A stretch of 64,000 nt of DNA from Rhabdothermincola salaria. Its GTDB lineage: Bacteria > Actinomycetota > Acidimicrobiia > Acidimicrobiales > Acidimicrobilacustridaceae. The translations under genes were made by a program, and so were the position numbers. Positions 1-64,000 of this stretch are shown here, in pieces. Numbering within the stretch: the stretch's first letter is position 1; every line of letters begins with the position of its first letter. Where the stretch lies: contig NZ_JAJQXW010000002.1 in NCBI RefSeq assembly GCF_021246445.1, positions 372,001 to 436,000 on the forward strand, in the 5' to 3' direction. A model generated the notes under the pieces. It was not told where the DNA came from. It ran no database searches and saw nothing but the letters and a program-made list of their open reading frames with translations.

Positions 1-1417
1 ACGGACCGGTCTGCACCAGCGAGAGCAGCCAGGGTCCGGGCTCGTCGACCTCGAGGGTGGCCGTGGCCCGACACGACCACGTGTCGCCGACGCTCGCGGC
101 CGGGGCACCGAACCACACGGCGGTGCCGCTGTCGCGCCGGTCGCGGTGCAGGATCGCTCCGCCGAGGTCGTCGGGGGCGAAGAACGACACCGTGAGGCCC
201 GGCTCGCCGTCGTCGCCCGTCAACCAGCGCCCGGGGACCTCCGGGGTGGTGAGGGAGATGTCGACCCCGGCCTCGTGCACGAGCTCGACGCCCGCGCCGA
301 GACGGGAGCGGAGCGCCTCCAGGGGCGACACCAGCCGGTGGGCCGGCAGGTTGGCTGATCCGCCCCCCATGATCTGGGCCCGGGCGGCGTTGGGGCCGAT
401 GACCGCCACCCGCCGCAGACGGTCGGCCTCCAGGGGCAGCACCCCGTCGTTGCGCAACAGGACGGTGGCGCCGATGGCGGCCTGGCGGGCGACGGCCCGA
501 TGGCCCGGATCGTCGACCGAGCGAGGCTGCTCGGCCGGGTCGTGGTCGAGGGCCCCGACCCGGTCGAGGGTGCCGAGGAGCCGGGTGACGGCGGCATCGA
601 CGTCGGACTCGGCGACCACCCCGCCCCGCACGGCCTCGACCAGGGCCGGCCCGTAGGCCCGCGCCGGGCCGGGCATCTCGAGGTCGAGCCCGGCGCGGAT
701 GGCGAGGGGCGTCTGGGCCAGGGCGAACCAGTCGCTGACCACGAACCCCTCGAACCCCCATTCGTCGCGCAGGATGCCGGCCAACAGCGTGGCGCTGTCG
801 GCGCAGTGCTCGCCGTTGAGCCGGTTGTAGGAGGTCATGATCCCGAGGGCTCCGCCCTGTCGGACGGCCATCTCGAACGGCACGAGGTACAGCTCGCGCA
901 GCGTGCGCTCGTCGACGACGGAGTCGGCCACGAACCGGTCGAGCTCGGACTCGTTGCCGGCGAAGTGCTTGACCGTGGTGACGACCCCACGTGACTGCGC
1001 CCCGGCGACGAAGGCGGTGGCGATGCGTCCGGCGAGCACCGGGTCCTCGGAGTAGGACTCGAAGTTGCGCCCGCCGAGCGGCGATCGGTGCAGGTTGACC
1101 GTGGGCGCCAGCAGCACCCGACAGGCCTTGGTCCGGGCTTCCTCGCCCAATACCGCCCCGACCCGTTCGATCAGCTCGACGTCCCACGTCGCTCCCAGCG
1201 CCGCACCACAGGGCACGCACAGGGCGGTGAGCGGCTCCCCTTCGACCATCTCGGCGAGCATGGGCCCCCGGGCCCCGTTGGGCCCGTCGGTGACGCGCAC
1301 GGACGGGATGCCGAGGCGCTCCACCGCCGTGGTCGACCACAGATCGGCACCGGCCAGCAGTCGGGTCTTCTCGTCGAGGGTCAGCTCGCCGACGAGTTGG
1401 GCGACGTCACGGGGCAC
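1..1417 (-). CDS. glycoside hydrolase family 3 (beta-glucosidase), 5' part; runs off the window start
   Basis: Absent from the ORF track because it has no stop in the window. Manual translation from GTG 1417 gives MPRDVAQLVGELTLDEKTRLLAGADLW...LGIPSVRVTDGPNGARG, then GRNFESYSEDP, KHFAGNESE and SDW, all GH3 motifs. GGAGG RBS upstream. Confidence 0.9.
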   Translation of the reverse strand, partial: MPRDVAQLVGELTLDEKTRLLAGADLWSTTAVERLGIPSVRVTDGPNGARGPMLAEMVEGEPLTALCVPCGAALGATWDVELIERVGAVLGEEARTKACRVLLAPTVNLHRSPLGGRNFESYSEDPVLAGRIATAFVAGAQSRGVVTTVKHFAGNESELDRFVADSVVDERTLRELYLVPFEMAVRQGGALGIMTSYNRLNGEHCADSATLLAGILRDEWGFEGFVVSDWFALAQTPLAIRAGLDLEMPGPARAYGPALVEAVRGGVVAESDVDAAVTRLLGTLDRVGALDHDPAEQPRSVDDPGHRAVARQAAIGATVLLRNDGVLPLEADRLRRVAVIGPNAARAQIMGGGSANLPAHRLVSPLEALRSRLGAGVELVHEAGVDISLTTPEVPGRWLTGDDGEPGLTVSFFAPDDLGGAILHRDRRDSGTAVWFGAPAASVGDTWSCRATATLEVDEPGPWLLSLVQTGP

Positions 1418-1574
1418 GGCGGTTCCTCCAGGTCCGGCGGGGCCCCGACCGTAGCGGCGCGGACGCGACGGAGCCCGGGAGGCGGCGGGCACCGCTCCCT
1501 CCCGGGCTCCGTGTCACCAGTCGGGTCCGTCCGGCGCCAGTCGGCCGTCCCCGTGCGGTCGGACGCTCAGTCGC

Positions 1575-1967
1575 TCAGGCGACGACCTTGGCCTTCATCG
1601 ACTCGTACTCGGCGTCGCTGAGCTTGCCCCGGTCGTGCAGGTCGGCCAGCTGGGCCAGCTGCTCGGCCGGCGTGGCGGTGGAGGCCGCTTCGCGGATGTA
1701 GCTGTCCATGGCCGCCTTCTGATCCTCGGCCATCTTCATCTGGTTCTTCGCCATCTTGCCGCCATTGACGATGAGGTAGATGAAGACGCCCAGGTAGGGA
1801 AGGGCCAGGAGCACGACGACCCAGCCAGCCTTGAGCCAGCCGTTGAAGTCACGGTTGAACAGGTCCATGAACACCTGGAACAGCAACATGATCCAGATGA
1901 AGAACAGGAAGAAGTAGAGGATGGTCAGGAAGACCTGACCGGTCCCCCATTCGGCGGCGAACACCAT
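1575..1967 (-). CDS. small membrane protein with PLD_N-like N-terminus and C-terminal SHOCT domain
   Basis: Two hydrophobic segments (KAGWVVVLLALPYLGVFIYL) and EQLAQLADLHDRGKLSDAEYESMKAK SHOCT pattern; AGGAG RBS. Confidence 0.85.
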   Translation of the reverse strand: MVFAAEWGTGQVFLTILYFFLFFIWIMLLFQVFMDLFNRDFNGWLKAGWVVVLLALPYLGVFIYLIVNGGKMAKNQMKMAEDQKAAMDSYIREAASTATPAEQLAQLADLHDRGKLSDAEYESMKAKVVA

Positions 1968-2115
1968 CGCGGGAGCTCCTTGGTCGACTCACCTCGTCCG
2001 TGGTCGGACGAGCGGCCACGCGCGTGGCGGCGTCACCCTACGCGCTCGGACGCGGCCGGGACCGCCTTTGGCGCCGGGGTGCCGGTCGGCCGGGCGACGT
2101 CGGCCGACCGTGGTC

Positions 2116-2904
2116 TCAGCGGGGCCACTCCGGCGGTCGTTTCTGGAGGAACGAATCGAGGCCCTCGCGCATCTCGGGGCGCTCGATGGCCCGGAAGAAC
2201 AGGCCGTAGTCCATGGCCGGCAGGCGGGCGTTGAGGTCGCGCTTCACGTCGGCGCGGGCCTGGGGTCCGGTGAGGGCGACCTGTTCGAGCACCCACTCGA
2301 CGTGGGCGTCGAGCTCGTCGTGGGGCACCACCTTGCCCACCAGACCCATGGCCTCGGCTTCCGGCGCGGTGATCTCGGCTGCGGTGAAGAAGAGGTAGCG
2401 GGCCCGGGCCAGGCCCACCGCCTCGGCCAGGCGGGCCGACATGAACGGGTCGGGGATGCCGCGCAGGAGCTCGGGCACCCGGAAGCGCGCCCGGTCGGAG
2501 GCGACGGCGATGTCGCAGCACAGGGTCAGGTCGAGCCCACCGGCGTGGCACAGCCCGTTGACCTTGGCCACCCACAGCTTGCGGCACCGCTCGATGTGGC
2601 GGAACGGGAACTGCTCGGTGGAGTCCCACTCGACGGCGAGGCCGTCGGTGTCCTCGGCCCGGCCGCCCATGTCGCCACCGGCGCCGAACCACTCGTCGGT
2701 GCCGGTGAGGCACACCGCGTCGAGGTCGGCCTGGCTGTCGGCCCACACGGCCGCCCGCTTCAGGGCCCGGTACATGTCCTGGGTGAACGAGTTGCGCCGC
2801 TCGGTGCGGTCGATGCGCAGGTGCAGCACCCGCCCGCGCACCTCGGCCACCACGTAGCGGGTGCCGAAGTCGGGGGCGACGAGGGTCGTCTCGGTGTCGG
2901 CCAC
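2116..2904 (-). CDS. enoyl-CoA hydratase/isomerase family protein
   Basis: FGAGGDM, AKVNGLCHAGGLDLTLCCDI and FRVPELLRGI crotonase motifs; GTG start 1 nt after the upstream stop. Confidence 0.9.
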   Translation of the reverse strand: MADTETTLVAPDFGTRYVVAEVRGRVLHLRIDRTERRNSFTQDMYRALKRAAVWADSQADLDAVCLTGTDEWFGAGGDMGGRAEDTDGLAVEWDSTEQFPFRHIERCRKLWVAKVNGLCHAGGLDLTLCCDIAVASDRARFRVPELLRGIPDPFMSARLAEAVGLARARYLFFTAAEITAPEAEAMGLVGKVVPHDELDAHVEWVLEQVALTGPQARADVKRDLNARLPAMDYGLFFRAIERPEMREGLDSFLQKRPPEWPR

Positions 2905-2905
2905 G

Positions 2906-4099
2906 TCAGAGCCCGTAGACGCGAGCGGCGTTGCCGGACAGCACCTTGGCGGTGACGTCGTCGGGCACGTCGGCGAACAGGGCCTGGGCGTAGTCGCGGG
3001 GGCGCTGGGCCGGCGTCTGGGGGCCGGGGTGCTGGCAGGTGGGGTGCGGGTAGTCGGTCTCGAACATGATGTTGTCGGGGTACTTGGCGATGGCGTCGAG
3101 GGCGGCCTGCGTCTCGAACCAGAAGCAGCCGTACACCTGGCGGCGGAAGTACTCGCTCGGCAGGAGGTCGTACTCGGGGTGCTCGAGGCGGGGACCGCCG
3201 TTGAGCCACTGCCAGTCGAAGGTCTCCATGGCGGCGGGGATCCAGCCGGCACCGCTCTCCACCGACACGAGCTTGAGGTCCGGGAAGCGATGGCAGACGC
3301 CCCCGAAGATGAGGTCGGCCATGCAGCGCATGTTGTCCATGAAGATGAGCGACGAGACCTTGGCGAAGTTGGTCATCCACCCCATGCCGGCGGTGTCCTC
3401 GAACTGGGTGCCCATGGAGCCGCCACCGACGTGGAAGTTCACGGGGATGCCGGCCTCCTGGGCCGTGGCCCAGATGGGGTCCCAGTGCGGGTGGGCCAGC
3501 GCGGGCATGCCGTAGTCCTGCGGTTGGTTGCAGAAGTTCACGGCCCGATGCCCCATGTCGATGCAGCGCTGCAGCTCCTCGAGGGCCAGGTCGAGGTCCC
3601 AGAAGGGCAGGGCGGTGATGGGGATCAGCCGGTCGCGGTCGGCCGAGCACCAGTCGGTGAGGAAGTCGTTGTAGGCCCGCACGCACTGGGCGACGAGCTC
3701 GCGGTCGCCGAGGCGCAGGAAGTACCCGTTGCCGAAGCCGCCCACGTTCGGGTACAGGATCTGAGCGTCGATGCCCTCACGGTCGAGGAACTCGAGGCGC
3801 GCGTTGGCGTCGTACATCGCCGGGGCGATGTCGTCGTAGGTGTCGGGGATCGACGCCGGCATGATCCCGTCGTGGCCGGCCATGGAGTAGAAGCCCGGGG
3901 AGCCGATGCGCTCGCCGTTGACCATCCAGGTGTCGCGCCCGTCGACCCGCTCGATGTGAGGGACCTTGTCGTGCAGCGACGCCGGGAACGAGCGGGTCCA
4001 GGTGTCGGGCGGCTCGGTGAGGTGGGTGTCGACGTCGATCACGCGGTGGCGATCGAACAGGTCTCCGGTCGTGGTGGGGTTCTCGGCGATGAGGGTCAT
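2906..4099 (-). CDS. amidohydrolase family protein (amidohydro_2)
   Basis: IDVDTHLTEP, VNFHVGG, VESGAGWIP and FETDYPH motifs; AGGAGG RBS before ATG 4099. Confidence 0.9.
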   Translation of the reverse strand: MTLIAENPTTTGDLFDRHRVIDVDTHLTEPPDTWTRSFPASLHDKVPHIERVDGRDTWMVNGERIGSPGFYSMAGHDGIMPASIPDTYDDIAPAMYDANARLEFLDREGIDAQILYPNVGGFGNGYFLRLGDRELVAQCVRAYNDFLTDWCSADRDRLIPITALPFWDLDLALEELQRCIDMGHRAVNFCNQPQDYGMPALAHPHWDPIWATAQEAGIPVNFHVGGGSMGTQFEDTAGMGWMTNFAKVSSLIFMDNMRCMADLIFGGVCHRFPDLKLVSVESGAGWIPAAMETFDWQWLNGGPRLEHPEYDLLPSEYFRRQVYGCFWFETQAALDAIAKYPDNIMFETDYPHPTCQHPGPQTPAQRPRDYAQALFADVPDDVTAKVLSGNAARVYGL

Positions 4100-4115
4100 G
4101 GGTGCCTCCTGAGGG

Positions 4116-6488
4116 CTAGGCCCCTTGGGGCCAGGTGCCGATGACGCCCTGTTCCTCCAGGGCGGCCAGCTCGGCGGGGTCGTGTCCGAGCCAGCCACCG
4201 AGGATCTCGGTGTTGTGCTGGCCCAGGGTCGGTGCGGGGCGACGGATCCAGTGGTCGACGCTGGCGAAGCGGAAGGGCAGCCCCGGGGTGGCCTGGGTGC
4301 CCACCACCGGGTGGTCGACCGGCTCGAAGTAGCCCCGGGCCTGCATCTGCTCCTGTTCGGAGGAGCGGCGGCTGTCGGTGAGGGGGGCGGCGGGCACGCC
4401 GGCGGCCACGAGGGCGCCGAGCGCCTCGGCCACCGACCGCTCCCCCGCCCAGGCGGCCACGATGTCGTCGAGGCGGTCGTGGTGGCGGCGTCGACCGGCC
4501 AGGGTGGCGAGCTCGGGGTCGTCGGCCAGCTCGGGCCGGCCGAGGACCTCGGCCAGGTGGCGGAACTGCTCGTCGGTGGCGCACGACAGCGCCAGCCACT
4601 GCTCGGTGCCGGCACAGGCGTAGAGGTTCTGCGGGGCGGCCGCCGGGCTGCGGTTGCCCTCGCGTCCCACCAGGCGCTGGTAGGCGGTCCACTCGATCAC
4701 GGGTTCGGCGGCGACGTTGAGGGCGGCCTCGAACATCGGGGCCTCGACCAGGCAGCCCTGACCGGTGCGCTCGCGCCGCTCCAGCGCCACGAGGGCGGCG
4801 AACACGGCGTGCAGGCCGCCGTTGGGGTCGCACGGACCCCGTTGGATGCGGGGCTGGTCTTCGGGGTGGCCCGTCATCCAGGCCAGTCCCGTGATCTGCT
4901 CCATGGTCTGGGCGAAGCCGGGCCGGTCGCGCCACGGACCGTCGAGGCCGAAGGCGGGCATCCGCACCATGACCGCCCGGGGGTTGGCGTCGTGGATGAC
5001 CGGCCAGTCGAGCCCGAAGTTCTCGATCACCCGGGGGGTGTAGTTCTCGATGACGATGTCGGCCTCGGCGGCCAGCTCGAGCGCCAGGGCCTTGCCCTCG
5101 GGCCGGTCGAGGTCGAGGGTGACGTCGTACTTGTTGGTGTTGGCCTGCAGGAAGAAGGCGCTGTACTCCCACCACTGGTCACGGCCGAAGAAGGCTCCGC
5201 CGGCGGTGCGCATGCCGTCGATGCGGCGGGTGGACTCGACGTGGACCACCTCGGCGCCCATGGCGGCGAACACGGCGGCGCCCGACGGGCCGGCCCACCA
5301 GGCGGTGAGGTCGAGGACCTTGAGCCCCTCGAGCGGCAGCGGCGGCGGGCCGTCGGGGGCCTGCGGACGGTCGCGGCGCCGAGGGGCGGGGGCGGCCGTG
5401 TGCTCGCCCACCGCCGGGGCCGGCCGAGGGGTCGGGGCCGGCTCGCCGTCGAAGCGGTAGGGCCGCCTCGGCATGGTGAAGTCGCCGTCGGGGGCGGTGA
5501 GGAACACCCCGCGCTCGCGGGGGTGGTCGAGCTCGAGCAGCGAGCGACCGTCGGAGACGGGGGCGACGGGGATGCGTAGGGCGGCGGCCCGTTCGACCAG
5601 CTCGGCGGTGGGGTGCTGCACGGTGAACTCGCGCACCATCTGGTTCCACTCGTCGGCCCGGGCCACTCGCACGGCGAGGGAGGCGAACTCGGCGTCGTCG
5701 AGCAGGTCGGGCCGCTCGATGAGGATGCAGAACGACTCCCACTGGTCGCGGGTGTTGGTGTTGACGCCGATCCAGCCGTCGCTGGTGGGCTCGATCGACG
5801 GGATCTCGACGGTGCGGGCCGGCACCTCGGGGTCGATGGGGGGCCGCCCGGCGAGGCCGGCGAAGAGGTCGGCGAAGTTGCCCCCGGTGACGTTGGCCAC
5901 CTCGCACAGGGCCAGGTCGACGAGCTCGCCGTGCCCGGTGCGGCGGGCCCGACCGACGGCGGCCAACGAGGCCACCCCGGCGTAGGCGCCCGCCACCCAC
6001 TCGACGACCCGCCCGCCCATCTGGAAGGGGGGCAGCTCTCTGGTGCCCCGGAGGGCGAGGGCTCCGCTGTCGGACTGCACGGTGAACTCGGTGGCCGGTC
6101 GATCGGCGTAGGGGCCGGCGAGGCCGTAGGGCGACAGGGCCACCACGACCGTGCCGGGGCACCGCGCGGCCAGCTCGGCCGGGTCGCCGGCCGGCCCGTG
6201 GGCACCGGTGATCACCAGGTCGGCCGCCGCGCACAGGTCGCTCAGCGACGCCTCGCCGGCCTCGGCGACGACGGAGCGCTGGCCGTGGCGCAGGTAGCGG
6301 AAGAGGGCACCGTCGGCCTCGGTGGGCTCGCCCGACCACTGCCACCGCCGCCAGGGGTCGCCGCCGGGGGGCTCGACACGGGTGACGACGGCTCCGGCGT
6401 CGGTGAAGAGCTTGGCGCAGTAGGCGCCGGCCAGGTCGTCGGAGACGTCGACGACGACGACATCGTGCAGCTCAGCGTGATCCCCCAT
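4116..6488 (-). CDS. tandem-domain CaiB/BaiF family III CoA transferase
   Basis: Two CoA-transferase III repeats (VVDVSDDLAGAYCAKLF; LEGLKVLDLTAWWAGP; ENYTPRV). Confidence 0.9.
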   Translation of the reverse strand: MGDHAELHDVVVVDVSDDLAGAYCAKLFTDAGAVVTRVEPPGGDPWRRWQWSGEPTEADGALFRYLRHGQRSVVAEAGEASLSDLCAAADLVITGAHGPAGDPAELAARCPGTVVVALSPYGLAGPYADRPATEFTVQSDSGALALRGTRELPPFQMGGRVVEWVAGAYAGVASLAAVGRARRTGHGELVDLALCEVANVTGGNFADLFAGLAGRPPIDPEVPARTVEIPSIEPTSDGWIGVNTNTRDQWESFCILIERPDLLDDAEFASLAVRVARADEWNQMVREFTVQHPTAELVERAAALRIPVAPVSDGRSLLELDHPRERGVFLTAPDGDFTMPRRPYRFDGEPAPTPRPAPAVGEHTAAPAPRRRDRPQAPDGPPPLPLEGLKVLDLTAWWAGPSGAAVFAAMGAEVVHVESTRRIDGMRTAGGAFFGRDQWWEYSAFFLQANTNKYDVTLDLDRPEGKALALELAAEADIVIENYTPRVIENFGLDWPVIHDANPRAVMVRMPAFGLDGPWRDRPGFAQTMEQITGLAWMTGHPEDQPRIQRGPCDPNGGLHAVFAALVALERRERTGQGCLVEAPMFEAALNVAAEPVIEWTAYQRLVGREGNRSPAAAPQNLYACAGTEQWLALSCATDEQFRHLAEVLGRPELADDPELATLAGRRRHHDRLDDIVAAWAGERSVAEALGALVAAGVPAAPLTDSRRSSEQEQMQARGYFEPVDHPVVGTQATPGLPFRFASVDHWIRRPAPTLGQHNTEILGGWLGHDPAELAALEEQGVIGTWPQGA

Positions 6489-6508
6489 CACCGGCGACCC
6501 TAGCACCG

Positions 6509-6533
6509 CCTCGGTCCACCATGCGGACCGAGG
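6509..6533. promoter_or_regulatory. 9-bp inverted repeat CCTCGGTCC-N7-GGACCGAGG, probable IclR operator
   Basis: Perfect inverted repeat in the short divergent gap between the CoA transferase and the IclR gene, next to a minus-strand TAGGGT -10 at 6497-6502. Confidence 0.55.
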
Positions 6534-6550
6534 TCGTCCGGTGTGCCACC

Positions 6551-7321
6551 ATGGCCGGCGTGAAGAGCGTGCGCACCGCGTTGCGGGTCTTCGAGACCGT
6601 CGCCGCCCACCAACCGGTGGGCCTGAGCGAGCTCTCCCGCACGCTCGACGTCCCCAAGGCCTCGGTGCAGCGGGCCCTGCGCACCCTCTCCGACGCCGGG
6701 TGGCTCCGCCACGACGTCACCCGTCCCGGGCTCTGGGTGGTCACCGCCCGGTTCTCCGTGCTGGCCGACGCCGACCCGGCCGTCATCACCGCCCGCGAAG
6801 CGGCCCGACCCCGGCTCGACGACCTACGTCGACGCCTCGATGCCCCGACCGGGCTGTTCGTGCTCGACGGCGACCGCATGGTCATCCTGGCCGGCCCCGA
6901 GGATCCCGAGACGCTCCGGGCCCTCGACGAGACCCTCGGCCCCCTGCCCGTCCACCTCAGCGCCGCCGGCCGGGCCATCCTCGCCCGCCTGCCCACCGAG
7001 ACCCGCGACGAGATCATGGCCCGGGTCCTCCCTACCGGGGCCGACCCCGATCTGGCGGCGCGGGTCCACGACGGGATGGCACGGGTGACCGCCGACGGCT
7101 ACGCGGTCGCGGCCGGCGAGTACCAGGCGGACCTGACCGTCGTGGCCGCCCCCGTCGTCGACGCCGCCGGCCTCCCCGTCGCCGCCGTCGCGGCCATGGC
7201 CGAGCGGCTGCTCGACGACGACGAGACGGCGACCTTCGGTGCCGCGGTGGTGGATGCAGCGGCGGCGGTCACCCGGGTGCTGGACTCGATGCCCCTCGGC
7301 GCTCCCGCCACGACGGCCTGA
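6551..7321 (+). CDS. IclR family transcriptional regulator
   Basis: VKSVRTALRVFE...GLSELSRTLDVPKASVQRALRTL HTH; LPVHLSAAGRAILA and VVAAPV IclR C-domain. Confidence 0.9.
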   Translation: MAGVKSVRTALRVFETVAAHQPVGLSELSRTLDVPKASVQRALRTLSDAGWLRHDVTRPGLWVVTARFSVLADADPAVITAREAARPRLDDLRRRLDAPTGLFVLDGDRMVILAGPEDPETLRALDETLGPLPVHLSAAGRAILARLPTETRDEIMARVLPTGADPDLAARVHDGMARVTADGYAVAAGEYQADLTVVAAPVVDAAGLPVAAVAAMAERLLDDDETATFGAAVVDAAAAVTRVLDSMPLGAPATTA

Positions 7322-7400
7322 GCGCGTCGCCGGCGAACGGCGGCTCTCCCCGCGCCCGACCACCAGCACAGCAGGCCGACGCGCGGGAGGGAGCGCCGCC

Positions 7401-7703
7401 TCAGGGCTCGACGTGGTGCTGCACGGCGGTGCGGGCGGCCAGCACCGGCGCGATGAGCTCGGCGATGACCTGCTGGTGCTCGGGGTGGTCGCGGTAGCGC
7501 TCCCACCCGGCCTGGTCGTCGGTGTCGGCCACCACGGCGATGGTGGCGTTGCCCGGGCTCACCCCGGCGTCGACGCCCACCACGTAGGTGCGCAGCTCGG
7601 GGATGGCCGACGGCAGCCGGCGCAGGGCGGCGACGATCTCGTCGGCCCGGCCCGGTGGGGCGTCGTCGGCGAGGGTGAGCAGCACGATGTGACGAAACGC
7701 CAT
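7401..7703 (-). CDS. Dabb (stress-responsive A/B barrel) family protein
   Basis: FRHIVLLTL...LPSAIPELR...YRDHPEHQ pattern. Confidence 0.85.
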   Translation of the reverse strand: MAFRHIVLLTLADDAPPGRADEIVAALRRLPSAIPELRTYVVGVDAGVSPGNATIAVVADTDDQAGWERYRDHPEHQQVIAELIAPVLAARTAVQHHVEP

Positions 7704-7965
7704 CGGTGTCCTCCGGGTCGTGGGCGCCCCGGGCGAGGCGCCGCGTCAGCACCACTGTGGCGCCTGCCGAGGCGTGCGGCCGACCGTCACGGCCCCATCG
7801 GTCTCCGGGTTGTGCACGAGGGGGCTTCGGGGAGTAGGAAGGTGGCTGCCGCCGGGGGGTGGCTCGAGAGTGCCGGGCACCGAGGTGCCCCGGGAGAGCG
7901 AGGGTCCCCCGCCGGTGCCGGAACCCCAGAACCGTTCGCCGCCGAGCGCCGGAGCGTGCACCGAG

Positions 7966-8301
7966 ATGATGACCGACACCGCCCTGTTGGGCGTCGTCCT
8001 GACCCCCCGCCAGATCTGGGAGCTGCTGGACCTGGTCCGCGACGAGCCCGGGGACGCCGACGAGGACGTGCTCGACGCCGTCGCCGCCAAGTTGCAGAAC
8101 CCCCGGCAGTTCACCCGGGCCAGCGCCTCGAAGTACCAGGGCCGCCTCCTCGTGCTCAGCACGGAGGAGCACGAGGCCCTCCTCGCCCTGGTGCTCGACG
8201 ACGTCACTCCGCCGACCGAGGTCATCGAGGCGGTCGGCGAGCGCCTGGAGGGGCTGGTGCCGGACCGGCGTCGAGGGCCGAAGCGCGACAACGAATCCTG
8301 A
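7966..8301 (+). CDS. hypothetical protein
   Basis: Strong GC3 codon bias from ATG 7966; no recognised family. Confidence 0.6.
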   Translation: MMTDTALLGVVLTPRQIWELLDLVRDEPGDADEDVLDAVAAKLQNPRQFTRASASKYQGRLLVLSTEEHEALLALVLDDVTPPTEVIEAVGERLEGLVPDRRRGPKRDNES

Positions 8302-8485
8302 TCGCCGCGGGGCCCGCTGCCAAGGGGCCCCGGGCGCCGACAGTAGGGACCTCCGTCCCTGGTCCCCCTCCACCGGGTCGGGCACCATGAGCAGTGCAGA
8401 AGACAGGAGGACCCCGGTGAGTGAACCACCCGCTCCGAGGACGATCCCTCGGACGACATGACGCTCCTGCACCTGCGAGAGACCT

Positions 8486-8509
8486 GAGCCCCGATTCCGA
8501 TCGGGGCTC
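8486..8509. terminator. 10-bp stem-loop GAGCCCCGAT-TCCG-ATCGGGGCTC
   Basis: Perfect inverted repeat in an intergenic region, followed by a weakly T-rich tract. Confidence 0.55.
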
Positions 8510-8533
8510 TCGTCGTTGTGCCACCGTGGCGCC

Positions 8534-8941
8534 ATGACCACCGAGCTCGACCCCCACCGCCGACGCAACCTCGATGCCGTCCTCGGCGCCTTCGCCGGGA
8601 TCGCCGCCGGCGACGCCGACCGCCAGCTGGCGCACTACACCGACGACCTCGTCATCGACCTGCCCTACTCGTCGCCCCCCAAGCGCCTCGAGGGGCGCGA
8701 GGCGGCTCGGGCCTTCCTCTCCGGAGCCCTCCAGGTCTTCGAGCTGCACCTCACCGTCGACGAGGTGCACCCCGGTCTCGATCCCGACGAGATGGTGCTG
8801 GAGTTCTCCGGCACCGGCACCCACCGCGAGACCGGGGCGCCCTACACCAACCGCTACGTCGGCATCTTCGCCTTCCGCGACGGCCGTATCCGCTTCCAGC
8901 GCGAGTACTACGACACCAGCGCCATCCCCGGGCGCACCTGA
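8534..8941 (+). CDS. SnoaL-like / NTF2-fold protein (PhzA/B-like)
   Basis: YTDDLVIDLPY, GAPYTNRYVGIFAFRDGRIRFQREYYD. Confidence 0.85.
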   Translation: MTTELDPHRRRNLDAVLGAFAGIAAGDADRQLAHYTDDLVIDLPYSSPPKRLEGREAARAFLSGALQVFELHLTVDEVHPGLDPDEMVLEFSGTGTHRETGAPYTNRYVGIFAFRDGRIRFQREYYDTSAIPGRT

Positions 8942-8953
8942 TCCCGTCCGCGG

Positions 8954-10120
8954 TCAGCTCGTGGGCAACGACCGGTGGAAGGCCCGGAGGTCGGTCACGA
9001 AGCCCTCGGGCCGCTCGAAGGCGGCGAAGTGGCCGCCCCGTTCGGCCTCGGCCCAGTAGACGAGGTCGTAGGCCTTCTCGGCCCACGCTCTCGGCGTCTG
9101 CAGCAGCTCGTACGGGTAGACGGTGTGACCGCTCGGCACCTCGACCCGCTGTCCGACGGGGTCGGTGGGAGAGCTGCCCCCACGAGCCGACTCGGCGTAG
9201 AGGCGGGCCGCCGAACCGGCGGTGTTGGTGACCCAGTAGGCCATGAGGTTGTCGAGCAGGCGGTCCCAGCCGTAGGTGGCGGACAGCCCGCCCTCGTCGA
9301 GGTCGCTCCAGGCGTTGAACTTCTCGAGGATCCACGCGGCCAACCCCACCGGGGAGTCGGTGAGCCCGTAGGCCAGGGTCTGGGGGCGGGTCGACTGGAT
9401 CGCCATGTAGCCGGTGCCGTCGGCGATGCGAGCACCGGCGGTGGCGAAGCGTTCCTGGTCGGCCTCGGTGACGCCCTCCATGGGGTCGGGGTCGTCAGCA
9501 CCGGGGAAGGCGAACATCATGTTGACGTGCAGTCCGATCAGGCGGTCGGGGTGGTCGACGCCGAGCCAGCGGGTGACGACCGCGCCCCAATCGCCCCCCT
9601 GGGCCACGAAGCGCTCGTAGCCGAGCTGGGACATCACCTCGGCGAGGATGGATGCGACCCGCCGGGAGTCGACCCCCTGGGTGCGGGTGGGACCGGAGAA
9701 GCCGTAGCCGGGCATCGACGGCACCACCACGTGGAAGGCGTCGGCGGCGTCCCCCCCATGGGCCTCGGGATCGCTCAGCGGTCCGAGCAGGTCGAGGAAC
9801 TCCACGAAGGAGCCGGGCCAGCCGTGGGTGAGCAGCAGGGGCGTGGCGTCGTCGTGAGGCGAGCGCACGTGCAGGAAGTGGACCTGCTCGCCCTGGGCCT
9901 CGGTGAGGAAGTGGGGCCAGGCGTTCATCGCCGCCTCACGCGCCCGCCAGTCGTAGCGGTGACGCCAGTGGTCGACCGCGGTCTGCACCTCGGTGACCGG
10001 GATGCCGAACGACCACGGCTCACCGGGGGCCTGATCGGGCCAGCGCGCGTTGTCGAGTCGGCGGTGCAGGTCCTCGAGGACCTCGTCGGGGACGGCGATG
10101 GTGAAGGGCTGCGGGGTCAT
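8954..10120 (-). CDS. epoxide hydrolase (EHN N-terminus + alpha/beta hydrolase)
   Basis: PFTIAVPDEVLEDL, LLLTHGWPGSF, AQGGDWG and GGHFAAFE motifs. Confidence 0.92.
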   Translation of the reverse strand: MTPQPFTIAVPDEVLEDLHRRLDNARWPDQAPGEPWSFGIPVTEVQTAVDHWRHRYDWRAREAAMNAWPHFLTEAQGEQVHFLHVRSPHDDATPLLLTHGWPGSFVEFLDLLGPLSDPEAHGGDAADAFHVVVPSMPGYGFSGPTRTQGVDSRRVASILAEVMSQLGYERFVAQGGDWGAVVTRWLGVDHPDRLIGLHVNMMFAFPGADDPDPMEGVTEADQERFATAGARIADGTGYMAIQSTRPQTLAYGLTDSPVGLAAWILEKFNAWSDLDEGGLSATYGWDRLLDNLMAYWVTNTAGSAARLYAESARGGSSPTDPVGQRVEVPSGHTVYPYELLQTPRAWAEKAYDLVYWAEAERGGHFAAFERPEGFVTDLRAFHRSLPTS

Positions 10121-10210
10121 GGTCACACTCTGGCCCAGCGAGCTCTGGCGCGCTCGGGGGTGGCAGCCGAGCCGGGAGGCGACCCGCTCGGGGACGCCCA
10201 CCGTCGAGGT

Positions 10211-10930
10211 CTACATGGCGGCCCGGCCGGCGGTGATGCCTCCGTCGACGTAGATGATCTGGCCGTTCACGTAGCGGGCCTGGTCGCCGCAGAGGAAGGC
10301 CACCACGTCGGCGATGTCGCCCGGCGCGCCGACCCGTCCGAGGGGCACGCCCTGGGCCCGTTCGGAGGCCCGGTCGCCCTGGTAGTTGGCCGCCGTGCCG
10401 TCGCTCACCACGAGGCCGGGGCCGACGGCGTTGGCCCGGATGCCGGATGGGCCGAGCTCGAGCGCCATGGTGCGGGTGAGCGACTCCACGGCCGACTTGG
10501 TGGCCGGGTACATGCCCAGGCCCGGTGAGTGCGTCCAGGCCGCGCCGGAGGACAGGTTCACGATGCTGCCGCCCCCACCGGCCTTCATGAGGGGGGCGAA
10601 CGCCTGGGTGCACCAGACCACGCCGAGGACGTTGACGTCGATGACGGCCCGGGCGTCGTCCTCGGACATGTCGAGGATCGAGTGGAACCGCCAGATGCCG
10701 GCGTTGTTGACCAGGGCGGCGCAGCTCGGGAGCCGGGAGGCGACGGCGTGCACCGCGTCGCGGTCGGTGACGTCGCAACGATGCGCCTGGCCATCGACGG
10801 CCTCGGCCGTCTCCCGGGCCCGGTCGAGGTCGAGGTCGAGGACGACGACCTCGTGGCCGTCGGCCGCCAGGCGCACCGCGGTGGCCTGCCCCAGTCCCTG
10901 TCCTGCTCCGGTCACGACGGCGATGCCCAT
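10211..10930 (-). CDS. SDR family oxidoreductase
   Basis: TGAGQGLG, NNAG, YPATK (YxxxK). Confidence 0.92.
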   Translation of the reverse strand: MGIAVVTGAGQGLGQATAVRLAADGHEVVVLDLDLDRARETAEAVDGQAHRCDVTDRDAVHAVASRLPSCAALVNNAGIWRFHSILDMSEDDARAVIDVNVLGVVWCTQAFAPLMKAGGGGSIVNLSSGAAWTHSPGLGMYPATKSAVESLTRTMALELGPSGIRANAVGPGLVVSDGTAANYQGDRASERAQGVPLGRVGAPGDIADVVAFLCGDQARYVNGQIIYVDGGITAGRAAM

Positions 10931-11029
10931 GTGGCTCCACTCCCTCCGGGCCCCGTTGGCCCCCGCCGATCGTGCCAGACCGGCGGGCGCCGACCGGTCC
11001 GGGCGGGCGGCACCCGGCCGGCCCGGGTG

Positions 11030-11899
11030 TCAGGCCACGTCGTCGAGCTTGAAGACCCGCTTGGCGTTCTCGCGGAGGAACAAGGGCCACACCTCGTCCT
11101 TCAGCGGCACGTCGCGCATCTCGGTGAAGATCCTCTCGAGGCTCAGCCCGGCGGGGTAGTAGCCGGCGTACATGATCTTGTCGCGGCCCCGGCTGTTGGC
11201 GTACTTGATGATCGCCTCCGGGTAGTACTTGGGGGCGAAGGCGGACGGCATGTAGTAGAGCCCCGGCCACTTGAGCATGAGCTTGACGGCCAGCTCCTCC
11301 CACGGCTCGGCGCCGTGGCGCATCACGATGCGCAGCTCGGGGAAGTCGTAGCAGACCTGGTCGAAGTGCATGACGTGCTGGCACTCCGCCGGGAAGCGCG
11401 GACCGGGGATGCCCGCGTTGGCGATGATGGGGATGTCGAGGTCGATGCAGGTCTGGTAGATCGGGTAGTACCGGCGATCGCTCACCGGGACCTGCGGGTT
11501 GCAGCCGGCTGGGAAGGTGGTGACGGCCTTGATGCCGTGGTCGGCGTGGGCCTGGCGGATCTTGCGGACGCACCCGGTGATGTCGTTGGGGTCGACCTCC
11601 ATGCCGAAGTAGACGCGGTTCGGGTGGCGCCTCTTGGCCTCGATGGCATTGTCGGACAACCCGAACAGGCCGGCGGCCACGCCCCACTTGTCCATCTCGC
11701 CGATGGTGACCTCGATCGGATCGGTGTCGTCGTCCGCCTCGTCGGGCACGTCCTTGAACATGTAGCCGGCGGGCATCTCGAGGTCGTCGGAGCCCCCGTC
11801 CTTGATGCCGGGCTTCAGGTACTCGTACACCGCCTTCTTGTCCTTGAAGGGGAAACCGATCATCAAGTCGATGGCACCGACGCCGTCGGGATAGGCCAT
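11030..11899 (-). CDS. amidohydrolase family protein
   Basis: YYPIYQTCIDLDIPI, DFPELRIVMRHGAEPW and LFLRENAKRVF, typical of actinobacterial amidohydro_2 proteins; AGGAG RBS. Confidence 0.88.
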   Translation of the reverse strand: MAYPDGVGAIDLMIGFPFKDKKAVYEYLKPGIKDGGSDDLEMPAGYMFKDVPDEADDDTDPIEVTIGEMDKWGVAAGLFGLSDNAIEAKRRHPNRVYFGMEVDPNDITGCVRKIRQAHADHGIKAVTTFPAGCNPQVPVSDRRYYPIYQTCIDLDIPIIANAGIPGPRFPAECQHVMHFDQVCYDFPELRIVMRHGAEPWEELAVKLMLKWPGLYYMPSAFAPKYYPEAIIKYANSRGRDKIMYAGYYPAGLSLERIFTEMRDVPLKDEVWPLFLRENAKRVFKLDDVA

Positions 11900-11990
11900 G
11901 GGAGCTCCTCCGTGCCCGGGCTGCGATCGTGGTGCCGCACGGTCGTGCGGGTCGGGCCGGGGACGCCCGGCGAGGTCCCCGACGAGGCGA

Positions 11991-12020
11991 TCCTAGGCGG
12001 GCGTTACTGGACATGGTCAA
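11991..12020 (-). promoter_or_regulatory. sigma-A type promoter TTGACC-N18-TAGGAT for the 11899 amidohydrolase
   Basis: Minus strand: -35 TTGACC (12020-12015), 18-nt spacer, -10 TAGGAT (11996-11991). Confidence 0.6.
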
Positions 12021-12171
12021 GGAACTCGGGGGGCCTCCGCAGCCGGGCCGCCCCCGGGGTCGTGCGTTCGGGGCCCATCTCACGACGCAGGGGTCCAACG
12101 GCCCTCCCCGACCCGGCCGGTGGAACAGGACACTGGACTCGGAAGCCACCGATGCCGGAGGTGGTGGCACC

Positions 12172-13068
12172 GTGACCACCCTCCCACCACGGACACGACG
12201 CACCGAGCCCGCCGCCGCGGCCAGCCGCGTGGCCCGGCGAGCAGCGGACGCCGGCCTCGGCGGTCCCGCCCCTCCACCCGAGCGCCATCGGGTCCGTCGC
12301 GGCCTGCTGGTGGCGGCAGCCGCGGTGGCCGTCGTGCTGGGAGGCGGGATCGCCTACGTGTTCTGGCCCCGGCCGGCCACCCCGATCACCGAGGAGGATG
12401 CCCTGGCCCAGTACCGGGCCGAGATCGGGGATCCCTCCGCCGCCGCGGTCACGGGCGAGATCCCCGCCGGGGTCTACCGCTACGCGGCGAGCGGAGAAGA
12501 GGCGGTCAGCATCGGTGGGGTGCCGGTCCCGTCCCGCACCGTCCCGGAGCTGGTGACCCTCGTCGTGCAGCCCGAGGGCGACTGCACGCGGCTGACCCTG
12601 AACCTCATGTCCGAGCACACCGAATCCAGCACCTACTGCCGAGACGACCAGGGCGGTCTGGTCCTGACCGCCCAGTCGAAGTTCCAGCAGGTCGCCGGCT
12701 TCACGACCCGGGGCGCCACCGAGTGCACCGAGGGGAGCCTGGGTCGCCCCGGGGACGGCCCTCGGGCTGTGCAGTGCGCCCTGCGCCTCGAGGTGGCCGG
12801 GACCACCCTGGCCGTGGATCTCATCGGCACGGCCCGCTGGGGGGCGCCCGAGACCCTCGGGGTGGCGGGCGAGGCTCGCACCGCCGAGCGGCTGGTGCTC
12901 GACCTGACCGCCAGCGGAGATCTGGCCGGGCACTGGACGGAGCGCCAGTGGCTGGACCGGGAGCTGGGGGTCCCCCTGCGGATCGAGCGCGACATCGAGC
13001 TCGACGGTCCCGGGCGCTTCGCCGAGACCACGACCCTCGACCTCCTCGACCTCACGCCCAGCCGCTGA
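12172..13068 (+). CDS. hypothetical membrane-anchored protein
   Basis: One TM segment (LLVAAAAVAVVLGGGIAYVFW), then a beta-rich Cys-containing domain; start uncertain. Confidence 0.65.
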   Translation: MTTLPPRTRRTEPAAAASRVARRAADAGLGGPAPPPERHRVRRGLLVAAAAVAVVLGGGIAYVFWPRPATPITEEDALAQYRAEIGDPSAAAVTGEIPAGVYRYAASGEEAVSIGGVPVPSRTVPELVTLVVQPEGDCTRLTLNLMSEHTESSTYCRDDQGGLVLTAQSKFQQVAGFTTRGATECTEGSLGRPGDGPRAVQCALRLEVAGTTLAVDLIGTARWGAPETLGVAGEARTAERLVLDLTASGDLAGHWTERQWLDRELGVPLRIERDIELDGPGRFAETTTLDLLDLTPSR

Positions 13069-13139
13069 GGGAGTGGGGCATCGCCACCTCACCATCCCGC
13101 CGGCGCCCGACCCTCGGCCGGCGCTGGCAGGCTGGGGCC

Positions 13140-13613
13140 ATGCCCACCACCGACCACGTCGTGCTCGACCTGACCGACCTCGACGCCGTCGGCGTGCTCA
13201 CCGACGTGATCGTCGACCTGCGCGGCCACGTCATGGAGCGCGACGTCGCCGCCGTGGCCACCGTCGCCGCGCCCGAGGGATGGCACCGGTTCACCCTCAC
13301 GGCCATGCCCGGCGGGCACCTCGTGCTGGGCGTGCGCTTCGCCGAGCTCACCAAGAGCCGCACCAACAACGTCGCCGAGGCCCTCGACCGGCGCGGGTGG
13401 CAGCTCGACGAGGACGGCGGCGGCGCCACCCATCGTCACCCTCCGGGCACCGATGCCATGACGATCGCGTTCGAGGCCCTGACCCTCATCGGTGCCGCCG
13501 GGGCTCCTCGCACGCAGCGCCGCGTCACCGCCGTGGGGGCCGACGAGGAACCGCTTCCCTTCACCCTCCCCGAGCCGACCGACGACGAGGACGAGCCCGA
13601 GCCCGGCCCCTGA
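13140..13613 (+). CDS. hypothetical protein
   Basis: Good codon bias; CAGGCT 6 nt before the ATG. Confidence 0.65.
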   Translation: MPTTDHVVLDLTDLDAVGVLTDVIVDLRGHVMERDVAAVATVAAPEGWHRFTLTAMPGGHLVLGVRFAELTKSRTNNVAEALDRRGWQLDEDGGGATHRHPPGTDAMTIAFEALTLIGAAGAPRTQRRVTAVGADEEPLPFTLPEPTDDEDEPEPGP

Positions 13614-13669
13614 GGCCGCGGCATACTGGCCGGGCGCTCGTTCTCGAGCGCCCGGGGGAACGGAGGACC

Positions 13670-14470
13670 ATGGGACTGGCCGACGCACACGCCGTGACCC
13701 GCCGAGGTGAAGGGCCCACGACCGTGGTGATGGCCCACGGGCTCGGCGGCGACCAGTCCCACTGGGCGGCGGTGGCCGAGCACCTCGCCGACCGCCACCA
13801 GGTCATCACCTTCGACATCGCCGGCTCGGGGCGCAGCGACCCAGCCTTGTTCTCCCCCGTCCGCCACGCCAGCATCGTCGGCTTCGCCGACGACCTCGCC
13901 CAGCTGTGCGCCGAGCTCGAGCTGCGCAACGCCTTCTACGTGGGCCACTCCATGTCCGGCATGGCGGGCGCGTTGGCCTCGGCCGCCGACCCGGGGCTCT
14001 TCGACCGGATGGTCCTCCTCGGCGCCAGCGCGCGCTATGTCGACGACCCGACCACTGGCTACGTCGGCGGCTTCACCCAGGAGGCGATCGAACAGCTCCT
14101 GGGGGCCATCGCCAGCGACTTCACCCTCTGGTCGGCGGGCTTCGCCTCCCACGTCATGGCCCAACCGGACCGGCCCGACCTGGGCACCGAGTTCGCTCGG
14201 TCCTTGGCCCGCTACCAACCCGACGTGGCGCTCACCGTCTTCCGCGCCGCCTTCCTCAGCGACTTCCGGGCCGAGATGAGCCTTCTGTCCACCCCGACGC
14301 TGGTGCTCAACGGCGTCGCCGATCCGGCCGTCCCCACCAAGGCCGCCCGATGGTTGGCCGATGCGGTCGCCGACGGCCACTTCGCCGAGATCGACGTGGA
14401 GGGTCACTTCCCCCACGTGGTCGACCCCGCTTCCGTGATCGCACCGATCGACGTCTTCCTCGGACCGTGA
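13670..14470 (+). CDS. RsbQ/KAI2/D14-like alpha/beta hydrolase
   Basis: AHGLGGDQSHW, VGHSMSG nucleophile, GASARYVDD..YVGGF, WSAGFA and EGHFPHV; GGAGG RBS. Confidence 0.85.
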   Translation: MGLADAHAVTRRGEGPTTVVMAHGLGGDQSHWAAVAEHLADRHQVITFDIAGSGRSDPALFSPVRHASIVGFADDLAQLCAELELRNAFYVGHSMSGMAGALASAADPGLFDRMVLLGASARYVDDPTTGYVGGFTQEAIEQLLGAIASDFTLWSAGFASHVMAQPDRPDLGTEFARSLARYQPDVALTVFRAAFLSDFRAEMSLLSTPTLVLNGVADPAVPTKAARWLADAVADGHFAEIDVEGHFPHVVDPASVIAPIDVFLGP

Positions 14471-16230
14471 GCTTCGCCGACGACGGGAGCCTGGTGGCCG
14501 CCCTCGATCGAGCGCGAGACGACTTCGGGGCGAGCGCCGCGCTCGTCGTCGAGTCCGTGCATCGCGCCACCCCAGCCGTGCTGGCCTCCGCGCCCGCCTC
14601 CCTGCTCGGGCCCGGGGCGCCGTGGCCGGTGCAACCGACCGCGTTCACCCGGACGTCGGGGCCCGCCGTCGAGCGCGACCCGGTGCGCCTCGCCACCCTG
14701 GTGCCGACAAGCGTCCGCCTCGCGCTCGGCGGGCCGCCGGTCGCCGTCCACCACACCCACCTCGCGCCGGCCCGCGCCGAGCTGGTGATCCTGTGGACCG
14801 ACCTCCCCGCGCGCCCGGACGCGGACGCCGCCCTTGAGGGGCTCGACACTGCCATGCTGGCCCGACGGACGGCTCAGTGCCGTCTGCGCCTGGCGGCCGA
14901 GGCCGACGCTGTCCGCCTCCGTGCCGTGCTCACGACCCTCGACGACGCGCTCGTCATGATCGACGACGCCGGCGACCGCGGCTGGCTCAACGCAGCGGCC
15001 GCCGACCTGCTCGACCTCCACTCCGGCGACGTGGCCGCCGCCGCCCTGGCCGAGGCCATCGGCCGGCTCCGCCGCCGGTCTCGCGACCCCGAAGCCCTCG
15101 AGCGCAGGGCCAACGAGCACCTCGCCAATCCCTCGGCGAGCATCGAGGACTGGCTCTGGGAGTTCGACGACCCACCCACCCACCTCCGCGTGAGCACGAC
15201 CCCTCTGCAGGGGGCCGGCCTGTCAGGGCGGATCTGGGTCTTCGACGACATCTCCACCGAGCGGCGTCTGCTCGACCAGGAGAAGCAGGCCCGTCGCGAC
15301 GCCGAGGACGCCTCCGCCGCACTGGCCACCTCCGAAGAACGCCTGCGCGAGGCCCAGGCCCTGCTCAGGACCACCTTCGACGCGCTCATGGACCCCTGCG
15401 TCCTACTCGTGGCCGAACGACGCGACGGCCAGGTGGTCGACTTCCGCTGCGTCGAAGCCAACCGGGCCGCTGCCGAGGACCAGGGCCTCGGCCCGGGTGA
15501 CCTGGTCGGCAGTCGCCTCGGGGACCACTTCCCCGGCGCGGACCTCTCCACGCTCATCGAGTCCTGGACCGATGTCGTCGACGGTGGGCCAGCCCTCGTC
15601 CTCGACGACCTGGTCAGCCCTCCGGGCGTCCTCCACCAGAGCCGGCGCTACGACGTCCGCTCGGCCAAGGCAGGCGACGGCGTGGTGGTGACCTGGCGGG
15701 ACGTGACCGAGCGCAGCATGGCCTCCGAGGCCCTCGACCGCCGGGCCCGTACCGACGAGCTCACCGGGCTGGCGAACCGGGCCGAGGTCATCGACCACCT
15801 CTCCACCCGACTGGCGGCGACCGACCGTTCGGGCGAGCTGGCCGCGCTCTTCTGCGACATCGACCACTTCAAGGACATCAACGACACTTGGGGTCACGCG
15901 ACCGGCGACGAGGTGCTGCGCTCCATCGCCCGCCAGGCCCCGTCGGTCATCCGCAGCGGCGATGTCTTCGGGCGCATGGGAGGCGACGAGTTCCTGGCCG
16001 TGCTCGACGGGGTCGCCGACCTCGACCACGCCGTCCAGATCGCCGAACGGCTGCGCCGCCGGATCCGAGAGCCACTGGAGCTGAGCACCGGAACCCTCCT
16101 GGTGGGGCTGAGCGTCGGGGTCGTGCTGGCCCGGCCCGGCGAGACGTTGGACGACCTGCTGGCGCGATCCGACCACGCCATGTACCGGGCCAAGCGCGCC
16201 GGACGCAACCGGGTCTTCCCCATCGACTGA
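14467..16230 (+). CDS. PAS-containing diguanylate cyclase
   Basis: GTGA overlap with the upstream stop; two PAS-like segments; TDELTGLANR, DIDHFKDINDTWGH, RSGD I-site and intact GGDEF. Confidence 0.9.
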   Translation: MSFADDGSLVAALDRARDDFGASAALVVESVHRATPAVLASAPASLLGPGAPWPVQPTAFTRTSGPAVERDPVRLATLVPTSVRLALGGPPVAVHHTHLAPARAELVILWTDLPARPDADAALEGLDTAMLARRTAQCRLRLAAEADAVRLRAVLTTLDDALVMIDDAGDRGWLNAAAADLLDLHSGDVAAAALAEAIGRLRRRSRDPEALERRANEHLANPSASIEDWLWEFDDPPTHLRVSTTPLQGAGLSGRIWVFDDISTERRLLDQEKQARRDAEDASAALATSEERLREAQALLRTTFDALMDPCVLLVAERRDGQVVDFRCVEANRAAAEDQGLGPGDLVGSRLGDHFPGADLSTLIESWTDVVDGGPALVLDDLVSPPGVLHQSRRYDVRSAKAGDGVVVTWRDVTERSMASEALDRRARTDELTGLANRAEVIDHLSTRLAATDRSGELAALFCDIDHFKDINDTWGHATGDEVLRSIARQAPSVIRSGDVFGRMGGDEFLAVLDGVADLDHAVQIAERLRRRIREPLELSTGTLLVGLSVGVVLARPGETLDDLLARSDHAMYRAKRAGRNRVFPID

Positions 16231-16293
16231 TCGACATCAGGTGATCGACGTCCGGCCCGCCGACGGGCGGTCGCCGGGCCCACGCGGTGCTGC

Positions 16294-17019
<726 letters not shown>

Positions 17020-17039
17020 GGCGACCATCTTCCCGGAGA

Positions 17040-17064
17040 GAACCGGCCAGTGTGTGGCCGGTTC
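17040..17064. promoter_or_regulatory. 10-bp inverted repeat GAACCGGCCA-N5-TGGCCGGTTC, probable WYL-regulator operator
   Basis: Perfect inverted repeat in the 63-bp divergent gap between the TIGR03086 gene and the WYL gene. Confidence 0.6.
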
Positions 17065-17082
17065 ACTCGCGACAATGGTCCC

Positions 17083-18033
17083 GTGCGCGCCGATCGTCTG
17101 CTCTCCGTCCTGCTGTTGCTCCAAGCCCGCGGCACGGTGACCGCCGCCGAGGTCGCCGAGGAGATGGAGGTCTCCGAGCGCACGGCCCGTCGGGACCTCG
17201 AGGCGCTGGCCATGGCCGGCGTGCCGGTCTACAGCCAGCGGGGCCGCAACGGTGGCTGGCGACTGGTGGGCGGCGCCCGCACCGATCTCACCGGCCTCAC
17301 CGCCGACGAGGCCCGAGCGCTCTTCCTCGTGGCCGGTCCCGCCTCGGCCGCCACCCCGCAGGTGAAGGCGGCCCTGCGCAAGCTCGTCCAGGCCCTGCCG
17401 GAGCCCTTCCGCCCGGCGGCGGAGGCCGCATCGGCGGCGGTGGTGGTCGACCCGATGGGATGGGGCCACACGCGCCCGGCCGGGGAGCACCCGCCGCCCC
17501 ACCTCGACTCCCTCCAGAAGGCCGTCGTCCACGGCGAGCAGGTGGACCTCGGCTACGTGGCCCGATCGGGGGACGCCACGACGAGGCGAGTCCACCCGCT
17601 GGGGCTCGCCGCCAAGCGCGGGGTCTGGTACCTCGTCGCCGACACCGAGGCGGGTTCGCGCACCTTCCGCGTCGATCGGGTCACGTCGGTGGACCCCACC
17701 GGCGAGCCGGTCGTGCGCCCCGACGACTTCGACCTCGACGCAGCCTGGGCGTCGGTCACCGCCGAGGTGGTCGCCCGCTGGTCCTCGGTGACGGCCCGGG
17801 GCCTGGCCGACCCCGAGCGGCTCGAGATCATGCGCATGGTGCTCGGTGCTCGTCTGCGCATCGGTCCGACGACATCCGATGGACGTGTCCAGGTGGAGGT
17901 GGAGGGCGGCCACCCCTATGGCATGGCGGCCGAGCTGGCCGGCTGGGGCGCCACCCTCGAGATCGTCGAGCCGGCCGAGATGCGCGACCACCTCGCCCGC
18001 ATCGGTGCCGAGCTGGTGGCCGCCTACGGCTGA
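17083..18033 (+). CDS. HTH-WYL domain transcriptional regulator (YafY/PafB-like)
   Basis: RADRLLSVLLLLQ, VSERTARRDLEAL HTH; VHPLGLAAKRGVWYLVA, RTFRVDRV. Confidence 0.92.
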   Translation: MRADRLLSVLLLLQARGTVTAAEVAEEMEVSERTARRDLEALAMAGVPVYSQRGRNGGWRLVGGARTDLTGLTADEARALFLVAGPASAATPQVKAALRKLVQALPEPFRPAAEAASAAVVVDPMGWGHTRPAGEHPPPHLDSLQKAVVHGEQVDLGYVARSGDATTRRVHPLGLAAKRGVWYLVADTEAGSRTFRVDRVTSVDPTGEPVVRPDDFDLDAAWASVTAEVVARWSSVTARGLADPERLEIMRMVLGARLRIGPTTSDGRVQVEVEGGHPYGMAAELAGWGATLEIVEPAEMRDHLARIGAELVAAYG

Positions 18034-18128
18034 GGCGCACCGCCCAGGACGGCGCCGGCCGCCCCCCGTTGGGTCTCGACCACGGTCTCCCTACGGTGAG
18101 TCGTTCACCGATGCGAAGGAGACCGCAC

Positions 18129-18434
18129 ATGCTCACGTGCACGCCCGCCGCCGCCGCCAGCCTCGAAGAGGTCCGCAAGCAGAACCTCTACCCCGACGAG
18201 CTGGGCGTTCGGATCTTCCCCGCCCAGTCGCCGGAAGGCGAGGTGGGACTCGGCATCGACTTCGCCCAGCCGGCCGAGGGCGACCGCGTCACCGAGCAGC
18301 ACGGCACCACCCTCATCGTCGACCCCGAGCTCGACGACCAGCTCTCGGAGCTCACCCTCGACGTCGTGCCCGACCCGTCGGGCAACGGGAACGCGTCGCC
18401 ACAGCTGGTGCTGCGCCCCCGCGACGAGGCCTGA
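18129..18434 (+). CDS. HesB/IscA-like fold protein without the Fe-S cysteines
   Basis: MLTCTPAAAASL...GVRI...GDRVTEQHGTTLIVDPEL...LTLDV; AAGGAG RBS. Confidence 0.65.
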   Translation: MLTCTPAAAASLEEVRKQNLYPDELGVRIFPAQSPEGEVGLGIDFAQPAEGDRVTEQHGTTLIVDPELDDQLSELTLDVVPDPSGNGNASPQLVLRPRDEA

Positions 18435-18446
18435 TCTCCGCTGCGG

Positions 18447-18950
18447 TCAGAGGGCGTCGAGGGCGATGACCGGGAGGTCGAAGACCACCTGTTCGTTCTC
18501 GGGGCCCTCGACCGCGGTGCGCGAGTACGACGCGTAGCGACGGCGGGCGAACCACCAACGACCGTCGGCGTCGCGCTCGAAGACGTCGTGGTACACGCCG
18601 AAGGCGTTGGTGCGCCGGCCGCCCTCGACGTCTTGGCGCAGCTCCTGCATGTACATCCGCCCGGCGGCGTGGCCGTCGTCGACGCGCACGTCGATCACGG
18701 TGTTCAGGATCACGAACTCGAAGAACGAGAAGCGCTGCAGCTCGGTGCCGATGAAGTCGCCGATCGCCGCTGGTCCCTCGTGACGCATGGTGCGGTCGCC
18801 GAGGTCGAGGTCGAGCGTGCACGTCGGACGCATGATCTGGTGCAGCTCGGGCCACTCGCGACGGGTCACGATGTCGGCGTAGCGGTTCTGCAACCGTCGC
18901 AGCGCCACGTACTCCACCGTCTCGGCCAGGCGGCTCTCGTCCATCCCCAT
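18447..18950 (-). CDS. SnoaL_4 / NTF2 family protein
   Basis: ALRRLQNRYADIVTRREW, GVYHDVFERDADGRWWFARR. Confidence 0.85.
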   Translation of the reverse strand: MGMDESRLAETVEYVALRRLQNRYADIVTRREWPELHQIMRPTCTLDLDLGDRTMRHEGPAAIGDFIGTELQRFSFFEFVILNTVIDVRVDDGHAAGRMYMQELRQDVEGGRRTNAFGVYHDVFERDADGRWWFARRRYASYSRTAVEGPENEQVVFDLPVIALDAL

Positions 18951-19082
18951 GCATCCCCCTCGTCGACCCGCGGTTGCGGCTGATGGCGACCGTACCGGGT
19001 CGGCGACGTCCGCCGCCGGGACGATCCGGGTAGGGACGTCCCACGCCCCGCCGCACCTGCGGCCCGATCCCTGGAGGACGAC

Positions 19083-19301
19083 ATGGCGAACGAACCCACC
19101 CCCGGCACCGACACCCCGACCGGCACCGACCCCGACGCCAAGTACCGCGAGCCCGGCTACCAGGACAAGTCCATCGGCCAGGCCGGCAAGCAGGACCAAG
19201 AGCTCGCCGAGGACCTCCTCGAGCAGACCGGCGGCGACGAGAGCGAGGCCGCCGAACGCTTCGCCGACGAGTCCGCCGGGGCGCCCGCCCGCCACGAGTG
19301 A
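19083..19301 (+). CDS. small acidic hypothetical protein
   Basis: GGAGG RBS and good codon bias. Confidence 0.65.
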   Translation: MANEPTPGTDTPTGTDPDAKYREPGYQDKSIGQAGKQDQELAEDLLEQTGGDESEAAERFADESAGAPARHE

Positions 19302-19517
19302 CCCCGCCGGGGCCTCCTCGGGCACCGGTGCACACCGATCACGACGGCCGCCTCCGGCGGCCGTCGTCGCGTCCGGGGACGGGTGCGGCGCGCCCAGCGA
19401 GCGACAGGCGGAGCACGAGCGGAACGACGACGGACCGACTTCCTCACCGCTCGTCCTGCGTGCAGAGACGGAGCCCATCCGCGAGGATGCACGCTCCGAC
19501 GTCCATGGGGGGATGAG

Positions 19518-20633
19518 ATGAGCGAGCTCCGGTCGCGCGCTGCGTTCGACGAGTTGTTGGCCTCACTGCGCGAGGCAGCCGACGACTGGGTGGTGCCCGG
19601 ACCGGGCATGAGCGACGACGACGTGGCCGAGGGCTTCCGCAACCTCACCCACATCCTCCAGAGCGCTCTGTACTCCCACCAGGAGTTCGACCCGGACCGA
19701 CCGGTCTTCCACCGCATCGTGTCGCCCACCCGCTCGTTCACCGGCGACAACAGCGACGCCGTGTACTACGAGACCCCGGTGGCGCCGGGTCGCACCTACA
19801 TCGTCAGAGGCAACCTGGCCGGCGCCGTCTACACCTCGTTCACCATGGAGGCCGGGGCCGCCGACGGCGCCTACGCCACCCACAACTCCGGGGTGCTCAA
19901 CGACACCCAGATCGACATCGACCCCGACGGCAACTACGAGATCCGGCTGGGCGGTGAGCCCGCCGAGCGCAACTGGATGGACATCGGAGCCAACGGCGGC
20001 CGCATCACGACCCGCCACTACTTCGAGTGGCCCCACTCGGCGTCGGCCTCCCAGACCCTCCACGTGCCGTTGAGCATCGAGGTCCTCGACCCGCCCCCTC
20101 CCCCTCCCCGGTGGGGCGACGAGCGCGTCGCTCGAGCCATCCAGCGGGTCACCAACCACGTGCGGGGCAAGACCGTCGACCAACCGCCCCGCGACCCCGA
20201 CGCCGGGCCGCCGGCACCGTTCGTGTCCATCACCCCCAACGAGATCCCGAAGCCGGTCGTGCCCGGCGACATGGCCTTCGCCGCCGTCGACGCGGCCTAC
20301 TCGATGTTCCCGTACCTGATCGGCCCCGACGAGGCCCTGGTCATCACCGGGCGCTGGCCCGAGTGCCGCTTCGCCAACGTGTGCCTGTGGAACCGGTGGT
20401 CGCAGATGTACGACTACGTCAACCGGCAGGTGAGCCGGAACCGGGCCAACACCACCCTCGAGGCCGACGGCAGCTTCCGCCTGGTCCTGGCCCACGAGGA
20501 TCCGGGCCTGCCCAACTGGATCGACACCGAAGGGCGGCCCCTGGGCACGGTGTTCTTCCGGTTCTTCCTCCCCGAGGGCGACATCGAGACCCCCGTGGCC
20601 GAGGTCGTGAAGTTCGCCGACCTGAAGGCCTGA
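19518..20633 (+). CDS. DUF1214-domain protein (paralog 1)
   Basis: GDNSDAVYY, TTRHYFEW, DGSFRLVLAHEDPGLPNWIDTEG. Confidence 0.8.
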   Translation: MSELRSRAAFDELLASLREAADDWVVPGPGMSDDDVAEGFRNLTHILQSALYSHQEFDPDRPVFHRIVSPTRSFTGDNSDAVYYETPVAPGRTYIVRGNLAGAVYTSFTMEAGAADGAYATHNSGVLNDTQIDIDPDGNYEIRLGGEPAERNWMDIGANGGRITTRHYFEWPHSASASQTLHVPLSIEVLDPPPPPPRWGDERVARAIQRVTNHVRGKTVDQPPRDPDAGPPAPFVSITPNEIPKPVVPGDMAFAAVDAAYSMFPYLIGPDEALVITGRWPECRFANVCLWNRWSQMYDYVNRQVSRNRANTTLEADGSFRLVLAHEDPGLPNWIDTEGRPLGTVFFRFFLPEGDIETPVAEVVKFADLKA

Positions 20634-20672
20634 CCCCGTCCACTCGGATCGGGCTCGTTCAGGCCGCCCCGT

Positions 20673-21665
20673 TCAGGCCGGATCCTCGGCGTCCGCCGCA
20701 GCCGCGACCTCTGCGGGGGCCTCACCGTCGGTGAGGCGTCGCACGGCCAGGATGGCGTTGACCTCGCCGCCGAGCAGCACGCCGACGGACAACAGGTAGA
20801 ACCACATGAGGGCGATGAGGCCGCCCCCGAGGAGCCCGAACACCTGGTTGGCCTCGCCCGCCAGGCCCAGGTACACCCGGAAGCCCACGGACACGAGGAT
20901 CCACGACGCAGCCGCGACCAGGGCGCCGGGCACGTCCCAGCGCCAGGGCGTCGAGTGGTTCGGGGCGATGTGGAAGACCGTGGCCGCCCACGCGACGACG
21001 AGCACCACCATCGTGGGCCAGCGCACCCAGTCCCAGAAGGTGGCGAAGCCGTCGCCGAGGCCCAACCAGTCCGCCACCGCCTGGCCGGTGCCGAGGAGCG
21101 GACCGATCACCAACATGGCCAACAGCGCGGCCCCGATCACGACCGAACCGAGCGCCAGGCCGACGGCGACGAGGCGCAGGCGGACCCACGAGCGATGCTC
21201 GGGCAGGTCGTAGGCGATGTCGAGGGCCCGCACCAGGGCGGCGAAGCCACGGGAGGCCGCCCACAGGGCGAGGACCACGCTGATGGTGAGCACACCGGGG
21301 CTCGACGTCTCGAACAGGGCGTCGACCGCGTCCACGGTGCCGCTGGCCTGGTCGCTAAGGACGTCGCTGAGCGCGGTCACCACCTGCTGTTGCGCCCGGT
21401 CGGCGACATCGCCGCCCGTCACCGCGTCGAGCACCCCCAGCACCGACGTGAGCGCCAGCAGCGCAGGGAAGAGGCTCAACATCCCGAAGAAGGCCACCTC
21501 GGCGGCCAGGCCCCCGACGCGGTCCTCCCGCCACTCGCGAGCCAGCTCCTGGCCGAAGGCCCAGGTCCTCGGCGCCGACCGACGGGCCCGGTCCTGCACT
21601 CCACGGGCCCGGTGCTGCGCCCGTCGGGCGCGGTCGGCCGCCCGATGCCAGGCCTGGCCGATCAC
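20673..21665 (-). CDS. YihY/BrkB family membrane protein
   Basis: GLAAEVAFFGMLSLFPALL, LWAASRG, PGALVA, LMWFYL..LLGGEVNA. Confidence 0.9.
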   Translation of the reverse strand: MIGQAWHRAADRARRAQHRARGVQDRARRSAPRTWAFGQELAREWREDRVGGLAAEVAFFGMLSLFPALLALTSVLGVLDAVTGGDVADRAQQQVVTALSDVLSDQASGTVDAVDALFETSSPGVLTISVVLALWAASRGFAALVRALDIAYDLPEHRSWVRLRLVAVGLALGSVVIGAALLAMLVIGPLLGTGQAVADWLGLGDGFATFWDWVRWPTMVVLVVAWAATVFHIAPNHSTPWRWDVPGALVAAASWILVSVGFRVYLGLAGEANQVFGLLGGGLIALMWFYLLSVGVLLGGEVNAILAVRRLTDGEAPAEVAAAADAEDPA

Positions 21666-21821
21666 GAGGCCGGCGCCACCCGCGGATCGAGGCGGCCCGG
21701 ACCCGGGAGGGTGGTCGTCGAGGAGCGGTGCACCACCTCGATGATGGCGCCCGGCCCGCGCCCTCCCAACTCCGTCGACGAAACAGCGGTCGAGCCTGGG
21801 TCGAAGCCGGCGACGGCTCCC

Positions 21822-22946
21822 CTACAGGTCGGCCACCTTCACCACCCGGGTCTCGAGGGGGGTGAGCGCCTCCTCGGGCAGCAGGAAGCGCCAGAACATG
21901 GTGCCGTGGGGCAGGCCTCGGGTGTCGAGCCAGTTGGGCACGCCCGGGTCCTCGTGCGCCAGGACCATCCGAAAGCTGCCGTCGGGCCCGTGCTCGGTCT
22001 GCACCCGGTTGAGCGACACCTGTCGCCGGTCGTAGTTGGGAGTCTGCATGTGGTTGTTGAACAGCACGATGTTGGCGAAGCGGCACCGGGGGAACCGCCC
22101 CCGGATCTCGAGCGCCTCGTCGGGGGCCAGCTGCCATCGGGCGCTGCGGTAGACGTTGTCGGCGGCCGCGTAGCCGATGCCGAGGTTCCCGTCGTCGGGC
22201 GGCGGGTTGGTGAACACGTTGGGCTCGGCCGAGACCCACGGGATGGCGCCGGGTGGCATCGGGTCGTGGCCCCAGTCGACGGTGACCGAGCGCAGGAAGG
22301 TGACGACCCGCCGAATGTTGGCGGCCACCGCGGCGTCGTCGGGCACGGGGGGCGGGCCGGGGTCGTCGAGCGGGGTGATGGACAGCGGCACCACCAGGTT
22401 GGGGTCGAGGTTGGCGCTGTGGCGCCACTCGAAGTAGTGCCGGGTGGTCACCGAGCCGGCGCCCTCGTCGAGGCGCAGCCAGTTTCGGGGACCGCTCGCC
22501 GGTTCGTCGGGTGACGCGATCAGCTCGTAGCTGCCATCGGGGTCGACGTCGAACTCATCGTCGTTGAGGGTGGCACCGAGCTGGCGGGACATGCCGCCAC
22601 CCGCGGTGCCGAGCTCGACGGTGAACGACGTGTAGCAGGCACCTGCGAGGTTGCCCCGGATCCGGTAGCGGCGGGTCGGGTCGATCGCCGTACCGAAGTA
22701 GATGGAGTCCGGGTTGTCGCCGAGCAGCTTCTTGGTGGGCGAGAACCAGCGGTACCAGCGCGGCCGCTGCGGGTCGGCCTCCAACCAGAACTGCAGCCCG
22801 TGGTGCAGGGCGTGCATGGCGAACTCGCGGTAGCCGGCCCGGTCGAGGTCGGTGGAGAAGTTCCACCGCTCGTGGTCGGCGTCGGCGTCGATCGCCGCGA
22901 TCAACGCCGAGAGCTCCTGCATCGCGGTCGCCGCGGTGTCGCCCAT
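21822..22946 (-). CDS. DUF1214-domain protein (paralog 2)
   Basis: GDNPDSIYF, TTRHYFEW, DGSFRMVLAHEDPGVPNWLDTRG. Confidence 0.8.
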   Translation of the reverse strand: MGDTAATAMQELSALIAAIDADADHERWNFSTDLDRAGYREFAMHALHHGLQFWLEADPQRPRWYRWFSPTKKLLGDNPDSIYFGTAIDPTRRYRIRGNLAGACYTSFTVELGTAGGGMSRQLGATLNDDEFDVDPDGSYELIASPDEPASGPRNWLRLDEGAGSVTTRHYFEWRHSANLDPNLVVPLSITPLDDPGPPPVPDDAAVAANIRRVVTFLRSVTVDWGHDPMPPGAIPWVSAEPNVFTNPPPDDGNLGIGYAAADNVYRSARWQLAPDEALEIRGRFPRCRFANIVLFNNHMQTPNYDRRQVSLNRVQTEHGPDGSFRMVLAHEDPGVPNWLDTRGLPHGTMFWRFLLPEEALTPLETRVVKVADL

Positions 22947-23205
22947 GTGGTCCCCCTTCGATGCCGCAGACCCGTCCGGCACTGCGGTCCGAGGCCCCCG
23001 CCCCGGCGGCGCCCATCCTTCCAGAACCCGGCCCCGGTCAGTCCGGAACCCGGGAGGCCACGCCCGGTGACGGCCCACGGGACGCCTGGTCGGCACCTGC
23101 TGTTCATCTCGGTCGTTCATCCGCGCCGGATCCCGGGTCCGTAGGAACGGCATCGCGGCAATTAGCGATAAACGTCACACAACCGCTCACCAGGGAGCCC
23201 ACCTC

Positions 23206-23763
23206 ATGAAGAAGATCCTCGCCGTCCTCGTCATGGCCGCCATCGGCCTCGGCCTGCTCGCCGCCCCGGCCGCCGCTCGCGGCGGCAAGCCGGGCGTGGT
23301 GCCCGGCAAGCCCGGCGCCGCCACCATCTACGACATCGCCTCCGGCAGCGACAGCTTCACCACCCTCACCGCCCTGCTCGACCTGTCCGGCCTCGACGCC
23401 GCCGTGCAGCAGACCGACTCGAAGCTCACGGTGTTCGCCCCCACCGACGGTGCCTTCGCCAAGCTGCCGGCCGAGTGCGTGACCTTCCTCACCAGCCCCG
23501 AGGGGGCCGACACCCTGGAGGCCGTGCTGCTCTACCACGTGACCGACGGCCGCCGGTTCTCCAACAGCGTCTTCGGCCAGAACGCCAAGACCGTGCCGAT
23601 GCTGGCCGCCGGTTCGATCACCGCCAACCCGGACCTGACGCTCACCGACGGTGCCGGCCAGACCGTGGGTGTGACCACCCCGTTCAACGTGAACGCCAGC
23701 AACGGCGTGATCCACGCCATCGACACGGTGCTGCTGCCCTTCGTGCCCGCCTGCGCCAGCTGA
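23206..23763 (+). CDS. secreted fasciclin (FAS1) domain protein
   Basis: Signal peptide; LTVFAPTDGAF, VLLYHV, NGVIHAIDTVL. Confidence 0.92.
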   Translation: MKKILAVLVMAAIGLGLLAAPAAARGGKPGVVPGKPGAATIYDIASGSDSFTTLTALLDLSGLDAAVQQTDSKLTVFAPTDGAFAKLPAECVTFLTSPEGADTLEAVLLYHVTDGRRFSNSVFGQNAKTVPMLAAGSITANPDLTLTDGAGQTVGVTTPFNVNASNGVIHAIDTVLLPFVPACAS

Positions 23764-23820
23764 CCCACCCCACACGGGAGCCGGCGAACCTGGACCGCCG
23801 GTGAACCACAGACCCCCCGC

Positions 23821-23848
23821 ACAGTGCGGCCCCACGGGGCCGCACTGT
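23821..23848. terminator. 12-13 bp stem-loop ACAGTGCGGCCCC-AC-GGGGCCGCACTGT
   Basis: Perfect inverted repeat downstream of the fasciclin gene, between convergent genes. Confidence 0.6.
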
Positions 23849-24104
23849 CGCGTCCGGCGAGCGGGTGACCGCCGGTCGTCAGCCCCTCACCCCGTCCGGC
23901 GCCATTCCGCAGCCTGGACGGCGAGCAGCCACTCCTTCGCCGCTCCCGCGCCCTGCTCGGCGGTGGTCCTGCAGGGGTCGCTTTCGCCACGACCTGGAAG
24001 TCGCAACGATCCCTCCGTGCCGCCAGGGCTACTGGCCCCGGCTCCACCGGGTCACGCCCGAGGGATCACTCGCACCGAGAGGTGGAGGCGGTCGGCTCGG
24101 TGGG

Positions 24105-25940
24105 TCAGGCGGCTCGGACGAGTTGGTGGGCTCGGTGGCGGATGAGGGCGTCGACGGCGTCGTCGTCGAGGGGTTCGCCGTCGGTGTCGTGGGGGCCGAG
24201 GGCGCCGCTGGTGAGCAGGGCCACGACCTCGTCGAGGATCTCGACGATCTCGGTCAGCTCGGCGCTCTCGGTCTTCTCGGCCCTCTCGCGCACCCCGGCC
24301 GTGGCTGGGGTCGGGGCCGGGTCGAAGACGTCGATGAACTCGCCGGGCACGACCAGGTCACCGTGTCCATCGGTGGCTTCGTCGGGCCTGGCCTCGTCGA
24401 TCCTGGTGCCCTCGAACCTGCCCTCGTCGGGCCGGGTGCCGGTGGGTGGGGTGAAGGGGTGGGGGGTGAGAGCGTCGACGGTGGGGTGGTCGAGTGGCAG
24501 TCGGGGTGGTCGGGTGCGTCTCGGGGGTGGTGACAGCACGGGTGGGCGGTCGGGGAACGTGAACACGACGGTGCCGTCGGGTTCGACGCTGAGCCCGTGG
24601 CCTTTGCGGTGCACCAGACCGTGATGGGCGCCGCAGAGGGCGACCAGGTTGGCGATGGCGGTGCCACCACCGTTGTTCCACGCGTCGATGTGGTGGATGT
24701 CGACCCACGCCGCCGGGGCGTGACAGCCGGGGAACCGGCAGGTGCCGTCACGGGCGAGGATCGCGTCACGCAACGTCGGCGTGGCCAGGCGGATCGATCG
24801 GCCGTGGTCGATCACCTGGCCGTCCACGGTCAACAACCGGGCCAGGGTGGTGCCTTCCCCGAACAGGTCGTTGACCACCTGCGGCGACAGGGCGCGACCC
24901 TCCAGGGTGCGGATGACCGTCGAACCCTGGGCCAGGGCGTGGGTGAGGAACGCCTCGGTGGCCGCCGTGTACCCGTGCAGGGCGCACCAGGCTTGGAGCT
25001 GCGCGGCGGTGGTGATCCCGGCGCCCCACAACACCGACCCAGCCAGAGCATCGAGGTCGGCGACGGCGAGGATGTGAGGATGCTGACGCCCCGGACGCCG
25101 ATCGGGGTTGTCGTGGTGGTCGAGGAAGAACTGGGCGATCGCCACCGACGCCTCGGCCCGGCGTTGCGCCGCGGTACGCACCTCACCAGGTTCATCAGCC
25201 CTCTCCGCGACCCGTAGGGCGTTCTCGATCACGGTGGCATCTCCCGGCGCGAAGGTGCTGCGCTGCTCGCCACGATCGCCGATGGTGCGCGCCCACTGCG
25301 TCTCCGACGGCGCCACCACCGGCGGAGCCTCCAACGCCGCCGGATCCGCGTCGGTGACCGCATCAGCACGGCACACCCAGTCCTCCACCACCACCTTGGT
25401 GTCCGCCAACGACAACCCGACCAGCACCGGCGAACACACTGCGTCGTGTTCGGCGTACAGCTCGACCAACGACTTCGGGATCAACCGGCACACCATCTCC
25501 ACCTGCGCCCCCGTCAACTCACCGCGCTGCCACAGCGACCGCATCTCGGACCAGACAGCCATGCGGGCCACCCGCACCAACAACCCCCGAGCCGCCGGTT
25601 CGGTCAACCCCAGACGGGCCCGCACCCACGACGCCTTGGTACCGAACCCCTCAGCCCGGTGCCCATCAGCGGCGAAGAACCCCACCAGACCCACCACCCG
25701 CCGCGCCTCCAACCCATCGATACGCCGCGACAACGCCACCAACTCACCATCAGAGACCGCCAAGCCCGCCGAAACGTCGGCACCCTCACCCGCGCCCGAT
25801 CGATCACCGGGGCCGAGGTGCTCGCCGCCCGCACCGGGCCCGGCGAGGGTGGGGCCGTTCGCATCAGGCCCGCCGCCGAGGGCGGCCGCGCTGACGTCGG
25901 CGGTGTCGCCCATCCCCCCGGTCCCAGCCCCTTCGAACAT
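24105..25940 (-). CDS. DUF222 + HNH endonuclease (REP13E12-like family)
   Basis: RTAAQRRAEA, RDGTCRFPGC..PAAWVDIHHIDAWNNGGGTAIANLVALCGAHH; probable start MFE at 25940. Confidence 0.88.
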   Translation of the reverse strand: MFEGAGTGGMGDTADVSAAALGGGPDANGPTLAGPGAGGEHLGPGDRSGAGEGADVSAGLAVSDGELVALSRRIDGLEARRVVGLVGFFAADGHRAEGFGTKASWVRARLGLTEPAARGLLVRVARMAVWSEMRSLWQRGELTGAQVEMVCRLIPKSLVELYAEHDAVCSPVLVGLSLADTKVVVEDWVCRADAVTDADPAALEAPPVVAPSETQWARTIGDRGEQRSTFAPGDATVIENALRVAERADEPGEVRTAAQRRAEASVAIAQFFLDHHDNPDRRPGRQHPHILAVADLDALAGSVLWGAGITTAAQLQAWCALHGYTAATEAFLTHALAQGSTVIRTLEGRALSPQVVNDLFGEGTTLARLLTVDGQVIDHGRSIRLATPTLRDAILARDGTCRFPGCHAPAAWVDIHHIDAWNNGGGTAIANLVALCGAHHGLVHRKGHGLSVEPDGTVVFTFPDRPPVLSPPPRRTRPPRLPLDHPTVDALTPHPFTPPTGTRPDEGRFEGTRIDEARPDEATDGHGDLVVPGEFIDVFDPAPTPATAGVRERAEKTESAELTEIVEILDEVVALLTSGALGPHDTDGEPLDDDAVDALIRHRAHQLVRAA

Positions 25941-25947
25941 GCGAGCC

Positions 25948-25969
25948 ATGCTATCAGACACATGTTCGA
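25948..25969 (-). promoter_or_regulatory. LexA/SOS-like box TCGAACATGTGTCTGA abutting a TAGCAT -10
   Basis: 2 mismatches to the actinobacterial TCGAAC-N4-GTTCGA consensus; the -10 lies 7 nt before ATG 25940. Confidence 0.6.
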
Positions 25970-26070
25970 GATCCAACATGATTGCTCTTTCTTTCATTGA
26001 CGACTGGAGCGATTCGAACAGATCCTCAGGGGGTGTCGCCGTTCGGCTGAGGCACCGATAGGAACGAGAC

Positions 26071-26436
26071 GTGGAAGAGATCGACCGGCCCAGAGCCGAA
26101 CAGCGGATCGGCCGCGAGCACGCCGAGGCCACTCACCTGGTCGGCGCTCTGTCCGTCGAACTGGACGAGATCGTCGAGTCGATGTCGCTGTCGAACAACG
26201 ACGACGAGCACGATCCCGAGGGCGCGACCAATGCCTACGAGCGAGCCAAGGCCACCGCGATGCTCCGCCAGGCGCAGAAGCGGCTGGTCGAGCTGGACCA
26301 GGCCCGGGCGCGTCTGCGTGAGGGCACCTACGGGCGGTGCCTGCGCTGCGGTGACGAGATCGCCTCCGAGCGCCTCGACGCACTGGTCACCGCGAGCCAT
26401 TGCCTCCGTTGTGCCGCCGAGGCGCCGCCCCGCTGA
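26071..26436 (+). CDS. TraR/DksA C4-type zinc finger protein
   Basis: DDEHDPEG, GTYGRCLRCGDEIASERL...CLRC. Confidence 0.9.
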   Translation: MEEIDRPRAEQRIGREHAEATHLVGALSVELDEIVESMSLSNNDDEHDPEGATNAYERAKATAMLRQAQKRLVELDQARARLREGTYGRCLRCGDEIASERLDALVTASHCLRCAAEAPPR

Positions 26437-26621
26437 GACCTGGGAACGCGCTGAGCATCGCCGCCGAGCCAGCAGCCGGATCGCGCAGGTGTGCCAGGCC
26501 GCTCGCCATCGCCGTCGACTGCGCCCCCTGAGCCGGCGATCTGGGACGCCGCGGCGCATCGTCGACGTCAGCTCCCGCTCCACTCCATCTCGACTCTGCG
26601 CCGGACCGTTAGGGTGCGGCG

Positions 26622-27449
26622 GTGGGGAGATTCTCGGGTCGTAGGATCATTGTTACCGGGGCAAGCCGTGGGATCGGGGCTGGTATGGCCGAGCGGTATG
26701 CGGCCGAGGGTGCCAGCGTCGTGGTCACTGCCCGCACGCTCGATCCGATCAAGGAACTGCACGGCAGTCTCAATGAGACCGTCGAGCGATGCTCCCGCTA
26801 CGGCTCGATGGTGTTTCCGCTGGTCGCGGATCTGGCTGATCCCGAGGATCGTGCTCGTGTGATTGGCGAGAGCGAGGCTCTTCTCGACGGACCGATCGAC
26901 GTGCTGATCAACAATGCCGCTGCCGGCATCCACCGACCCGCCGCCGAGCTGAGCTTGAAGCATCGTCGGATCATGCTCGAGGTGAACTTCCACGCACCGG
27001 TCGATCTGGCCCAGGCCGTCATCCCATCGATGCGGGAACGACGCGAAGGCTGGATCATCAACATCTCGTCGAGCAGCTCGGAGTTGACGCCAGGCCCGCC
27101 TCCGTTCCCGTGGTCGCCCATGGGTACCACCCAGGGTGCCTACGGCTCGAGCAAAGCCGCCCTCAACCGTTACTCGAACCTGCTCGGTATCGAGCTCTAC
27201 GGCACCGGCATCCGCGTCAACGCACTCCAACCCATCAAGCCGGTGGCGAGCGAGGGTGCGGTGTCGCATCTACAGGGGCGGATTTCGGCCGATCAGTTCA
27301 ACCCTGTCGAGGTGATGGCCGAAGCGGCCCTCGCGCTTGGGGAGTGTGAGCCCGAGTTGACTGCTCGACTGTGCGACGACGGGCCGCTCCTCGACGAACT
27401 CGGCATCACCGTCAGAACACTCGACGGCCTGCGCGAACTGGCTACCTGA
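26622..27449 (+). CDS. SDR family oxidoreductase
   Basis: TGASRGIG, NNAA, YGSSK; TAGGGT 6 nt before the GTG. Confidence 0.9.
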   Translation: MGRFSGRRIIVTGASRGIGAGMAERYAAEGASVVVTARTLDPIKELHGSLNETVERCSRYGSMVFPLVADLADPEDRARVIGESEALLDGPIDVLINNAAAGIHRPAAELSLKHRRIMLEVNFHAPVDLAQAVIPSMRERREGWIINISSSSSELTPGPPPFPWSPMGTTQGAYGSSKAALNRYSNLLGIELYGTGIRVNALQPIKPVASEGAVSHLQGRISADQFNPVEVMAEAALALGECEPELTARLCDDGPLLDELGITVRTLDGLRELAT

Positions 27450-27537
27450 CGGCAGCTGTCATACGCGCCCCCGCCCGGCGGTCTGGGGCAGGGTGTGCCG
27501 AGACTCGCTGCTCCCTTTGGGCCTGAGGGCCGATCAA

Positions 27538-27885
27538 TCAGACCCGAGGAGCGGGTTTCCAGGCGAGCACGGCGGCAGCTACGGCGGTGACCGCCGCCCA
27601 TGCGGGAAGCGCAGCCCACGCGGCGGCGCTGAGCGGCGTGCCGGAGGTGCCGCTGTTGCCGCCGGACAGCACCAGGCCGGCGAGCCCGGCTGCGGCGACG
27701 GCCATCGCCGCTGCATACAGCGTGAACCCGACTGTTGAGCCGCGGGGAAGCTCGACTGCTGGCCGACCGCTGACCCGGCGTGCTACCGCAGCGATGAGGA
27801 AGGTGCTCATGCCGACCGCTCCGGCCACACAGGCCCCCCATGCTCCGAGGACCAACAAGATCAGCACTGCCCTCACCGATGTCAC
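27538..27885 (-). CDS. hypothetical membrane protein
   Basis: Three hydrophobic segments; weaker codon bias; start uncertain. Confidence 0.45.
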   Translation of the reverse strand: MTSVRAVLILLVLGAWGACVAGAVGMSTFLIAAVARRVSGRPAVELPRGSTVGFTLYAAAMAVAAAGLAGLVLSGGNSGTSGTPLSAAAWAALPAWAAVTAVAAAVLAWKPAPRV

Positions 27886-28080
27886 TGTGCCCGCGCGCAG
27901 GGGGTGACGCAACCCTTCCGCCGGCGCCGGTGGTTTCAGTGCTCTCAGCGACAGAGGTCGCTCTGCGACAGGCCCAACGTCGCGCGAGCGACCGTCACCG
28001 AAGTGCCGTGTGAGGACACGCTGGTCGGGTGCCAGCGGCGAGAGCGTCGATGGGTCCAGGCGTGCGGGCACACGCCGGGT

Positions 28081-29436
28081 TCAGCCGAAGGTGCGGATGG
28101 CGGCCCAGCCGTCGCGGGCCAGGTCGCCGACCTTGAGCCCGGCTCGCTGGTAGCCCTCGAGGAAGGCCTTCACCGCGCCCTTCTTGGGCACCGGGTTGGT
28201 GACCGTGAACAGCTGCTCGACCAGATCGCAGGCCAGGGTGGGGTAGGCGTTCTGCACCCGGTCGGAGAGCACCAGGTGGGGGGCCCGGCGCAGCTTGCGG
28301 TGGTCCTGGAGCACGAAACCGCCCTCGAGGCGCCGGCGGTAGCCGGCCAGCCCCGCGGCGGACGTGTCGCCCATGGCCAGCGCCTCGTCGACCGCCCGCC
28401 CGGCCGCCTCCCCCGAGCCGATGGCGAAGTTCACGCCCTCCAACCAGATCCCGGCGGCCAGGCACATGCATGCTGCGTCGCCGGCCACGAGGATGCCGTC
28501 GCCGGTGAGCTCGGGCATGGTGTCGTAGCCCCCCTCGGGAATGAGGTGGGCCGAGTACTCCTTGAGCTCGGCCCCCTCGACCAGCGGGGCGATCATGGGG
28601 TGGGCCTTGAGGCCGGCGATCAGCTCCTCGGGTCGGATGCCCGACGCCGACAGGCCCGTGAGGCTGACCACGACGCCCACCGCCACGGTGTCGAGGTTGG
28701 TGTAGACGAACCCGCCACCGGGGATGCCCTGGGTGCAGCCCACGATCTCGAAGTCGGCGCCCTCTCGGCCCGACAGGGCGAAGCGCTTCTCGATCTCCTC
28801 GCGGGGCAGGGCCAGCACCTCCTTGGCCCCGAGCGTGAAGTGCTCGGGCTCGGGGTGCAGGTACATGCCGGCTTCCTTGGCCAGGAAGCTGTTGACGCCG
28901 TCGCAGGCGATGACGGCCCGGGCAGTGAGGTCTCCGTCGGGACGGTCGGTGCGGATGCCGCACACCTGGCCGGTGAGCTCGTCGACCAGCAGACCCCGCG
29001 CCGTGGTGGAGGTGACCAGCACGGCGCCGGCCTCCACCGCCTTGTCGGCCAACCAGGCGTCGAAGTCCGGGCGGTACGCGGTGGCGCCGTTGTACGGGGG
29101 CTCACCCCAGGCCGACGTGCGGTAGTCGACGGTGAGGGCCTGGTGGTCGGTCATGAGCACCGTGGCCCGGCGGGTGACCCAGCGCTGCACGGGGGCCTCG
29201 TCCCACCAGCCGGGGATGAGCTCGTCGAGGATGCGGGCGTAGATCACGCCCCCGTAGACGTTCTTGGAACCCGCGAACGGTCCGCGCTCCACGAGGCAGA
29301 CCGAGCGCCCGGCGCGGGCCAGGACCAGCGCCGCGGTCGCGCCCGCCGGGCCGGCCCCGACCACGATGGCGTCGAAGTCGTAGCGCTCGGGGGGCGCCAC
29401 CATGGTGGGCGTGCGGGAGGGGGCGTGCTCAACCAC
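28081..29436 (-). CDS. fixC: FixC-like FAD-dependent ETF:quinone oxidoreductase
   Basis: VGAGPAG, ERGPFAGSKNVYGG, EYSAHLIPEGG, AGDAA; start overlaps the ETF-alpha stop. Confidence 0.85.
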   Translation of the reverse strand: MVEHAPSRTPTMVAPPERYDFDAIVVGAGPAGATAALVLARAGRSVCLVERGPFAGSKNVYGGVIYARILDELIPGWWDEAPVQRWVTRRATVLMTDHQALTVDYRTSAWGEPPYNGATAYRPDFDAWLADKAVEAGAVLVTSTTARGLLVDELTGQVCGIRTDRPDGDLTARAVIACDGVNSFLAKEAGMYLHPEPEHFTLGAKEVLALPREEIEKRFALSGREGADFEIVGCTQGIPGGGFVYTNLDTVAVGVVVSLTGLSASGIRPEELIAGLKAHPMIAPLVEGAELKEYSAHLIPEGGYDTMPELTGDGILVAGDAACMCLAAGIWLEGVNFAIGSGEAAGRAVDEALAMGDTSAAGLAGYRRRLEGGFVLQDHRKLRRAPHLVLSDRVQNAYPTLACDLVEQLFTVTNPVPKKGAVKAFLEGYQRAGLKVGDLARDGWAAIRTFG

Positions 29437-30628
29437 GGGATCGGTCCTCCCCGGTGGGAACGGCACCGGCCGGCAACGACGGCTGGAGCTCGTTGTCGTC
29501 GCCCTGGGTGGGGGCGTCGACGGTGGTGATCTGGGACAGGCGCTCGGCCAGGGCCGCCAGCACGGCCGGGGCGTCGGCCACCACCGCCAGATCGGCCATG
29601 GCCATCATCGGGCAGCTGGCGTCGATGTTGACGGCGATGACGTGCTCGGGCTGGCCCAGGCCGGCGGTGTGCTGCACCGCGCCGGAGATGCCGAACGCCA
29701 GGTAGAGCTCGGGCTGCACGGTGACGCCGGTGGTGCCGATCTGGCGCTCGACGGGCATCCAGCCCCAGTCGGTGACCACCCGGGTGCCGCCCGTGGAGGC
29801 GCCGAGGGAGTCCGCCACCTCGGCCATCACCTCGATGGCCTCCGGCTTTCCCAGACCGGCGCCGGCACCCAGCAGGCGGGGGGCCTCGGCCAGGTCCATG
29901 GTGGAGGGATCGGCGGGCAACAGCTCGAGCAGCTCGGGATCGGGCGGCACCGATCCGGCGTCGGCGGGCACGAGATCGACCTTGCGGGTGCGGGGCTTGC
30001 GGGCCGGCCCGTGGTGGCGGTCGACGCCGCGCACACCGGGCTGGAGGGTGGCCACGAACGGGCCCGCCACCACGTGGGCCTCGGTGACCAGCCCGCCCCG
30101 CCGGGCCACGGTGGCGCCGTCGGGGCGCACGGCCACGGCACCGGCCAGCAGCGGACGGCCGAGCACGTCGGCCAGGCGGGGAGCCAGATCGCGCCCATCG
30201 GGCGAGGCGGGGACGATCACCACATCGGCGCCGGTCACTGTGGCGGCCAGGCCGGCGGCCCAGGCGCCGGGCGCGAAGTCGGGTTGCTCGCAGACCTGCA
30301 CGGTGCCCCGGGCGCTGGCGAGAGCCGCGGCCGCCTGCGCGGTGCCGTCGCCGACGAGCAGAGCCCGACCGCCGGCTTCGGCCACCGCTTCGTCGCCCCC
30401 GAGGGGGAGGTGGCCGTCGCGCACCGGCACCACGGCCAGCATCGACGGCCCGCCGGCCTTGGCCGCGCCGGACCGCCGTCGTGAGGCCGTGGTGGCGTTG
30501 GTCTTCTTGGCGGCCGGCTTCTTGGCGGCCCGCTTCTTGGCGGCGGGCGGATCCGAGGCCGCGACCCGCTGGGCCGCAGGCTCTTCGGCGGGCCCTGGGG
30601 AAGGGGTCGGACGACCGTTGGGGCTCAT
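29429..30628 (-). CDS. etfA: mycofactocin-associated electron transfer flavoprotein alpha subunit (FixB-like)
   Basis: GRDLAPRLA, TRVVTDWGW..RQIGTTG..VQPELYLAFGISGAVQH, IAVNID. Confidence 0.9.
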   Translation of the reverse strand: MSPNGRPTPSPGPAEEPAAQRVAASDPPAAKKRAAKKPAAKKTNATTASRRRSGAAKAGGPSMLAVVPVRDGHLPLGGDEAVAEAGGRALLVGDGTAQAAAALASARGTVQVCEQPDFAPGAWAAGLAATVTGADVVIVPASPDGRDLAPRLADVLGRPLLAGAVAVRPDGATVARRGGLVTEAHVVAGPFVATLQPGVRGVDRHHGPARKPRTRKVDLVPADAGSVPPDPELLELLPADPSTMDLAEAPRLLGAGAGLGKPEAIEVMAEVADSLGASTGGTRVVTDWGWMPVERQIGTTGVTVQPELYLAFGISGAVQHTAGLGQPEHVIAVNIDASCPMMAMADLAVVADAPAVLAALAERLSQITTVDAPTQGDDNELQPSLPAGAVPTGEDRSRG

Positions 30629-30638
30629 CGAGGCGACC

Positions 30639-32615
30639 TCACAGCGCCGACCCGACGCGACGGCCGTCGATGACGGCGGTGTGGGCTCGGCGGGGGGCCA
30701 CGGCGTCGCCCACCCGGTGCACGGCGATCTCGGTGTCGGCCAACTCGTCGCGAAGGGCGTGGTACAGCCCGTCGGCGGGGGCGTAGGGCACGGCCAGGAC
30801 GACCCAGTCGGGCCTGCGTTCGCCCGGGGTGCCCGTGGGGTGGTGCATCGTCTGCACGACGGGTCCGTCGACGGCGTTGACGAGCGTGTCGGTGGTCTGG
30901 CGGATGCCCTTGGCGTGGGCCCGGATCCAGAAGTTCTCCTGGTCGAGGGTGATGCCCAGGTCCTGGCCCACGACCATGCCGGGGGTGATGATCTCGACGT
31001 CGCACCCGCGGTCGGCGAGGAGCTCGGCGACACTGGTGGCCTGGTGGAAGCCGAGTTCGTCGAACACGACGACGGAGCCCTCGGGGTGCACGTCGCCGCG
31101 CAGCACATCGAGCACGTCGACCACCGGCACCGCCTCGGCGTCGTCGGGCGACGGCGCCCACCACGGCCGCACGGGCACGGCCCCGGTGGCCACCACCACG
31201 ACGTCGGGGCGCATGGCCCTCACCAGTGCCGGGGTCACCTCCTCGCCGTACTTCACGGTGACGCCCAGGCGTTCGCTCTCGTGCACCAGGTTGCGCACGA
31301 TGTCGCCGAACTCGGCCCGGTTGGGCACGCTGGCGGCGAAGCGCACCTGCCCGCCCGGTTCGTCGTCACGCTCGACGACCGTGACCCGATGGCCGTGCTG
31401 GGCGGCGGTGATGGCGGTCTGCAGTCCGGCGGGGCCGGCGCCGACCACCAGCACGTCCTTGGGCCGTCCGACGGGGATGACCGGTCCGAGCTCGGCCTCG
31501 CGCCCGGTGCGGGGGTTCTCGATGCAACCCAACCAGCGGTTGAGGCCCATGCGGCCCACGCACTCCTGGTTGCACGACAGGCAGAGGCGGATGTCGTGGG
31601 CGTTGCCGGAGCGGGCCTTGGCCGCGAAGTCGGCATCCGCGATCTGGCCACGCACCACGCCGATGAGGTCGGCATGGCCCTCGGCGAGGGCCTTCTCGGC
31701 CTGCAGCGGGTCCTTGAACCGGCCCACCCCGACCACCGGGAGGTCGACGGCCTTGCGCAGGGCCGAGGGGATGAACATGGCGTACTCGGGCGGGATGTGC
31801 ATCGACGCCTCGATCATGAACAGCGAGGCGGTGGCCACGCCGATCGAGGTGTTGAGGTAGTCGACCTGGCCTCGGCCCTCGACCATGCGGGCCACCTCGA
31901 CGGTCTCGTCGAGGGTGATGCCGTCCTCGATGAGCTCGTCGCCGCAGAGGCGCACCCCGAGGGCGATGTTGCGCCCGATGGCCTCTCGCACCGCGGCCAC
32001 GATCTCGTGGAGGATGCGGGCCCGGTTCTCGAGACTGCCCCCGTAGGCGTCGGTGCGCTGGTTCGTGGCCCGGCTCAGGAAGCCCCGCACGATCGACGAG
32101 TGCGAGCACTGCAGCTCGATGCCGTCGAAGCCGCCCTCGACGCACCGGGCGGCCACAGTGGCGTAGCCCTCGACGATCTCGGCGATCTCTCGCCGGTCGA
32201 CGGCCTTGGGCACCTCGCGGAACAACGGGTCGGGAACCGCGGAGGGCGCCCACACAGGCAGACGGGTGTACATGCTCGACGCCTGGCCGCCGTTGTGGTT
32301 GATCTGAGCGAAGATCGGCACCCCGTGGCGGTGCACCGCCTCGGTGATGCGCTGGTAGCCCGGCACCACCTCGGGGTGGAAGGCGTGGATCATCTTCTCG
32401 TAGGGCCAGTCGGTCGGGTGGACCGAGTGCTCCTCGGTGATGATGAGCCCGGCGCCCCCGGCGGCGCGCGCCGCGTAGTACGCGGCGTGCTGCTCGGACG
32501 GCATGCCGTCCTCGGCGTAGTTGGTGAGGTGCGCCGAGAACACGATGCGGTTGGGGACGGTGACCGGCCCCAGGCGCAACGGCGAGAACAGGTAGCGGTA
32601 CTGGCCGCCGCTCAT
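30639..32615 (-). CDS. mycofactocin-system FadH/OYE family oxidoreductase 2
   Basis: NRIVFSAHLTNYA, HNGGQASSMY, CLSCNQEC, GAGPAG. Confidence 0.9.
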   Translation of the reverse strand: MSGGQYRYLFSPLRLGPVTVPNRIVFSAHLTNYAEDGMPSEQHAAYYAARAAGGAGLIITEEHSVHPTDWPYEKMIHAFHPEVVPGYQRITEAVHRHGVPIFAQINHNGGQASSMYTRLPVWAPSAVPDPLFREVPKAVDRREIAEIVEGYATVAARCVEGGFDGIELQCSHSSIVRGFLSRATNQRTDAYGGSLENRARILHEIVAAVREAIGRNIALGVRLCGDELIEDGITLDETVEVARMVEGRGQVDYLNTSIGVATASLFMIEASMHIPPEYAMFIPSALRKAVDLPVVGVGRFKDPLQAEKALAEGHADLIGVVRGQIADADFAAKARSGNAHDIRLCLSCNQECVGRMGLNRWLGCIENPRTGREAELGPVIPVGRPKDVLVVGAGPAGLQTAITAAQHGHRVTVVERDDEPGGQVRFAASVPNRAEFGDIVRNLVHESERLGVTVKYGEEVTPALVRAMRPDVVVVATGAVPVRPWWAPSPDDAEAVPVVDVLDVLRGDVHPEGSVVVFDELGFHQATSVAELLADRGCDVEIITPGMVVGQDLGITLDQENFWIRAHAKGIRQTTDTLVNAVDGPVVQTMHHPTGTPGERRPDWVVLAVPYAPADGLYHALRDELADTEIAVHRVGDAVAPRRAHTAVIDGRRVGSAL

Positions 32616-32616
32616 G

Positions 32617-34698
32617 TCAGTGCCCCCCGGTGAGGGTGGTGGGGTCGGTGGTGGCGGCGCGGCCGGCGCGGTCGCCGACGGGTCCGCCGGCCAGGGCACC
32701 GGTGAGCACGCTGGTGCCGTGACCCGGGTCCGGGCCGATGCCCTCGACGGCGAGGGCGGCCCGCCGGGCCTCGAGGACGGCTTCGTGGACCGTGCGCGGG
32801 GCGATGGCGTCGCCGGCGCGGGCGTGGCGCTCGCCCGTGGCCGCCCACAACGTGAGGTCGGGGACGCGGTGCGACGCGTCGACGACGGCGACGCACGCCA
32901 CCGTGGTGGCGACCGATGTGTAGCGGTCCTCCAGGCGGGCTCCGTCGGCGTCGACACCACGGAGAGCCACCCGCTTGTGGAGGGTGACGCCGAGCTGGGC
33001 CAGGCGCACATTGGCGGGGGCGAGATCGCCGGAGCGCGAGAGCAGCTGGCCCCCGATGACGTCGGGGGTGCCCATCTCCACCGGGCGCCCGCCGAGGGCG
33101 AGGGACTCGGCCACGGACACGCCGATGGGCCCGCCGAGTGGATCCCACACGAGGACGGGCCCGTCCGGCAGGCCGCCGGTGACATCGCCGGCACCGAGGG
33201 CGGCGAGCACCTCGCCGGCCGAGCGGACGACGGCGCCGGCGGCCGTGTCGAAGGCGGGCGCCACGTCGGTGCCCCCCGTCGCCAGCACGACGCGGCTGCC
33301 GGCGGCCGAGGCCGCCTCCACCTGGTCCGGGGTGAGGTCGGTGTCGAGCTCGAGGACGACCCCCAGCCGGCGGCACTCGTTGTCCAGCCAGTCGGCCAGG
33401 CGCGCCAGGTGGTGGCGTCCGGCGCCGGCCGCGGCCACCCGCAACGAGCCCCCGAGACGATCGGTGCGCTCAACGAGGCGGACGGTGTGCCCGCGCTCGG
33501 CCAGGACACGCGCCGCTTCCAGACCGGTGACTCCACCGCCGACGACGAGCACGTCGGTGGCGGCGCCGGTGCCGGTGCGGGCCCCGAGGGGGTCGTGGTC
33601 GACGGTCTCGTGACCGGAGCGGGGATCGCCCACGCAGGTGACCAACGGGTTGCGGGCGTCGCGCACCTGGCAGACCTGGTTGCACAGGATGCAGGGCCGG
33701 ACCCGTTCGGGCCCGAGGCGGAGGTGGGCCACCAGCTCGGCATCGGCGATCTGGGCCCGGGTCATCTCCACCGCGTCGCACCGACCCTCGGCCAGTGCCG
33801 CCTCGGCCATGGCGGGGTCGACGATGGAGCCCTGGGCCACGACGACGACCTCCGGCGCCACCGCGTGCACCACCTCTCGAACCTGGCGGACCAGGTCGAG
33901 GTTGAAGCCGGGCTCGGTGTGGCCGTCGGGGCGAGTGGCGTTGACCGAGAAGATGGAACCCCGAACGACCACCAGGTAGTCGACGTGCTCGGCCAGGGCG
34001 GCGGCCACCTCAGCGGCCGACTCCGGGGTGAGCCCGGCCCACGGGGCCAATTCGTCGCACGACAGGCGCATGCCCAGCACCCGGTCGGGGCCGATGGCGG
34101 CACGCACGGCAGCGAGGACCTCGCGGGCGAAGCGGAGCCGGTCGGCGCCGTAGTCGTCGCCGCGCATGTTGGTGAGCCCGGAGAGGAACTGGCGGACCAA
34201 CGAGTACTGCCCGGCGTTCACCTCCACGCCGTGCAACCCGGACGAGGCCGCCAACGACGCCGCGTCGCCGAAGCCGGCGACGACCGCGTCGATGTCGGCT
34301 GCCTCCATCACCTTGGGCACCTCGCGGCTGTTCACCTCGGGCACCGCTGAGGGGGCCCAGAGCTCGCGCTGGCTGTAGGCCGACGACCCCTGTCCGCCGG
34401 CGTGGCCGATGGCGGCCAGGGCCACCGCGCCGTGGCGGTGGGCCGCCTCGGCCAACACGGCCCACCCCGGACCGCACTCACCGGCCAGCGGCGCGCGTTC
34501 GTAGGGCCAGTCGCTCGGGTGCACCGACGCCTCTTCGGCCACGACGACGCCGCAGCCGCCGGCCAGGCGGCGCTCGTAGTAGGCGAGGTGGCGTTCGGAG
34601 AAGGCCCGCCCCCGACCAAGGTTGGTCTCGTGGGGTCCGAACAGGATGCGGTTGGGTGCGGTGACCGGCCCGAGAGCGACGGGCTCGAGCAGCTTCAC
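32617..34698 (-). CDS. mycofactocin-system FadH/OYE family oxidoreductase 1
   Basis: NRILFGPHETNL, HAGGQGSSAYS, CILCNQVC, GGGVTG. Confidence 0.9.
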   Translation of the reverse strand: MKLLEPVALGPVTAPNRILFGPHETNLGRGRAFSERHLAYYERRLAGGCGVVVAEEASVHPSDWPYERAPLAGECGPGWAVLAEAAHRHGAVALAAIGHAGGQGSSAYSQRELWAPSAVPEVNSREVPKVMEAADIDAVVAGFGDAASLAASSGLHGVEVNAGQYSLVRQFLSGLTNMRGDDYGADRLRFAREVLAAVRAAIGPDRVLGMRLSCDELAPWAGLTPESAAEVAAALAEHVDYLVVVRGSIFSVNATRPDGHTEPGFNLDLVRQVREVVHAVAPEVVVVAQGSIVDPAMAEAALAEGRCDAVEMTRAQIADAELVAHLRLGPERVRPCILCNQVCQVRDARNPLVTCVGDPRSGHETVDHDPLGARTGTGAATDVLVVGGGVTGLEAARVLAERGHTVRLVERTDRLGGSLRVAAAGAGRHHLARLADWLDNECRRLGVVLELDTDLTPDQVEAASAAGSRVVLATGGTDVAPAFDTAAGAVVRSAGEVLAALGAGDVTGGLPDGPVLVWDPLGGPIGVSVAESLALGGRPVEMGTPDVIGGQLLSRSGDLAPANVRLAQLGVTLHKRVALRGVDADGARLEDRYTSVATTVACVAVVDASHRVPDLTLWAATGERHARAGDAIAPRTVHEAVLEARRAALAVEGIGPDPGHGTSVLTGALAGGPVGDRAGRAATTDPTTLTGGH

Positions 34699-34720
34699 GG
34701 GGTGCGGCCCTGCGCCATGC

Positions 34721-35908
34721 TCAGCCGCCCGACGGAGCGAGCGGGAGGAGGGTGCGCTCGGCCTGGCGGCCCCGTTCGGCGTCGAACGACGACCGACCCT
34801 TGCGGGTGAGGCTGACCGGCTTGGAGTGGTCGGCGCTGACGGTGGGGCGCACCACCTCGCCGTCGGCGGCGAGGGCGGCGAGGGCGTCCTCACCGTGGCC
34901 GAACACGCACTCCGGGTCGGGGGCGTCGAGGGGCAGGCCGGTGAAGAACTTGGCGGCCATGCACCCGCCTCCGCAGGCGTCGTAGCTGCCGCACGAGGCG
35001 CACGCGCCGGGCGACGACGGTTCGCGCAGCGAGGTGAACAGGTCGCTCGAGTTCCACACGGCGGCGAACCCGCCCTCGTCGCGGATGGAGCCGGCCTTGA
35101 ACTCGTCGTGGAGCACGAACGGGCAGGCGTAGACGTCGCCGACGGGGTCGATGAGGCAGACCACCCGACCGGCGCCGCACAGGTTGAGGCCGGGAAGGGG
35201 CTCGCCCAGCGCGGAGAGGTGGAAGAACGAGTCGCCGGTGAGCACGTGGGGGCGCTCGAGCAGCCAGTGGTAGAGGTCGCGCTGCTGCTGAGCGGTGGGG
35301 TGCAGGTCGTGCCAGGTCTCGATGCCACGGCCGGAGGGACGGAAGCGGGTGAGGCGCAGCTCGGCGCCGTACTCGTCGGCGAGGGCCTCGTAGGCGTCGA
35401 CCTGCTCGACGTTCTGGCGGGTCATGACCACGCTGAGCTTGAACGAGCCGAAGTCGGCGTCGCGCAGGTGGTCCATGGCCCGGCGCACCCGGGCGTGGGT
35501 GCCCTCGCCGCGCACGGCGTCGTTGGTGGCCTCGTCGACGCCGTCGAGGGAGATCTGGATGTCGACGTAGTCCATCGCCGCCAACCGGCGGGCGCTCTCG
35601 GCGGTGATGCGGCCGCCGTTGGTCGAGAACTTCACGCCGACGCCCTTGGCCACGCAGTACTCGACGATCTCGAAGAAGTCGGTGCGCAACATGGGCTCGC
35701 CGCCGCCGATGTTCACGTAGAACACCTGCATCTCGGCCAGCTGGTCGACGACGGCCTTCATCTCGTCGGTGGAGAGCTCGTTCGGGTCGCGGCGCCCCGA
35801 GCTCGAGAGGCAGTGCACGCACTGCAGGTCGCAGGCGTAGGTCCACTCCCAGGTGAGGCAGATGGGAGCGTTGAGGCCGAGGGTCAGCTCGTCGGTGAGA
35901 GCGGTCAT
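34721..35908 (-). CDS. mftC: mycofactocin radical SAM/SPASM maturase
   Basis: APICLTWEWTYACDLQCVHC (CxxxCxxC), NIGGGEP; SPASM CGAGRVVC...CASCGSYDACGGGC. Confidence 0.97.
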   Translation of the reverse strand: MTALTDELTLGLNAPICLTWEWTYACDLQCVHCLSSSGRRDPNELSTDEMKAVVDQLAEMQVFYVNIGGGEPMLRTDFFEIVEYCVAKGVGVKFSTNGGRITAESARRLAAMDYVDIQISLDGVDEATNDAVRGEGTHARVRRAMDHLRDADFGSFKLSVVMTRQNVEQVDAYEALADEYGAELRLTRFRPSGRGIETWHDLHPTAQQQRDLYHWLLERPHVLTGDSFFHLSALGEPLPGLNLCGAGRVVCLIDPVGDVYACPFVLHDEFKAGSIRDEGGFAAVWNSSDLFTSLREPSSPGACASCGSYDACGGGCMAAKFFTGLPLDAPDPECVFGHGEDALAALAADGEVVRPTVSADHSKPVSLTRKGRSSFDAERGRQAERTLLPLAPSGG

Positions 35909-36198
35909 GAAGGGTCCTTCGGGACGATGAACGATCCGGCGGCCAACGAGGTGAGGGCCTTCTCGAACGATGGCCAGCGGCGCTCGTCGAGGCCGGCAGC
36001 GGCGAACGCGTGACGGGCGTCGGGCGCCGCCTCCAGCCCTTCGACGACGGTGACGAGGTCGGGCGAGCGCAGGAACGTGAGGCGCCGGTTGCCGTAGTGG
36101 TAGGCGAGCGCGCCGAACGGCTCGGGCCGCAGGGCGACCCGTTCGTGCAATCGCCAGGGGCGGTCGGCGTCGAAGGTGGCGGTGACGGCGGTGCTCAT
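35905..36198 (-). CDS. mftB: mycofactocin RRE chaperone
   Basis: VALRPEPFGALAYHYGNRRLTFL; ATGA overlap with mftC. Confidence 0.96.
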   Translation of the reverse strand: MSTAVTATFDADRPWRLHERVALRPEPFGALAYHYGNRRLTFLRSPDLVTVVEGLEAAPDARHAFAAAGLDERRWPSFEKALTSLAAGSFIVPKDPS

Positions 36199-36247
36199 GC
36201 GGCGCCGGCACGAAGGACGGGGTCCCGCGTGCCTCGGGGCGGCTCGA

Positions 36248-36376
36248 TCAGTAGACGCCGCACATGCCGTCGATGGAGATCTCCTCGATGAGGAGCTCCT
36301 CTTCGACGACCTCGGGGTCGGCGGCGGTGTCGACCTCGGGCTCGGTGGCGTCGGTGCGCTCCATGGTCTGCTCCAC
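36248..36376 (-). CDS. mftA: mycofactocin precursor peptide (42 aa from GTG 36376, or 38 aa from ATG 36364)
   Basis: Not in the ORF track. Manual translation MEQTMERTDATEPEVDTAADPEVVEEELLIEEISIDGMCGVY* ends in the hallmark IDGMCGVY. Confidence 0.98.
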   Translation of the reverse strand: MEQTMERTDATEPEVDTAADPEVVEEELLIEEISIDGMCGVY

Positions 36377-36412
36377 GGGTGTCCCCCTCTGGACGAATCG
36401 GGCGAGTGGCCC

Positions 36413-36418
36413 ATCCTA
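36413..36418 (-). promoter_or_regulatory. -10 element TAGGAT for the mftA arm
   Basis: TANNNT 36 nt upstream of mftA, followed by a GAGGGGG RBS. Confidence 0.5.
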
Positions 36419-36457
36419 CCGGTGGCCCCCGTCGCGCTGGCCAGACGGGCGCCGTTC

Positions 36458-37459
36458 TCAGACCAGCGGGTGGTGGCCCGGGACCTCCACGTGCGGTGTG
36501 TCGAGGTACACCTTGGCCTCGGGCGAGCCCTGGAAGCGGCCGTGGCTCCACCGCACCTCGACGTGGCCCTCGACCACCCGGTCGACGTCGGCCTGGCGGT
36601 CGCGCACCACCGCACGCCATCCGACCTCGGGCTGCCCAGCCGACCGCCCGAAGGTGTCGAGGCTGCGCAGCTCGAAGGCCTGCACCCAGTCCCAGGTCGA
36701 CCCGATGCGCAGTCGCAGGTGCGTGCGACCGTCGGCTCCGAGCACGAAGTACGGGGCGTCGCCGATGCGCACCAGGCGCCAGAACATCCGCAGCCGGCGC
36801 CGCCGGTCGCCGAGGGAGGCGTCCCAGCGCCGGGCCGAGCCGGTCGCGACCGCGTCGCACAGGTGGGCCCAGGGGGCTCGCAGCTCGTCGGGCCAGGCGC
36901 GGCCCCGCAGCTGGCGCTTGAGCACCTCGCGATGGGCGCGGTCGAGGTCGTCGACGTGGTCGGGCAGGCTCGCGGCGCCCACGTGGTCGCGCACCGTGGC
37001 GTAGAGCATCTGGTACTCGGCCGGGGCCACCGTGGCGAACCAGTCGCCGCCGGAGCGCTCCTCGCCGACGAGCAGGCGGTCGAAGAGCCGGGCGGGGCCG
37101 GCGTTGACGGTGATCCTCGACAGGTACTTGCAGCTGACCTGGTACACGTGGTCGATGCGCAGGTCGGCGGGCACCACGTCGTCGCCGGGTGGCCGGTGCG
37201 GGCCCTTCCACTCCACCAGGCGGGGCGGGCGGCCCCGGAGGCCGTCGAGGGCGGCCAGGAAGGCCCGTCCGTTGGCGAAGGCGGTGGCGAAGGCGTCGTC
37301 GTGACCACCCTCCAGGCGGGCGGCGACCACGCGCTCCCAGGTCTGGTCGGGGACCTGGCGCAGCTCCCCGGGCCGTCGGGCCAGCGCGCCGTCGAGGTCC
37401 TCGGCCATGGTGCCGAGCGCGGTGGCCAGCTCGGTGATCTCGGTGAGCAGCGAGGACAT
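36458..37459 (-). CDS. putative PD-(D/E)xK-superfamily restriction endonuclease-like protein
   Basis: PADLRIDHVYQVSCKY resembles a D-x(n)-S-x-K nuclease site; starts 17 nt after a DNA MTase stop. The CDS is clear; the function is inferred. Confidence 0.55.
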   Translation of the reverse strand: MSSLLTEITELATALGTMAEDLDGALARRPGELRQVPDQTWERVVAARLEGGHDDAFATAFANGRAFLAALDGLRGRPPRLVEWKGPHRPPGDDVVPADLRIDHVYQVSCKYLSRITVNAGPARLFDRLLVGEERSGGDWFATVAPAEYQMLYATVRDHVGAASLPDHVDDLDRAHREVLKRQLRGRAWPDELRAPWAHLCDAVATGSARRWDASLGDRRRRLRMFWRLVRIGDAPYFVLGADGRTHLRLRIGSTWDWVQAFELRSLDTFGRSAGQPEVGWRAVVRDRQADVDRVVEGHVEVRWSHGRFQGSPEAKVYLDTPHVEVPGHHPLV

Positions 37460-37476
37460 GGCGCGCCCGACCCGAC

Positions 37477-38985
37477 CTAGGTGGGGTCGGTGTCGTCGGC
37501 GCGGGCCAGGTCGGCGTCGGTCCAGAAGCCGGACAGGGGCCCGGAGCGGTCGCCGGCGGCGTAGGCGGCCAGGCGGTCGAGGTCGCCGGCGCGACCCAGG
37601 TCGACCACGTCGAAGAGCACCGTCGGGCCGGCGGCGCGCAGGGCCACGTCGCCCTCGGCGTTGCGCTTCGGTCGGGCGGTGGTGAGCACGACGTAGCGAG
37701 CGGCGCCGTCGGCGGTGCCCCGCAACGCGCCGCGCACCGCCGCGGCCCGGCCGAGGGTGCGCCACACCACCTCGTTGCGCAGGAGCCCGCCGCGGTGGCT
37801 GGCGGCCGGGCCGGCGACGTCGAACCACCAGCGTCGCCCCGCCGCGTCGCGGGCGGTGAGCGTGACCGCCACCCCGCTGCGGGGCACCTTCACGCTGTGA
37901 CCGTCGACGCCGAACCCGGCCCGTTCGAGGGCGGCCTCGGCCCGCTTCGGGGCGGCCAGGCCGGGGTCGTGGGCGGGCTCGCCTCCACCCACCGGGTGCG
38001 CGGCCCCGTCTTCGCCGCCGCCGTACTCGCCGCCATTGGTGGCGTCGAGCTCCGCGGCGACCACCCTCTCGCGGGCGATGTCGACGTAGGTGGGGTCGAG
38101 GTCGTAGCCCACGTAGCGCCGACCCAGGCGAGCGGCGGCCGCGAGGGTGGAGCCGCTGCCCATGAACGGGTCGAGCACGAGGTCGTCGGCGAAGGTGTAG
38201 AGACGGATGAGCTTTTCAGGCAGTTCCACCGGGAACGGAGCGGGGTGGCCGACCCGGCGAGCACTCTCGGGGGGGATGGACCACACGTCGAGGGTGAGGG
38301 CCATGAAGTCGTCGGTGCCGATGGTGCTGCGGTGGGGCAGACCCTTGGTCTGGCGCTTCTTCGCCGACAGGGCCCGGTCGAAGCGGCCCTTGCTGGCGAT
38401 GACGATGCGCTCGGTGATGTCGCGCAGCACCGGGTTGGTGGCGCTGCGGTACGAGCCCCAGGCACAGGACCCGCTGGCCCCTTCGGCCTTCTGCCACACC
38501 ACCTCGCCCCGCAGCAGCAGGCCGAGGTCGTCCTGGAGGATGCGGATGACGTCGGCCGAGAGCGAGCGGTAGGGCTTGCGGCCGAGGTTGGCCACGTTGA
38601 CGGCGATGCGGCCACCCGGTTCGAGCACCCGGGCGCACTCGGCGAACACGTCGCGGAGCATCTCAAGGTACTCGAGGTACGAGGCGGGCACGCCGTCGCG
38701 TGCGAGCTCCTCCTCGTACTGTTTCCCGGCGAAGTAGGGGGGTGAGGTGACGACGAGGGCCACCGACCCATCGGCCACGGCGTCCATCCGCCGGGCGTCG
38801 CCGCACACGAACGGGTCGGCGACCGGCTCGGGGGAGGCCACGACGTCGTCGGTGGTCAGCTCCGGGGGACGGAACCGCCCGTAGAAGCCCGAGGCGTCGT
38901 GGCTCTCGCGCTTGGACACACCGAAGTTGGAGGTGGTCGTGCCGCGGCGACCGCGCGCTTCTGGATCGCCACCCTTGCCGGCCAC
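37477..38985 (-). CDS. beta-class amino (N4-C/N6-A) DNA methyltransferase with extra C-terminal domain
   Basis: Motif IV TSPPY N-terminal, HPAPFPVEL, motif I DPFMGSGST; ~150-aa C-terminal extension. Confidence 0.92.
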   Translation of the reverse strand: MAGKGGDPEARGRRGTTTSNFGVSKRESHDASGFYGRFRPPELTTDDVVASPEPVADPFVCGDARRMDAVADGSVALVVTSPPYFAGKQYEEELARDGVPASYLEYLEMLRDVFAECARVLEPGGRIAVNVANLGRKPYRSLSADVIRILQDDLGLLLRGEVVWQKAEGASGSCAWGSYRSATNPVLRDITERIVIASKGRFDRALSAKKRQTKGLPHRSTIGTDDFMALTLDVWSIPPESARRVGHPAPFPVELPEKLIRLYTFADDLVLDPFMGSGSTLAAAARLGRRYVGYDLDPTYVDIARERVVAAELDATNGGEYGGGEDGAAHPVGGGEPAHDPGLAAPKRAEAALERAGFGVDGHSVKVPRSGVAVTLTARDAAGRRWWFDVAGPAASHRGGLLRNEVVWRTLGRAAAVRGALRGTADGAARYVVLTTARPKRNAEGDVALRAAGPTVLFDVVDLGRAGDLDRLAAYAAGDRSGPLSGFWTDADLARADDTDPT

Positions 38986-39179
38986 GAGGCCACCCTAGCG
39001 CCAGGGCGAACACACGCGCGACCTCACCGCGCCCCGTCCAGACCCTCCCCCGGTGTCGCCCCCGACGCGCGACCGAACCCCGCTTCTCGCATGTCCTCGT
39101 CGCTCTCTGCGACGTCGCGATCATGCAGGAACGGGAGTGGGCTGTGACCGTCGACCGCAGTGGGCCGTAGGATCAGCCC

Positions 39180-39518
39180 ATGGCCCTCGCCTCCACCACC
39201 AGCAGCGCCGGTGCCCCCACGGGGGTTCCCGCCTGGGCGCCGATGAGCTTCGAGGACCGCATGGCCACCGTCGACTTCCGGGTGGCCCCCGACGCCCACA
39301 TCGTCGTCGACAACGAGGTGTGCCAGGGCTGCCCGGCCAAGCAGTGCATCCACGCCTGCCCGGCCAACCTCTTCGTGCCCACCAGCGACGGGGGCATCCT
39401 GTTCAACTACGAGCAGTGCTTCGAGTGCGGCACCTGCTACATGGTCTGCAACAACGAAGGGGCCATCACCTGGGCCTATCCCGAGGGCGGGCACGGCGTC
39501 GTGTTCCGCCGCGGCTGA
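39180..39518 (+). CDS. fixX: FixX-like ferredoxin
   Basis: CQGCPAKQCIHACP...CFECGTCYMVC...WAYPEGGHGV; TAGGAT 6 nt before the ATG. Confidence 0.88.
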   Translation: MALASTTSSAGAPTGVPAWAPMSFEDRMATVDFRVAPDAHIVVDNEVCQGCPAKQCIHACPANLFVPTSDGGILFNYEQCFECGTCYMVCNNEGAITWAYPEGGHGVVFRRG

Positions 39519-39538
39519 CCCGGGACGGACGGCCGAAC

Positions 39539-40369
39539 GTGCGCATCGCCGTGTGCCTGAAGTGGGCCGACCTGCGGCCCGAGGTCGACCCCCTCAGCGG
39601 CGAGGTCGTCCACGACGAGCGCTTCTTCGACGCCTCCGAGGCCGACAAGGGCGCCCTCGAGTGGGGCCTGCGCCTGGCCGAGCGCTGGGGCGCCCGCCTC
39701 ACCGTCGTCACCGCCGGGCCCGCCGGAGCCGACCCCGTCCTGCGCGACGCGCTCGCCCTCGGCGCCCACGACGCCCGGCGCGTCGACATGGCGCTCGATC
39801 GTCCCAGCGAGCACGTGGCCGCCGCCCTGGGCTCGGCCGTCCAGGGAGCCGACCTGGTGCTGTGCGGGGTGCACAGCGTCGACCGCGGTTCCGGGTCGGT
39901 GCCGGCCCTGCTGGCGGCCCGGCTCGGCGCCGCCCAGGCGCTCGGGGTCATCGCCGTCGCGCCCGGCGCAGCGGGCGAGCTCACCGTCGACCGCCGTCTC
40001 GACTTCGGACGTCGCGAGCGCCTGCGGGTGGCCGGGCCGGCAGTCGTGTCGCTCGAGGGCGGCCTGGCCGAGTTGCGGCGTGCGCCCCTGGCCTCGGTGC
40101 TGGCCGCCCGCACCGCACCCATCACCGTGGTCGACGCCGGCCTGGCCCCCCAGCGCGCCACCGTGCGCGTCGAACACCGGCGCGCCTACCGGCCCCGCGC
40201 TCGGGTGATGCATGCGCCCGATCCGTCGGCGCCGGTCAACGAACGCATCATCGCCCTCACGGGCGCCCTCACCGAACGCACCCCACCGCGCACGGTCGCC
40301 GCCGAGCCCGACGAGGCCGCCGACGCCATCGTCGAGCAGCTCCGTGGTTGGGGCTACCTGCAGCCATGA
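39539..40369 (+). CDS. etfB: mycofactocin-associated ETF beta subunit (FixA-like)
   Basis: RIAVCLKW, ALEWGLRL, DLVLCG.HSVDRGSGSVPALLA, RRLDFGRRE. Confidence 0.9.
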   Translation: MRIAVCLKWADLRPEVDPLSGEVVHDERFFDASEADKGALEWGLRLAERWGARLTVVTAGPAGADPVLRDALALGAHDARRVDMALDRPSEHVAAALGSAVQGADLVLCGVHSVDRGSGSVPALLAARLGAAQALGVIAVAPGAAGELTVDRRLDFGRRERLRVAGPAVVSLEGGLAELRRAPLASVLAARTAPITVVDAGLAPQRATVRVEHRRAYRPRARVMHAPDPSAPVNERIIALTGALTERTPPRTVAAEPDEAADAIVEQLRGWGYLQP

Positions 40370-41178
40370 CCGCACCGGAGCCCGTGGCCGTGATCACCGG
40401 TGCCGCACGCGGCATGGGTCGGGCCACGGCCGAGCGCCTCACCGCCGCCGGGTGGCGCGTGGCCCTGCTCGACCTGGGTGCCCCGTCCCCCGAACCGGGC
40501 ACCACCGACCTGCCCGAGCCCTACTGCCCGGCCACCCTCGACGAGCTCGCCGAGGCCGAGGCGGCCTGCGGCGAACGAGCCGAGTCCCATCTGGTCGACG
40601 TGCGCGACCAGGCAACCGTCACCACCGCCGTCGACTCCGTGGTCGCTCGCCACGGTCGCCTCGACGCCGTGGTGGCCGCGGCCGGCGCCGTGGCCGGTGG
40701 GCCACCGATCTGGGAGGCCACCGACGAGGTGTGGCACGCCATGATCGACGTCAACCTCACCGGCATGTTCCACCTGGTGCGGGCCACGGTGCCCCACCTG
40801 TTGGCCCGGCCCGAACCGCGCTCGGGTCGCTTCGTCGGCATCGCCTCCACCGCCGCCCACCACGGCCTGCCCGGCCTGGCCGCCTACAGCGCCTCCAAGC
40901 ACGGCGTGGCCGGCCTCGTCCGGGCCCTGGCAGCCGAGCTCGGCCCCACCGGCGTCACCGCCAACGCCGTCGCCCCCGGCTCCACGATGACCCACATGCT
41001 CCATGCCAGCGCCGCCATCTACGGCCTGCCCGAGCCGGGTTCGTTCACCCGCCAGACCCGCATCCAGCGCGCCATCGACCCCGACGAGATCGCCGCGGCC
41101 GTGGCCTGGCTGTGCACCGAGGCCCCCGGTGCCCTCACCGGCGCCGTGCTCGACGTCGACGGCGGGTTCCGCCCGTGA
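40366..41178 (+). CDS. mycofactocin-coupled SDR oxidoreductase
   Basis: TGAARGMG, an insertion after LLDL containing YCPATLDEL as in mft-type SDRs, YSASKHGV; ATGA overlap. Confidence 0.85.
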   Translation: MTAPEPVAVITGAARGMGRATAERLTAAGWRVALLDLGAPSPEPGTTDLPEPYCPATLDELAEAEAACGERAESHLVDVRDQATVTTAVDSVVARHGRLDAVVAAAGAVAGGPPIWEATDEVWHAMIDVNLTGMFHLVRATVPHLLARPEPRSGRFVGIASTAAHHGLPGLAAYSASKHGVAGLVRALAAELGPTGVTANAVAPGSTMTHMLHASAAIYGLPEPGSFTRQTRIQRAIDPDEIAAAVAWLCTEAPGALTGAVLDVDGGFRP

Positions 41179-41188
41179 CCGCCGCGCC

Positions 41189-42157
41189 GTGACCCTCGAG
41201 CTCACCAAGGCGGTGGTCGACGCCCTCGACGAGGCCATCGTCGGACGCCGGGGCGAGATCGAGGTGGTGCTGGCCGCCCTCGCCGCCGACCGCCACGTCC
41301 TGCTCGAGGGTCCCCCCGGCACCGGCAAGTCCACGCTGCTGCGCACCCTCGCCGAGGCGGCCGGCTTGGAGATGGTCTTCGTCGAGGGCAACGCCGAGCT
41401 CACCCCCGGTCGCCTCACCGGCACGTTCGATCCCGCCCGCGTGCTCACCGACGGCTACACCCCCGAGGTGTTCCTCGACGGGCCGCTCGTCGAAGCCCTG
41501 CGCACCGGGGCCCTGCTCTACCTCGAGGAGATCAACCGCGTCCCCGAGGAGACGCTCAACGTCGTCATCACCGCCATGAGCGAGCGCGAGCTGCACGTGC
41601 CCCGCCTCGGGAAGGTCGTGGCCGAGCCCGGCTTCCGGGTGGTGGCGGCCATGAACCCGTTCGACGCCATCGGCACGGCGCGCATCTCCTCCGCGGTCTA
41701 CGACCGGGTGTGCCGGGTGGCCATGGGCTACCAGGACGAGGCCGCCGAGCGCGAGATCGTGCACCGCGCCGACCCCGACGCCCCGCCGGCGCTGGTCCGA
41801 CGAGCGGTGCGCGTCGTGCGCGCCACCCGCGACCACGCCGACGTGCGGTTCGGCTCCTCGGTTCGAGGTGCCATCGACCTGGTGACCGTCGCCGACCGCC
41901 TGGCCCGGTTGCGCGACGGCGAGCCGACCGATGACGCCGTGGGCCTCGACGCCGCCCTGGCCGCCCTGTCCGGGCGCGTGCGCATCCGCGAAGGATGCGG
42001 CCGCTCAGCCGAGGACGTGGTGCGCCAGCTATGGGCCGAGCTCGCCGATGACCCGGCCGAGGCCGACGACGCCGCGGGCGACCGCGACGACACCGACCCG
42101 GGCGACCGGTCCCCCACCGGGGCCCCGACCCCACCGGGAGGGGCGGGAAAAGCCTGA
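41189..42157 (+). CDS. MoxR-family AAA+ ATPase (zero-frame product)
   Basis: Walker A GPPGTGKS, Walker B LYLEEINR, AMNP, SSVRGAID. Confidence 0.92.
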   Translation: MTLELTKAVVDALDEAIVGRRGEIEVVLAALAADRHVLLEGPPGTGKSTLLRTLAEAAGLEMVFVEGNAELTPGRLTGTFDPARVLTDGYTPEVFLDGPLVEALRTGALLYLEEINRVPEETLNVVITAMSERELHVPRLGKVVAEPGFRVVAAMNPFDAIGTARISSAVYDRVCRVAMGYQDEAAEREIVHRADPDAPPALVRRAVRVVRATRDHADVRFGSSVRGAIDLVTVADRLARLRDGEPTDDAVGLDAALAALSGRVRIREGCGRSAEDVVRQLWAELADDPAEADDAAGDRDDTDPGDRSPTGAPTPPGGAGKA

Positions 42158-42173
42158 CCCCCGGCGACGGGGG
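42145..42173 (+). other. predicted -1 ribosomal frameshift cassette: G_GGA_AAA, 6-nt spacer, CCCCCG-GCGA-CGGGGG hairpin
   Basis: In-phase X_XXY_YYZ heptamer at 42145-42151, one codon before the MoxR stop; hairpin at 42158-42173; the -1 frame is open to 43110. Confidence 0.75.
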
Positions 42174-43110
42174 CGACGACGACGCCGTCGACGAAGGCGA
42201 CGCCGCCACCGAGGCCCTCGACGACGCCCGCCGCCGCACCTCCTCACGGCGCGAGCTGGGACGCCACGACCACTTCGACGAGGTCTCCCCGGAGGTCGGC
42301 GCGCTCGACGAGGCCGCCTTCGACGACGCCCTCGAGGCCGACCCCGACGCCGCCCTGGGTCTGTTGGCCGATCTCACCGGCGCGACCGACGAACGCCTGC
42401 GGGCCCGGGCCCGACGCCTGGCCGGGCGACTAGCCGTCGATCTCGGTCGCACCGGACCGGTCCGCCGTCGAGGCGTCGGCCGGTTGCGGGAGGTCCCCGC
42501 CGACCGCGGGACGGCGGACCTCGACCTCGACCGGTCCCTCGACGCCCTGCTCAGCGCCCGGAGCCGGGGCGAGAGCCCCCACCTGGCCGACCTGCGCGCC
42601 CGCGACTGGGGCCGACCCGACCTGGCCGTGAGCCTGGTGGTGGACCGGTCGGGATCGATGGGCGGCGAACGGCTGGCCACGGCCGCCATCGCGGCGGCCG
42701 CCACGGTGCTGCGCGCCCCCACCGACTCGTCGGTGCTGGCGTTCTCCGACCGGGTGATCGTGGTGGCCCCCCAGGGTTCCCTGCGACCCGTCGACGCGGT
42801 GGTCGACGACCTGCTGTGCCTGCGCGGGCACGGGCCGACCGACCTGGCCCTGGCCCTGCGAGCCGCCCGCCACCAGCTCGAGCGCTCCGACGCTCGCCGG
42901 CGGGTGGCGGTGGTGCTCTCCGACGCCCGTCCCACCGCCGGTGGCGACCCGGCCCGCGACGCCGCCGCCCTCGACGAGCTGGTGATCGTCGCCCCTGCCG
43001 ACGACCACGCCGACGCCCGGGACCTGGCCGAGGCCGTCGGGGCCCGCTGGCTCACCCTCACCGGGCCGAGCGCGGTGCCCCAGGTGATGACCGACGCCTT
43101 CGCCGGCTGA
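42151..43110 (+). CDS. von Willebrand factor A (VWA, CoxE-like) domain protein, -1 frame relative to MoxR, no canonical start
   Basis: MIDAS DRSGS, GPTD, VLSD. The ORF track starts it at TTG 42364, but the frame is clearly coding from about 42154 (LTPGDGGDDDAVDEG...SRRELGRHDHFDEVSPEVG). Confidence 0.85.
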   Translation, partial: SLTPGDGGDDDAVDEGDAATEALDDARRRTSSRRELGRHDHFDEVSPEVGALDEAAFDDALEADPDAALGLLADLTGATDERLRARARRLAGRLAVDLGRTGPVRRRGVGRLREVPADRGTADLDLDRSLDALLSARSRGESPHLADLRARDWGRPDLAVSLVVDRSGSMGGERLATAAIAAAATVLRAPTDSSVLAFSDRVIVVAPQGSLRPVDAVVDDLLCLRGHGPTDLALALRAARHQLERSDARRRVAVVLSDARPTAGGDPARDAAALDELVIVAPADDHADARDLAEAVGARWLTLTGPSAVPQVMTDAFAG

Positions 43111-43129
43111 CCGCCCCCAACCCTGCTTC

Positions 43130-43171
43130 TTGCATGCTTTCGTCGCTCTCCAGCGCGACGAAAGCATGCAA
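43130..43171. repeat. 17-bp perfect inverted repeat TTGCATGCTTTCGTCGC-N8-GCGACGAAAGCATGCAA (REP-like)
   Basis: Read directly; intergenic between the VWA gene and mftE. Confidence 0.85.
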
Positions 43172-43243
43172 CTACCGTCGGGGGCGCGACGGCGGCGCTC
43201 GATCACGACGGCGACGCACGGGTGGAGCGCGACACTGGGGGAC

Positions 43244-43954
43244 GTGTCGTCCCCCCACCGGCCGCTCGGCCACCTCACCTGGCCCGAGGTCGGGGCCGCG
43301 ACCGCCGAGCGACCGCCGGTGCTCTTGGTCCCCCTGGGCAGCACCGAGCAGCACGGACCGCACCTGCCCCTCGACACCGACACCCGCATCGCCGAGGCCC
43401 TCGCCCGGGCCGCGGCGGCGACCGTCTCCGGCGTGGTGGTGGCACCCGCCGTCGCCTACGGATCGAGCGGCGAGCACGCCGGCTTCCCGGGAACCCTCTC
43501 CATCGGACAGGAAGCGCTCGAAGCGCTCGTGGTGGAGCTGGTGCGCTCGGCCGACGTCTTCGGAGGCGTGGTCCTGGTCTGCGGTCACGCCGGCAACGCG
43601 GAACCGGTCGCACGGGCGGTGCGCACGCTCACCGGTGAGGGTCGGGCGGTTCGGGCGTGGTTCCCCCGGGTGGGCGACGGCGACGCCCACGCCGGACGCA
43701 CCGAGACCTCGATGCTGCTGCACCTCGACCCGTCGGTCGTGCAGATCGACCGGGCGGAGGTCGGCGCCACCGCTCCCGTGGCCGAGTTGATCGACGACCT
43801 GCGGCACGCCGGCGTGAAGGGGGTCGCCCCCAACGGCGTGCTCGGTGATCCCTCCGACGCCTCGGCCGACGAGGGCCGGCGGCTGGTGGCGGCCATGGTC
43901 GACGAGCTCACCGCCCTGCTCGCCGAGCTGACCCAGGGATGGTCGAGGCGGTGA
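43244..43954 (+). CDS. mftE: mycofactocin peptidase (creatininase family)
   Basis: PLGSTEQHGPHLPLDTD, YGSSGEHAGFPGTLS, GHAGN, DAHAGRTETS, NGVLGDP. Confidence 0.95.
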   Translation: MSSPHRPLGHLTWPEVGAATAERPPVLLVPLGSTEQHGPHLPLDTDTRIAEALARAAAATVSGVVVAPAVAYGSSGEHAGFPGTLSIGQEALEALVVELVRSADVFGGVVLVCGHAGNAEPVARAVRTLTGEGRAVRAWFPRVGDGDAHAGRTETSMLLHLDPSVVQIDRAEVGATAPVAELIDDLRHAGVKGVAPNGVLGDPSDASADEGRRLVAAMVDELTALLAELTQGWSRR

Positions 43955-45483
43955 GCGAGGACGCCGGCGGGCTCCCCACCGCGGGGGCGGAGCTGGCCGG
44001 GAGCGTGGTGGCACCCGATCCCTCGGTCCGCGCCAGCGACGACGGCACCGTCCTGGTGGGCGGCTCGCCTCTCCGGGTGGTGCGCCTCAGCCGCACCGGC
44101 GCCGACGTCGCCCGACGCCTCCTCGACGGCGCGCCCGTGCCGAGCGGCCCCGGCGCGACCTCCCTCACCCGCCGGCTCCTCGACGGGGGACTCGTCCACC
44201 CCGTCGTCGCCCCGGGCACCGGACCCCCGCCCTCGGCGGTCACGATCGTGGTGCCGTTGCGGGGCACGCCCACGCGCGGCCTGCTCGACGCCCTCCCGCA
44301 GAGCTCCTCGGAGGGGCGGGTGGCCGGGGTGGTCGTGGTCGACGACGCCAGCCCCGTCCCGGTCGCGGTGGCCGCCGAGGGCGGCACCGTGGTCCGCCGC
44401 GACACCAACGGTGGGCCCGGGGCCGCCCGCAACACCGGCCTGGCCGGGGTCGAGACCCCCTACGTGGCCTTCGTCGACGCCGACTGCGTCCCCACCCCGG
44501 GCTGGCTCGATGCTCTCCTCCCCCACTTCGCCGACCCCTTCGTCGCGGCCGCCGCTCCTCGCATCGTGGCGACCGACGATCCGGGCCCCGAGCCCCTCAC
44601 CACCCTCGCCCGCTACGAGGCCCACCGGTCGCCGCTCGACCTCGGGCCCCGCCCCGCCCGGGTGCGAGCCCGCACCCGGGTGTCCTACGTGCCGTCGGCC
44701 GCACTCGTGGTGCGCACCGACGTGCTGCGCGCCCTGGGCGGCTTCGACGAGGACATGCGGGTGGGCGAGGACGTCGACCTGGTGTGGCGCCTCGACGAGG
44801 CCGGCTGGACCGTGCGCTACGAACCCGGTGGCGAGGTGGCCCACGACCACCGCACGTCGCTCGGCCCCTGGCTGCGCCGTCGGTTCGACTACGGCACGTC
44901 GGCCGGCCCCCTCGCCGTGCGCCACCCGGGCGCGCTGGTCCCCGTCGAGGCGTCGACATGGAGCCTGGGCGTCTGGGGCCTGGCCGCCACCGGCCACCCC
45001 GTTCCGGCAGCAGGCGTGGCCGCCACGTCCGTCGGTCTGCTCACCCGCACCCTCGACGACGTGCCGGACCGGCTGCCGCTCGCCCTGCGCCTGGCCGGAC
45101 TCGGGCACCTGGGCGCCGGTCGGCTGCTGGCCGAGGCGGTCCTGCGGCCGTGGTGGCCGCTCGCCCTCGGCGCCGTCGTCGTCTCCCGCCGAGCCCGGCC
45201 CCTGGTCGCCGCCGCGGTGGTGGCGCCGTCGCTGTGGGAGTGGGCCCGCGACCGCCCCCCGCTCGATCCGGTGCGGTGGCTGGGATGGCGGGTGGCCGAC
45301 CACGTCGCCTACAGCACGGGGGTCTGGGCCGGTGCGATCAAGGCGCGGGTGGCCGAGCCGCTCGTCCCCGACCTCACCAGCTGGCCCCGGCCGAGCCGCT
45401 ACACGCGTTGGCGCACCCGACGCGCCACGACGACCGGATCCGGCCGGTTGGCGGTCCGTGGTCGAGATCAGCCCAGCTCGTAG
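43951..45483 (+). CDS. mftF: mycofactocin glycosyltransferase (GT2)
   Basis: LVGGSPLRVVRL, VVDDAS, GPGAARN, FVDADC, VSYVPSAA, VGEDVD; GTGA overlap with mftE. Confidence 0.95.
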   Translation: MSEDAGGLPTAGAELAGSVVAPDPSVRASDDGTVLVGGSPLRVVRLSRTGADVARRLLDGAPVPSGPGATSLTRRLLDGGLVHPVVAPGTGPPPSAVTIVVPLRGTPTRGLLDALPQSSSEGRVAGVVVVDDASPVPVAVAAEGGTVVRRDTNGGPGAARNTGLAGVETPYVAFVDADCVPTPGWLDALLPHFADPFVAAAAPRIVATDDPGPEPLTTLARYEAHRSPLDLGPRPARVRARTRVSYVPSAALVVRTDVLRALGGFDEDMRVGEDVDLVWRLDEAGWTVRYEPGGEVAHDHRTSLGPWLRRRFDYGTSAGPLAVRHPGALVPVEASTWSLGVWGLAATGHPVPAAGVAATSVGLLTRTLDDVPDRLPLALRLAGLGHLGAGRLLAEAVLRPWWPLALGAVVVSRRARPLVAAAVVAPSLWEWARDRPPLDPVRWLGWRVADHVAYSTGVWAGAIKARVAEPLVPDLTSWPRPSRYTRWRTRRATTTGSGRLAVRGRDQPSS

Positions 45484-47822
45484 CCAGCGTCGTCGAGGAG
45501 CTCGACGATGCGGTTCGGGGGCAGGTGCTGGTCGAGCACCCGGACGCCGAGGTGGGCGAGGGAGTCCTCGATGGCGCTGGTGAGCGCGGCCGGGGCACCG
45601 ATGGCGCCACCCTCCCCGACCCCGCGGTAGTCGATGCCTCCGGTGGGCTCGTGGTGGACGTGGCGCACCTCGATGGACGGGATGTCGGTGGTGGTCGGCA
45701 GGAGGTAGTCCATGAAGGTGGACGCCAGGTACTGCCCGTCGTCGTCGTAGGCCGAGCGCTCGAGCAGCACCGCGCCGATGCCCTGGGCCACCCCGCCGCG
45801 CACCTGGCCGTCGACCACCGCCGGGTTGATCACCGCCCCGCAGTCGCCCACCACCAGGTAGCGCAGGATCTGCACCAGGCCGGTCACGGGATCGACCTCC
45901 ACCGTGCAGGCGTGGGTGGCCACCGACCACGTGCCCTCGGCGGAGTCGAAGGTGGCCGACTCCTCGATGCCCGGTCGTCCGTCGGCGTTGGCCAGCCCGG
46001 GCCGGAGGTGGGCCAGGCGCCCGATCTCGGCCAGCTCGGTGCGCACGCTGGGCGCGCCTCGGGCGACCACCGCGCCGTCGACCAGCTCCAGGTCGCCCGG
46101 GGAGATCTCCATCAGCTCGGAGGCCACGTGCAGCACCCGTTCGCGCACGGCCCGGGCCGCGCCCACCACGGCCCCGCTGGCCAGGGTGGCGGCCCGTGAG
46201 CCCCCGGTGCCCACCAGGTTGAACGGCGTGAGCATGGTGTCGCCGTGCACCACCCGCACCCGGTCGAGGGCGATGCCGAGCTCGTCGGCGGCGAGCTGGG
46301 CCAGGGTGGTCTCGTGGCTCTGGCCGTGGGGCTGTTGGCTGGTGAACACCGTGACCGTGCCGTCGGGCTCGAGGCGGGACCGGGCCTCCTGCACGGTGCG
46401 GGGGGCGGCCATGATGCCCATGGCCCGGATGAGGCTGGGCGGCACGGGCGCCGGCTCGACCACGTTGGCCAGCCCGAACCCGAGCAAGCGGCCCTCGGCG
46501 CGCGCCTCGGCCTGGGCGTCCCGGAACGCGGGGAGGTCCATGGCCGCCACCGCGTCGTCGAAGGTGCGGCGGGGGTCGAAGCCCTGCAGCTCCACCCCGG
46601 TGCAGCTGGTGGTGGGAAACGACGCGGGGGTGAGCAGGTTGCGCTCGCGCACCGCCACCGGCTCGACGCCCATCTGCCGGGCGATGACGTCGAGCACCCG
46701 CTCGCGCACCCAGGTCTCCACCTCCCACGGCCCCCGGTAGGGGACGTAGGTGGCCTTGTTGGTGGTGACCACCACCGCCTCGAAGTCGAAGTGCTCGAGG
46801 CGGTAGGCGGCCGGGAGCAACGCCCGAACGATCGAGGTGTAGCCGGTGGTGGGGAACCCCACCTGGGGATAGGCGCCCTGGTCGAGGACCATGCGCACCC
46901 GCAGGCCGCGCAGCTCACCGTCGGGGCCGACCGCGGCCTCCACGTCCAGGCGCTCCTCGCGCGCCTGGCCCCCGACGGTGAGGTTCTCGACCCGATCCTC
47001 GATCCAGGCCACCGGCCGGCCGACCAGGAGGGCGGCGCCGGCCACCGCCACGTCTTCGCGGGCCAGGCCGCTCTTCTGCCCGAACGCCCCGCCGATGTCG
47101 CCGCAGCGCACTCGCAGGGCGTGGCCGGGCACGCCCAGCACGTCGGCGAGGTGCATGCGCAGGGCGTGGGGCGACTGGTGGCTGGTGTGCACGTCGAGAC
47201 CGCCACCGGACGGGTCGGGCACGGCGAGGATGCCCCGCCCCTCCATGGGCACGTTGGCGTGACGGTGCTGCACGAACCGCTCGCGCACCACGTGGGCGGC
47301 GCCGTCGAAGGCGCGCTCGGTGTCGCCGTAGCGGTGGGTGGAGCGGTGTACGACGTTGGTGCCCAGCTCGGCGAAGACCAGCGGGGCGTCGGGCTCCATG
47401 GCCCGGTCCATGTCGCCCACTCCGGGCAGGGGGTCGTAGTCGACCTCCACCAGCTCGGCGGCGTCCTCGGCCAGGGCCCGGCTCTCGGCCAGCACCACCG
47501 CCACCGGGTCGCCGACCAGCCGGACCACGTCGCGGGCGAGGGCCCCGAAGACGGGCAGGCGCAGATCGGCGGGGCCGGCGGGCTTCAGATCGGCCGCCAC
47601 CCGGGCCAGGTCGTCGGCGGTGAGCACCGCCACCACCCCGGGGCCGGCGAGGGCGTCGGAGACGTCGATGCCGAGCACCCGGGCGTGAGGGAAGGGGCTG
47701 CGCACGAAGGCGGCCTGCACCGTGTCGGGCACGGCGAGGTCGTCGATGTAGCGGCCCCGGCCGGTGAGGATCCGGGGGTCCTCCACCCGGTGCACGCTGG
47801 TGCCGGTGAGACGGGCGACCAC
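45468..47822 (-). CDS. xanthine dehydrogenase/CoxL-family molybdopterin-binding large subunit
   Basis: RVEDPRILTGRGRYIDD, GGAFGQK, PYRGPW, QGIGAVL, GVGEGG. Confidence 0.92.
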   Translation of the reverse strand: MVARLTGTSVHRVEDPRILTGRGRYIDDLAVPDTVQAAFVRSPFPHARVLGIDVSDALAGPGVVAVLTADDLARVAADLKPAGPADLRLPVFGALARDVVRLVGDPVAVVLAESRALAEDAAELVEVDYDPLPGVGDMDRAMEPDAPLVFAELGTNVVHRSTHRYGDTERAFDGAAHVVRERFVQHRHANVPMEGRGILAVPDPSGGGLDVHTSHQSPHALRMHLADVLGVPGHALRVRCGDIGGAFGQKSGLAREDVAVAGAALLVGRPVAWIEDRVENLTVGGQAREERLDVEAAVGPDGELRGLRVRMVLDQGAYPQVGFPTTGYTSIVRALLPAAYRLEHFDFEAVVVTTNKATYVPYRGPWEVETWVRERVLDVIARQMGVEPVAVRERNLLTPASFPTTSCTGVELQGFDPRRTFDDAVAAMDLPAFRDAQAEARAEGRLLGFGLANVVEPAPVPPSLIRAMGIMAAPRTVQEARSRLEPDGTVTVFTSQQPHGQSHETTLAQLAADELGIALDRVRVVHGDTMLTPFNLVGTGGSRAATLASGAVVGAARAVRERVLHVASELMEISPGDLELVDGAVVARGAPSVRTELAEIGRLAHLRPGLANADGRPGIEESATFDSAEGTWSVATHACTVEVDPVTGLVQILRYLVVGDCGAVINPAVVDGQVRGGVAQGIGAVLLERSAYDDDGQYLASTFMDYLLPTTTDIPSIEVRHVHHEPTGGIDYRGVGEGGAIGAPAALTSAIEDSLAHLGVRVLDQHLPPNRIVELLDDAGYELG

Positions 47823-47826
47823 CGGC

Positions 47827-48327
47827 TCAGCCCTCCCCGTCGAGACGCAGCAGCTCGGCGCCTCGGCGCACGCCCGCCACGATGCTCTCGTAGCCGGTGC
47901 ACCGGCAGAGGTTGCCGCCCAACGCCTCGCGGATCTCGGCGTCGTCGGGGTCGTCGTTCTCGGCCAGCAGCGCCACCGCGCTGATGAGCATCCCGGGGGT
48001 GCAGAACCCGCACTGGAACGCGTGCGCCTCGAGGCACCCGTGCTGCACCGGGTGCAGGTCGTCGGGGGTCCCGAGGCCCTCCACGGTGACCACGTCGTGG
48101 CCCTCGGCCTGCACCGCCAGCACCAGGCACGACCGCACCGGGCCACCGTCGAGAAGCACGGTGCACGAGCCGCACACGCCGTGCTCGCAGCCGAGGTGGG
48201 TGCCGGTGAGGCCGAGGGCGTCGCGCAGGGCGTCGGCCAGCGAGCGCCGAGCCTCGACGTGCACCTGCCGGTCCTCACCGTTCACCCGCAGCGACACCGT
48301 CGCCTCGAGGCGCGGTTCGGCGCTCAC
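47827..48327 (-). CDS. 2x[2Fe-2S] small subunit (CoxS-like)
   Basis: GCEHGVCGSC, QCGFCTPG, NLCRCTGY. Confidence 0.95.
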   Translation of the reverse strand: MSAEPRLEATVSLRVNGEDRQVHVEARRSLADALRDALGLTGTHLGCEHGVCGSCTVLLDGGPVRSCLVLAVQAEGHDVVTVEGLGTPDDLHPVQHGCLEAHAFQCGFCTPGMLISAVALLAENDDPDDAEIREALGGNLCRCTGYESIVAGVRRGAELLRLDGEG

Positions 48328-49199
48328 GACGCCGCTCCGGCCCGGCGAGCCGCGGTGGCCAGCACGCGGGCGGCCAACGCCCCGGCCACGCGACGCCGGT
48401 ACGACGCCGACGCGTGGAGGTCGTCGTGGGGATCGAGGCGGGCGGCGGCCGCCCGCCCCACCTCCCCGAGCACCGCGGCGTCCGGGGCCCGTCCGACCGC
48501 GGCGGCACCCGCCTCGACGTCGAGCACCGGGGTGCTGCCCGCCCCGAGGAAGGCCAATCGGAGCTCGGCCACCCGACCGTCCTCGTCGAGGCCCACCCGG
48601 GCTCCGGCGCCGACGAGCGCGAAGTCGCCGTGGCGTCGGCTCACCTCGGCGAAGGCGTCGCCCACCCTCGCCCCACGGGCCGGCAGCCGAACCGCCTCCA
48701 CCACCTCGTCGGGGGCCAGCACCGTCGTCAGATAACCGACGAAGAAGTCGCGGGCCGGCACCGACCTCGTACCGTCGGGGCCGCGCACGTCGATGGTGGC
48801 GTCGGTGAGCATCGCCACCGCGGGCAGCTCGGCGGCCGGGTCGGCGTGCGCCAGGCTGCCTCCGAGGGTGCCCCTCGTCCGGATGGCGGCGTGCCCGATC
48901 AGGGGGGCCACTTCGGCCAGCAGGGGGGCGTGGGCCGCCACCAGCGGATGGCGCTCGAGGGTGGCGTGGGTGACGCGAGCGCCGAGCACCACCTCGTCGC
49001 CCACGACGTCGATCGTGTCGAGGCCGGGCACCCGAGCCACGTCGACGAGCACGCTCGGACGACCCAGGCGCAGAGCCAGCACCGGCAGCAGGCTCTGGCC
49101 GCCGGCGATCACCTTGGCGTCCTCACCGGCCTCGGCGAGCCCCCGGACCACGTCGTCGAGCGTCTCGGGCGCGAGGTAGGCGAACGGTGGCGACTTCAC
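48324..49199 (-). CDS. FAD-binding medium subunit (CoxM-like)
   Basis: IAGGQSL, RGTLGGSLAHADPAAE, RRHGDFA. Confidence 0.95.
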   Translation of the reverse strand: MKSPPFAYLAPETLDDVVRGLAEAGEDAKVIAGGQSLLPVLALRLGRPSVLVDVARVPGLDTIDVVGDEVVLGARVTHATLERHPLVAAHAPLLAEVAPLIGHAAIRTRGTLGGSLAHADPAAELPAVAMLTDATIDVRGPDGTRSVPARDFFVGYLTTVLAPDEVVEAVRLPARGARVGDAFAEVSRRHGDFALVGAGARVGLDEDGRVAELRLAFLGAGSTPVLDVEAGAAAVGRAPDAAVLGEVGRAAAARLDPHDDLHASASYRRRVAGALAARVLATAARRAGAAS

Positions 49200-49229
49200 G
49201 GACGTGACCCTCTCCCCGGGTCCGGGCGA

Positions 49230-49607
49230 TCAGCCGACGTTCACCAGGTCGACGACGAAGACGAGGGTCTCGCCGCCCTTGATGACGCCGCCGGCGCCCT
49301 GGGCCCCGTAGCCCTTGTGGGGCGGGATCGTGAGACGGCGGCGGCCGCCCACCTTCATGCCCTGCACCCCTTCGTCCCACCCGGAGATGACCTGTCCGGC
49401 CCCGAGGCGGAACTCGAAGGTGTCGCGACGGTCCCACGAGGCGTCGAACTGGTCGCCGGTGCTCCACGCCACGCCCACGTAGTGCACGGTGACGTTGGCC
49501 CCCTTGGTGGCCTCGGCACCGTCGCCGACGGACAGGTCCTCGACGACGAGGTCGGCGGGCGGGTCCTCGGCGGGGATGGAGACGTCGGGCTTGGTGGGTT
49601 CGGCCAT
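49230..49607 (-). CDS. FKBP-type peptidyl-prolyl isomerase
   Basis: VTVHYVG, FDASWDR, VISGWDEG, GETLVFVVDL. Confidence 0.97.
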   Translation of the reverse strand: MAEPTKPDVSIPAEDPPADLVVEDLSVGDGAEATKGANVTVHYVGVAWSTGDQFDASWDRRDTFEFRLGAGQVISGWDEGVQGMKVGGRRRLTIPPHKGYGAQGAGGVIKGGETLVFVVDLVNVG

Positions 49608-49646
49608 CGGGCCACCGTAGCGGCCCCCTGCGATCGGGGAGACGGC

Positions 49647-50423
49647 TCAGGCCAAGGCCAGCTCGCCGCCCACCCGGATCGGGCCCGGACGGACCGTGTC
49701 GGCGTACACCCCGATGTGGTTGGCGTGCAGCGCCTCCATGACCGCGTACATGCCCGGCTGGGGCTCGAGGCCCGGCTGGCCCCGCAACGGCATGGCGCAG
49801 CGCACGGTGGCCATGCGCACCGCCACCGTCGCCCCGTCGACCTCGACCTGTCGTCCCACCCAGGTGTCCTCGGTGAACGCCGCACCGGGGTCGGCGCCCT
49901 CGTCCAGCTCGATCACCACGTTGGGGCGGAAACGGCGCACGTCCCAGTCGAGGTCGGGGTCCTCCGCCCGGGCCCGGGCCAGGGTGGCCGTGCTCACCAG
50001 GTGCAGGGCGGCCAGGTCGAGGAACGACCCGGCGGGGGCCGGGATGTCGATCATCTCGGCGGCGTCGTTCGGGGGGTCGAACGTCATCTCGTAGGCCACC
50101 TCCGTGGCCGGATCCACGTGGCGCAGCTCCACCTCCCGGTCGAGCCACTCCGAGGCGAACCGCGAGCCCTCGGGGTCGCCGGCCACGAACTCGGCCCCGG
50201 TGGGCAGCACCACCACGACCTGGTCGCCCTCGGTGGTGGCCCGCCCGTGGAACAACGCGGCATGGCGCTTGGCGCTCAGCAGCTTGCCGGTGGCGCCGTC
50301 GACGAGCGCCCAGGCCCGGTCGCCCTCGATCCCACCCGCTGCGAGGGAGAGCGAGTCCACCCGCTCACCCTGCAGGGACTTCACGGGGAACCGCCACAGC
50401 TCGTCGACTCGACCGATCGTCAT
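49647..50423 (-). CDS. MOSC domain protein
   Basis: LWRFPVKSLQGE, GDRAWALVD, RRFRPNVVI, conserved RC. Confidence 0.9.
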   Translation of the reverse strand: MTIGRVDELWRFPVKSLQGERVDSLSLAAGGIEGDRAWALVDGATGKLLSAKRHAALFHGRATTEGDQVVVVLPTGAEFVAGDPEGSRFASEWLDREVELRHVDPATEVAYEMTFDPPNDAAEMIDIPAPAGSFLDLAALHLVSTATLARARAEDPDLDWDVRRFRPNVVIELDEGADPGAAFTEDTWVGRQVEVDGATVAVRMATVRCAMPLRGQPGLEPQPGMYAVMEALHANHIGVYADTVRPGPIRVGGELALA

Positions 50424-50517
50424 CGATCCATCCTGACCCAGCTGCTCCATGATCGGTCGCCACCGCCACCGCCACCGCCGCCGGCCGGGGCCGACCACCG
50501 ACGCGAGCCGGGGAGGC

Positions 50518-51387
50518 TCACGCGCACCGCACCACCAGAGCTCGCCACTCGCCGTCGGCGGCGGTGGTGGCCAGCTGGGCGCCTTCCGCCTCGAAGGCGG
50601 CGGTCACCAGGTCGACCTGGTCCTGCAGCAGTCCGCTCAGCACCACGGTGCCACCGGGGGCGGTGCGGGCCACCACCATCGGGGCCAGCGCCGTGAGCGT
50701 GGCGGCGCCGATGTTGGCCACCACCACGGTGAACTCCCCCGTCACCTCGGCCAGGGACGGCCGCACCACCCGGACGCGGTCGGCGACGTCGTTCTCGGCC
50801 GCGTTGGCGGTCGTGGCCCGGTGGGCCTCGGGGTCTATGTCCACGGCCACCACCTCGTCGGCCCCCAACAGCGCGGCGGCCACGGCCAGCACCCCGCTGC
50901 CACAACCGACGTCGAGGACCCTCGCCCCCGGCGCGACCTGGGCCTCGAGCTCTCCCATGCACAGGCGGGTGGTGGCGTGGGCGCCGCTGCCGAAGGCTCG
51001 ACCAGGGTCGAGGTGCACGACGACGTCGTCGACGCCGACCCAGGCCGGGGCGTCCTGCCAGGCGGGCACGACGACCAGGCGGCTACCCGCCCGCCACGGT
51101 CGGGCGTAGGCCTTCCAGGCGTCGAGCCAAGCGTCGTCCTCCACCGGCACCACGTCGGCGGACCAACGGCCATCGAGCGCCCGCAAGGCCTCCGGTGCCA
51201 ACTCGGCCGTGGTCCCGGCCCAGAGCTGCACGCACGAGCCCTCCGTCGTCGGGCACGGCACTGCGACGGACCGCTCCTCGATGCCGGCCACACCGGCCGA
51301 CCACAGGACACCGGCGGCCAGGTCGGCCTCCTCGGCAGGGACGGTGACGCGGAGCGTGACCCACGGTTCGGTCGTCAGGTCCAGCAC
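50518..51387 (-). CDS. prmA: 50S ribosomal protein L11 methyltransferase
   Basis: LDPGRAFGSGAHATTRLC, VLDVGCGSGVL, VVANI, LSGLL; start uncertain. Confidence 0.9.
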   Translation of the reverse strand: MLDLTTEPWVTLRVTVPAEEADLAAGVLWSAGVAGIEERSVAVPCPTTEGSCVQLWAGTTAELAPEALRALDGRWSADVVPVEDDAWLDAWKAYARPWRAGSRLVVVPAWQDAPAWVGVDDVVVHLDPGRAFGSGAHATTRLCMGELEAQVAPGARVLDVGCGSGVLAVAAALLGADEVVAVDIDPEAHRATTANAAENDVADRVRVVRPSLAEVTGEFTVVVANIGAATLTALAPMVVARTAPGGTVVLSGLLQDQVDLVTAAFEAEGAQLATTAADGEWRALVVRCA

Positions 51388-51491
51388 GAGCGGTGAGGGT
51401 AGGTCCCGGCCCGCGATCGGGTCGAGCTGCCGGGGGGTGACACTTCCCACACGTCTCGCGGGCCACCCCTGCGGCGCCAGATGGCCCCGGA

Positions 51492-51728
51492 TCAGTTGCC
51501 GCCGCTGGCCCGCAGCATGGTCAGGGCCTGCTTGCACCCCTCGCACACCGGGTACTGCTCGGGGTCACGCGTCGGGATGAAGCGCTCGCCGCACAGGGCG
51601 ATCACCTCTTCGCCCATCACGTAGCCGCGCATCTGGTCGTCCTTGCGGATGATGTGGGCGACCTTGCCCTCCTCGAGCCCCGGGTCGGAGGGACGGGTGT
51701 CGGGCCGTTCGGTGACATCGGTGCTCAC
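51492..51728 (-). CDS. DUF3039 family protein
   Basis: AHII...VIALCG..FIP.RDP..YPVC..C. Confidence 0.85.
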   Translation of the reverse strand: MSTDVTERPDTRPSDPGLEEGKVAHIIRKDDQMRGYVMGEEVIALCGERFIPTRDPEQYPVCEGCKQALTMLRASGGN

Positions 51729-51792
51729 CCGCCCAGCCTACCGAGTGGGCCGGGCCGGGCCCGATCGTGGTCGCCCGGGCCCCGGTCGGCGC

Positions 51793-53130
51793 TCAACCAC
51801 CCGAGGTCGACCAGTGCCAGGGCTCGCTCGGGAGGTTGAACAGCCCGTAGCGGGCGGCGTTGGCCGCCAACCACACGAACCCCGGGTCGCTCCGGCTGGT
51901 GATGAAGCGGCCGTTGGCGGTGAAGTCGATGGCGAGGCCCCGTTCGTGGTTGGACATCCCGGGCCGTGCCGTGGGCGGCGAGCACAGGTCCGGAGGCATG
52001 TCCCAGATGGCGTACTGGCTGGTCCCGCAGTTCTGGCGCCGCAGCGCGATCTGCGACTCGCTGCTGCGGTAGCCGCTGCCCCCGAGGCTGATGCCGGCGG
52101 AGCGGGCGGCGTCGAGCAGGGCCGCGACGTTGTCGGCGATGGAGGCGGCCACGGTGATCCCGCCGACCGTGCGCAGCGCCGGCGCCGAGGGGCTGGGACG
52201 CGGTGCAGAGGTGGTCGGCGGGCTCGTGGGCGCGGGAGACGGCGCCGGCGCGGGAGCCGGGGCACCGCCACCCTGCGTGGGAGGGGCCGTCGGAGCGGGG
52301 GCAGGGTTCGTCGGCCCCGGGTCCGAAGGGGCCGGCGGGGGCGGCGGGGGCGGCGGCGGGGCCAACCGGGCCAACGCGGCCGCCACCGCGGCCTCCTCTT
52401 CTCGGATGGTCCGGGCCAGCTCGGCGTCGAGCTCCTCCAGCGCGGCGGCATCGGACAGCCGCTGGTCGAGCCGGGCGCGCAGCGCGGCGGCGAACGCGGC
52501 CTGCTCGTCGCGGGCCGCGGTCAGCGATGCCACCGCCCGCTCGGCGGCCACGGCGTCGGCCTCGGCGTCCACCCGGGCCGCCTCCGCCCGCCGGACCTCC
52601 TCGTCGAGGCGACGCTGGGCGACCCGCACCTGGTCGATGACGTCGACGTCACGACCCGTCCGCATGGTCAGCAGCGCTCGGCGGGTGGCGTCCTCCTGGG
52701 CGGATCCGGCCTCCAGGCGGCGCAGGAGCTCGTCGGCCGGCGGGTCGACGTAGGCGGACACCGCGAACTGCTTCAGGCGTTGCTGCAGACCCATCAGCTC
52801 GAGGGCCTGGACCTCGGCGGCGGCGCGGGCCTCGGCGGCGCGCGTCGCGCTGGCGTCGGCGACCTCGGCGGCGGTGGCCGCCGCCTGCTGTTGCGCCGCC
52901 ACGTTCGCCTCGAGGGCGACGAGGGCATCGGTGACCTGGGCCTGGTCCGCGCTGAGGGCGTCGACCTCCCGGGCCACCTGGGCCTGCTCGCGACGCACCT
53001 CCTCGCGCTCGGCCCGTGCGCTCTGGGCCGGGGCAGGAGCGGGCACGAGCCCGAGGAAGGCCAGCGCACCGAGCGCGCCAGCGACGACACGCACGCGGCG
53101 ATGGCGGGGCAACACGAGTGGCAGGGGCAT
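51793..53130 (-). CDS. secreted coiled-coil protein with Pro-rich linker and M15/VanY-type peptidoglycan peptidase
   Basis: Signal peptide, long coiled coil, SGYRS, PGMSNHERGLAIDF, EPWHWS. Confidence 0.88.
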   Translation of the reverse strand: MPLPLVLPRHRRVRVVAGALGALAFLGLVPAPAPAQSARAEREEVRREQAQVAREVDALSADQAQVTDALVALEANVAAQQQAAATAAEVADASATRAAEARAAAEVQALELMGLQQRLKQFAVSAYVDPPADELLRRLEAGSAQEDATRRALLTMRTGRDVDVIDQVRVAQRRLDEEVRRAEAARVDAEADAVAAERAVASLTAARDEQAAFAAALRARLDQRLSDAAALEELDAELARTIREEEAAVAAALARLAPPPPPPPPPAPSDPGPTNPAPAPTAPPTQGGGAPAPAPAPSPAPTSPPTTSAPRPSPSAPALRTVGGITVAASIADNVAALLDAARSAGISLGGSGYRSSESQIALRRQNCGTSQYAIWDMPPDLCSPPTARPGMSNHERGLAIDFTANGRFITSRSDPGFVWLAANAARYGLFNLPSEPWHWSTSGG

Positions 53131-53270
53131 GGCGGTCCTCGGTCGATCGACACGGTCGACGATCAAAGGAAGGCCCATGCTCCGCCCGGGAACAGCGAAA
53201 AGGTAGCGCAGGGCGGGGGCGCGCACCAGGGTCGGTGGGTTGGACCCGGGCGCAGCGCTACCGTCGGAGC

Positions 53271-53921
53271 ATGCCCACCGCCCCGACGGACCGCGCCGAA
53301 CCGGACCACCGACCGCCTCCCCCGGACGGCAGCGGGGAGCTCGACACCATCGAAGCGGTGGCGTGGCGGCGCCGCTCGAACCTGCGGGTCGACCCCGACC
53401 GCGCCATTCCCCACGACCTCGTCGAACGCCTCTGCCGGCTGGCCTCCTGGGCCCCCAACCACCACAAGACCCGACCCTGGAAGTTCTGTGCGGTCACCGG
53501 CAGCGGCCGCACCGCACTCGGTGCGGCGCTCGCCCAGGAGCTCGCCGGCGGTGGCGAGGAGAACCCGGCCAAGATCGCCAAGGCCCGCATGAAGTACACC
53601 CGGGCCCCGCTGGTGCTGGTGGTGGCATCGAGCGACGGCCCCGACGAGGTGTGCACGGCCGAGAACCGCGACGCCGTGTCGGCGGCGGTGCAGAACCTCC
53701 TGCTGGGCGCCACCGCCTCGGGCCTGGCGTCGCTGTGGTCCACCGGGGCCGCCGCCCGCAGCGCCCGCGTGGCCGAGGTGTGCGGCTTCGACCCGACCGA
53801 CACGGTCGTGGGCCTGGTGTACCTGGGCTGGCCCATCGCCGAGGCCAACGCCCCGGTCGACCGCCCCGAGCCGTTCCTCTGCGTCCTCGACGAGGACCCC
53901 TCCCCCGATCCGGTCACCTGA
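53271..53921 (+). CDS. nitroreductase family protein (YdjA-like)
   Basis: RRS, WAPNHHKTRPWKF, AAVQNLLL, GLASLWSTG. Confidence 0.9.
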   Translation: MPTAPTDRAEPDHRPPPPDGSGELDTIEAVAWRRRSNLRVDPDRAIPHDLVERLCRLASWAPNHHKTRPWKFCAVTGSGRTALGAALAQELAGGGEENPAKIAKARMKYTRAPLVLVVASSDGPDEVCTAENRDAVSAAVQNLLLGATASGLASLWSTGAAARSARVAEVCGFDPTDTVVGLVYLGWPIAEANAPVDRPEPFLCVLDEDPSPDPVT

Positions 53922-54481
53922 TGGCCGCCGACTTCGAGGTGGCCCGCAAGGCCCGCATCCGGCGACTGTGGTCGAGCGCCGCATGGTGGATCTTCGTGGC
54001 CGTGTTCGTCTACAACGCCGCCGGCCTGGGCCAGGCCTTCTTCTGGATCCCGGCCGCCTTGTTCGGTGTCGCCGCCGCCGCCACCACCCGCCTGGCCTTC
54101 TCGTCCACCGCGCCGGAACGCTTCGCGCCCTGGCCGGACGCGCTGGCCGAGGCAACCGAGGACCGGCCCTTCGAGACGCCCGCGCACTGGGCCGCCTTCG
54201 AGGGCAACCGTCCGTCGGTGTCCAAGCCGGGGCGATTGCGGGTGGCCGACGGACGGATCTCGTTCTTCACCCTCGACGACGAGGTCCGCTTCGACCTCCC
54301 CGTCGAGAAGATCGAGCTGCCGCTGAAGCCCAGCTTCTCACGGCCCATGCTGCAGATCGACGTGGGCGAGAGCCGTCACCTGATCCGCATGTTCCCGGTC
54401 TGGGACCTGGGGGCCACCTTCGTCGGGCCGGTGGTCGTCGGCGAGTGGTACGACCAGCTCCACGACCTCGGGGCCTCCTGA
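53921..54481 (+). CDS. hypothetical 2-TM membrane protein
   Basis: TGATG overlap with the nitroreductase; two TM helices, then a beta-rich domain. Confidence 0.7.
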   Translation: MAADFEVARKARIRRLWSSAAWWIFVAVFVYNAAGLGQAFFWIPAALFGVAAAATTRLAFSSTAPERFAPWPDALAEATEDRPFETPAHWAAFEGNRPSVSKPGRLRVADGRISFFTLDDEVRFDLPVEKIELPLKPSFSRPMLQIDVGESRHLIRMFPVWDLGATFVGPVVVGEWYDQLHDLGAS

Positions 54482-54491
54482 GCCCCACCCC

Positions 54492-55139
54492 GTGAACGGC
54501 ACCGGCTCGGGCCCTGCGCCCCACGCCGACCCGAACCCGTTGCGGAGCCGGGCCCGGCGCCGTCGCCGCGTCGAGCTGCTCGCCGGGTGGGTGGTGCTGG
54601 TGGTGCTGGTGGTGGCCCTCGTGGCCGGTGGTCCCTGGCTGCTGGTCATCCCCGGGCTGGCCGTCGCCGCGCTGGTGCTGGCCAACACGGTGGCCGCCGC
54701 CACGGGCCGTGGTCCCGAGGAGCAGGCCCTCACCCCCGGCCGCCTGTCGCGGGCCGCGCCGGACCGAGATCCGGTGGCGGTGCCGGCCACCTGGGCGCCT
54801 CGCCGCCACGCCCCCGACCGCCACCGCCACGAGGGCCAGCTCCGCTGGGGCGACGGTCGCCTCCGCTTCACCGTCGAGCGAGCGGCGGCCGGGCGACGGA
54901 CGACGGCGGCGTCGCCGCTGTCGGGGATGTGCCTCCTCGACGCCGAACCGTGGGAGCTGCGCCTCGGACCGGCCCCGACCCTGTGGCGACCCCAGCTGGT
55001 GCTCCACCACGGGGCCGACACCCATGTCCTGGATCTGTGCCCGGGCTGGGACCTGGCCGGCGTCGGCGTCGGGGTGCTCCTGGCTGCCGAGTGGCACCAC
55101 CAGCTCGAGGGGGTCGGCGTCGACACCGCCACGCCGTGA
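54492..55139 (+). CDS. hypothetical 2-TM membrane protein, paralog of the preceding gene
   Basis: Shares a C-terminal P.WDL...G....EW..QL..G pattern with 53921-54481. Confidence 0.65.
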   Translation: MNGTGSGPAPHADPNPLRSRARRRRRVELLAGWVVLVVLVVALVAGGPWLLVIPGLAVAALVLANTVAAATGRGPEEQALTPGRLSRAAPDRDPVAVPATWAPRRHAPDRHRHEGQLRWGDGRLRFTVERAAAGRRTTAASPLSGMCLLDAEPWELRLGPAPTLWRPQLVLHHGADTHVLDLCPGWDLAGVGVGVLLAAEWHHQLEGVGVDTATP

Positions 55140-55181
55140 CGGGGGGCATCCGACGACACCGGTCGCGGCGCGCTGCGACGC

Positions 55182-55631
55182 TCAGGACCACCGCAGCCCG
55201 TGGTCGTCGACCGCGGCCTCGAGCGCCCGCACCAGCGCCTCGGGCTCGCCCCCGCAGGCGTCGAGGGCCCCGGCGTCGAGCACCATCACCGCCTCGGTGC
55301 GATCCGACACGCTCCCGGCCGAGGCCACCAGCGCCACCACGCACGGGGTGCGGCCGTCGGTCAGGGCCACCACCTCGGGGGCGCGTTCGTCGAGGTGGAC
55401 CAGGTCGAACGGCACGGGCAGACCGGCTGCGCAGCGGGCGAACTCCGGCTTGGCCCGGAACGGGCCATGGGTGATGTCGCACAGGGCGCAGTGGGCTCGG
55501 CCGAGGCGGGCCCCCACCCAGTAGGCCACCTCCCCGGTGAGGCTGCCCTTGGCGTGGTAGACGCCCACCAGCCGCACCACGCGTGATCCCCGTGGGTCGG
55601 GGGCCGGGTCGGCACCGTCGGTGTCGGTCAC
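55182..55631 (-). CDS. conserved hypothetical protein with HCxxC motif
   Basis: LVGVYHAKG, HCALCDITHG, HLDER; start overlaps the amine oxidase stop. Confidence 0.7.
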   Translation of the reverse strand: MTDTDGADPAPDPRGSRVVRLVGVYHAKGSLTGEVAYWVGARLGRAHCALCDITHGPFRAKPEFARCAAGLPVPFDLVHLDERAPEVVALTDGRTPCVVALVASAGSVSDRTEAVMVLDAGALDACGGEPEALVRALEAAVDDHGLRWS

Positions 55632-57016
55632 GGGCGCAGGATCCGCCGGATCTCGTCGGCCGTGCGCTCACCGGATTCCACCGCGCCGTCCATGTACCCG
55701 CTCCACACCGTGCCGGTCTCGGCCCCCGCCCAGTGGAGGGGCCCGCAGGGGCGGGTGAGGGCGGGGCCGAGCTGCGTCCAGGCGCCGGGCGGGAGGTGGG
55801 CGCCGTAGCAGCCGCGCGTCCACTCCTCCGCCTGCCAGTCCTGGGCCACGAACTCCACCGGGTGGGCGGCGCGAGGCCCGAAGTGGTGCACCAGGGCGCC
55901 CAGCACCGCCCCGCGTCGGTCGTCGGGGCCGAGCCGACCGAGCTCGATGGCCGACCGGCCCTCGACGAAGGCCAGCAGCACTCCCGGGGTCCCCGACGGC
56001 GGCGAGTTGTCGAACGTGACCTTCACCGGCGGTCGGTCGGTGGCGGCTTGGCCGTTGAGGCCGTCGTCGCGCCAGAACGGGGTCTCGTAGACCGCCATCG
56101 TCTTGATGACGGCGCCGGCGGGCATGCGCTGGGTGAGCTGATCGCGGTCGGCGGGGAGCGCCGGGGCGTAGGCGATCCGTCCGGCGAGCGTGGGCGGCAC
56201 GGCCACGATCGCCCGGCGGGCCCGCACGACGAGCCCGTCGGCCCGCACTTCGACCCCACCACCGGCGGCCGGACCGTGGGCGATGCTGCGCACCGGGTGA
56301 CCCAGGCGGACCCGGTCGCCGAGGGAGGCGGCCATCCGCACGGCGATGAGCTGGGTGCCGCCGACGACGCGGTCCTGCTGGGCCCCGCCCCGGGTGCTCA
56401 ACAAGGCGTCGACCCCGGTGCCGGAGTGGACGTAGAAGAGCGCGTGCAGCGCCGAGAACGAGGTGGGCTCGGCGGCGAAGACGGCGTCGGCGACCGTGCG
56501 GAGGTACTCGGCGCCGGCCCGGGTGAAGGTGGACCGGCGGATCCAGGTCTCCCACGTCATCCGGTCGAGCCGTTCGGCGTCGGGCGCCTCCCACGGCGCG
56601 TCCAGCGGCACCCGCCGAGCCTGGCGGTCCAGCCGGGTCTGGGCCTGGAGCACGTCGGCCAGCACGAACGGGCTGAGGCGCGGGTACGGCCCGCGGTAGC
56701 GCCGCAGGTCGCCGCCCAAGCCCACCAAGCTGTCGCCTCGCGTCCAGGTGGGGTGGGTGGCGAGGCCGAGCTCGTCGAGGAGGGCGTGGATGCGGTGCTG
56801 GCCGGGACCGACCCACTGGCCCCCCACCTCCACTACCGAGCCGTCGGCCAAGGTGTGGTCGAGCAGGCGGCCGCCCACACGGTCACGGGCCTCGACCACG
56901 ACCACGTCGAGGCCGTCGGCCACCAGGCGCCGGGCCGCGGTCAGCCCCGCCAGCCCGGCCCCGACCACCACGACGTCGGTCTCCACGAACTCGCTCTCGG
57001 CCCCCCGATCGCCCAT
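55628..57016 (-). CDS. flavin monoamine oxidase family protein
   Basis: VGAGLAGL, EARDRVGGR, GGQWVG, WAGAET..WSGYMDGAVESG. Confidence 0.93.
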   Translation of the reverse strand: MGDRGAESEFVETDVVVVGAGLAGLTAARRLVADGLDVVVVEARDRVGGRLLDHTLADGSVVEVGGQWVGPGQHRIHALLDELGLATHPTWTRGDSLVGLGGDLRRYRGPYPRLSPFVLADVLQAQTRLDRQARRVPLDAPWEAPDAERLDRMTWETWIRRSTFTRAGAEYLRTVADAVFAAEPTSFSALHALFYVHSGTGVDALLSTRGGAQQDRVVGGTQLIAVRMAASLGDRVRLGHPVRSIAHGPAAGGGVEVRADGLVVRARRAIVAVPPTLAGRIAYAPALPADRDQLTQRMPAGAVIKTMAVYETPFWRDDGLNGQAATDRPPVKVTFDNSPPSGTPGVLLAFVEGRSAIELGRLGPDDRRGAVLGALVHHFGPRAAHPVEFVAQDWQAEEWTRGCYGAHLPPGAWTQLGPALTRPCGPLHWAGAETGTVWSGYMDGAVESGERTADEIRRILRP

Positions 57017-57074
57017 GGTCCGCGAGTCTGCCAGCCCCCTCGGCGTCGAGGACGTCCGTGCCAGCATGGGCCCC

Positions 57075-57860
57075 ATGACCGACGTCGCGCCCCCCGTGGA
57101 CCCTTCCCTCGTCGATGACGCGGTGGCCATCGCCACGGAGGCCGGGGCGCTCACCCTGCGGTGGTTCGCCGACGAGAGCCTCGAGGTGGAGAAGAAGGGC
57201 GACGGGACTCCCGTCACCGCGGCCGACAAGGCCGCCGAGCGCCGGGTGCGCGAGCTGCTGGCCGCCCGCCACCCCGACGACGCCGTGCTGGGCGAGGAGG
57301 AGGACGACGTCGAGGGCACCTCCGGTCGTCGCTGGATCGTCGATCCCATCGACGGCACCAAGGCCTTCACCCGCGGCGTCCCGCTCTACTCCACCCTCCT
57401 CGCCGTCATCGACGAGCACGGGCCGGCGGTCGGCGTGATCGATCTGCCTGCGCTCGGCCACACCGTGTGGGCCGGCCGGGGACGGGGCTGCTTCCTCGAC
57501 GGCCACCCCACCGGCGTGAGCGGGCGCAGCGAGCCCGCCGATTGCGTGCTGTCCACCAGCGGCTACTCGTGGTGGCCCGACGCGGCCCTCCTGGCCGTGA
57601 AGCACGCCGGCTTCCAGCTGCGCACGTGGGGCGACGGCTACGGGTACGCCCTGGTGGCCACTGGCGCCATCGAGGCCATGGTCGATCCGGAGGTGTCGCT
57701 GTGGGACGTGGCCCCCATGCCGGTGATCGTGTCCGAGGCCGGGGGTCGCTTCACCGACGCGGAGGGCGCCGAGCTCGATCTGCGCCCGGGGGCCAGGGTC
57801 TCCGGTGTGGCCACCAACGGCCTCGTGCACGACCACGTCCTCGCCTGCCTGGGCGACTGA
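57075..57860 (+). CDS. hisN: inositol monophosphatase family, histidinol-phosphatase-like
   Basis: TPVTAAD, GEE, WIVDPIDGTKAF, RTWGD.YGY, WDVAP. Confidence 0.8.
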   Translation: MTDVAPPVDPSLVDDAVAIATEAGALTLRWFADESLEVEKKGDGTPVTAADKAAERRVRELLAARHPDDAVLGEEEDDVEGTSGRRWIVDPIDGTKAFTRGVPLYSTLLAVIDEHGPAVGVIDLPALGHTVWAGRGRGCFLDGHPTGVSGRSEPADCVLSTSGYSWWPDAALLAVKHAGFQLRTWGDGYGYALVATGAIEAMVDPEVSLWDVAPMPVIVSEAGGRFTDAEGAELDLRPGARVSGVATNGLVHDHVLACLGD

Positions 57861-57930
57861 AGCCCCGGTGGCCCACCAGTCCGCGGTTCGCCGACGTGAC
57901 CGCCGTTCGCGAGTGGGCGAACATGGCCCG

Positions 57931-59892
57931 GTGACCGCCGTCGACCCTTCCGTGGCCTGCCCCTCCCGGCGGGCGGCGCCGGTCCTGGTGGCCGTGGGTG
58001 TGCTCACCCTGGTCCTGGTGCTGGCCACGGCGGCCCCGGCCGGGGCCCATGCCAGCGTGATCACCACCAGCCCGGCCGACGGCCAATCGGTGCCCGAGCC
58101 GCCCACCACCTTCACCGTGACCTTCACCGAGGCGGTCGACACCCAACTGGGCGGGTTGAGCGTGCTCGACGGCGACGGCAACCGGGTCGACCTGGACGAC
58201 ACGACGAGCGAGGACGCCGGGCGGCTCCTGAGCGTCGGACTCGAGCCGGACCTGGCGGAGGGCACCTATGTGGGCACCTGGCGGGTCGTGTCCGCCGATG
58301 GCCACCCCATCAGCGGGTCGGTGCTGTTCGCGGTCGGCACCGTCGTCGACCCCTCCGGCCTCGACGTCCTCACCGCTCGCACCGACCCCGGGTGGGAGGT
58401 GGCCGGCACGGTGGCCCGCTTCGCCACCTTCGTCGCCGCGCTCCTGGCGGCCGGCATGGGCTTCTTCCTCGCCTTCGTCCACGACCAACGCCGCGACCGC
58501 TGGAGGCTGGCTCCGGTGGTGCGCCTGGCCACGCTGGCCGGCCTGTTCGGGATCCTCGCCACGGTCGGCGCCCAAGCGGCCCTGGCCACCGGCCGGGGCC
58601 TCGACGCCGCCACCGACCTCGACGTCGTCCGCACCGTGCTCACCGAGTCGCTGGGGTGGCAGGCCGTCGTGCTCCTGGCCGGCCTCGCCCTCGTCCACCT
58701 GTCCACCGACACCCAGAAGCTCCTCGTGGCCCAGGGCTGCGCCTTCTACGGCGGGTTGGCGGTCAGCGCGTCGTTCGTCCTGTGGGGCCACGCCACCGAG
58801 GCTCCGTACCGGTGGCTGTCGGTCCTCGCCGACGGCACCCACGTGGCGACCGCCGCCGTGTGGTTCGGGGGCCTGGTCGGCCTCGCCCTCACCCTGAGCC
58901 AACGCGCCTCGGCGCTCGCCGGCGCCCCCGACCCCGATCTCCCGGCGCGTCCCGACAGCACCGACAGCACCGACAGCACCGACAGCACCGACAGCACCCT
59001 CAGCACCGTGGCGGCGCCGTCCTCGACCACGCTCACCCTCGACGACTCGGCTCTGGTGGCCACGGCCAGCCCCACTGGTGTCCGCACCGATCGGCGGGCC
59101 CGTCGAGACCTGCTGCGCTCCACCGCAGTGGTGGTGGGGCGCTTCTCCACTGCCGCCACCGTCTCGGTGATCGGCGTGCTCGTCACCGGCCTGGCCATGA
59201 CCTGGATCCAGTCCGGGGGTTCGCCCTCGGCCCTGTGGTCCACGACCTACGGTCGCCTCCTGCTCGCCAAGGTGGCGCTGGTCGGGGCGGTCGTCGTGCT
59301 CGGCGCCTACAACCGCCAACGCCTGGTCCCCTCCCTCACCGCCGTCCCCGTCGACCCTTCCGACGACGCAGTGGCCACCGCCTCCACCCCCGCCGACGAG
59401 CCCCTCGACGACCCCGGGGAGACCACCGACGCCGCGAGCACCGAGGGCTGGCATCGGCTGCGGGGCACGCTGTTGGTGGAAATCGTCGTCATCCTCGCCG
59501 TGCTCGCCCTCACCGCGGTCCTGGTCAACGTCACCCCGGCCCGCACCGCAGCCGACGACCGCGGCGGAACCGTCTCGCTGCAGGGGGCCGCCGGCGACGG
59601 CACCGTGGAACTCACCATCGACCCCGCTCGCGCCGGGCCCAACACCCTCCGGGTGCAGTACCTCGACCCGGACGGCCGACCTCTCGACGTGGCCACCGAC
59701 CTGCGTGTCGAGTTCCGCCTCCCCGAGGCCGACCTCGGCCCGATCAGCCGGGATGTCGTCAAGGTCGGTCCCGGGACGTTCGTGGTGGAGGGCTCCGAGC
59801 TCTCGATCCCCGGTCGCTGGGAGATCGCCCTCGCCGTGCGCCCCTCGGACTTCCGTGAGGTCCGCACCCCCTTCGTCATCGACATCCCCTGA
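57931..59892 (+). CDS. CopC-CopD copper resistance/uptake fusion with C-terminal soluble domain
   Basis: AHASVITTSPADG, WRVVSADGHPISG (CopC); GHA, HVATAAVWFGGL, TYGRLLLAK (CopD). Confidence 0.9.
   Translation: MTAVDPSVACPSRRAAPVLVAVGVLTLVLVLATAAPAGAHASVITTSPADGQSVPEPPTTFTVTFTEAVDTQLGGLSVLDGDGNRVDLDDTTSEDAGRLLSVGLEPDLAEGTYVGTWRVVSADGHPISGSVLFAVGTVVDPSGLDVLTARTDPGWEVAGTVARFATFVAALLAAGMGFFLAFVHDQRRDRWRLAPVVRLATLAGLFGILATVGAQAALATGRGLDAATDLDVVRTVLTESLGWQAVVLLAGLALVHLSTDTQKLLVAQGCAFYGGLAVSASFVLWGHATEAPYRWLSVLADGTHVATAAVWFGGLVGLALTLSQRASALAGAPDPDLPARPDSTDSTDSTDSTDSTLSTVAAPSSTTLTLDDSALVATASPTGVRTDRRARRDLLRSTAVVVGRFSTAATVSVIGVLVTGLAMTWIQSGGSPSALWSTTYGRLLLAKVALVGAVVVLGAYNRQRLVPSLTAVPVDPSDDAVATASTPADEPLDDPGETTDAASTEGWHRLRGTLLVEIVVILAVLALTAVLVNVTPARTAADDRGGTVSLQGAAGDGTVELTIDPARAGPNTLRVQYLDPDGRPLDVATDLRVEFRLPEADLGPISRDVVKVGPGTFVVEGSELSIPGRWEIALAVRPSDFREVRTPFVIDIP
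58952..58996. repeat. 9-mer tandem repeat (CCGACAGCA)x5 encoding (Asp-Ser-Thr)5
   Basis: Read directly, in a loop of the CopD region. Confidence 0.95.
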
Positions 59893-59909
59893 CCCCCATC
59901 CGGAGCACC

Positions 59910-60644
59910 ATGCCCCCCTTCAACTCCTCCCCCGACCGATCCAGCCCGCGTCGCCACCGCCCCACCCGTGCGGTCATCGCCGCGCTGGCCCTGTCGGGAA
60001 CCGTCGCCCTCGTCGCGCCCACCGCTCCGGCCGCGGCCCACGTCACCTCGGCCGAGGAGCCGGTGGTCGCCGGGGAGCGCACCCCCGTGACCTTCAGCTT
60101 CGACCACGGATGCGCCGGCCAGCCCACCACCTCGTTGCGGGTGCAGATCCCCGACGGGGTCAGCGACGTGGCCGCCGAGGCCCCAGAGGGCTGGACCTCG
60201 ACGGTGACCGACGACGAGCTGCGGTGGGACGGAGGCTCGATCCCCGACGGCGAGACCGTCCCGTTCGTGGCCACCATGGTCGTGACCGCCCCGGAGGACA
60301 CCACCCTGCACTTCCCGACCATCCAGGGCTGCCCCACCGCCGAAGAGGCCTGGATCCAGATCCCCGACGCGTCGAACCCCGAGCCCGACTACCCGGCGCC
60401 CAGCATCGTGGTGGGCACCACGACCGACGCCACCTTGGCCGACGAGCCCCAGGGCACCGAAGCCGCCGCGGCCACCACCCCGACCACACGCCCCCCGCTC
60501 GAGGACAGCCCCATCGCCAGCCGCGAGGTCGACCGCTCCACCTCGGGCCTGATCGTGTTCATCGGGGTGATGGTGGTCATCATCGGCGGCGCGGTGGTCC
60601 TCTACCTCGTGTACCGACCCAAGCGGGGCTCCTCCGAGAGCTGA
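59910..60644 (+). CDS. YcnI/DUF1775 copper-binding membrane protein
   Basis: AAAHV after the signal peptide, HGC..PTT, FPTIQGC...W, C-terminal TM. Confidence 0.85.
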   Translation: MPPFNSSPDRSSPRRHRPTRAVIAALALSGTVALVAPTAPAAAHVTSAEEPVVAGERTPVTFSFDHGCAGQPTTSLRVQIPDGVSDVAAEAPEGWTSTVTDDELRWDGGSIPDGETVPFVATMVVTAPEDTTLHFPTIQGCPTAEEAWIQIPDASNPEPDYPAPSIVVGTTTDATLADEPQGTEAAAATTPTTRPPLEDSPIASREVDRSTSGLIVFIGVMVVIIGGAVVLYLVYRPKRGSSES

Positions 60645-60692
60645 CCGGACGGCGTCGGGCCGGTCGCTCGGGCACCGGCCCCGCGGTGCCGG

Positions 60693-61568
60693 TCAGTCGG
60701 CGCGCGGGAGGACCCGGGGCGGGTGGTCCAGCCGGGACTGCCATCGCGAGGCGGCAGCGATGGCGGCCGCGTAGTCGGCCCGCTGGGCGCCCCAGCGCAC
60801 ACCCACCCGACGGTCGGGGCGCCCCGGCGACACCGCCGGCGCGTCGTACTGCGCTTCGATGCCGTCGCGGAGCATCTCCAGCGCCTCGGACCGCAGCTGG
60901 CTGACCCGAGACTCGGTGACCCCCAGGAAGCGGGCCAGGTCGGCCGAGGTGTGGCCGTCGAGGAAGTACCCGACGATCACCAGACGATGGCGTTCCGGGA
61001 GCAGGCTGATGGCGTCGTGGACGTAGGCCAGCAGCTCGCGGTCCTCGAGGAGGTGCTCGGCGCTGGGCTGGTCGGTGTCACGCAGCACCTCGATGAGGCT
61101 CACGTTGTCGTCGCCGTCCTGCACCGGCTGCTCGAGGGCGAGGACCACCGAGCGGTAGACACGGTCGCTGAGTCGCGCCAGCTCCGACGGTGCGACCCCG
61201 AGGCGCTCCGCCACCTCGTTCGGTGAGGGGACCCGCCCCAGCTCGCTGGTCAACTCCTGTTCGGTGCGGGCCAGGCGACGACCCACCGACCGCACCGAAC
61301 GGGGCGCCCAGTCGGCGGCGCGGACCGCGTCGAGGATCGCTCCCCTGATCCGGCGAGCCACGAAGCGATCGAAGGGCACCCCCCGGTCCGGGTCCCAACG
61401 ACGAGCGGCCTCCACCAGTCCGAGCGCCCCGGCGCGGGCGAGGTCGTCGCGGTCGACGTGGCGAGGGAAGTGCACCGCCACCTGGAAGACGACGTGGCGC
61501 ACCAGCGGGAGCTGGTCCTCGATCAGCGCCATCGTGGCGGGATCGGGTCGGCGCTTCGCCTGGGCCAT
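60693..61568 (-). CDS. FliA/WhiG family RNA polymerase sigma factor
   Basis: RRIRGAILDAVRAADWAPRSVR, GVTESRVSQL; GGAGG RBS. Confidence 0.9.
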   Translation of the reverse strand: MAQAKRRPDPATMALIEDQLPLVRHVVFQVAVHFPRHVDRDDLARAGALGLVEAARRWDPDRGVPFDRFVARRIRGAILDAVRAADWAPRSVRSVGRRLARTEQELTSELGRVPSPNEVAERLGVAPSELARLSDRVYRSVVLALEQPVQDGDDNVSLIEVLRDTDQPSAEHLLEDRELLAYVHDAISLLPERHRLVIVGYFLDGHTSADLARFLGVTESRVSQLRSEALEMLRDGIEAQYDAPAVSPGRPDRRVGVRWGAQRADYAAAIAAASRWQSRLDHPPRVLPRAD

Positions 61569-61700
61569 CTCGCCTCCTCCACCGAAGCCGGCGCGGCCGT
61601 CGTCGTCGGGGAACGACCACGGCAGACACCGCGCCCGTTCACGCTAGGCCACAACGACGAACGAGGACGGGATGACGGCCTCGCCCAACACGCCGGCCCG

Positions 61701-62699
61701 TCAGGCGGCCCGGTGGGCGTGTCCCTCGAACACCGCGGCCTTGACGCCTCGCCGGGCCAGTTCGGCGAGGAACGGCAGCGGGTCGACGAGCTCGGCGAGG
61801 CCGGCCGCCCCCCGGCGCCGGACCCGCTGATCGAGGATCCACTGCACCGCCACCGCCCCCACCGCCCCGGCGGCGACCGCAGGCCGGTCCATGGCCCCGA
61901 GCACCACCACGTCGGTGGCCCCACCCCGCAGGCCGCGCAGCTCCACCCGCACGGCCCCGGGACCCCCCTCGGGATGGGTGGGCCACAACATCGGGAGCCG
62001 AGCGGTGAGGCGGTCGCGGCGCGTGGCCGCCATGCGGGCGGTGACGCGCTGCACACCGGGGAAGGCCGGCACGATCACGAGGGCGTCGGGCAGCGCGCCG
62101 CGGTAGCAGTCCTCGGCTCCGACGGGATCGGGGAACCAGCTGAGCTCTCGTCCGGACCCGCCGGGGCGCTGCACCCAACCGCCGTCGCGCCAGTCGAGGG
62201 CCATGCGACCGAGGGCTCGGTGGTGCTGGCGGGCGCAGGCCGGACCTCCCGTGCCGACCTTGGCCACGTGCACCTCGGTGAGGGTGTCGAAGCGCCCGGC
62301 ACCGTGCGCGGCCAGCACGCAGGTGAGCCCCGGCGCGAAGCCGGCGCCGACGACCACGGTCCGGCCCCGCTCCCTGGCCTCGGCATCGAGGGCGAGCAAC
62401 GCCCGCACGTCGTCGATGTCGTCGCTGGTGGAGACGACCGAGTGGCCCTGGCGCAGGAACCGGGCGGCGTGGTCGGCGTGCACCCCTCCGGGACCGGCCA
62501 GCACGACCACGTCGGCATCGAAGGGAGCATCGACCTCGGCGTCGTCGTGCTCGGCGCCATCGCCGAGGCTGTCGACGACGGCGCGGGCCCGGGCGGCATC
62601 GGGATCGCGCACCGCGACCGAGTCGACGCCGGTCGTGAGCAGTTGGCGGGCGAGTCGGGCCCCCACGGCACCGGCGCCCACGATGCCGACGCGAGCCAT
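61701..62699 (-). CDS. NAD(P)-dependent oxidoreductase (saccharopine dehydrogenase-like)
   Basis: VGIVGAGAVG Rossmann motif, GAGFAPGLT. Confidence 0.75.
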   Translation of the reverse strand: MARVGIVGAGAVGARLARQLLTTGVDSVAVRDPDAARARAVVDSLGDGAEHDDAEVDAPFDADVVVLAGPGGVHADHAARFLRQGHSVVSTSDDIDDVRALLALDAEARERGRTVVVGAGFAPGLTCVLAAHGAGRFDTLTEVHVAKVGTGGPACARQHHRALGRMALDWRDGGWVQRPGGSGRELSWFPDPVGAEDCYRGALPDALVIVPAFPGVQRVTARMAATRRDRLTARLPMLWPTHPEGGPGAVRVELRGLRGGATDVVVLGAMDRPAVAAGAVGAVAVQWILDQRVRRRGAAGLAELVDPLPFLAELARRGVKAAVFEGHAHRAA

Positions 62700-62700
62700 G

Positions 62701-62838
62701 TCAGCTCAGCTCGGGACCGGACAGCTCACGCCATCCGCCCGACTGCGGCGGCGTGCCGCCGGTGCCGCGCAAGCGCAGCACCGAGGCCACGAGGGTGGCG
62801 AAACCGAGGGCCATGATGGCCCGGCGGAGCATCTTCAC
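62701..62838 (-). CDS. 45-aa small membrane protein directly after tRNA-Ile
   Basis: Manual translation MKMLRRAIMALGFATLVASVLRLRGTGGTPPQSGGWRELSGPELS*; one hydrophobic helix, GC3-biased codons, stop 1 nt before the next ATG. Confidence 0.6.
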   Translation of the reverse strand: MKMLRRAIMALGFATLVASVLRLRGTGGTPPQSGGWRELSGPELS

Positions 62839-62839
62839 G

Positions 62840-62913
<74 letters not shown>

Positions 62914-63013
62914 GTGGGGCAGCGGGTCACGATAACGGATCGCCCGGGACGGGGCCAACGCCGCCCGGAGGCCACCGGTCCCGGCTGGTGGGCCAGACCC
63001 CTGACGCGTCGAC

Positions 63014-63616
63014 TCAGCGACGCCCGGAACGGCGCCCCCCGGCGCGACGCGCCGTCTCGAGCTCGATGACGCTGACCCGCAACCCGCCGGTGAGCCCGGC
63101 GATGAGGTTGAACAGCACGCTGAACACCACGGCGAAGACCATGCCCGTCACCACCAGGACGAGCGCACCGATGGCCGAGGCCCGGAAGATCTGCATGCCG
63201 TCGACCACCCATCCAGGCTCGGCGAGGATCTCGGCCATGAAGTTCTCGAACTTGGAGATGGTGCCGGTGGACACGGCCACCCGCCACAGCACGACGCCGG
63301 CCACGACCAGGATCAGCCAGGTGGAGAACGCGAACAGCAGCGACACCTTGAGCACCGACCAGGGCTCGACCCGGGTGACGATGCGGTGGACCTGGCGGGC
63401 CTCGTAGCGCACCGGGCCGCCGTCAGTCGCCCTGGCGACCGGGGCAGTGGTCGGAGGCCGAGAAGGAGGAGCCTGAGGATATGGGGGTGGAGGAGCGCTG
63501 GCCCGCACCACCGGGGCGCTGATGGTGGGCTCGCCCTGGTCGCCGTCCCCGTCGTCGGCGTCGGTCTGATCGTCCCCTCGCAGGGGCGCGGCGCCAGTGC
63601 GGGGGTCGATCGCCAT
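63014..63616 (-). CDS. DUF3566 domain membrane protein
   Basis: RVEPWSVLKVSL...FNLIAGLTGGLRV; TACACT 7 nt before ATG 63616; upstream of tRNA-Ile as is common in Actinobacteria. Confidence 0.85.
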   Translation of the reverse strand: MAIDPRTGAAPLRGDDQTDADDGDGDQGEPTISAPVVRASAPPPPYPQAPPSRPPTTAPVARATDGGPVRYEARQVHRIVTRVEPWSVLKVSLLFAFSTWLILVVAGVVLWRVAVSTGTISKFENFMAEILAEPGWVVDGMQIFRASAIGALVLVVTGMVFAVVFSVLFNLIAGLTGGLRVSVIELETARRAGGRRSGRR

Positions 63617-63690
63617 CGCAGGAAGTGTAGGCACGCTCCGGCCCCTACCCAGGTCATGGCGGGCGTGTGCACGGGCATTTGGCCGTCGTG

Positions 63691-64000
63691 TCAGGGCCTC
63701 TCCGGGGCGAACGGTTCGAGGCGGGCGCGCGCCACCGCCTCGGCGTCACCGACCCTGACCGTGACCTCGACCTCGTCGCCGTAGCTCTCGAACGCCATGA
63801 CCCGGCCCCCGTTGGCCGCCGCCAGGCGATCGGCCGCGGCGCGCCCCTCGACAGCGCCGGCCAGGGCGGCGGCGTCGGCGGCCGAATGGGCCCGGGCCCG
63901 ATCCGTCACCACGCCCGCCAGGCGCACCGCGCCGAACCCCAGCACCATCACCAAGGCCAGCGCGCCGGCGACCACCGGCACCGCCTGGCCTCGGTCGCCC
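63691..64000 (-). CDS. Tad/Flp pilus TadG/TadE-like (Rv3654c-like) protein, 3' part
   Basis: DRGQAVPVVAGAL...RAHSAADAAALAGA...VTV...ARAR; continues past the window end. Confidence 0.8.
   Translation of the reverse strand, partial: GDRGQAVPVVAGALALVMVLGFGAVRLAGVVTDRARAHSAADAAALAGAVEGRAAADRLAAANGGRVMAFESYGDEVEVTVRVGDAEAVARARLEPFAPERP

Follow-up and report, generated by a model that had tools for sequence, protein, structure and literature searches.

A probable programmed -1 ribosomal frameshift joining an AAA_5/MoxR-class ATPase to a VWA domain inside a mycofactocin gene cluster

The locus considered here raises the question of whether a MoxR-class AAA+ ATPase and the VWA domain encoded directly behind it, in the -1 frame, are the products of two ordinary genes or of one locus that is read in two ways. 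The pair lies on the forward strand of a 64,000-nucleotide window, the whole stretch of Rhabdothermincola salaria DNA that was analysed. Programmed frameshifts in bacterial chromosomes are few, and the known cases include dnaX, prfB, the insertion sequences, chlD and a handful of others. The initial annotation of the window had predicted a -1 frameshift yielding a free ATPase of 322 aa and a fusion of about 640 aa, in which the ATPase is followed by an acidic linker and the VWA domain. Outside the Antonov 2020 chlD set, the 146 clusters supplementing PMC3711429 and the Chelatase DB, a literature search judged by titles and abstracts found no report joining mycofactocin and frameshifting, or frameshifting in MoxR/VWA pairs.

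The zero frame encodes an AAA_5/MoxR-class AAA+ ATPase of 322 aa (41189-42157, + strand, start GTG 41189), as judged from its translation and its Pfam and PDB matches. The Pfam matches include AAA_5 (2.6e-27, 96 bits, residues 36-173), AAA_3 (2.1e-14) and bpMoxR (1.1e-9), and Mg_chelatase (PF01078) matches residues 17-55 only (29.8 bits). The Walker A (GPPGTGKS) and Walker B (LLYLEEINR) motifs are followed by an acidic, Pro/Gly-rich and unconserved tail; GPPGTGKS and LLYxEEINR are kept across 63 sequences, among which conservation ends at about residue 285. In a PDB sequence search the midasin AAA domains were the best matches (3e-44), NorQ was the best bacterial one (4e-14) and CbbQ followed (5e-11), and no ChlI/BchI chain was present among the 36 matches. 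The MoxR-class identity first given to this ATPase is borne out by the AAA_5 and bpMoxR matches and the intact nucleotide-binding motifs, which place it among the MoxR-class AAA+ proteins that have a VWA partner (NorQ/NorD, CbbQ/CbbO, CoxD/CoxE type).

The VWA part is read in the frame lying exactly -1 relative to the ATPase, which is open from 42052 to 43110, after a TGA at 42049-42051, and offers a single ATG/GTG/TTG codon 5' of the VWA domain, TTG 42364; all of this had been read correctly at the outset. Gene callers start a VWA gene of 248 aa from this TTG, and the annotations of homologues likewise show the VWA protein as separate, which would fit two ordinary genes. However, such a start would remove 72 conserved residues that are modelled as helices. 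Alignment A1 of 17 homologues shows conservation 5' of TTG 42364, and the AlphaFold model of the VWA part (mean pLDDT 87.7) has confident helices at residues 18-101, TTG 42364 being its residue 73. Judging from these comparisons, the annotated VWA genes (248 aa here) are called too short at their N-termini. Pfam assigns VWA_2 (7.1e-9) and VWA_CoxE (8.3e-9) to this part. Its D-R-S-G-S motif is encoded at 42643-42657 (+ strand), and D166, S168, S170, T231 and D259, which we take to be the MIDAS motif residues, are invariant in alignment A1. Foldseek with the VWA model returned NorD chains as the top 5 (E about 1e-8) and the MIDAS domains of Rea1/MDN1 at ranks 6, 10, 13 and 16. The ATPase is accompanied by an adjacent VWA domain with an intact MIDAS and a NorD-like fold, as in the MoxR and VWA partner class, and the layout of AAA+, acidic/Pro-rich linker and VWA with MIDAS is common to ChlD/BchD as well.

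At the junction, the ATPase reading frame ends with the codons GCG GGA AAA GCC TGA (+ strand). The codons GGA AAA carry the heptamer G_GGA_AAA (42145-42151, + strand), which has the canonical X_XXY_YYZ form in phase with the upstream frame and lies one codon before the zero-frame stop TGA (42155-42157, + strand) that ends the short product. Six nucleotides 3' of the heptamer is a hairpin with a 6-bp G-C stem, a putative stimulator (42158-42173, + strand), whose arms CCCCCG (42158-42163) and CGGGGG (42168-42173) enclose a GCGA loop (42164-42167). An SD-like GGGAGG stands 3 nt 5' of the heptamer (42136-42141, + strand). After a slip, AAA would be re-paired at 42148-42150 and the next codon would be AGC at 42151; the -1 frame (42148-43110, + strand) would add 319 aa, and the predicted product, from translation, Pfam and the model, is a 640-aa fusion of ATPase, acidic linker, helical N-terminal part and VWA domain. 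The position of the heptamer in the initial annotation was exact to the base, and the stem, its loop and its spacing were confirmed in the sequence. The supposed rarity of A4 runs in this GC-rich DNA also proved right, as the genome of 3,908,307 bases (71.8% GC) holds AAAA 358 times and GGGAAAA only 13 times on both strands, against about 143 copies expected from base composition. Lysine is encoded in 10 CDS of the window by AAG 23 times and by AAA once, at the slip site, and the genome has one tRNA-Lys(UUU) and one tRNA-Gly(UCC) gene. According to the available text of PMC11749239, the annotation of a tail-chaperone gene in an actinobacteriophage names GGGAAAA as a -1 slippery sequence.

For comparison, 82 distinct loci were kept from 90, with 2 duplicates and 6 loci lacking the ATPase at a contig end dropped; eight weak VWA-only matches (L092-L094, L096-L100) were never in the set. 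In 65 of the 82 loci, a set in which those from related genomes do not count as independent, a heptamer that is slippery or nearly so stands in the ATPase phase such that a -1 slip leads into the VWA frame, and this arrangement persists down to 43-50% protein identity. The heptamer is GGGAAAA in 50 of these loci; the other sites, chosen with relaxed patterns and by eye, are GGGGGAA (5), GGGGGGA (3), CCCAAAA (2), GGAAAAA (2) and, in one locus each, GAAAAAA, AAAAAAA and GCCAAAA. A further six loci are in-frame fusions (type B), all with GGGAAAA in phase, and here it is the -1 frame that stops, one codon after the heptamer in five and six codons after it in the sixth. GGGAAAA occurs in the linker of 59 of the 82 loci and never in the third phase, which leads nowhere, and the linker around it is unconserved at the protein level. 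A candidate slip site is absent in five of the 82 loci (L078, L081, L084, L085, L089) and the phase does not fit in six (L002, L007, L056, L057, L072, L090). Among the candidates scored, 1261 separate VWA homologues were found at E<=1e-20 and 43 natural ATPase-VWA fusions, 594-661 aa long. Taking both types together, 65 loci of type A and 6 of type B, out of the 82, keep site, phase and overlap amid variable flanks.

The hairpin is also recurrent. A perfect G-C stem of 5 bp or more, starting 4-9 nt after the site as in the window, is found at 66 of 77 loci, compared with 11.3% of 44,094 control positions; a spacer of 5-6 nt is described as common at bacterial frameshift sites in the accessible part of PMC10732093. 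Relative to synonymous recodings, the mean hairpin score is 17.4 vs 9.5, with p<=0.05 in 24/77 and a moderate median p of 0.086. The folding energy (MFE) of the 48 nt 3' of the site ranks moderately against control windows (median rank 0.109; <=0.05 in 24/77), this ranking being a weak discriminator in such GC-rich DNA. The encoded peptide P..GG partly creates a stem by itself. Stem sequences vary between loci with compensating changes: in 39 distinct loop-anchored hairpins, a gapless set picked for having a stem and hence paired by construction, position 3 is C-G 29, G-C 4, A-T 2, T-A 2 and T-G 2, and position 5 is G-C 20 and C-G 19. The pairs were counted on this set, the MAFFT alignment A2 of 42 hairpins having a shifted register. 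The heptamer, spacer, hairpin and -1 phase, whose conservation the initial annotation had proposed to test, recur among the homologues, and some of these are fused in frame. The SD-like element fared less well: it is present in the window, but as a conserved part of the signal it does not stand. GGAG/GAGG occurs within 19 nt 5' of the site in 40/77 loci, compared with 15.2% of 44,323 controls, and its distance from the site is scattered over 2-20 nt.

The alternative that survives best, though an unlikely one, holds that there are two ordinary genes and that the VWA part starts by itself, either by termination-reinitiation at CTG 42154, which overlaps the TGA, or at TTG 42364, the -1 phase being that of the common 4-nt overlap between stop and start. 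In the 70 type A loci the zero-frame stop follows the heptamer at a distance of 0-18 codons, and in 32 of them at exactly one codon. It is likewise in 32 of the 70 that the stop overlaps a -1-frame CTG (NCTGA), and a true ATGA overlap occurs in L066, L073 and L090, both of which agree with coupled genes; however, in 36 of the 70 the stop falls 4-18 codons after the heptamer without any overlapping start. Some canonical start exists far 5' in the -1 frame in 33/70 type A loci. In the remaining 37, neither the site itself nor the -1 frame 5' of it offers an ATG/GTG/TTG, and the first start comes 10-97 codons 3' of the site or was not found. The -1 frame often opens just 0-5 codons 5' of the heptamer. 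Rather than a start codon, the heptamer is the conserved element, and a strong hairpin at the putative start would hinder initiation. Nor does coupling explain why the heptamer, closely followed by a -1-frame stop, is retained in the six in-frame fusions.

Transcriptional slippage generally needs runs of about 7-9 A or more. As an explanation of this locus, in which RNA polymerase would slip on the A run and produce mRNAs with one A extra or missing, it is very improbable: the run is just A4 here and in 59/82 loci, GGGGGGA or GGGGGAA is used instead in some lineages, and an in-phase X_XXY_YYZ with a hairpin at 4-9 nt has the features of ribosomal slippage. What speaks for it is that A6-A7 runs occur in a few homologues (L006, L029), and that poly-A runs drive realignment in some genes, longer A runs giving more shifting in chlD cassettes, as far as the available text of PMC3711429 describes. 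Finally, it is hardly credible that the frame break came from faulty sequencing or assembly, or from a recent mutation that pseudogenised an originally fused gene: natural in-frame fusions exist, extra frame breaks within domains occur in probable long-read assemblies (L028, L072, L082, L090, L091) and the A runs of L007 and L006 differ in length by one, yet the same -1 arrangement recurs in 66/82 loci, to 43-50% protein identity, the break is always at the same heptamer, both halves remain conserved, and contigs from 4 runs of 3 studies match the window without a gap. These contigs, which are assembled metagenome contigs (Logan) rather than raw reads and blind to rare variants, bridge the junction with 2-6 substitutions and no insertion or deletion listed. 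The frame break at the junction is not an assembly artefact, and the possibility of an indel, which the initial annotation had raised against itself, is answered by them.

Hence, a programmed -1 ribosomal frameshift at G_GGA_AAA, giving a 322-aa ATPase and a 640-aa ATPase-linker-VWA fusion, is very probably the correct reading of this locus, because the heptamer, its phase, the spacer and the hairpin are conserved, in-frame fusions exist, and a conserved and folded N-terminal part of the VWA protein is without a start codon. The sequences themselves establish the signal, the phase in which it lies and the fact that loci of both polarities conserve it, and the two products first predicted have comparative evidence behind them. 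Under frameshifting, most ribosomes would read GGA AAA GCC and terminate at TGA 42155 to release the AAA+ ATPase of 322 aa, and the hairpin 6 nt downstream would stall a fraction of them over the heptamer. In these, the P-site tRNA-Gly and the A-site tRNA-Lys would re-pair one base back (GGA to GGG, AAA to AAA), and the slipped ribosomes would go on in the -1 frame into the 640-aa product with its ATPase, acidic linker, helical domain and VWA/MIDAS. If NorQ/NorD and CobS/CobT are a guide, free ATPase and fusion may co-assemble into a mixed ring, as the initial annotation had proposed; the tethered VWA would sit at its pore and engage the client, and the efficiency of the shift would fix the ratio of free ATPase to fusion.

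The gene context suggests what such a client could be. On the same strand the order is a mycofactocin ETF-beta gene, a mycofactocin SDR gene, the ATPase/VWA pair, MftE and MftF, with MftC and MftB on the other strand, and the pair is indeed inside a mycofactocin cluster, as had been supposed. Its 5' neighbour (40381-41178, + strand) is a mycofactocin-coupled SDR oxidoreductase (NCBIfam TIGR04504, 318.7 bits vs a cut-off of 250), whose stop is 10 nt before the ATPase start and whose own start is not fixed. At 62 of 77 assessable loci, the same-strand gene just 5' of the pair encodes an NDMA-dependent Zn-ADH (51) or an SDR (11). The VWA family is found in 35 of 201 class-level genomes, and MftC scores above cut-off in 35/35 of these; the family occurs in 0/158 class-level genomes without MftC, and MftC without the pair in 8. 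In 27/35 genomes, 25 kb or less of a single contig separates the pair from mftC. In both its proximity to the mft cluster and its restriction to MftC genomes, the pair behaves as a mycofactocin accessory. No NCBIfam model, and no mycofactocin-associated curated model, reaches its cut-off for the ATPase or the VWA part, and the words ATPase, von Willebrand and chelatase are not in the text of Haft 2011 (PMC3023750). A CoxL-like gene lies 2.4 kb 3' of the pair in the window. The molybdenum-enzyme (hydroxylase) client once proposed beside a mycofactocin one is rejected because, in the other loci, the pair has no CoxL-like match nearby; what recurs next to it is a dehydrogenase of the mycofactocin type. 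From gene context we infer that the client is a mycofactocin-dependent nicotinoprotein dehydrogenase, an SDR here and an NDMA-dependent Zn-ADH elsewhere.

A wider proposal, tentative and rather doubtful as a whole, is that of a 'mini-midasin', in which the frameshift sets the stoichiometry, an AAA_5 ring takes one or a few MIDAS-tethered subunits, and the complex is dedicated to activating or maturing nicotinoprotein dehydrogenases that depend on mycofactocin, for example by loading or resetting the non-exchangeable NAD(H) or by coupling to mycofactocin. Its polarity would have flipped in evolution between fusion and truncation by frameshift, with the heptamer kept. If so, the ratio of the two products, and not either product alone, would be the selected trait. 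The frameshift reading itself would add a large and deeply conserved family in high-GC Actinomycetota, with a textbook heptamer and hairpin and both polarities side by side, and would correct the annotation of VWA genes with short N-termini. In mycofactocin biology, it draws attention to a tightly linked and so far unstudied AAA+/VWA remodeller beside NDMA-dependent alcohol dehydrogenases and SDRs, and nicotinoprotein maturation or cofactor coupling becomes directly testable.

Several known systems share parts of this arrangement. Close in context, compared by description only, is the MoxR/CoxE/ThcE operon of Rhodococcus qingshengii IGTS8, a mycofactocin host, where a MoxR ATPase and a CoxE-type VWA protein are clustered with an NDMA-dependent alcohol dehydrogenase, which matches the conserved context found here; frameshifting is unmentioned in the available portion of that report (PMC13689224). 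NorQ/NorD is close in sequence and fold, NorQ being the best bacterial PDB match of the ATPase (4e-14) and NorD filling the Foldseek top 5 of the VWA part. In NorQ/NorD (PMC13036017) and CobS/CobT (bioRxiv 10.64898/2026.10.09.757910) the AAA+ hexamer has a VWA domain docked at its pore, as given in the accessible parts of these sources. However, these are separate polypeptides from separate genes, whereas the VWA part of the window apparently lacks a start of its own and would be fused to the ATPase; likewise, their clients are NOR and CobN, and the client here would be a dehydrogenase. Eukaryotic midasin/Rea1 has the same domain order of AAA_5, acidic linker and MIDAS, and provides the best PDB matches (3e-44) as well as MIDAS fold matches (Rea1/MDN1), but it carries six AAA modules per chain and serves ribosome biogenesis, whereas the window encodes one module per chain and a ring would need several chains.

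As for the recoding event, E. coli dnaX (tau/gamma) combines a heptamer with a hairpin on its 3' side and, sometimes, an SD-like element on its 5' side, and makes two products with a shared N-terminus in a fixed ratio (PMC3711429, available text). The six type B homologues follow the dnaX logic exactly, the shift leading to an immediate stop, whereas in the window the shift would make the long form, the heptamer is G_GGA_AAA instead of A_AAA_AAG, and the SD-like element is unconserved. The precedent of AAA-VWA frameshifting in chlD-type genes, cited in the initial annotation, is real: in the parts available of PMC3711429 and PMC9227772, one chlD locus gives an AAA+ and an AAA+-linker-VWA protein by a mostly -1 shift in the linker, with RNA structure downstream. 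As with chlD, some homologues are naturally fused, and annotation treats the two parts as genes of their own. The JGI label of the present family is 'Mg-chelatase subunit ChlD'. A ChlD/chelatase identity or role is rejected because TIGR02031 (BchD-ChlD) scores 38.9 bits vs a cut-off of 499.55, TIGR02442 (Cob-chelat-sub) scores 27.9 on the ATPase and 24.2 bits on the VWA part vs 779.45, ChlI/BchI is missing from the PDB matches, and CobN/ChlH (PF02514) has no match in the 97.8% complete genome, in which positive controls were matched. Unlike chlD, the ATPase here is of the AAA_5/MoxR class and not Mg_chelatase, the signal is G_GGA_AAA with a GC hairpin in place of the A7-A11 runs validated for chlD (PMC3711429, same text), and the context is that of mycofactocin-dependent dehydrogenases and not tetrapyrrole chelation. 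Frameshifting that yields AAA and AAA-VWA products is already known from chlD, and the AAA_5/VWA pair with its mycofactocin link would be a new member of this group.

The AAA_5/MoxR-class ATPase (41189-42157, + strand) and the VWA part in the -1 frame are very probably connected by a programmed -1 frameshift at the slippery heptamer G_GGA_AAA (42145-42151, +), which is in phase with the ATPase frame. The zero frame translates from GTG 41189 into 322 aa and its 3' end reads GCG GGA AAA GCC TGA (+; stop at 42155-42157). The open -1 frame runs from 42052 to 43110, with TTG 42364 as its sole ATG, GTG or TTG before the VWA domain. The hairpin CCCCCG/GCGA/CGGGGG (42158-42173, +) lies six bases 3' of the heptamer, and an SD-like GGGAGG precedes it (42136-42141, +). 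Pfam places AAA_5 in the first part (2.6e-27) and VWA_2 and VWA_CoxE in the second (~1e-8). The sequence elements were positioned correctly in the initial annotation, and its central proposal, a programmed -1 frameshift, agrees with the in-phase heptamer, the hairpin, the near stop, the startless -1 ORF and the conservation in two polarities.

At -1 slippery sites, the tRNAs in the P and A sites slip back by one base and pair again. For this heptamer, that would take tRNA-Gly(UCC) from GGA to GGG and tRNA-Lys(UUU) from AAA to AAA; each of the two tRNAs is encoded by a single gene in the genome. An actinobacteriophage tail-chaperone gene carries GGGAAAA as an annotated -1 site (passage in PMC11749239). 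The heptamer is very unusual for the R. salaria genome (3.9 Mb, 71.8% GC): 13 copies of GGGAAAA occur on both strands against ~143 predicted from base composition, as expected from the claimed rarity of the A run. Genome-wide, GGGAAAA is thus about ten-fold under-represented, with 12 copies besides the slip site. The AAA codon is used once in the ten coding regions of the window, at the slip site, against 23 AAG, and so rare a codon may slow decoding.

Homologous loci (L-numbers) were collected from two sources: a search of 41 related genomes, which gave 18 loci with both parts, and a one-genome-per-species scan with 600 pattern matches, of which 319 were confirmed as relatives and the best 80 of these were considered. 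Ninety loci were taken (L001-L018, L021-L091, L095), leaving out two weak second hits (L019, L020) and the VWA-only matches of 29-44% identity with no adjoining ATPase (L092-L094, L096-L100). Removal of 2 duplicates and 6 loci without ATPase at a contig end left 82 distinct loci, mostly of Acidimicrobiia (Iamiaceae, Microthrixaceae, Ilumatobacteraceae and others), with further ones in Nocardioides, Streptosporangiaceae, Mycobacteriales, Solirubrobacterales and Leekyejoonella. The VWA frame relative to the ATPase frame at the junction is -1 in 66, in frame in 12 and +1 in 4.

Strong conservation of the ATPase domain ends at about residue 285, and from there to the heptamer no conservation is seen at the protein level (63 sequences); despite this, 59 of the 82 loci have GGGAAAA in the linker, and never in the third phase, for which the VWA frame would be neither the zero frame nor the -1 frame. 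In 65 loci (type A), an in-phase heptamer would lead by a -1 slip into the VWA frame: GGGAAAA in 50, GGGGGAA in 5, GGGGGGA in 3, CCCAAAA and GGAAAAA in 2 each, and GAAAAAA, AAAAAAA and GCCAAAA in 1 each. True X_XXY_YYZ heptamers make up 56 of these, and the other 9 can re-pair fully in the A site only; sites other than GGGAAAA were picked with loosened patterns and by visual inspection, which weakens the classification. In six loci (type B: L018, L067, L074, L077, L083, L087), GGGAAAA is in phase with a full-length in-frame fusion. Phase conflict, in which a site exists but the frame of the nearest ATPase alignment differs, occurs in six (L002, L007, L056, L057, L072, L090), and five have no candidate site (L078, L081, L084, L085, L089). 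Heptamer and phase are hence conserved among homologues, as the proposal predicted.

In type A, 0-18 codons separate the heptamer from the zero-frame stop, and the distance is one codon in 32 of 70 loci (the 65 plus five phase-conflict loci with the site in phase with the VWA frame). The -1 stop of type B comes one codon past the heptamer in five loci (GGG AAA AGC TGA or TAA) and six codons past in one, so a shift there would yield the short form. Thus one heptamer serves in two polarities, the shift giving the predicted long form in type A and the short form in type B, the latter being the dnaX arrangement; both would yield two proteins. That in-frame fusions retain the signal is difficult to account for other than by selection for a two-product outcome. 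In-frame fusions, which the initial annotation had thought worth seeking, are also found in a large protein collection, where 43 natural fusions of 594-661 aa (including Geodermatophilus and Blastococcus isolates) stand beside 1261 separate VWA proteins (E<=1e-20, of those candidates that were scored). At the protein level, many natural fusions carry a single G-K-[A/G] within a linker poor in lysine.

The downstream hairpin is likewise conserved. A perfect stem worth at least 5 G-C pairs and starting 4-9 nt past the heptamer is found at 66 of 77 sites against 5003 of 44,094 control positions (11.3%) in the same loci. Of the other 11 sites, those of L018, L067, L074, L077 and L088 have long imperfect hairpins that surpass all control windows in energy, those of L013, L053, L073 and L095 have weak stems, and no hairpin was found past the site in L008 and L033. 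Stem sequences vary between lineages with compensating changes. For example, among 39 distinct loop-anchored hairpins, which were chosen for having a stem so that the variety of pairs is informative and the pairing rate is not, the third pair from the loop is C-G in 29, G-C in 4, and A-T, T-A and T-G in 2 each, and the fifth is G-C in 20 and C-G in 19. Because the stem overlaps the codons of a conserved P..GG peptide, the -1 frame was synonymously recoded with each locus's own codon usage. The mean hairpin score is 17.4 for the real sequences versus 9.5 for the recoded ones (77 sites), with p<=0.05 in 24 of 77 and a median p of 0.086, which is a clear departure from the null and not decisive per locus. 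In the weaker test, of 48-nt folding energy against control windows, the median rank is 0.109. The spacer length agrees with the 5-6 nt usual at bacterial frameshift sites (passage in PMC10732093). An SD-like element lies upstream at 40 of 77 sites versus 15% of controls; its distances are scattered, and therefore GGGAGG, although present as described, is not counted in the signal.

An independent start of the VWA part would be the main alternative to frameshifting. As in the window, where the absence of an early start had been pointed out, the -1 frame lacks ATG, GTG and TTG up to and including the site in 37 of the 70 type A loci; the first start is 10-97 codons downstream, with none within 100 codons in two. 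In many loci, the -1 frame opens merely 0-5 codons ahead of the heptamer, which leaves almost no room for a shift elsewhere. A late start would omit a stretch that 17 aligned homologues conserve and that, in an AlphaFold model of the VWA part (mean pLDDT 87.7, pTM 0.80), forms confident helices within residues 18-101, TTG 42364 being residue 73. In three Actinomycetes loci (L066 2326-2380, L073 2917-2970, L090 2903-2960), the stop overlaps a -1-frame ATG, GGGGGAATGA, which makes initiation at ATG possible; L066 and L090 have an 11-bp GC hairpin 6 nt later, and L073 a weak stem alone. Frameshifting and coupled initiation may coexist in these three.

Sequence errors could account for a few exceptions. 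Extra frame breaks within domains occur in L028, L072, L082, L090 and L091, whose contig names suggest long-read assemblies. The slippery run is A5 in L007 (~1447-1460) versus A6 in its relative L006 (~1450-1462), so that the L007 VWA frame is +1; in L002 (~1431-1462, the window's genus), heptamer and hairpin are intact, the ATPase domain is in frame with the VWA part, and the frame change falls within ~25 nt upstream of the site. Both may be homopolymer assembly errors or real variants. L078, from a Leekyejoonella isolate, appears to be a simple fusion with no site. The Solirubrobacterales homologues (L084 ~2950-2990, L085 ~2900-2930, L081, L089) have no recognisable slippery heptamer, and their junctions are -1, +1 or in frame. 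In the window, an assembly error is ruled out as the source of the frame break by contigs of four metagenome runs from three studies, which bridge the junction with 2-6 substitutions and no gap and, as assembled contigs and not raw reads, leave rare variants beyond reach.

The pair lies within a mycofactocin (mft) cluster. Upstream is a mycofactocin-coupled SDR (stop 41178, +), and on the other side are MftE and MftF (+), whose ORFs overlap by 16 nt (43939-43954). The rest of the cluster (29400-37300, minus) comprises mft ETF-alpha, the two mycofactocin FadH/OYE oxidoreductases (numbers 2 and 1), MftC and MftB, and the other mft ETF subunit, ETF-beta, lies on the plus strand ahead of the SDR. 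Between that block and the plus-strand genes stands an ORF resembling a DNA methyltransferase (37477-38985; E 7e-15, far below cut-off). Past the VWA stop (43110) and before MftE, an inverted repeat (43130-43171; TTGCATGCTTTCGTCGCTCT / AGCGCGACGAAAGCATGCAA; 20 nt, 95% complementary, 2 nt between arms), AT-richer than its flanks, could be an operator or RNA hairpin, and its 15-nt core has no other mismatch-free copy in the window. The longest MftE ORF begins within the repeat at TTG 43130; the family model aligns from residue 46 on, so the true start is probably later.

Across loci, the directly upstream same-strand gene is an NDMA-dependent Zn alcohol dehydrogenase (51) or a mycofactocin SDR (11) in 62 of 77 assessable loci, and several of the other 15 have MftE or MftF beside the pair. 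Five of the 51 dehydrogenases were scored and reach 523-535 bits with TIGR03989 (cut-off 440). Among 201 genomes of the class, each at least 85% complete, the VWA family is present in 35 and absent in 8, all of one family, of the 43 with MftC above cut-off; it is present in 0 and absent in 158 of the 158 others (G222, a genome flagged unpublished, counts in this double-negative cell only). In 27 of these 35 MftC-positive genomes, one contig carries both the pair and mftC, no more than 25 kb apart. All positives belong to one order and hence are not independent events. The founding paper of Haft (PMC3023750) tied TIGR03989 and an SDR clade to mycofactocin via non-exchangeable NAD, with no mention of any ATPase or VWA protein, and a Rhodococcus transcriptome paper describes an operon of MoxR/CoxE/ThcE orthologues (passage in PMC13689224). 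Molybdenum hydroxylase subunits, large (CoxL/glyceraldehyde-DH-like, 529 bits) and FAD (222 bits), adjoin mftF in the window (45468-49199, minus), and neither stands beside the pair in the 3-kb flanks of the other loci, which speaks against the molybdenum-enzyme client proposed earlier. We infer that the client is a mycofactocin-dependent nicotinoprotein dehydrogenase. The short and long products would co-assemble, with the shift efficiency fixing their ratio; this functional model is much less certain than the frameshift.

A comparison with the sequences of solved structures gives 36 matches to the ATPase, which include midasin AAA modules (3e-44), NorQ (4e-14) and CbbQ and no ChlI/BchI. Foldseek with the VWA model returns NorD chains of NorQD complexes as its five best hits (E ~1e-8), followed by Rea1/midasin MIDAS domains, and the MIDAS residues D166, S168, S170, T231 and D259 are invariant. 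The BchD-ChlD and cobaltochelatase models give 24-39 bits against cut-offs of 499.55 and 779.45, and the R. salaria genome (97.8% complete) has no CobN/ChlH match where positive controls matched; ChlD membership is therefore rejected. JGI names homologues 'Mg-chelatase subunit ChlD'. From the matches, the fold and the failed chelatase models, the pair is predicted, as a working model, to function like NorQ/NorD (passage in PMC13036017) or CobS/CobT (passage in bioRxiv 10.64898/2026.10.09.757910), in which the VWA domain docks at the AAA+ hexamer pore.

The chlD precedent named in the initial annotation is real: AAA+ and AAA+-VWA proteins arise from one locus by frameshifting, with reporter-validated efficiencies of 10-63% on A7-A11 runs (passages in PMC3711429), and subsequent work widened the chlD frameshift to many taxa, among them organisms that lack chlorophyll or B12 pathways (passage in PMC9227772). 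A literature search, covering neither Antonov 2020 nor the cluster list of the 2013 paper, found no publication on an mft-linked AAA_5-VWA frameshift family. Given this precedent and the reach of the search, no new principle is claimed; what appears to be new is the mft-linked AAA_5-VWA family, which, unlike frameshifted chlD, fails the ChlD membership tests, uses a different signal, belongs to a different pathway and occurs in both polarities.
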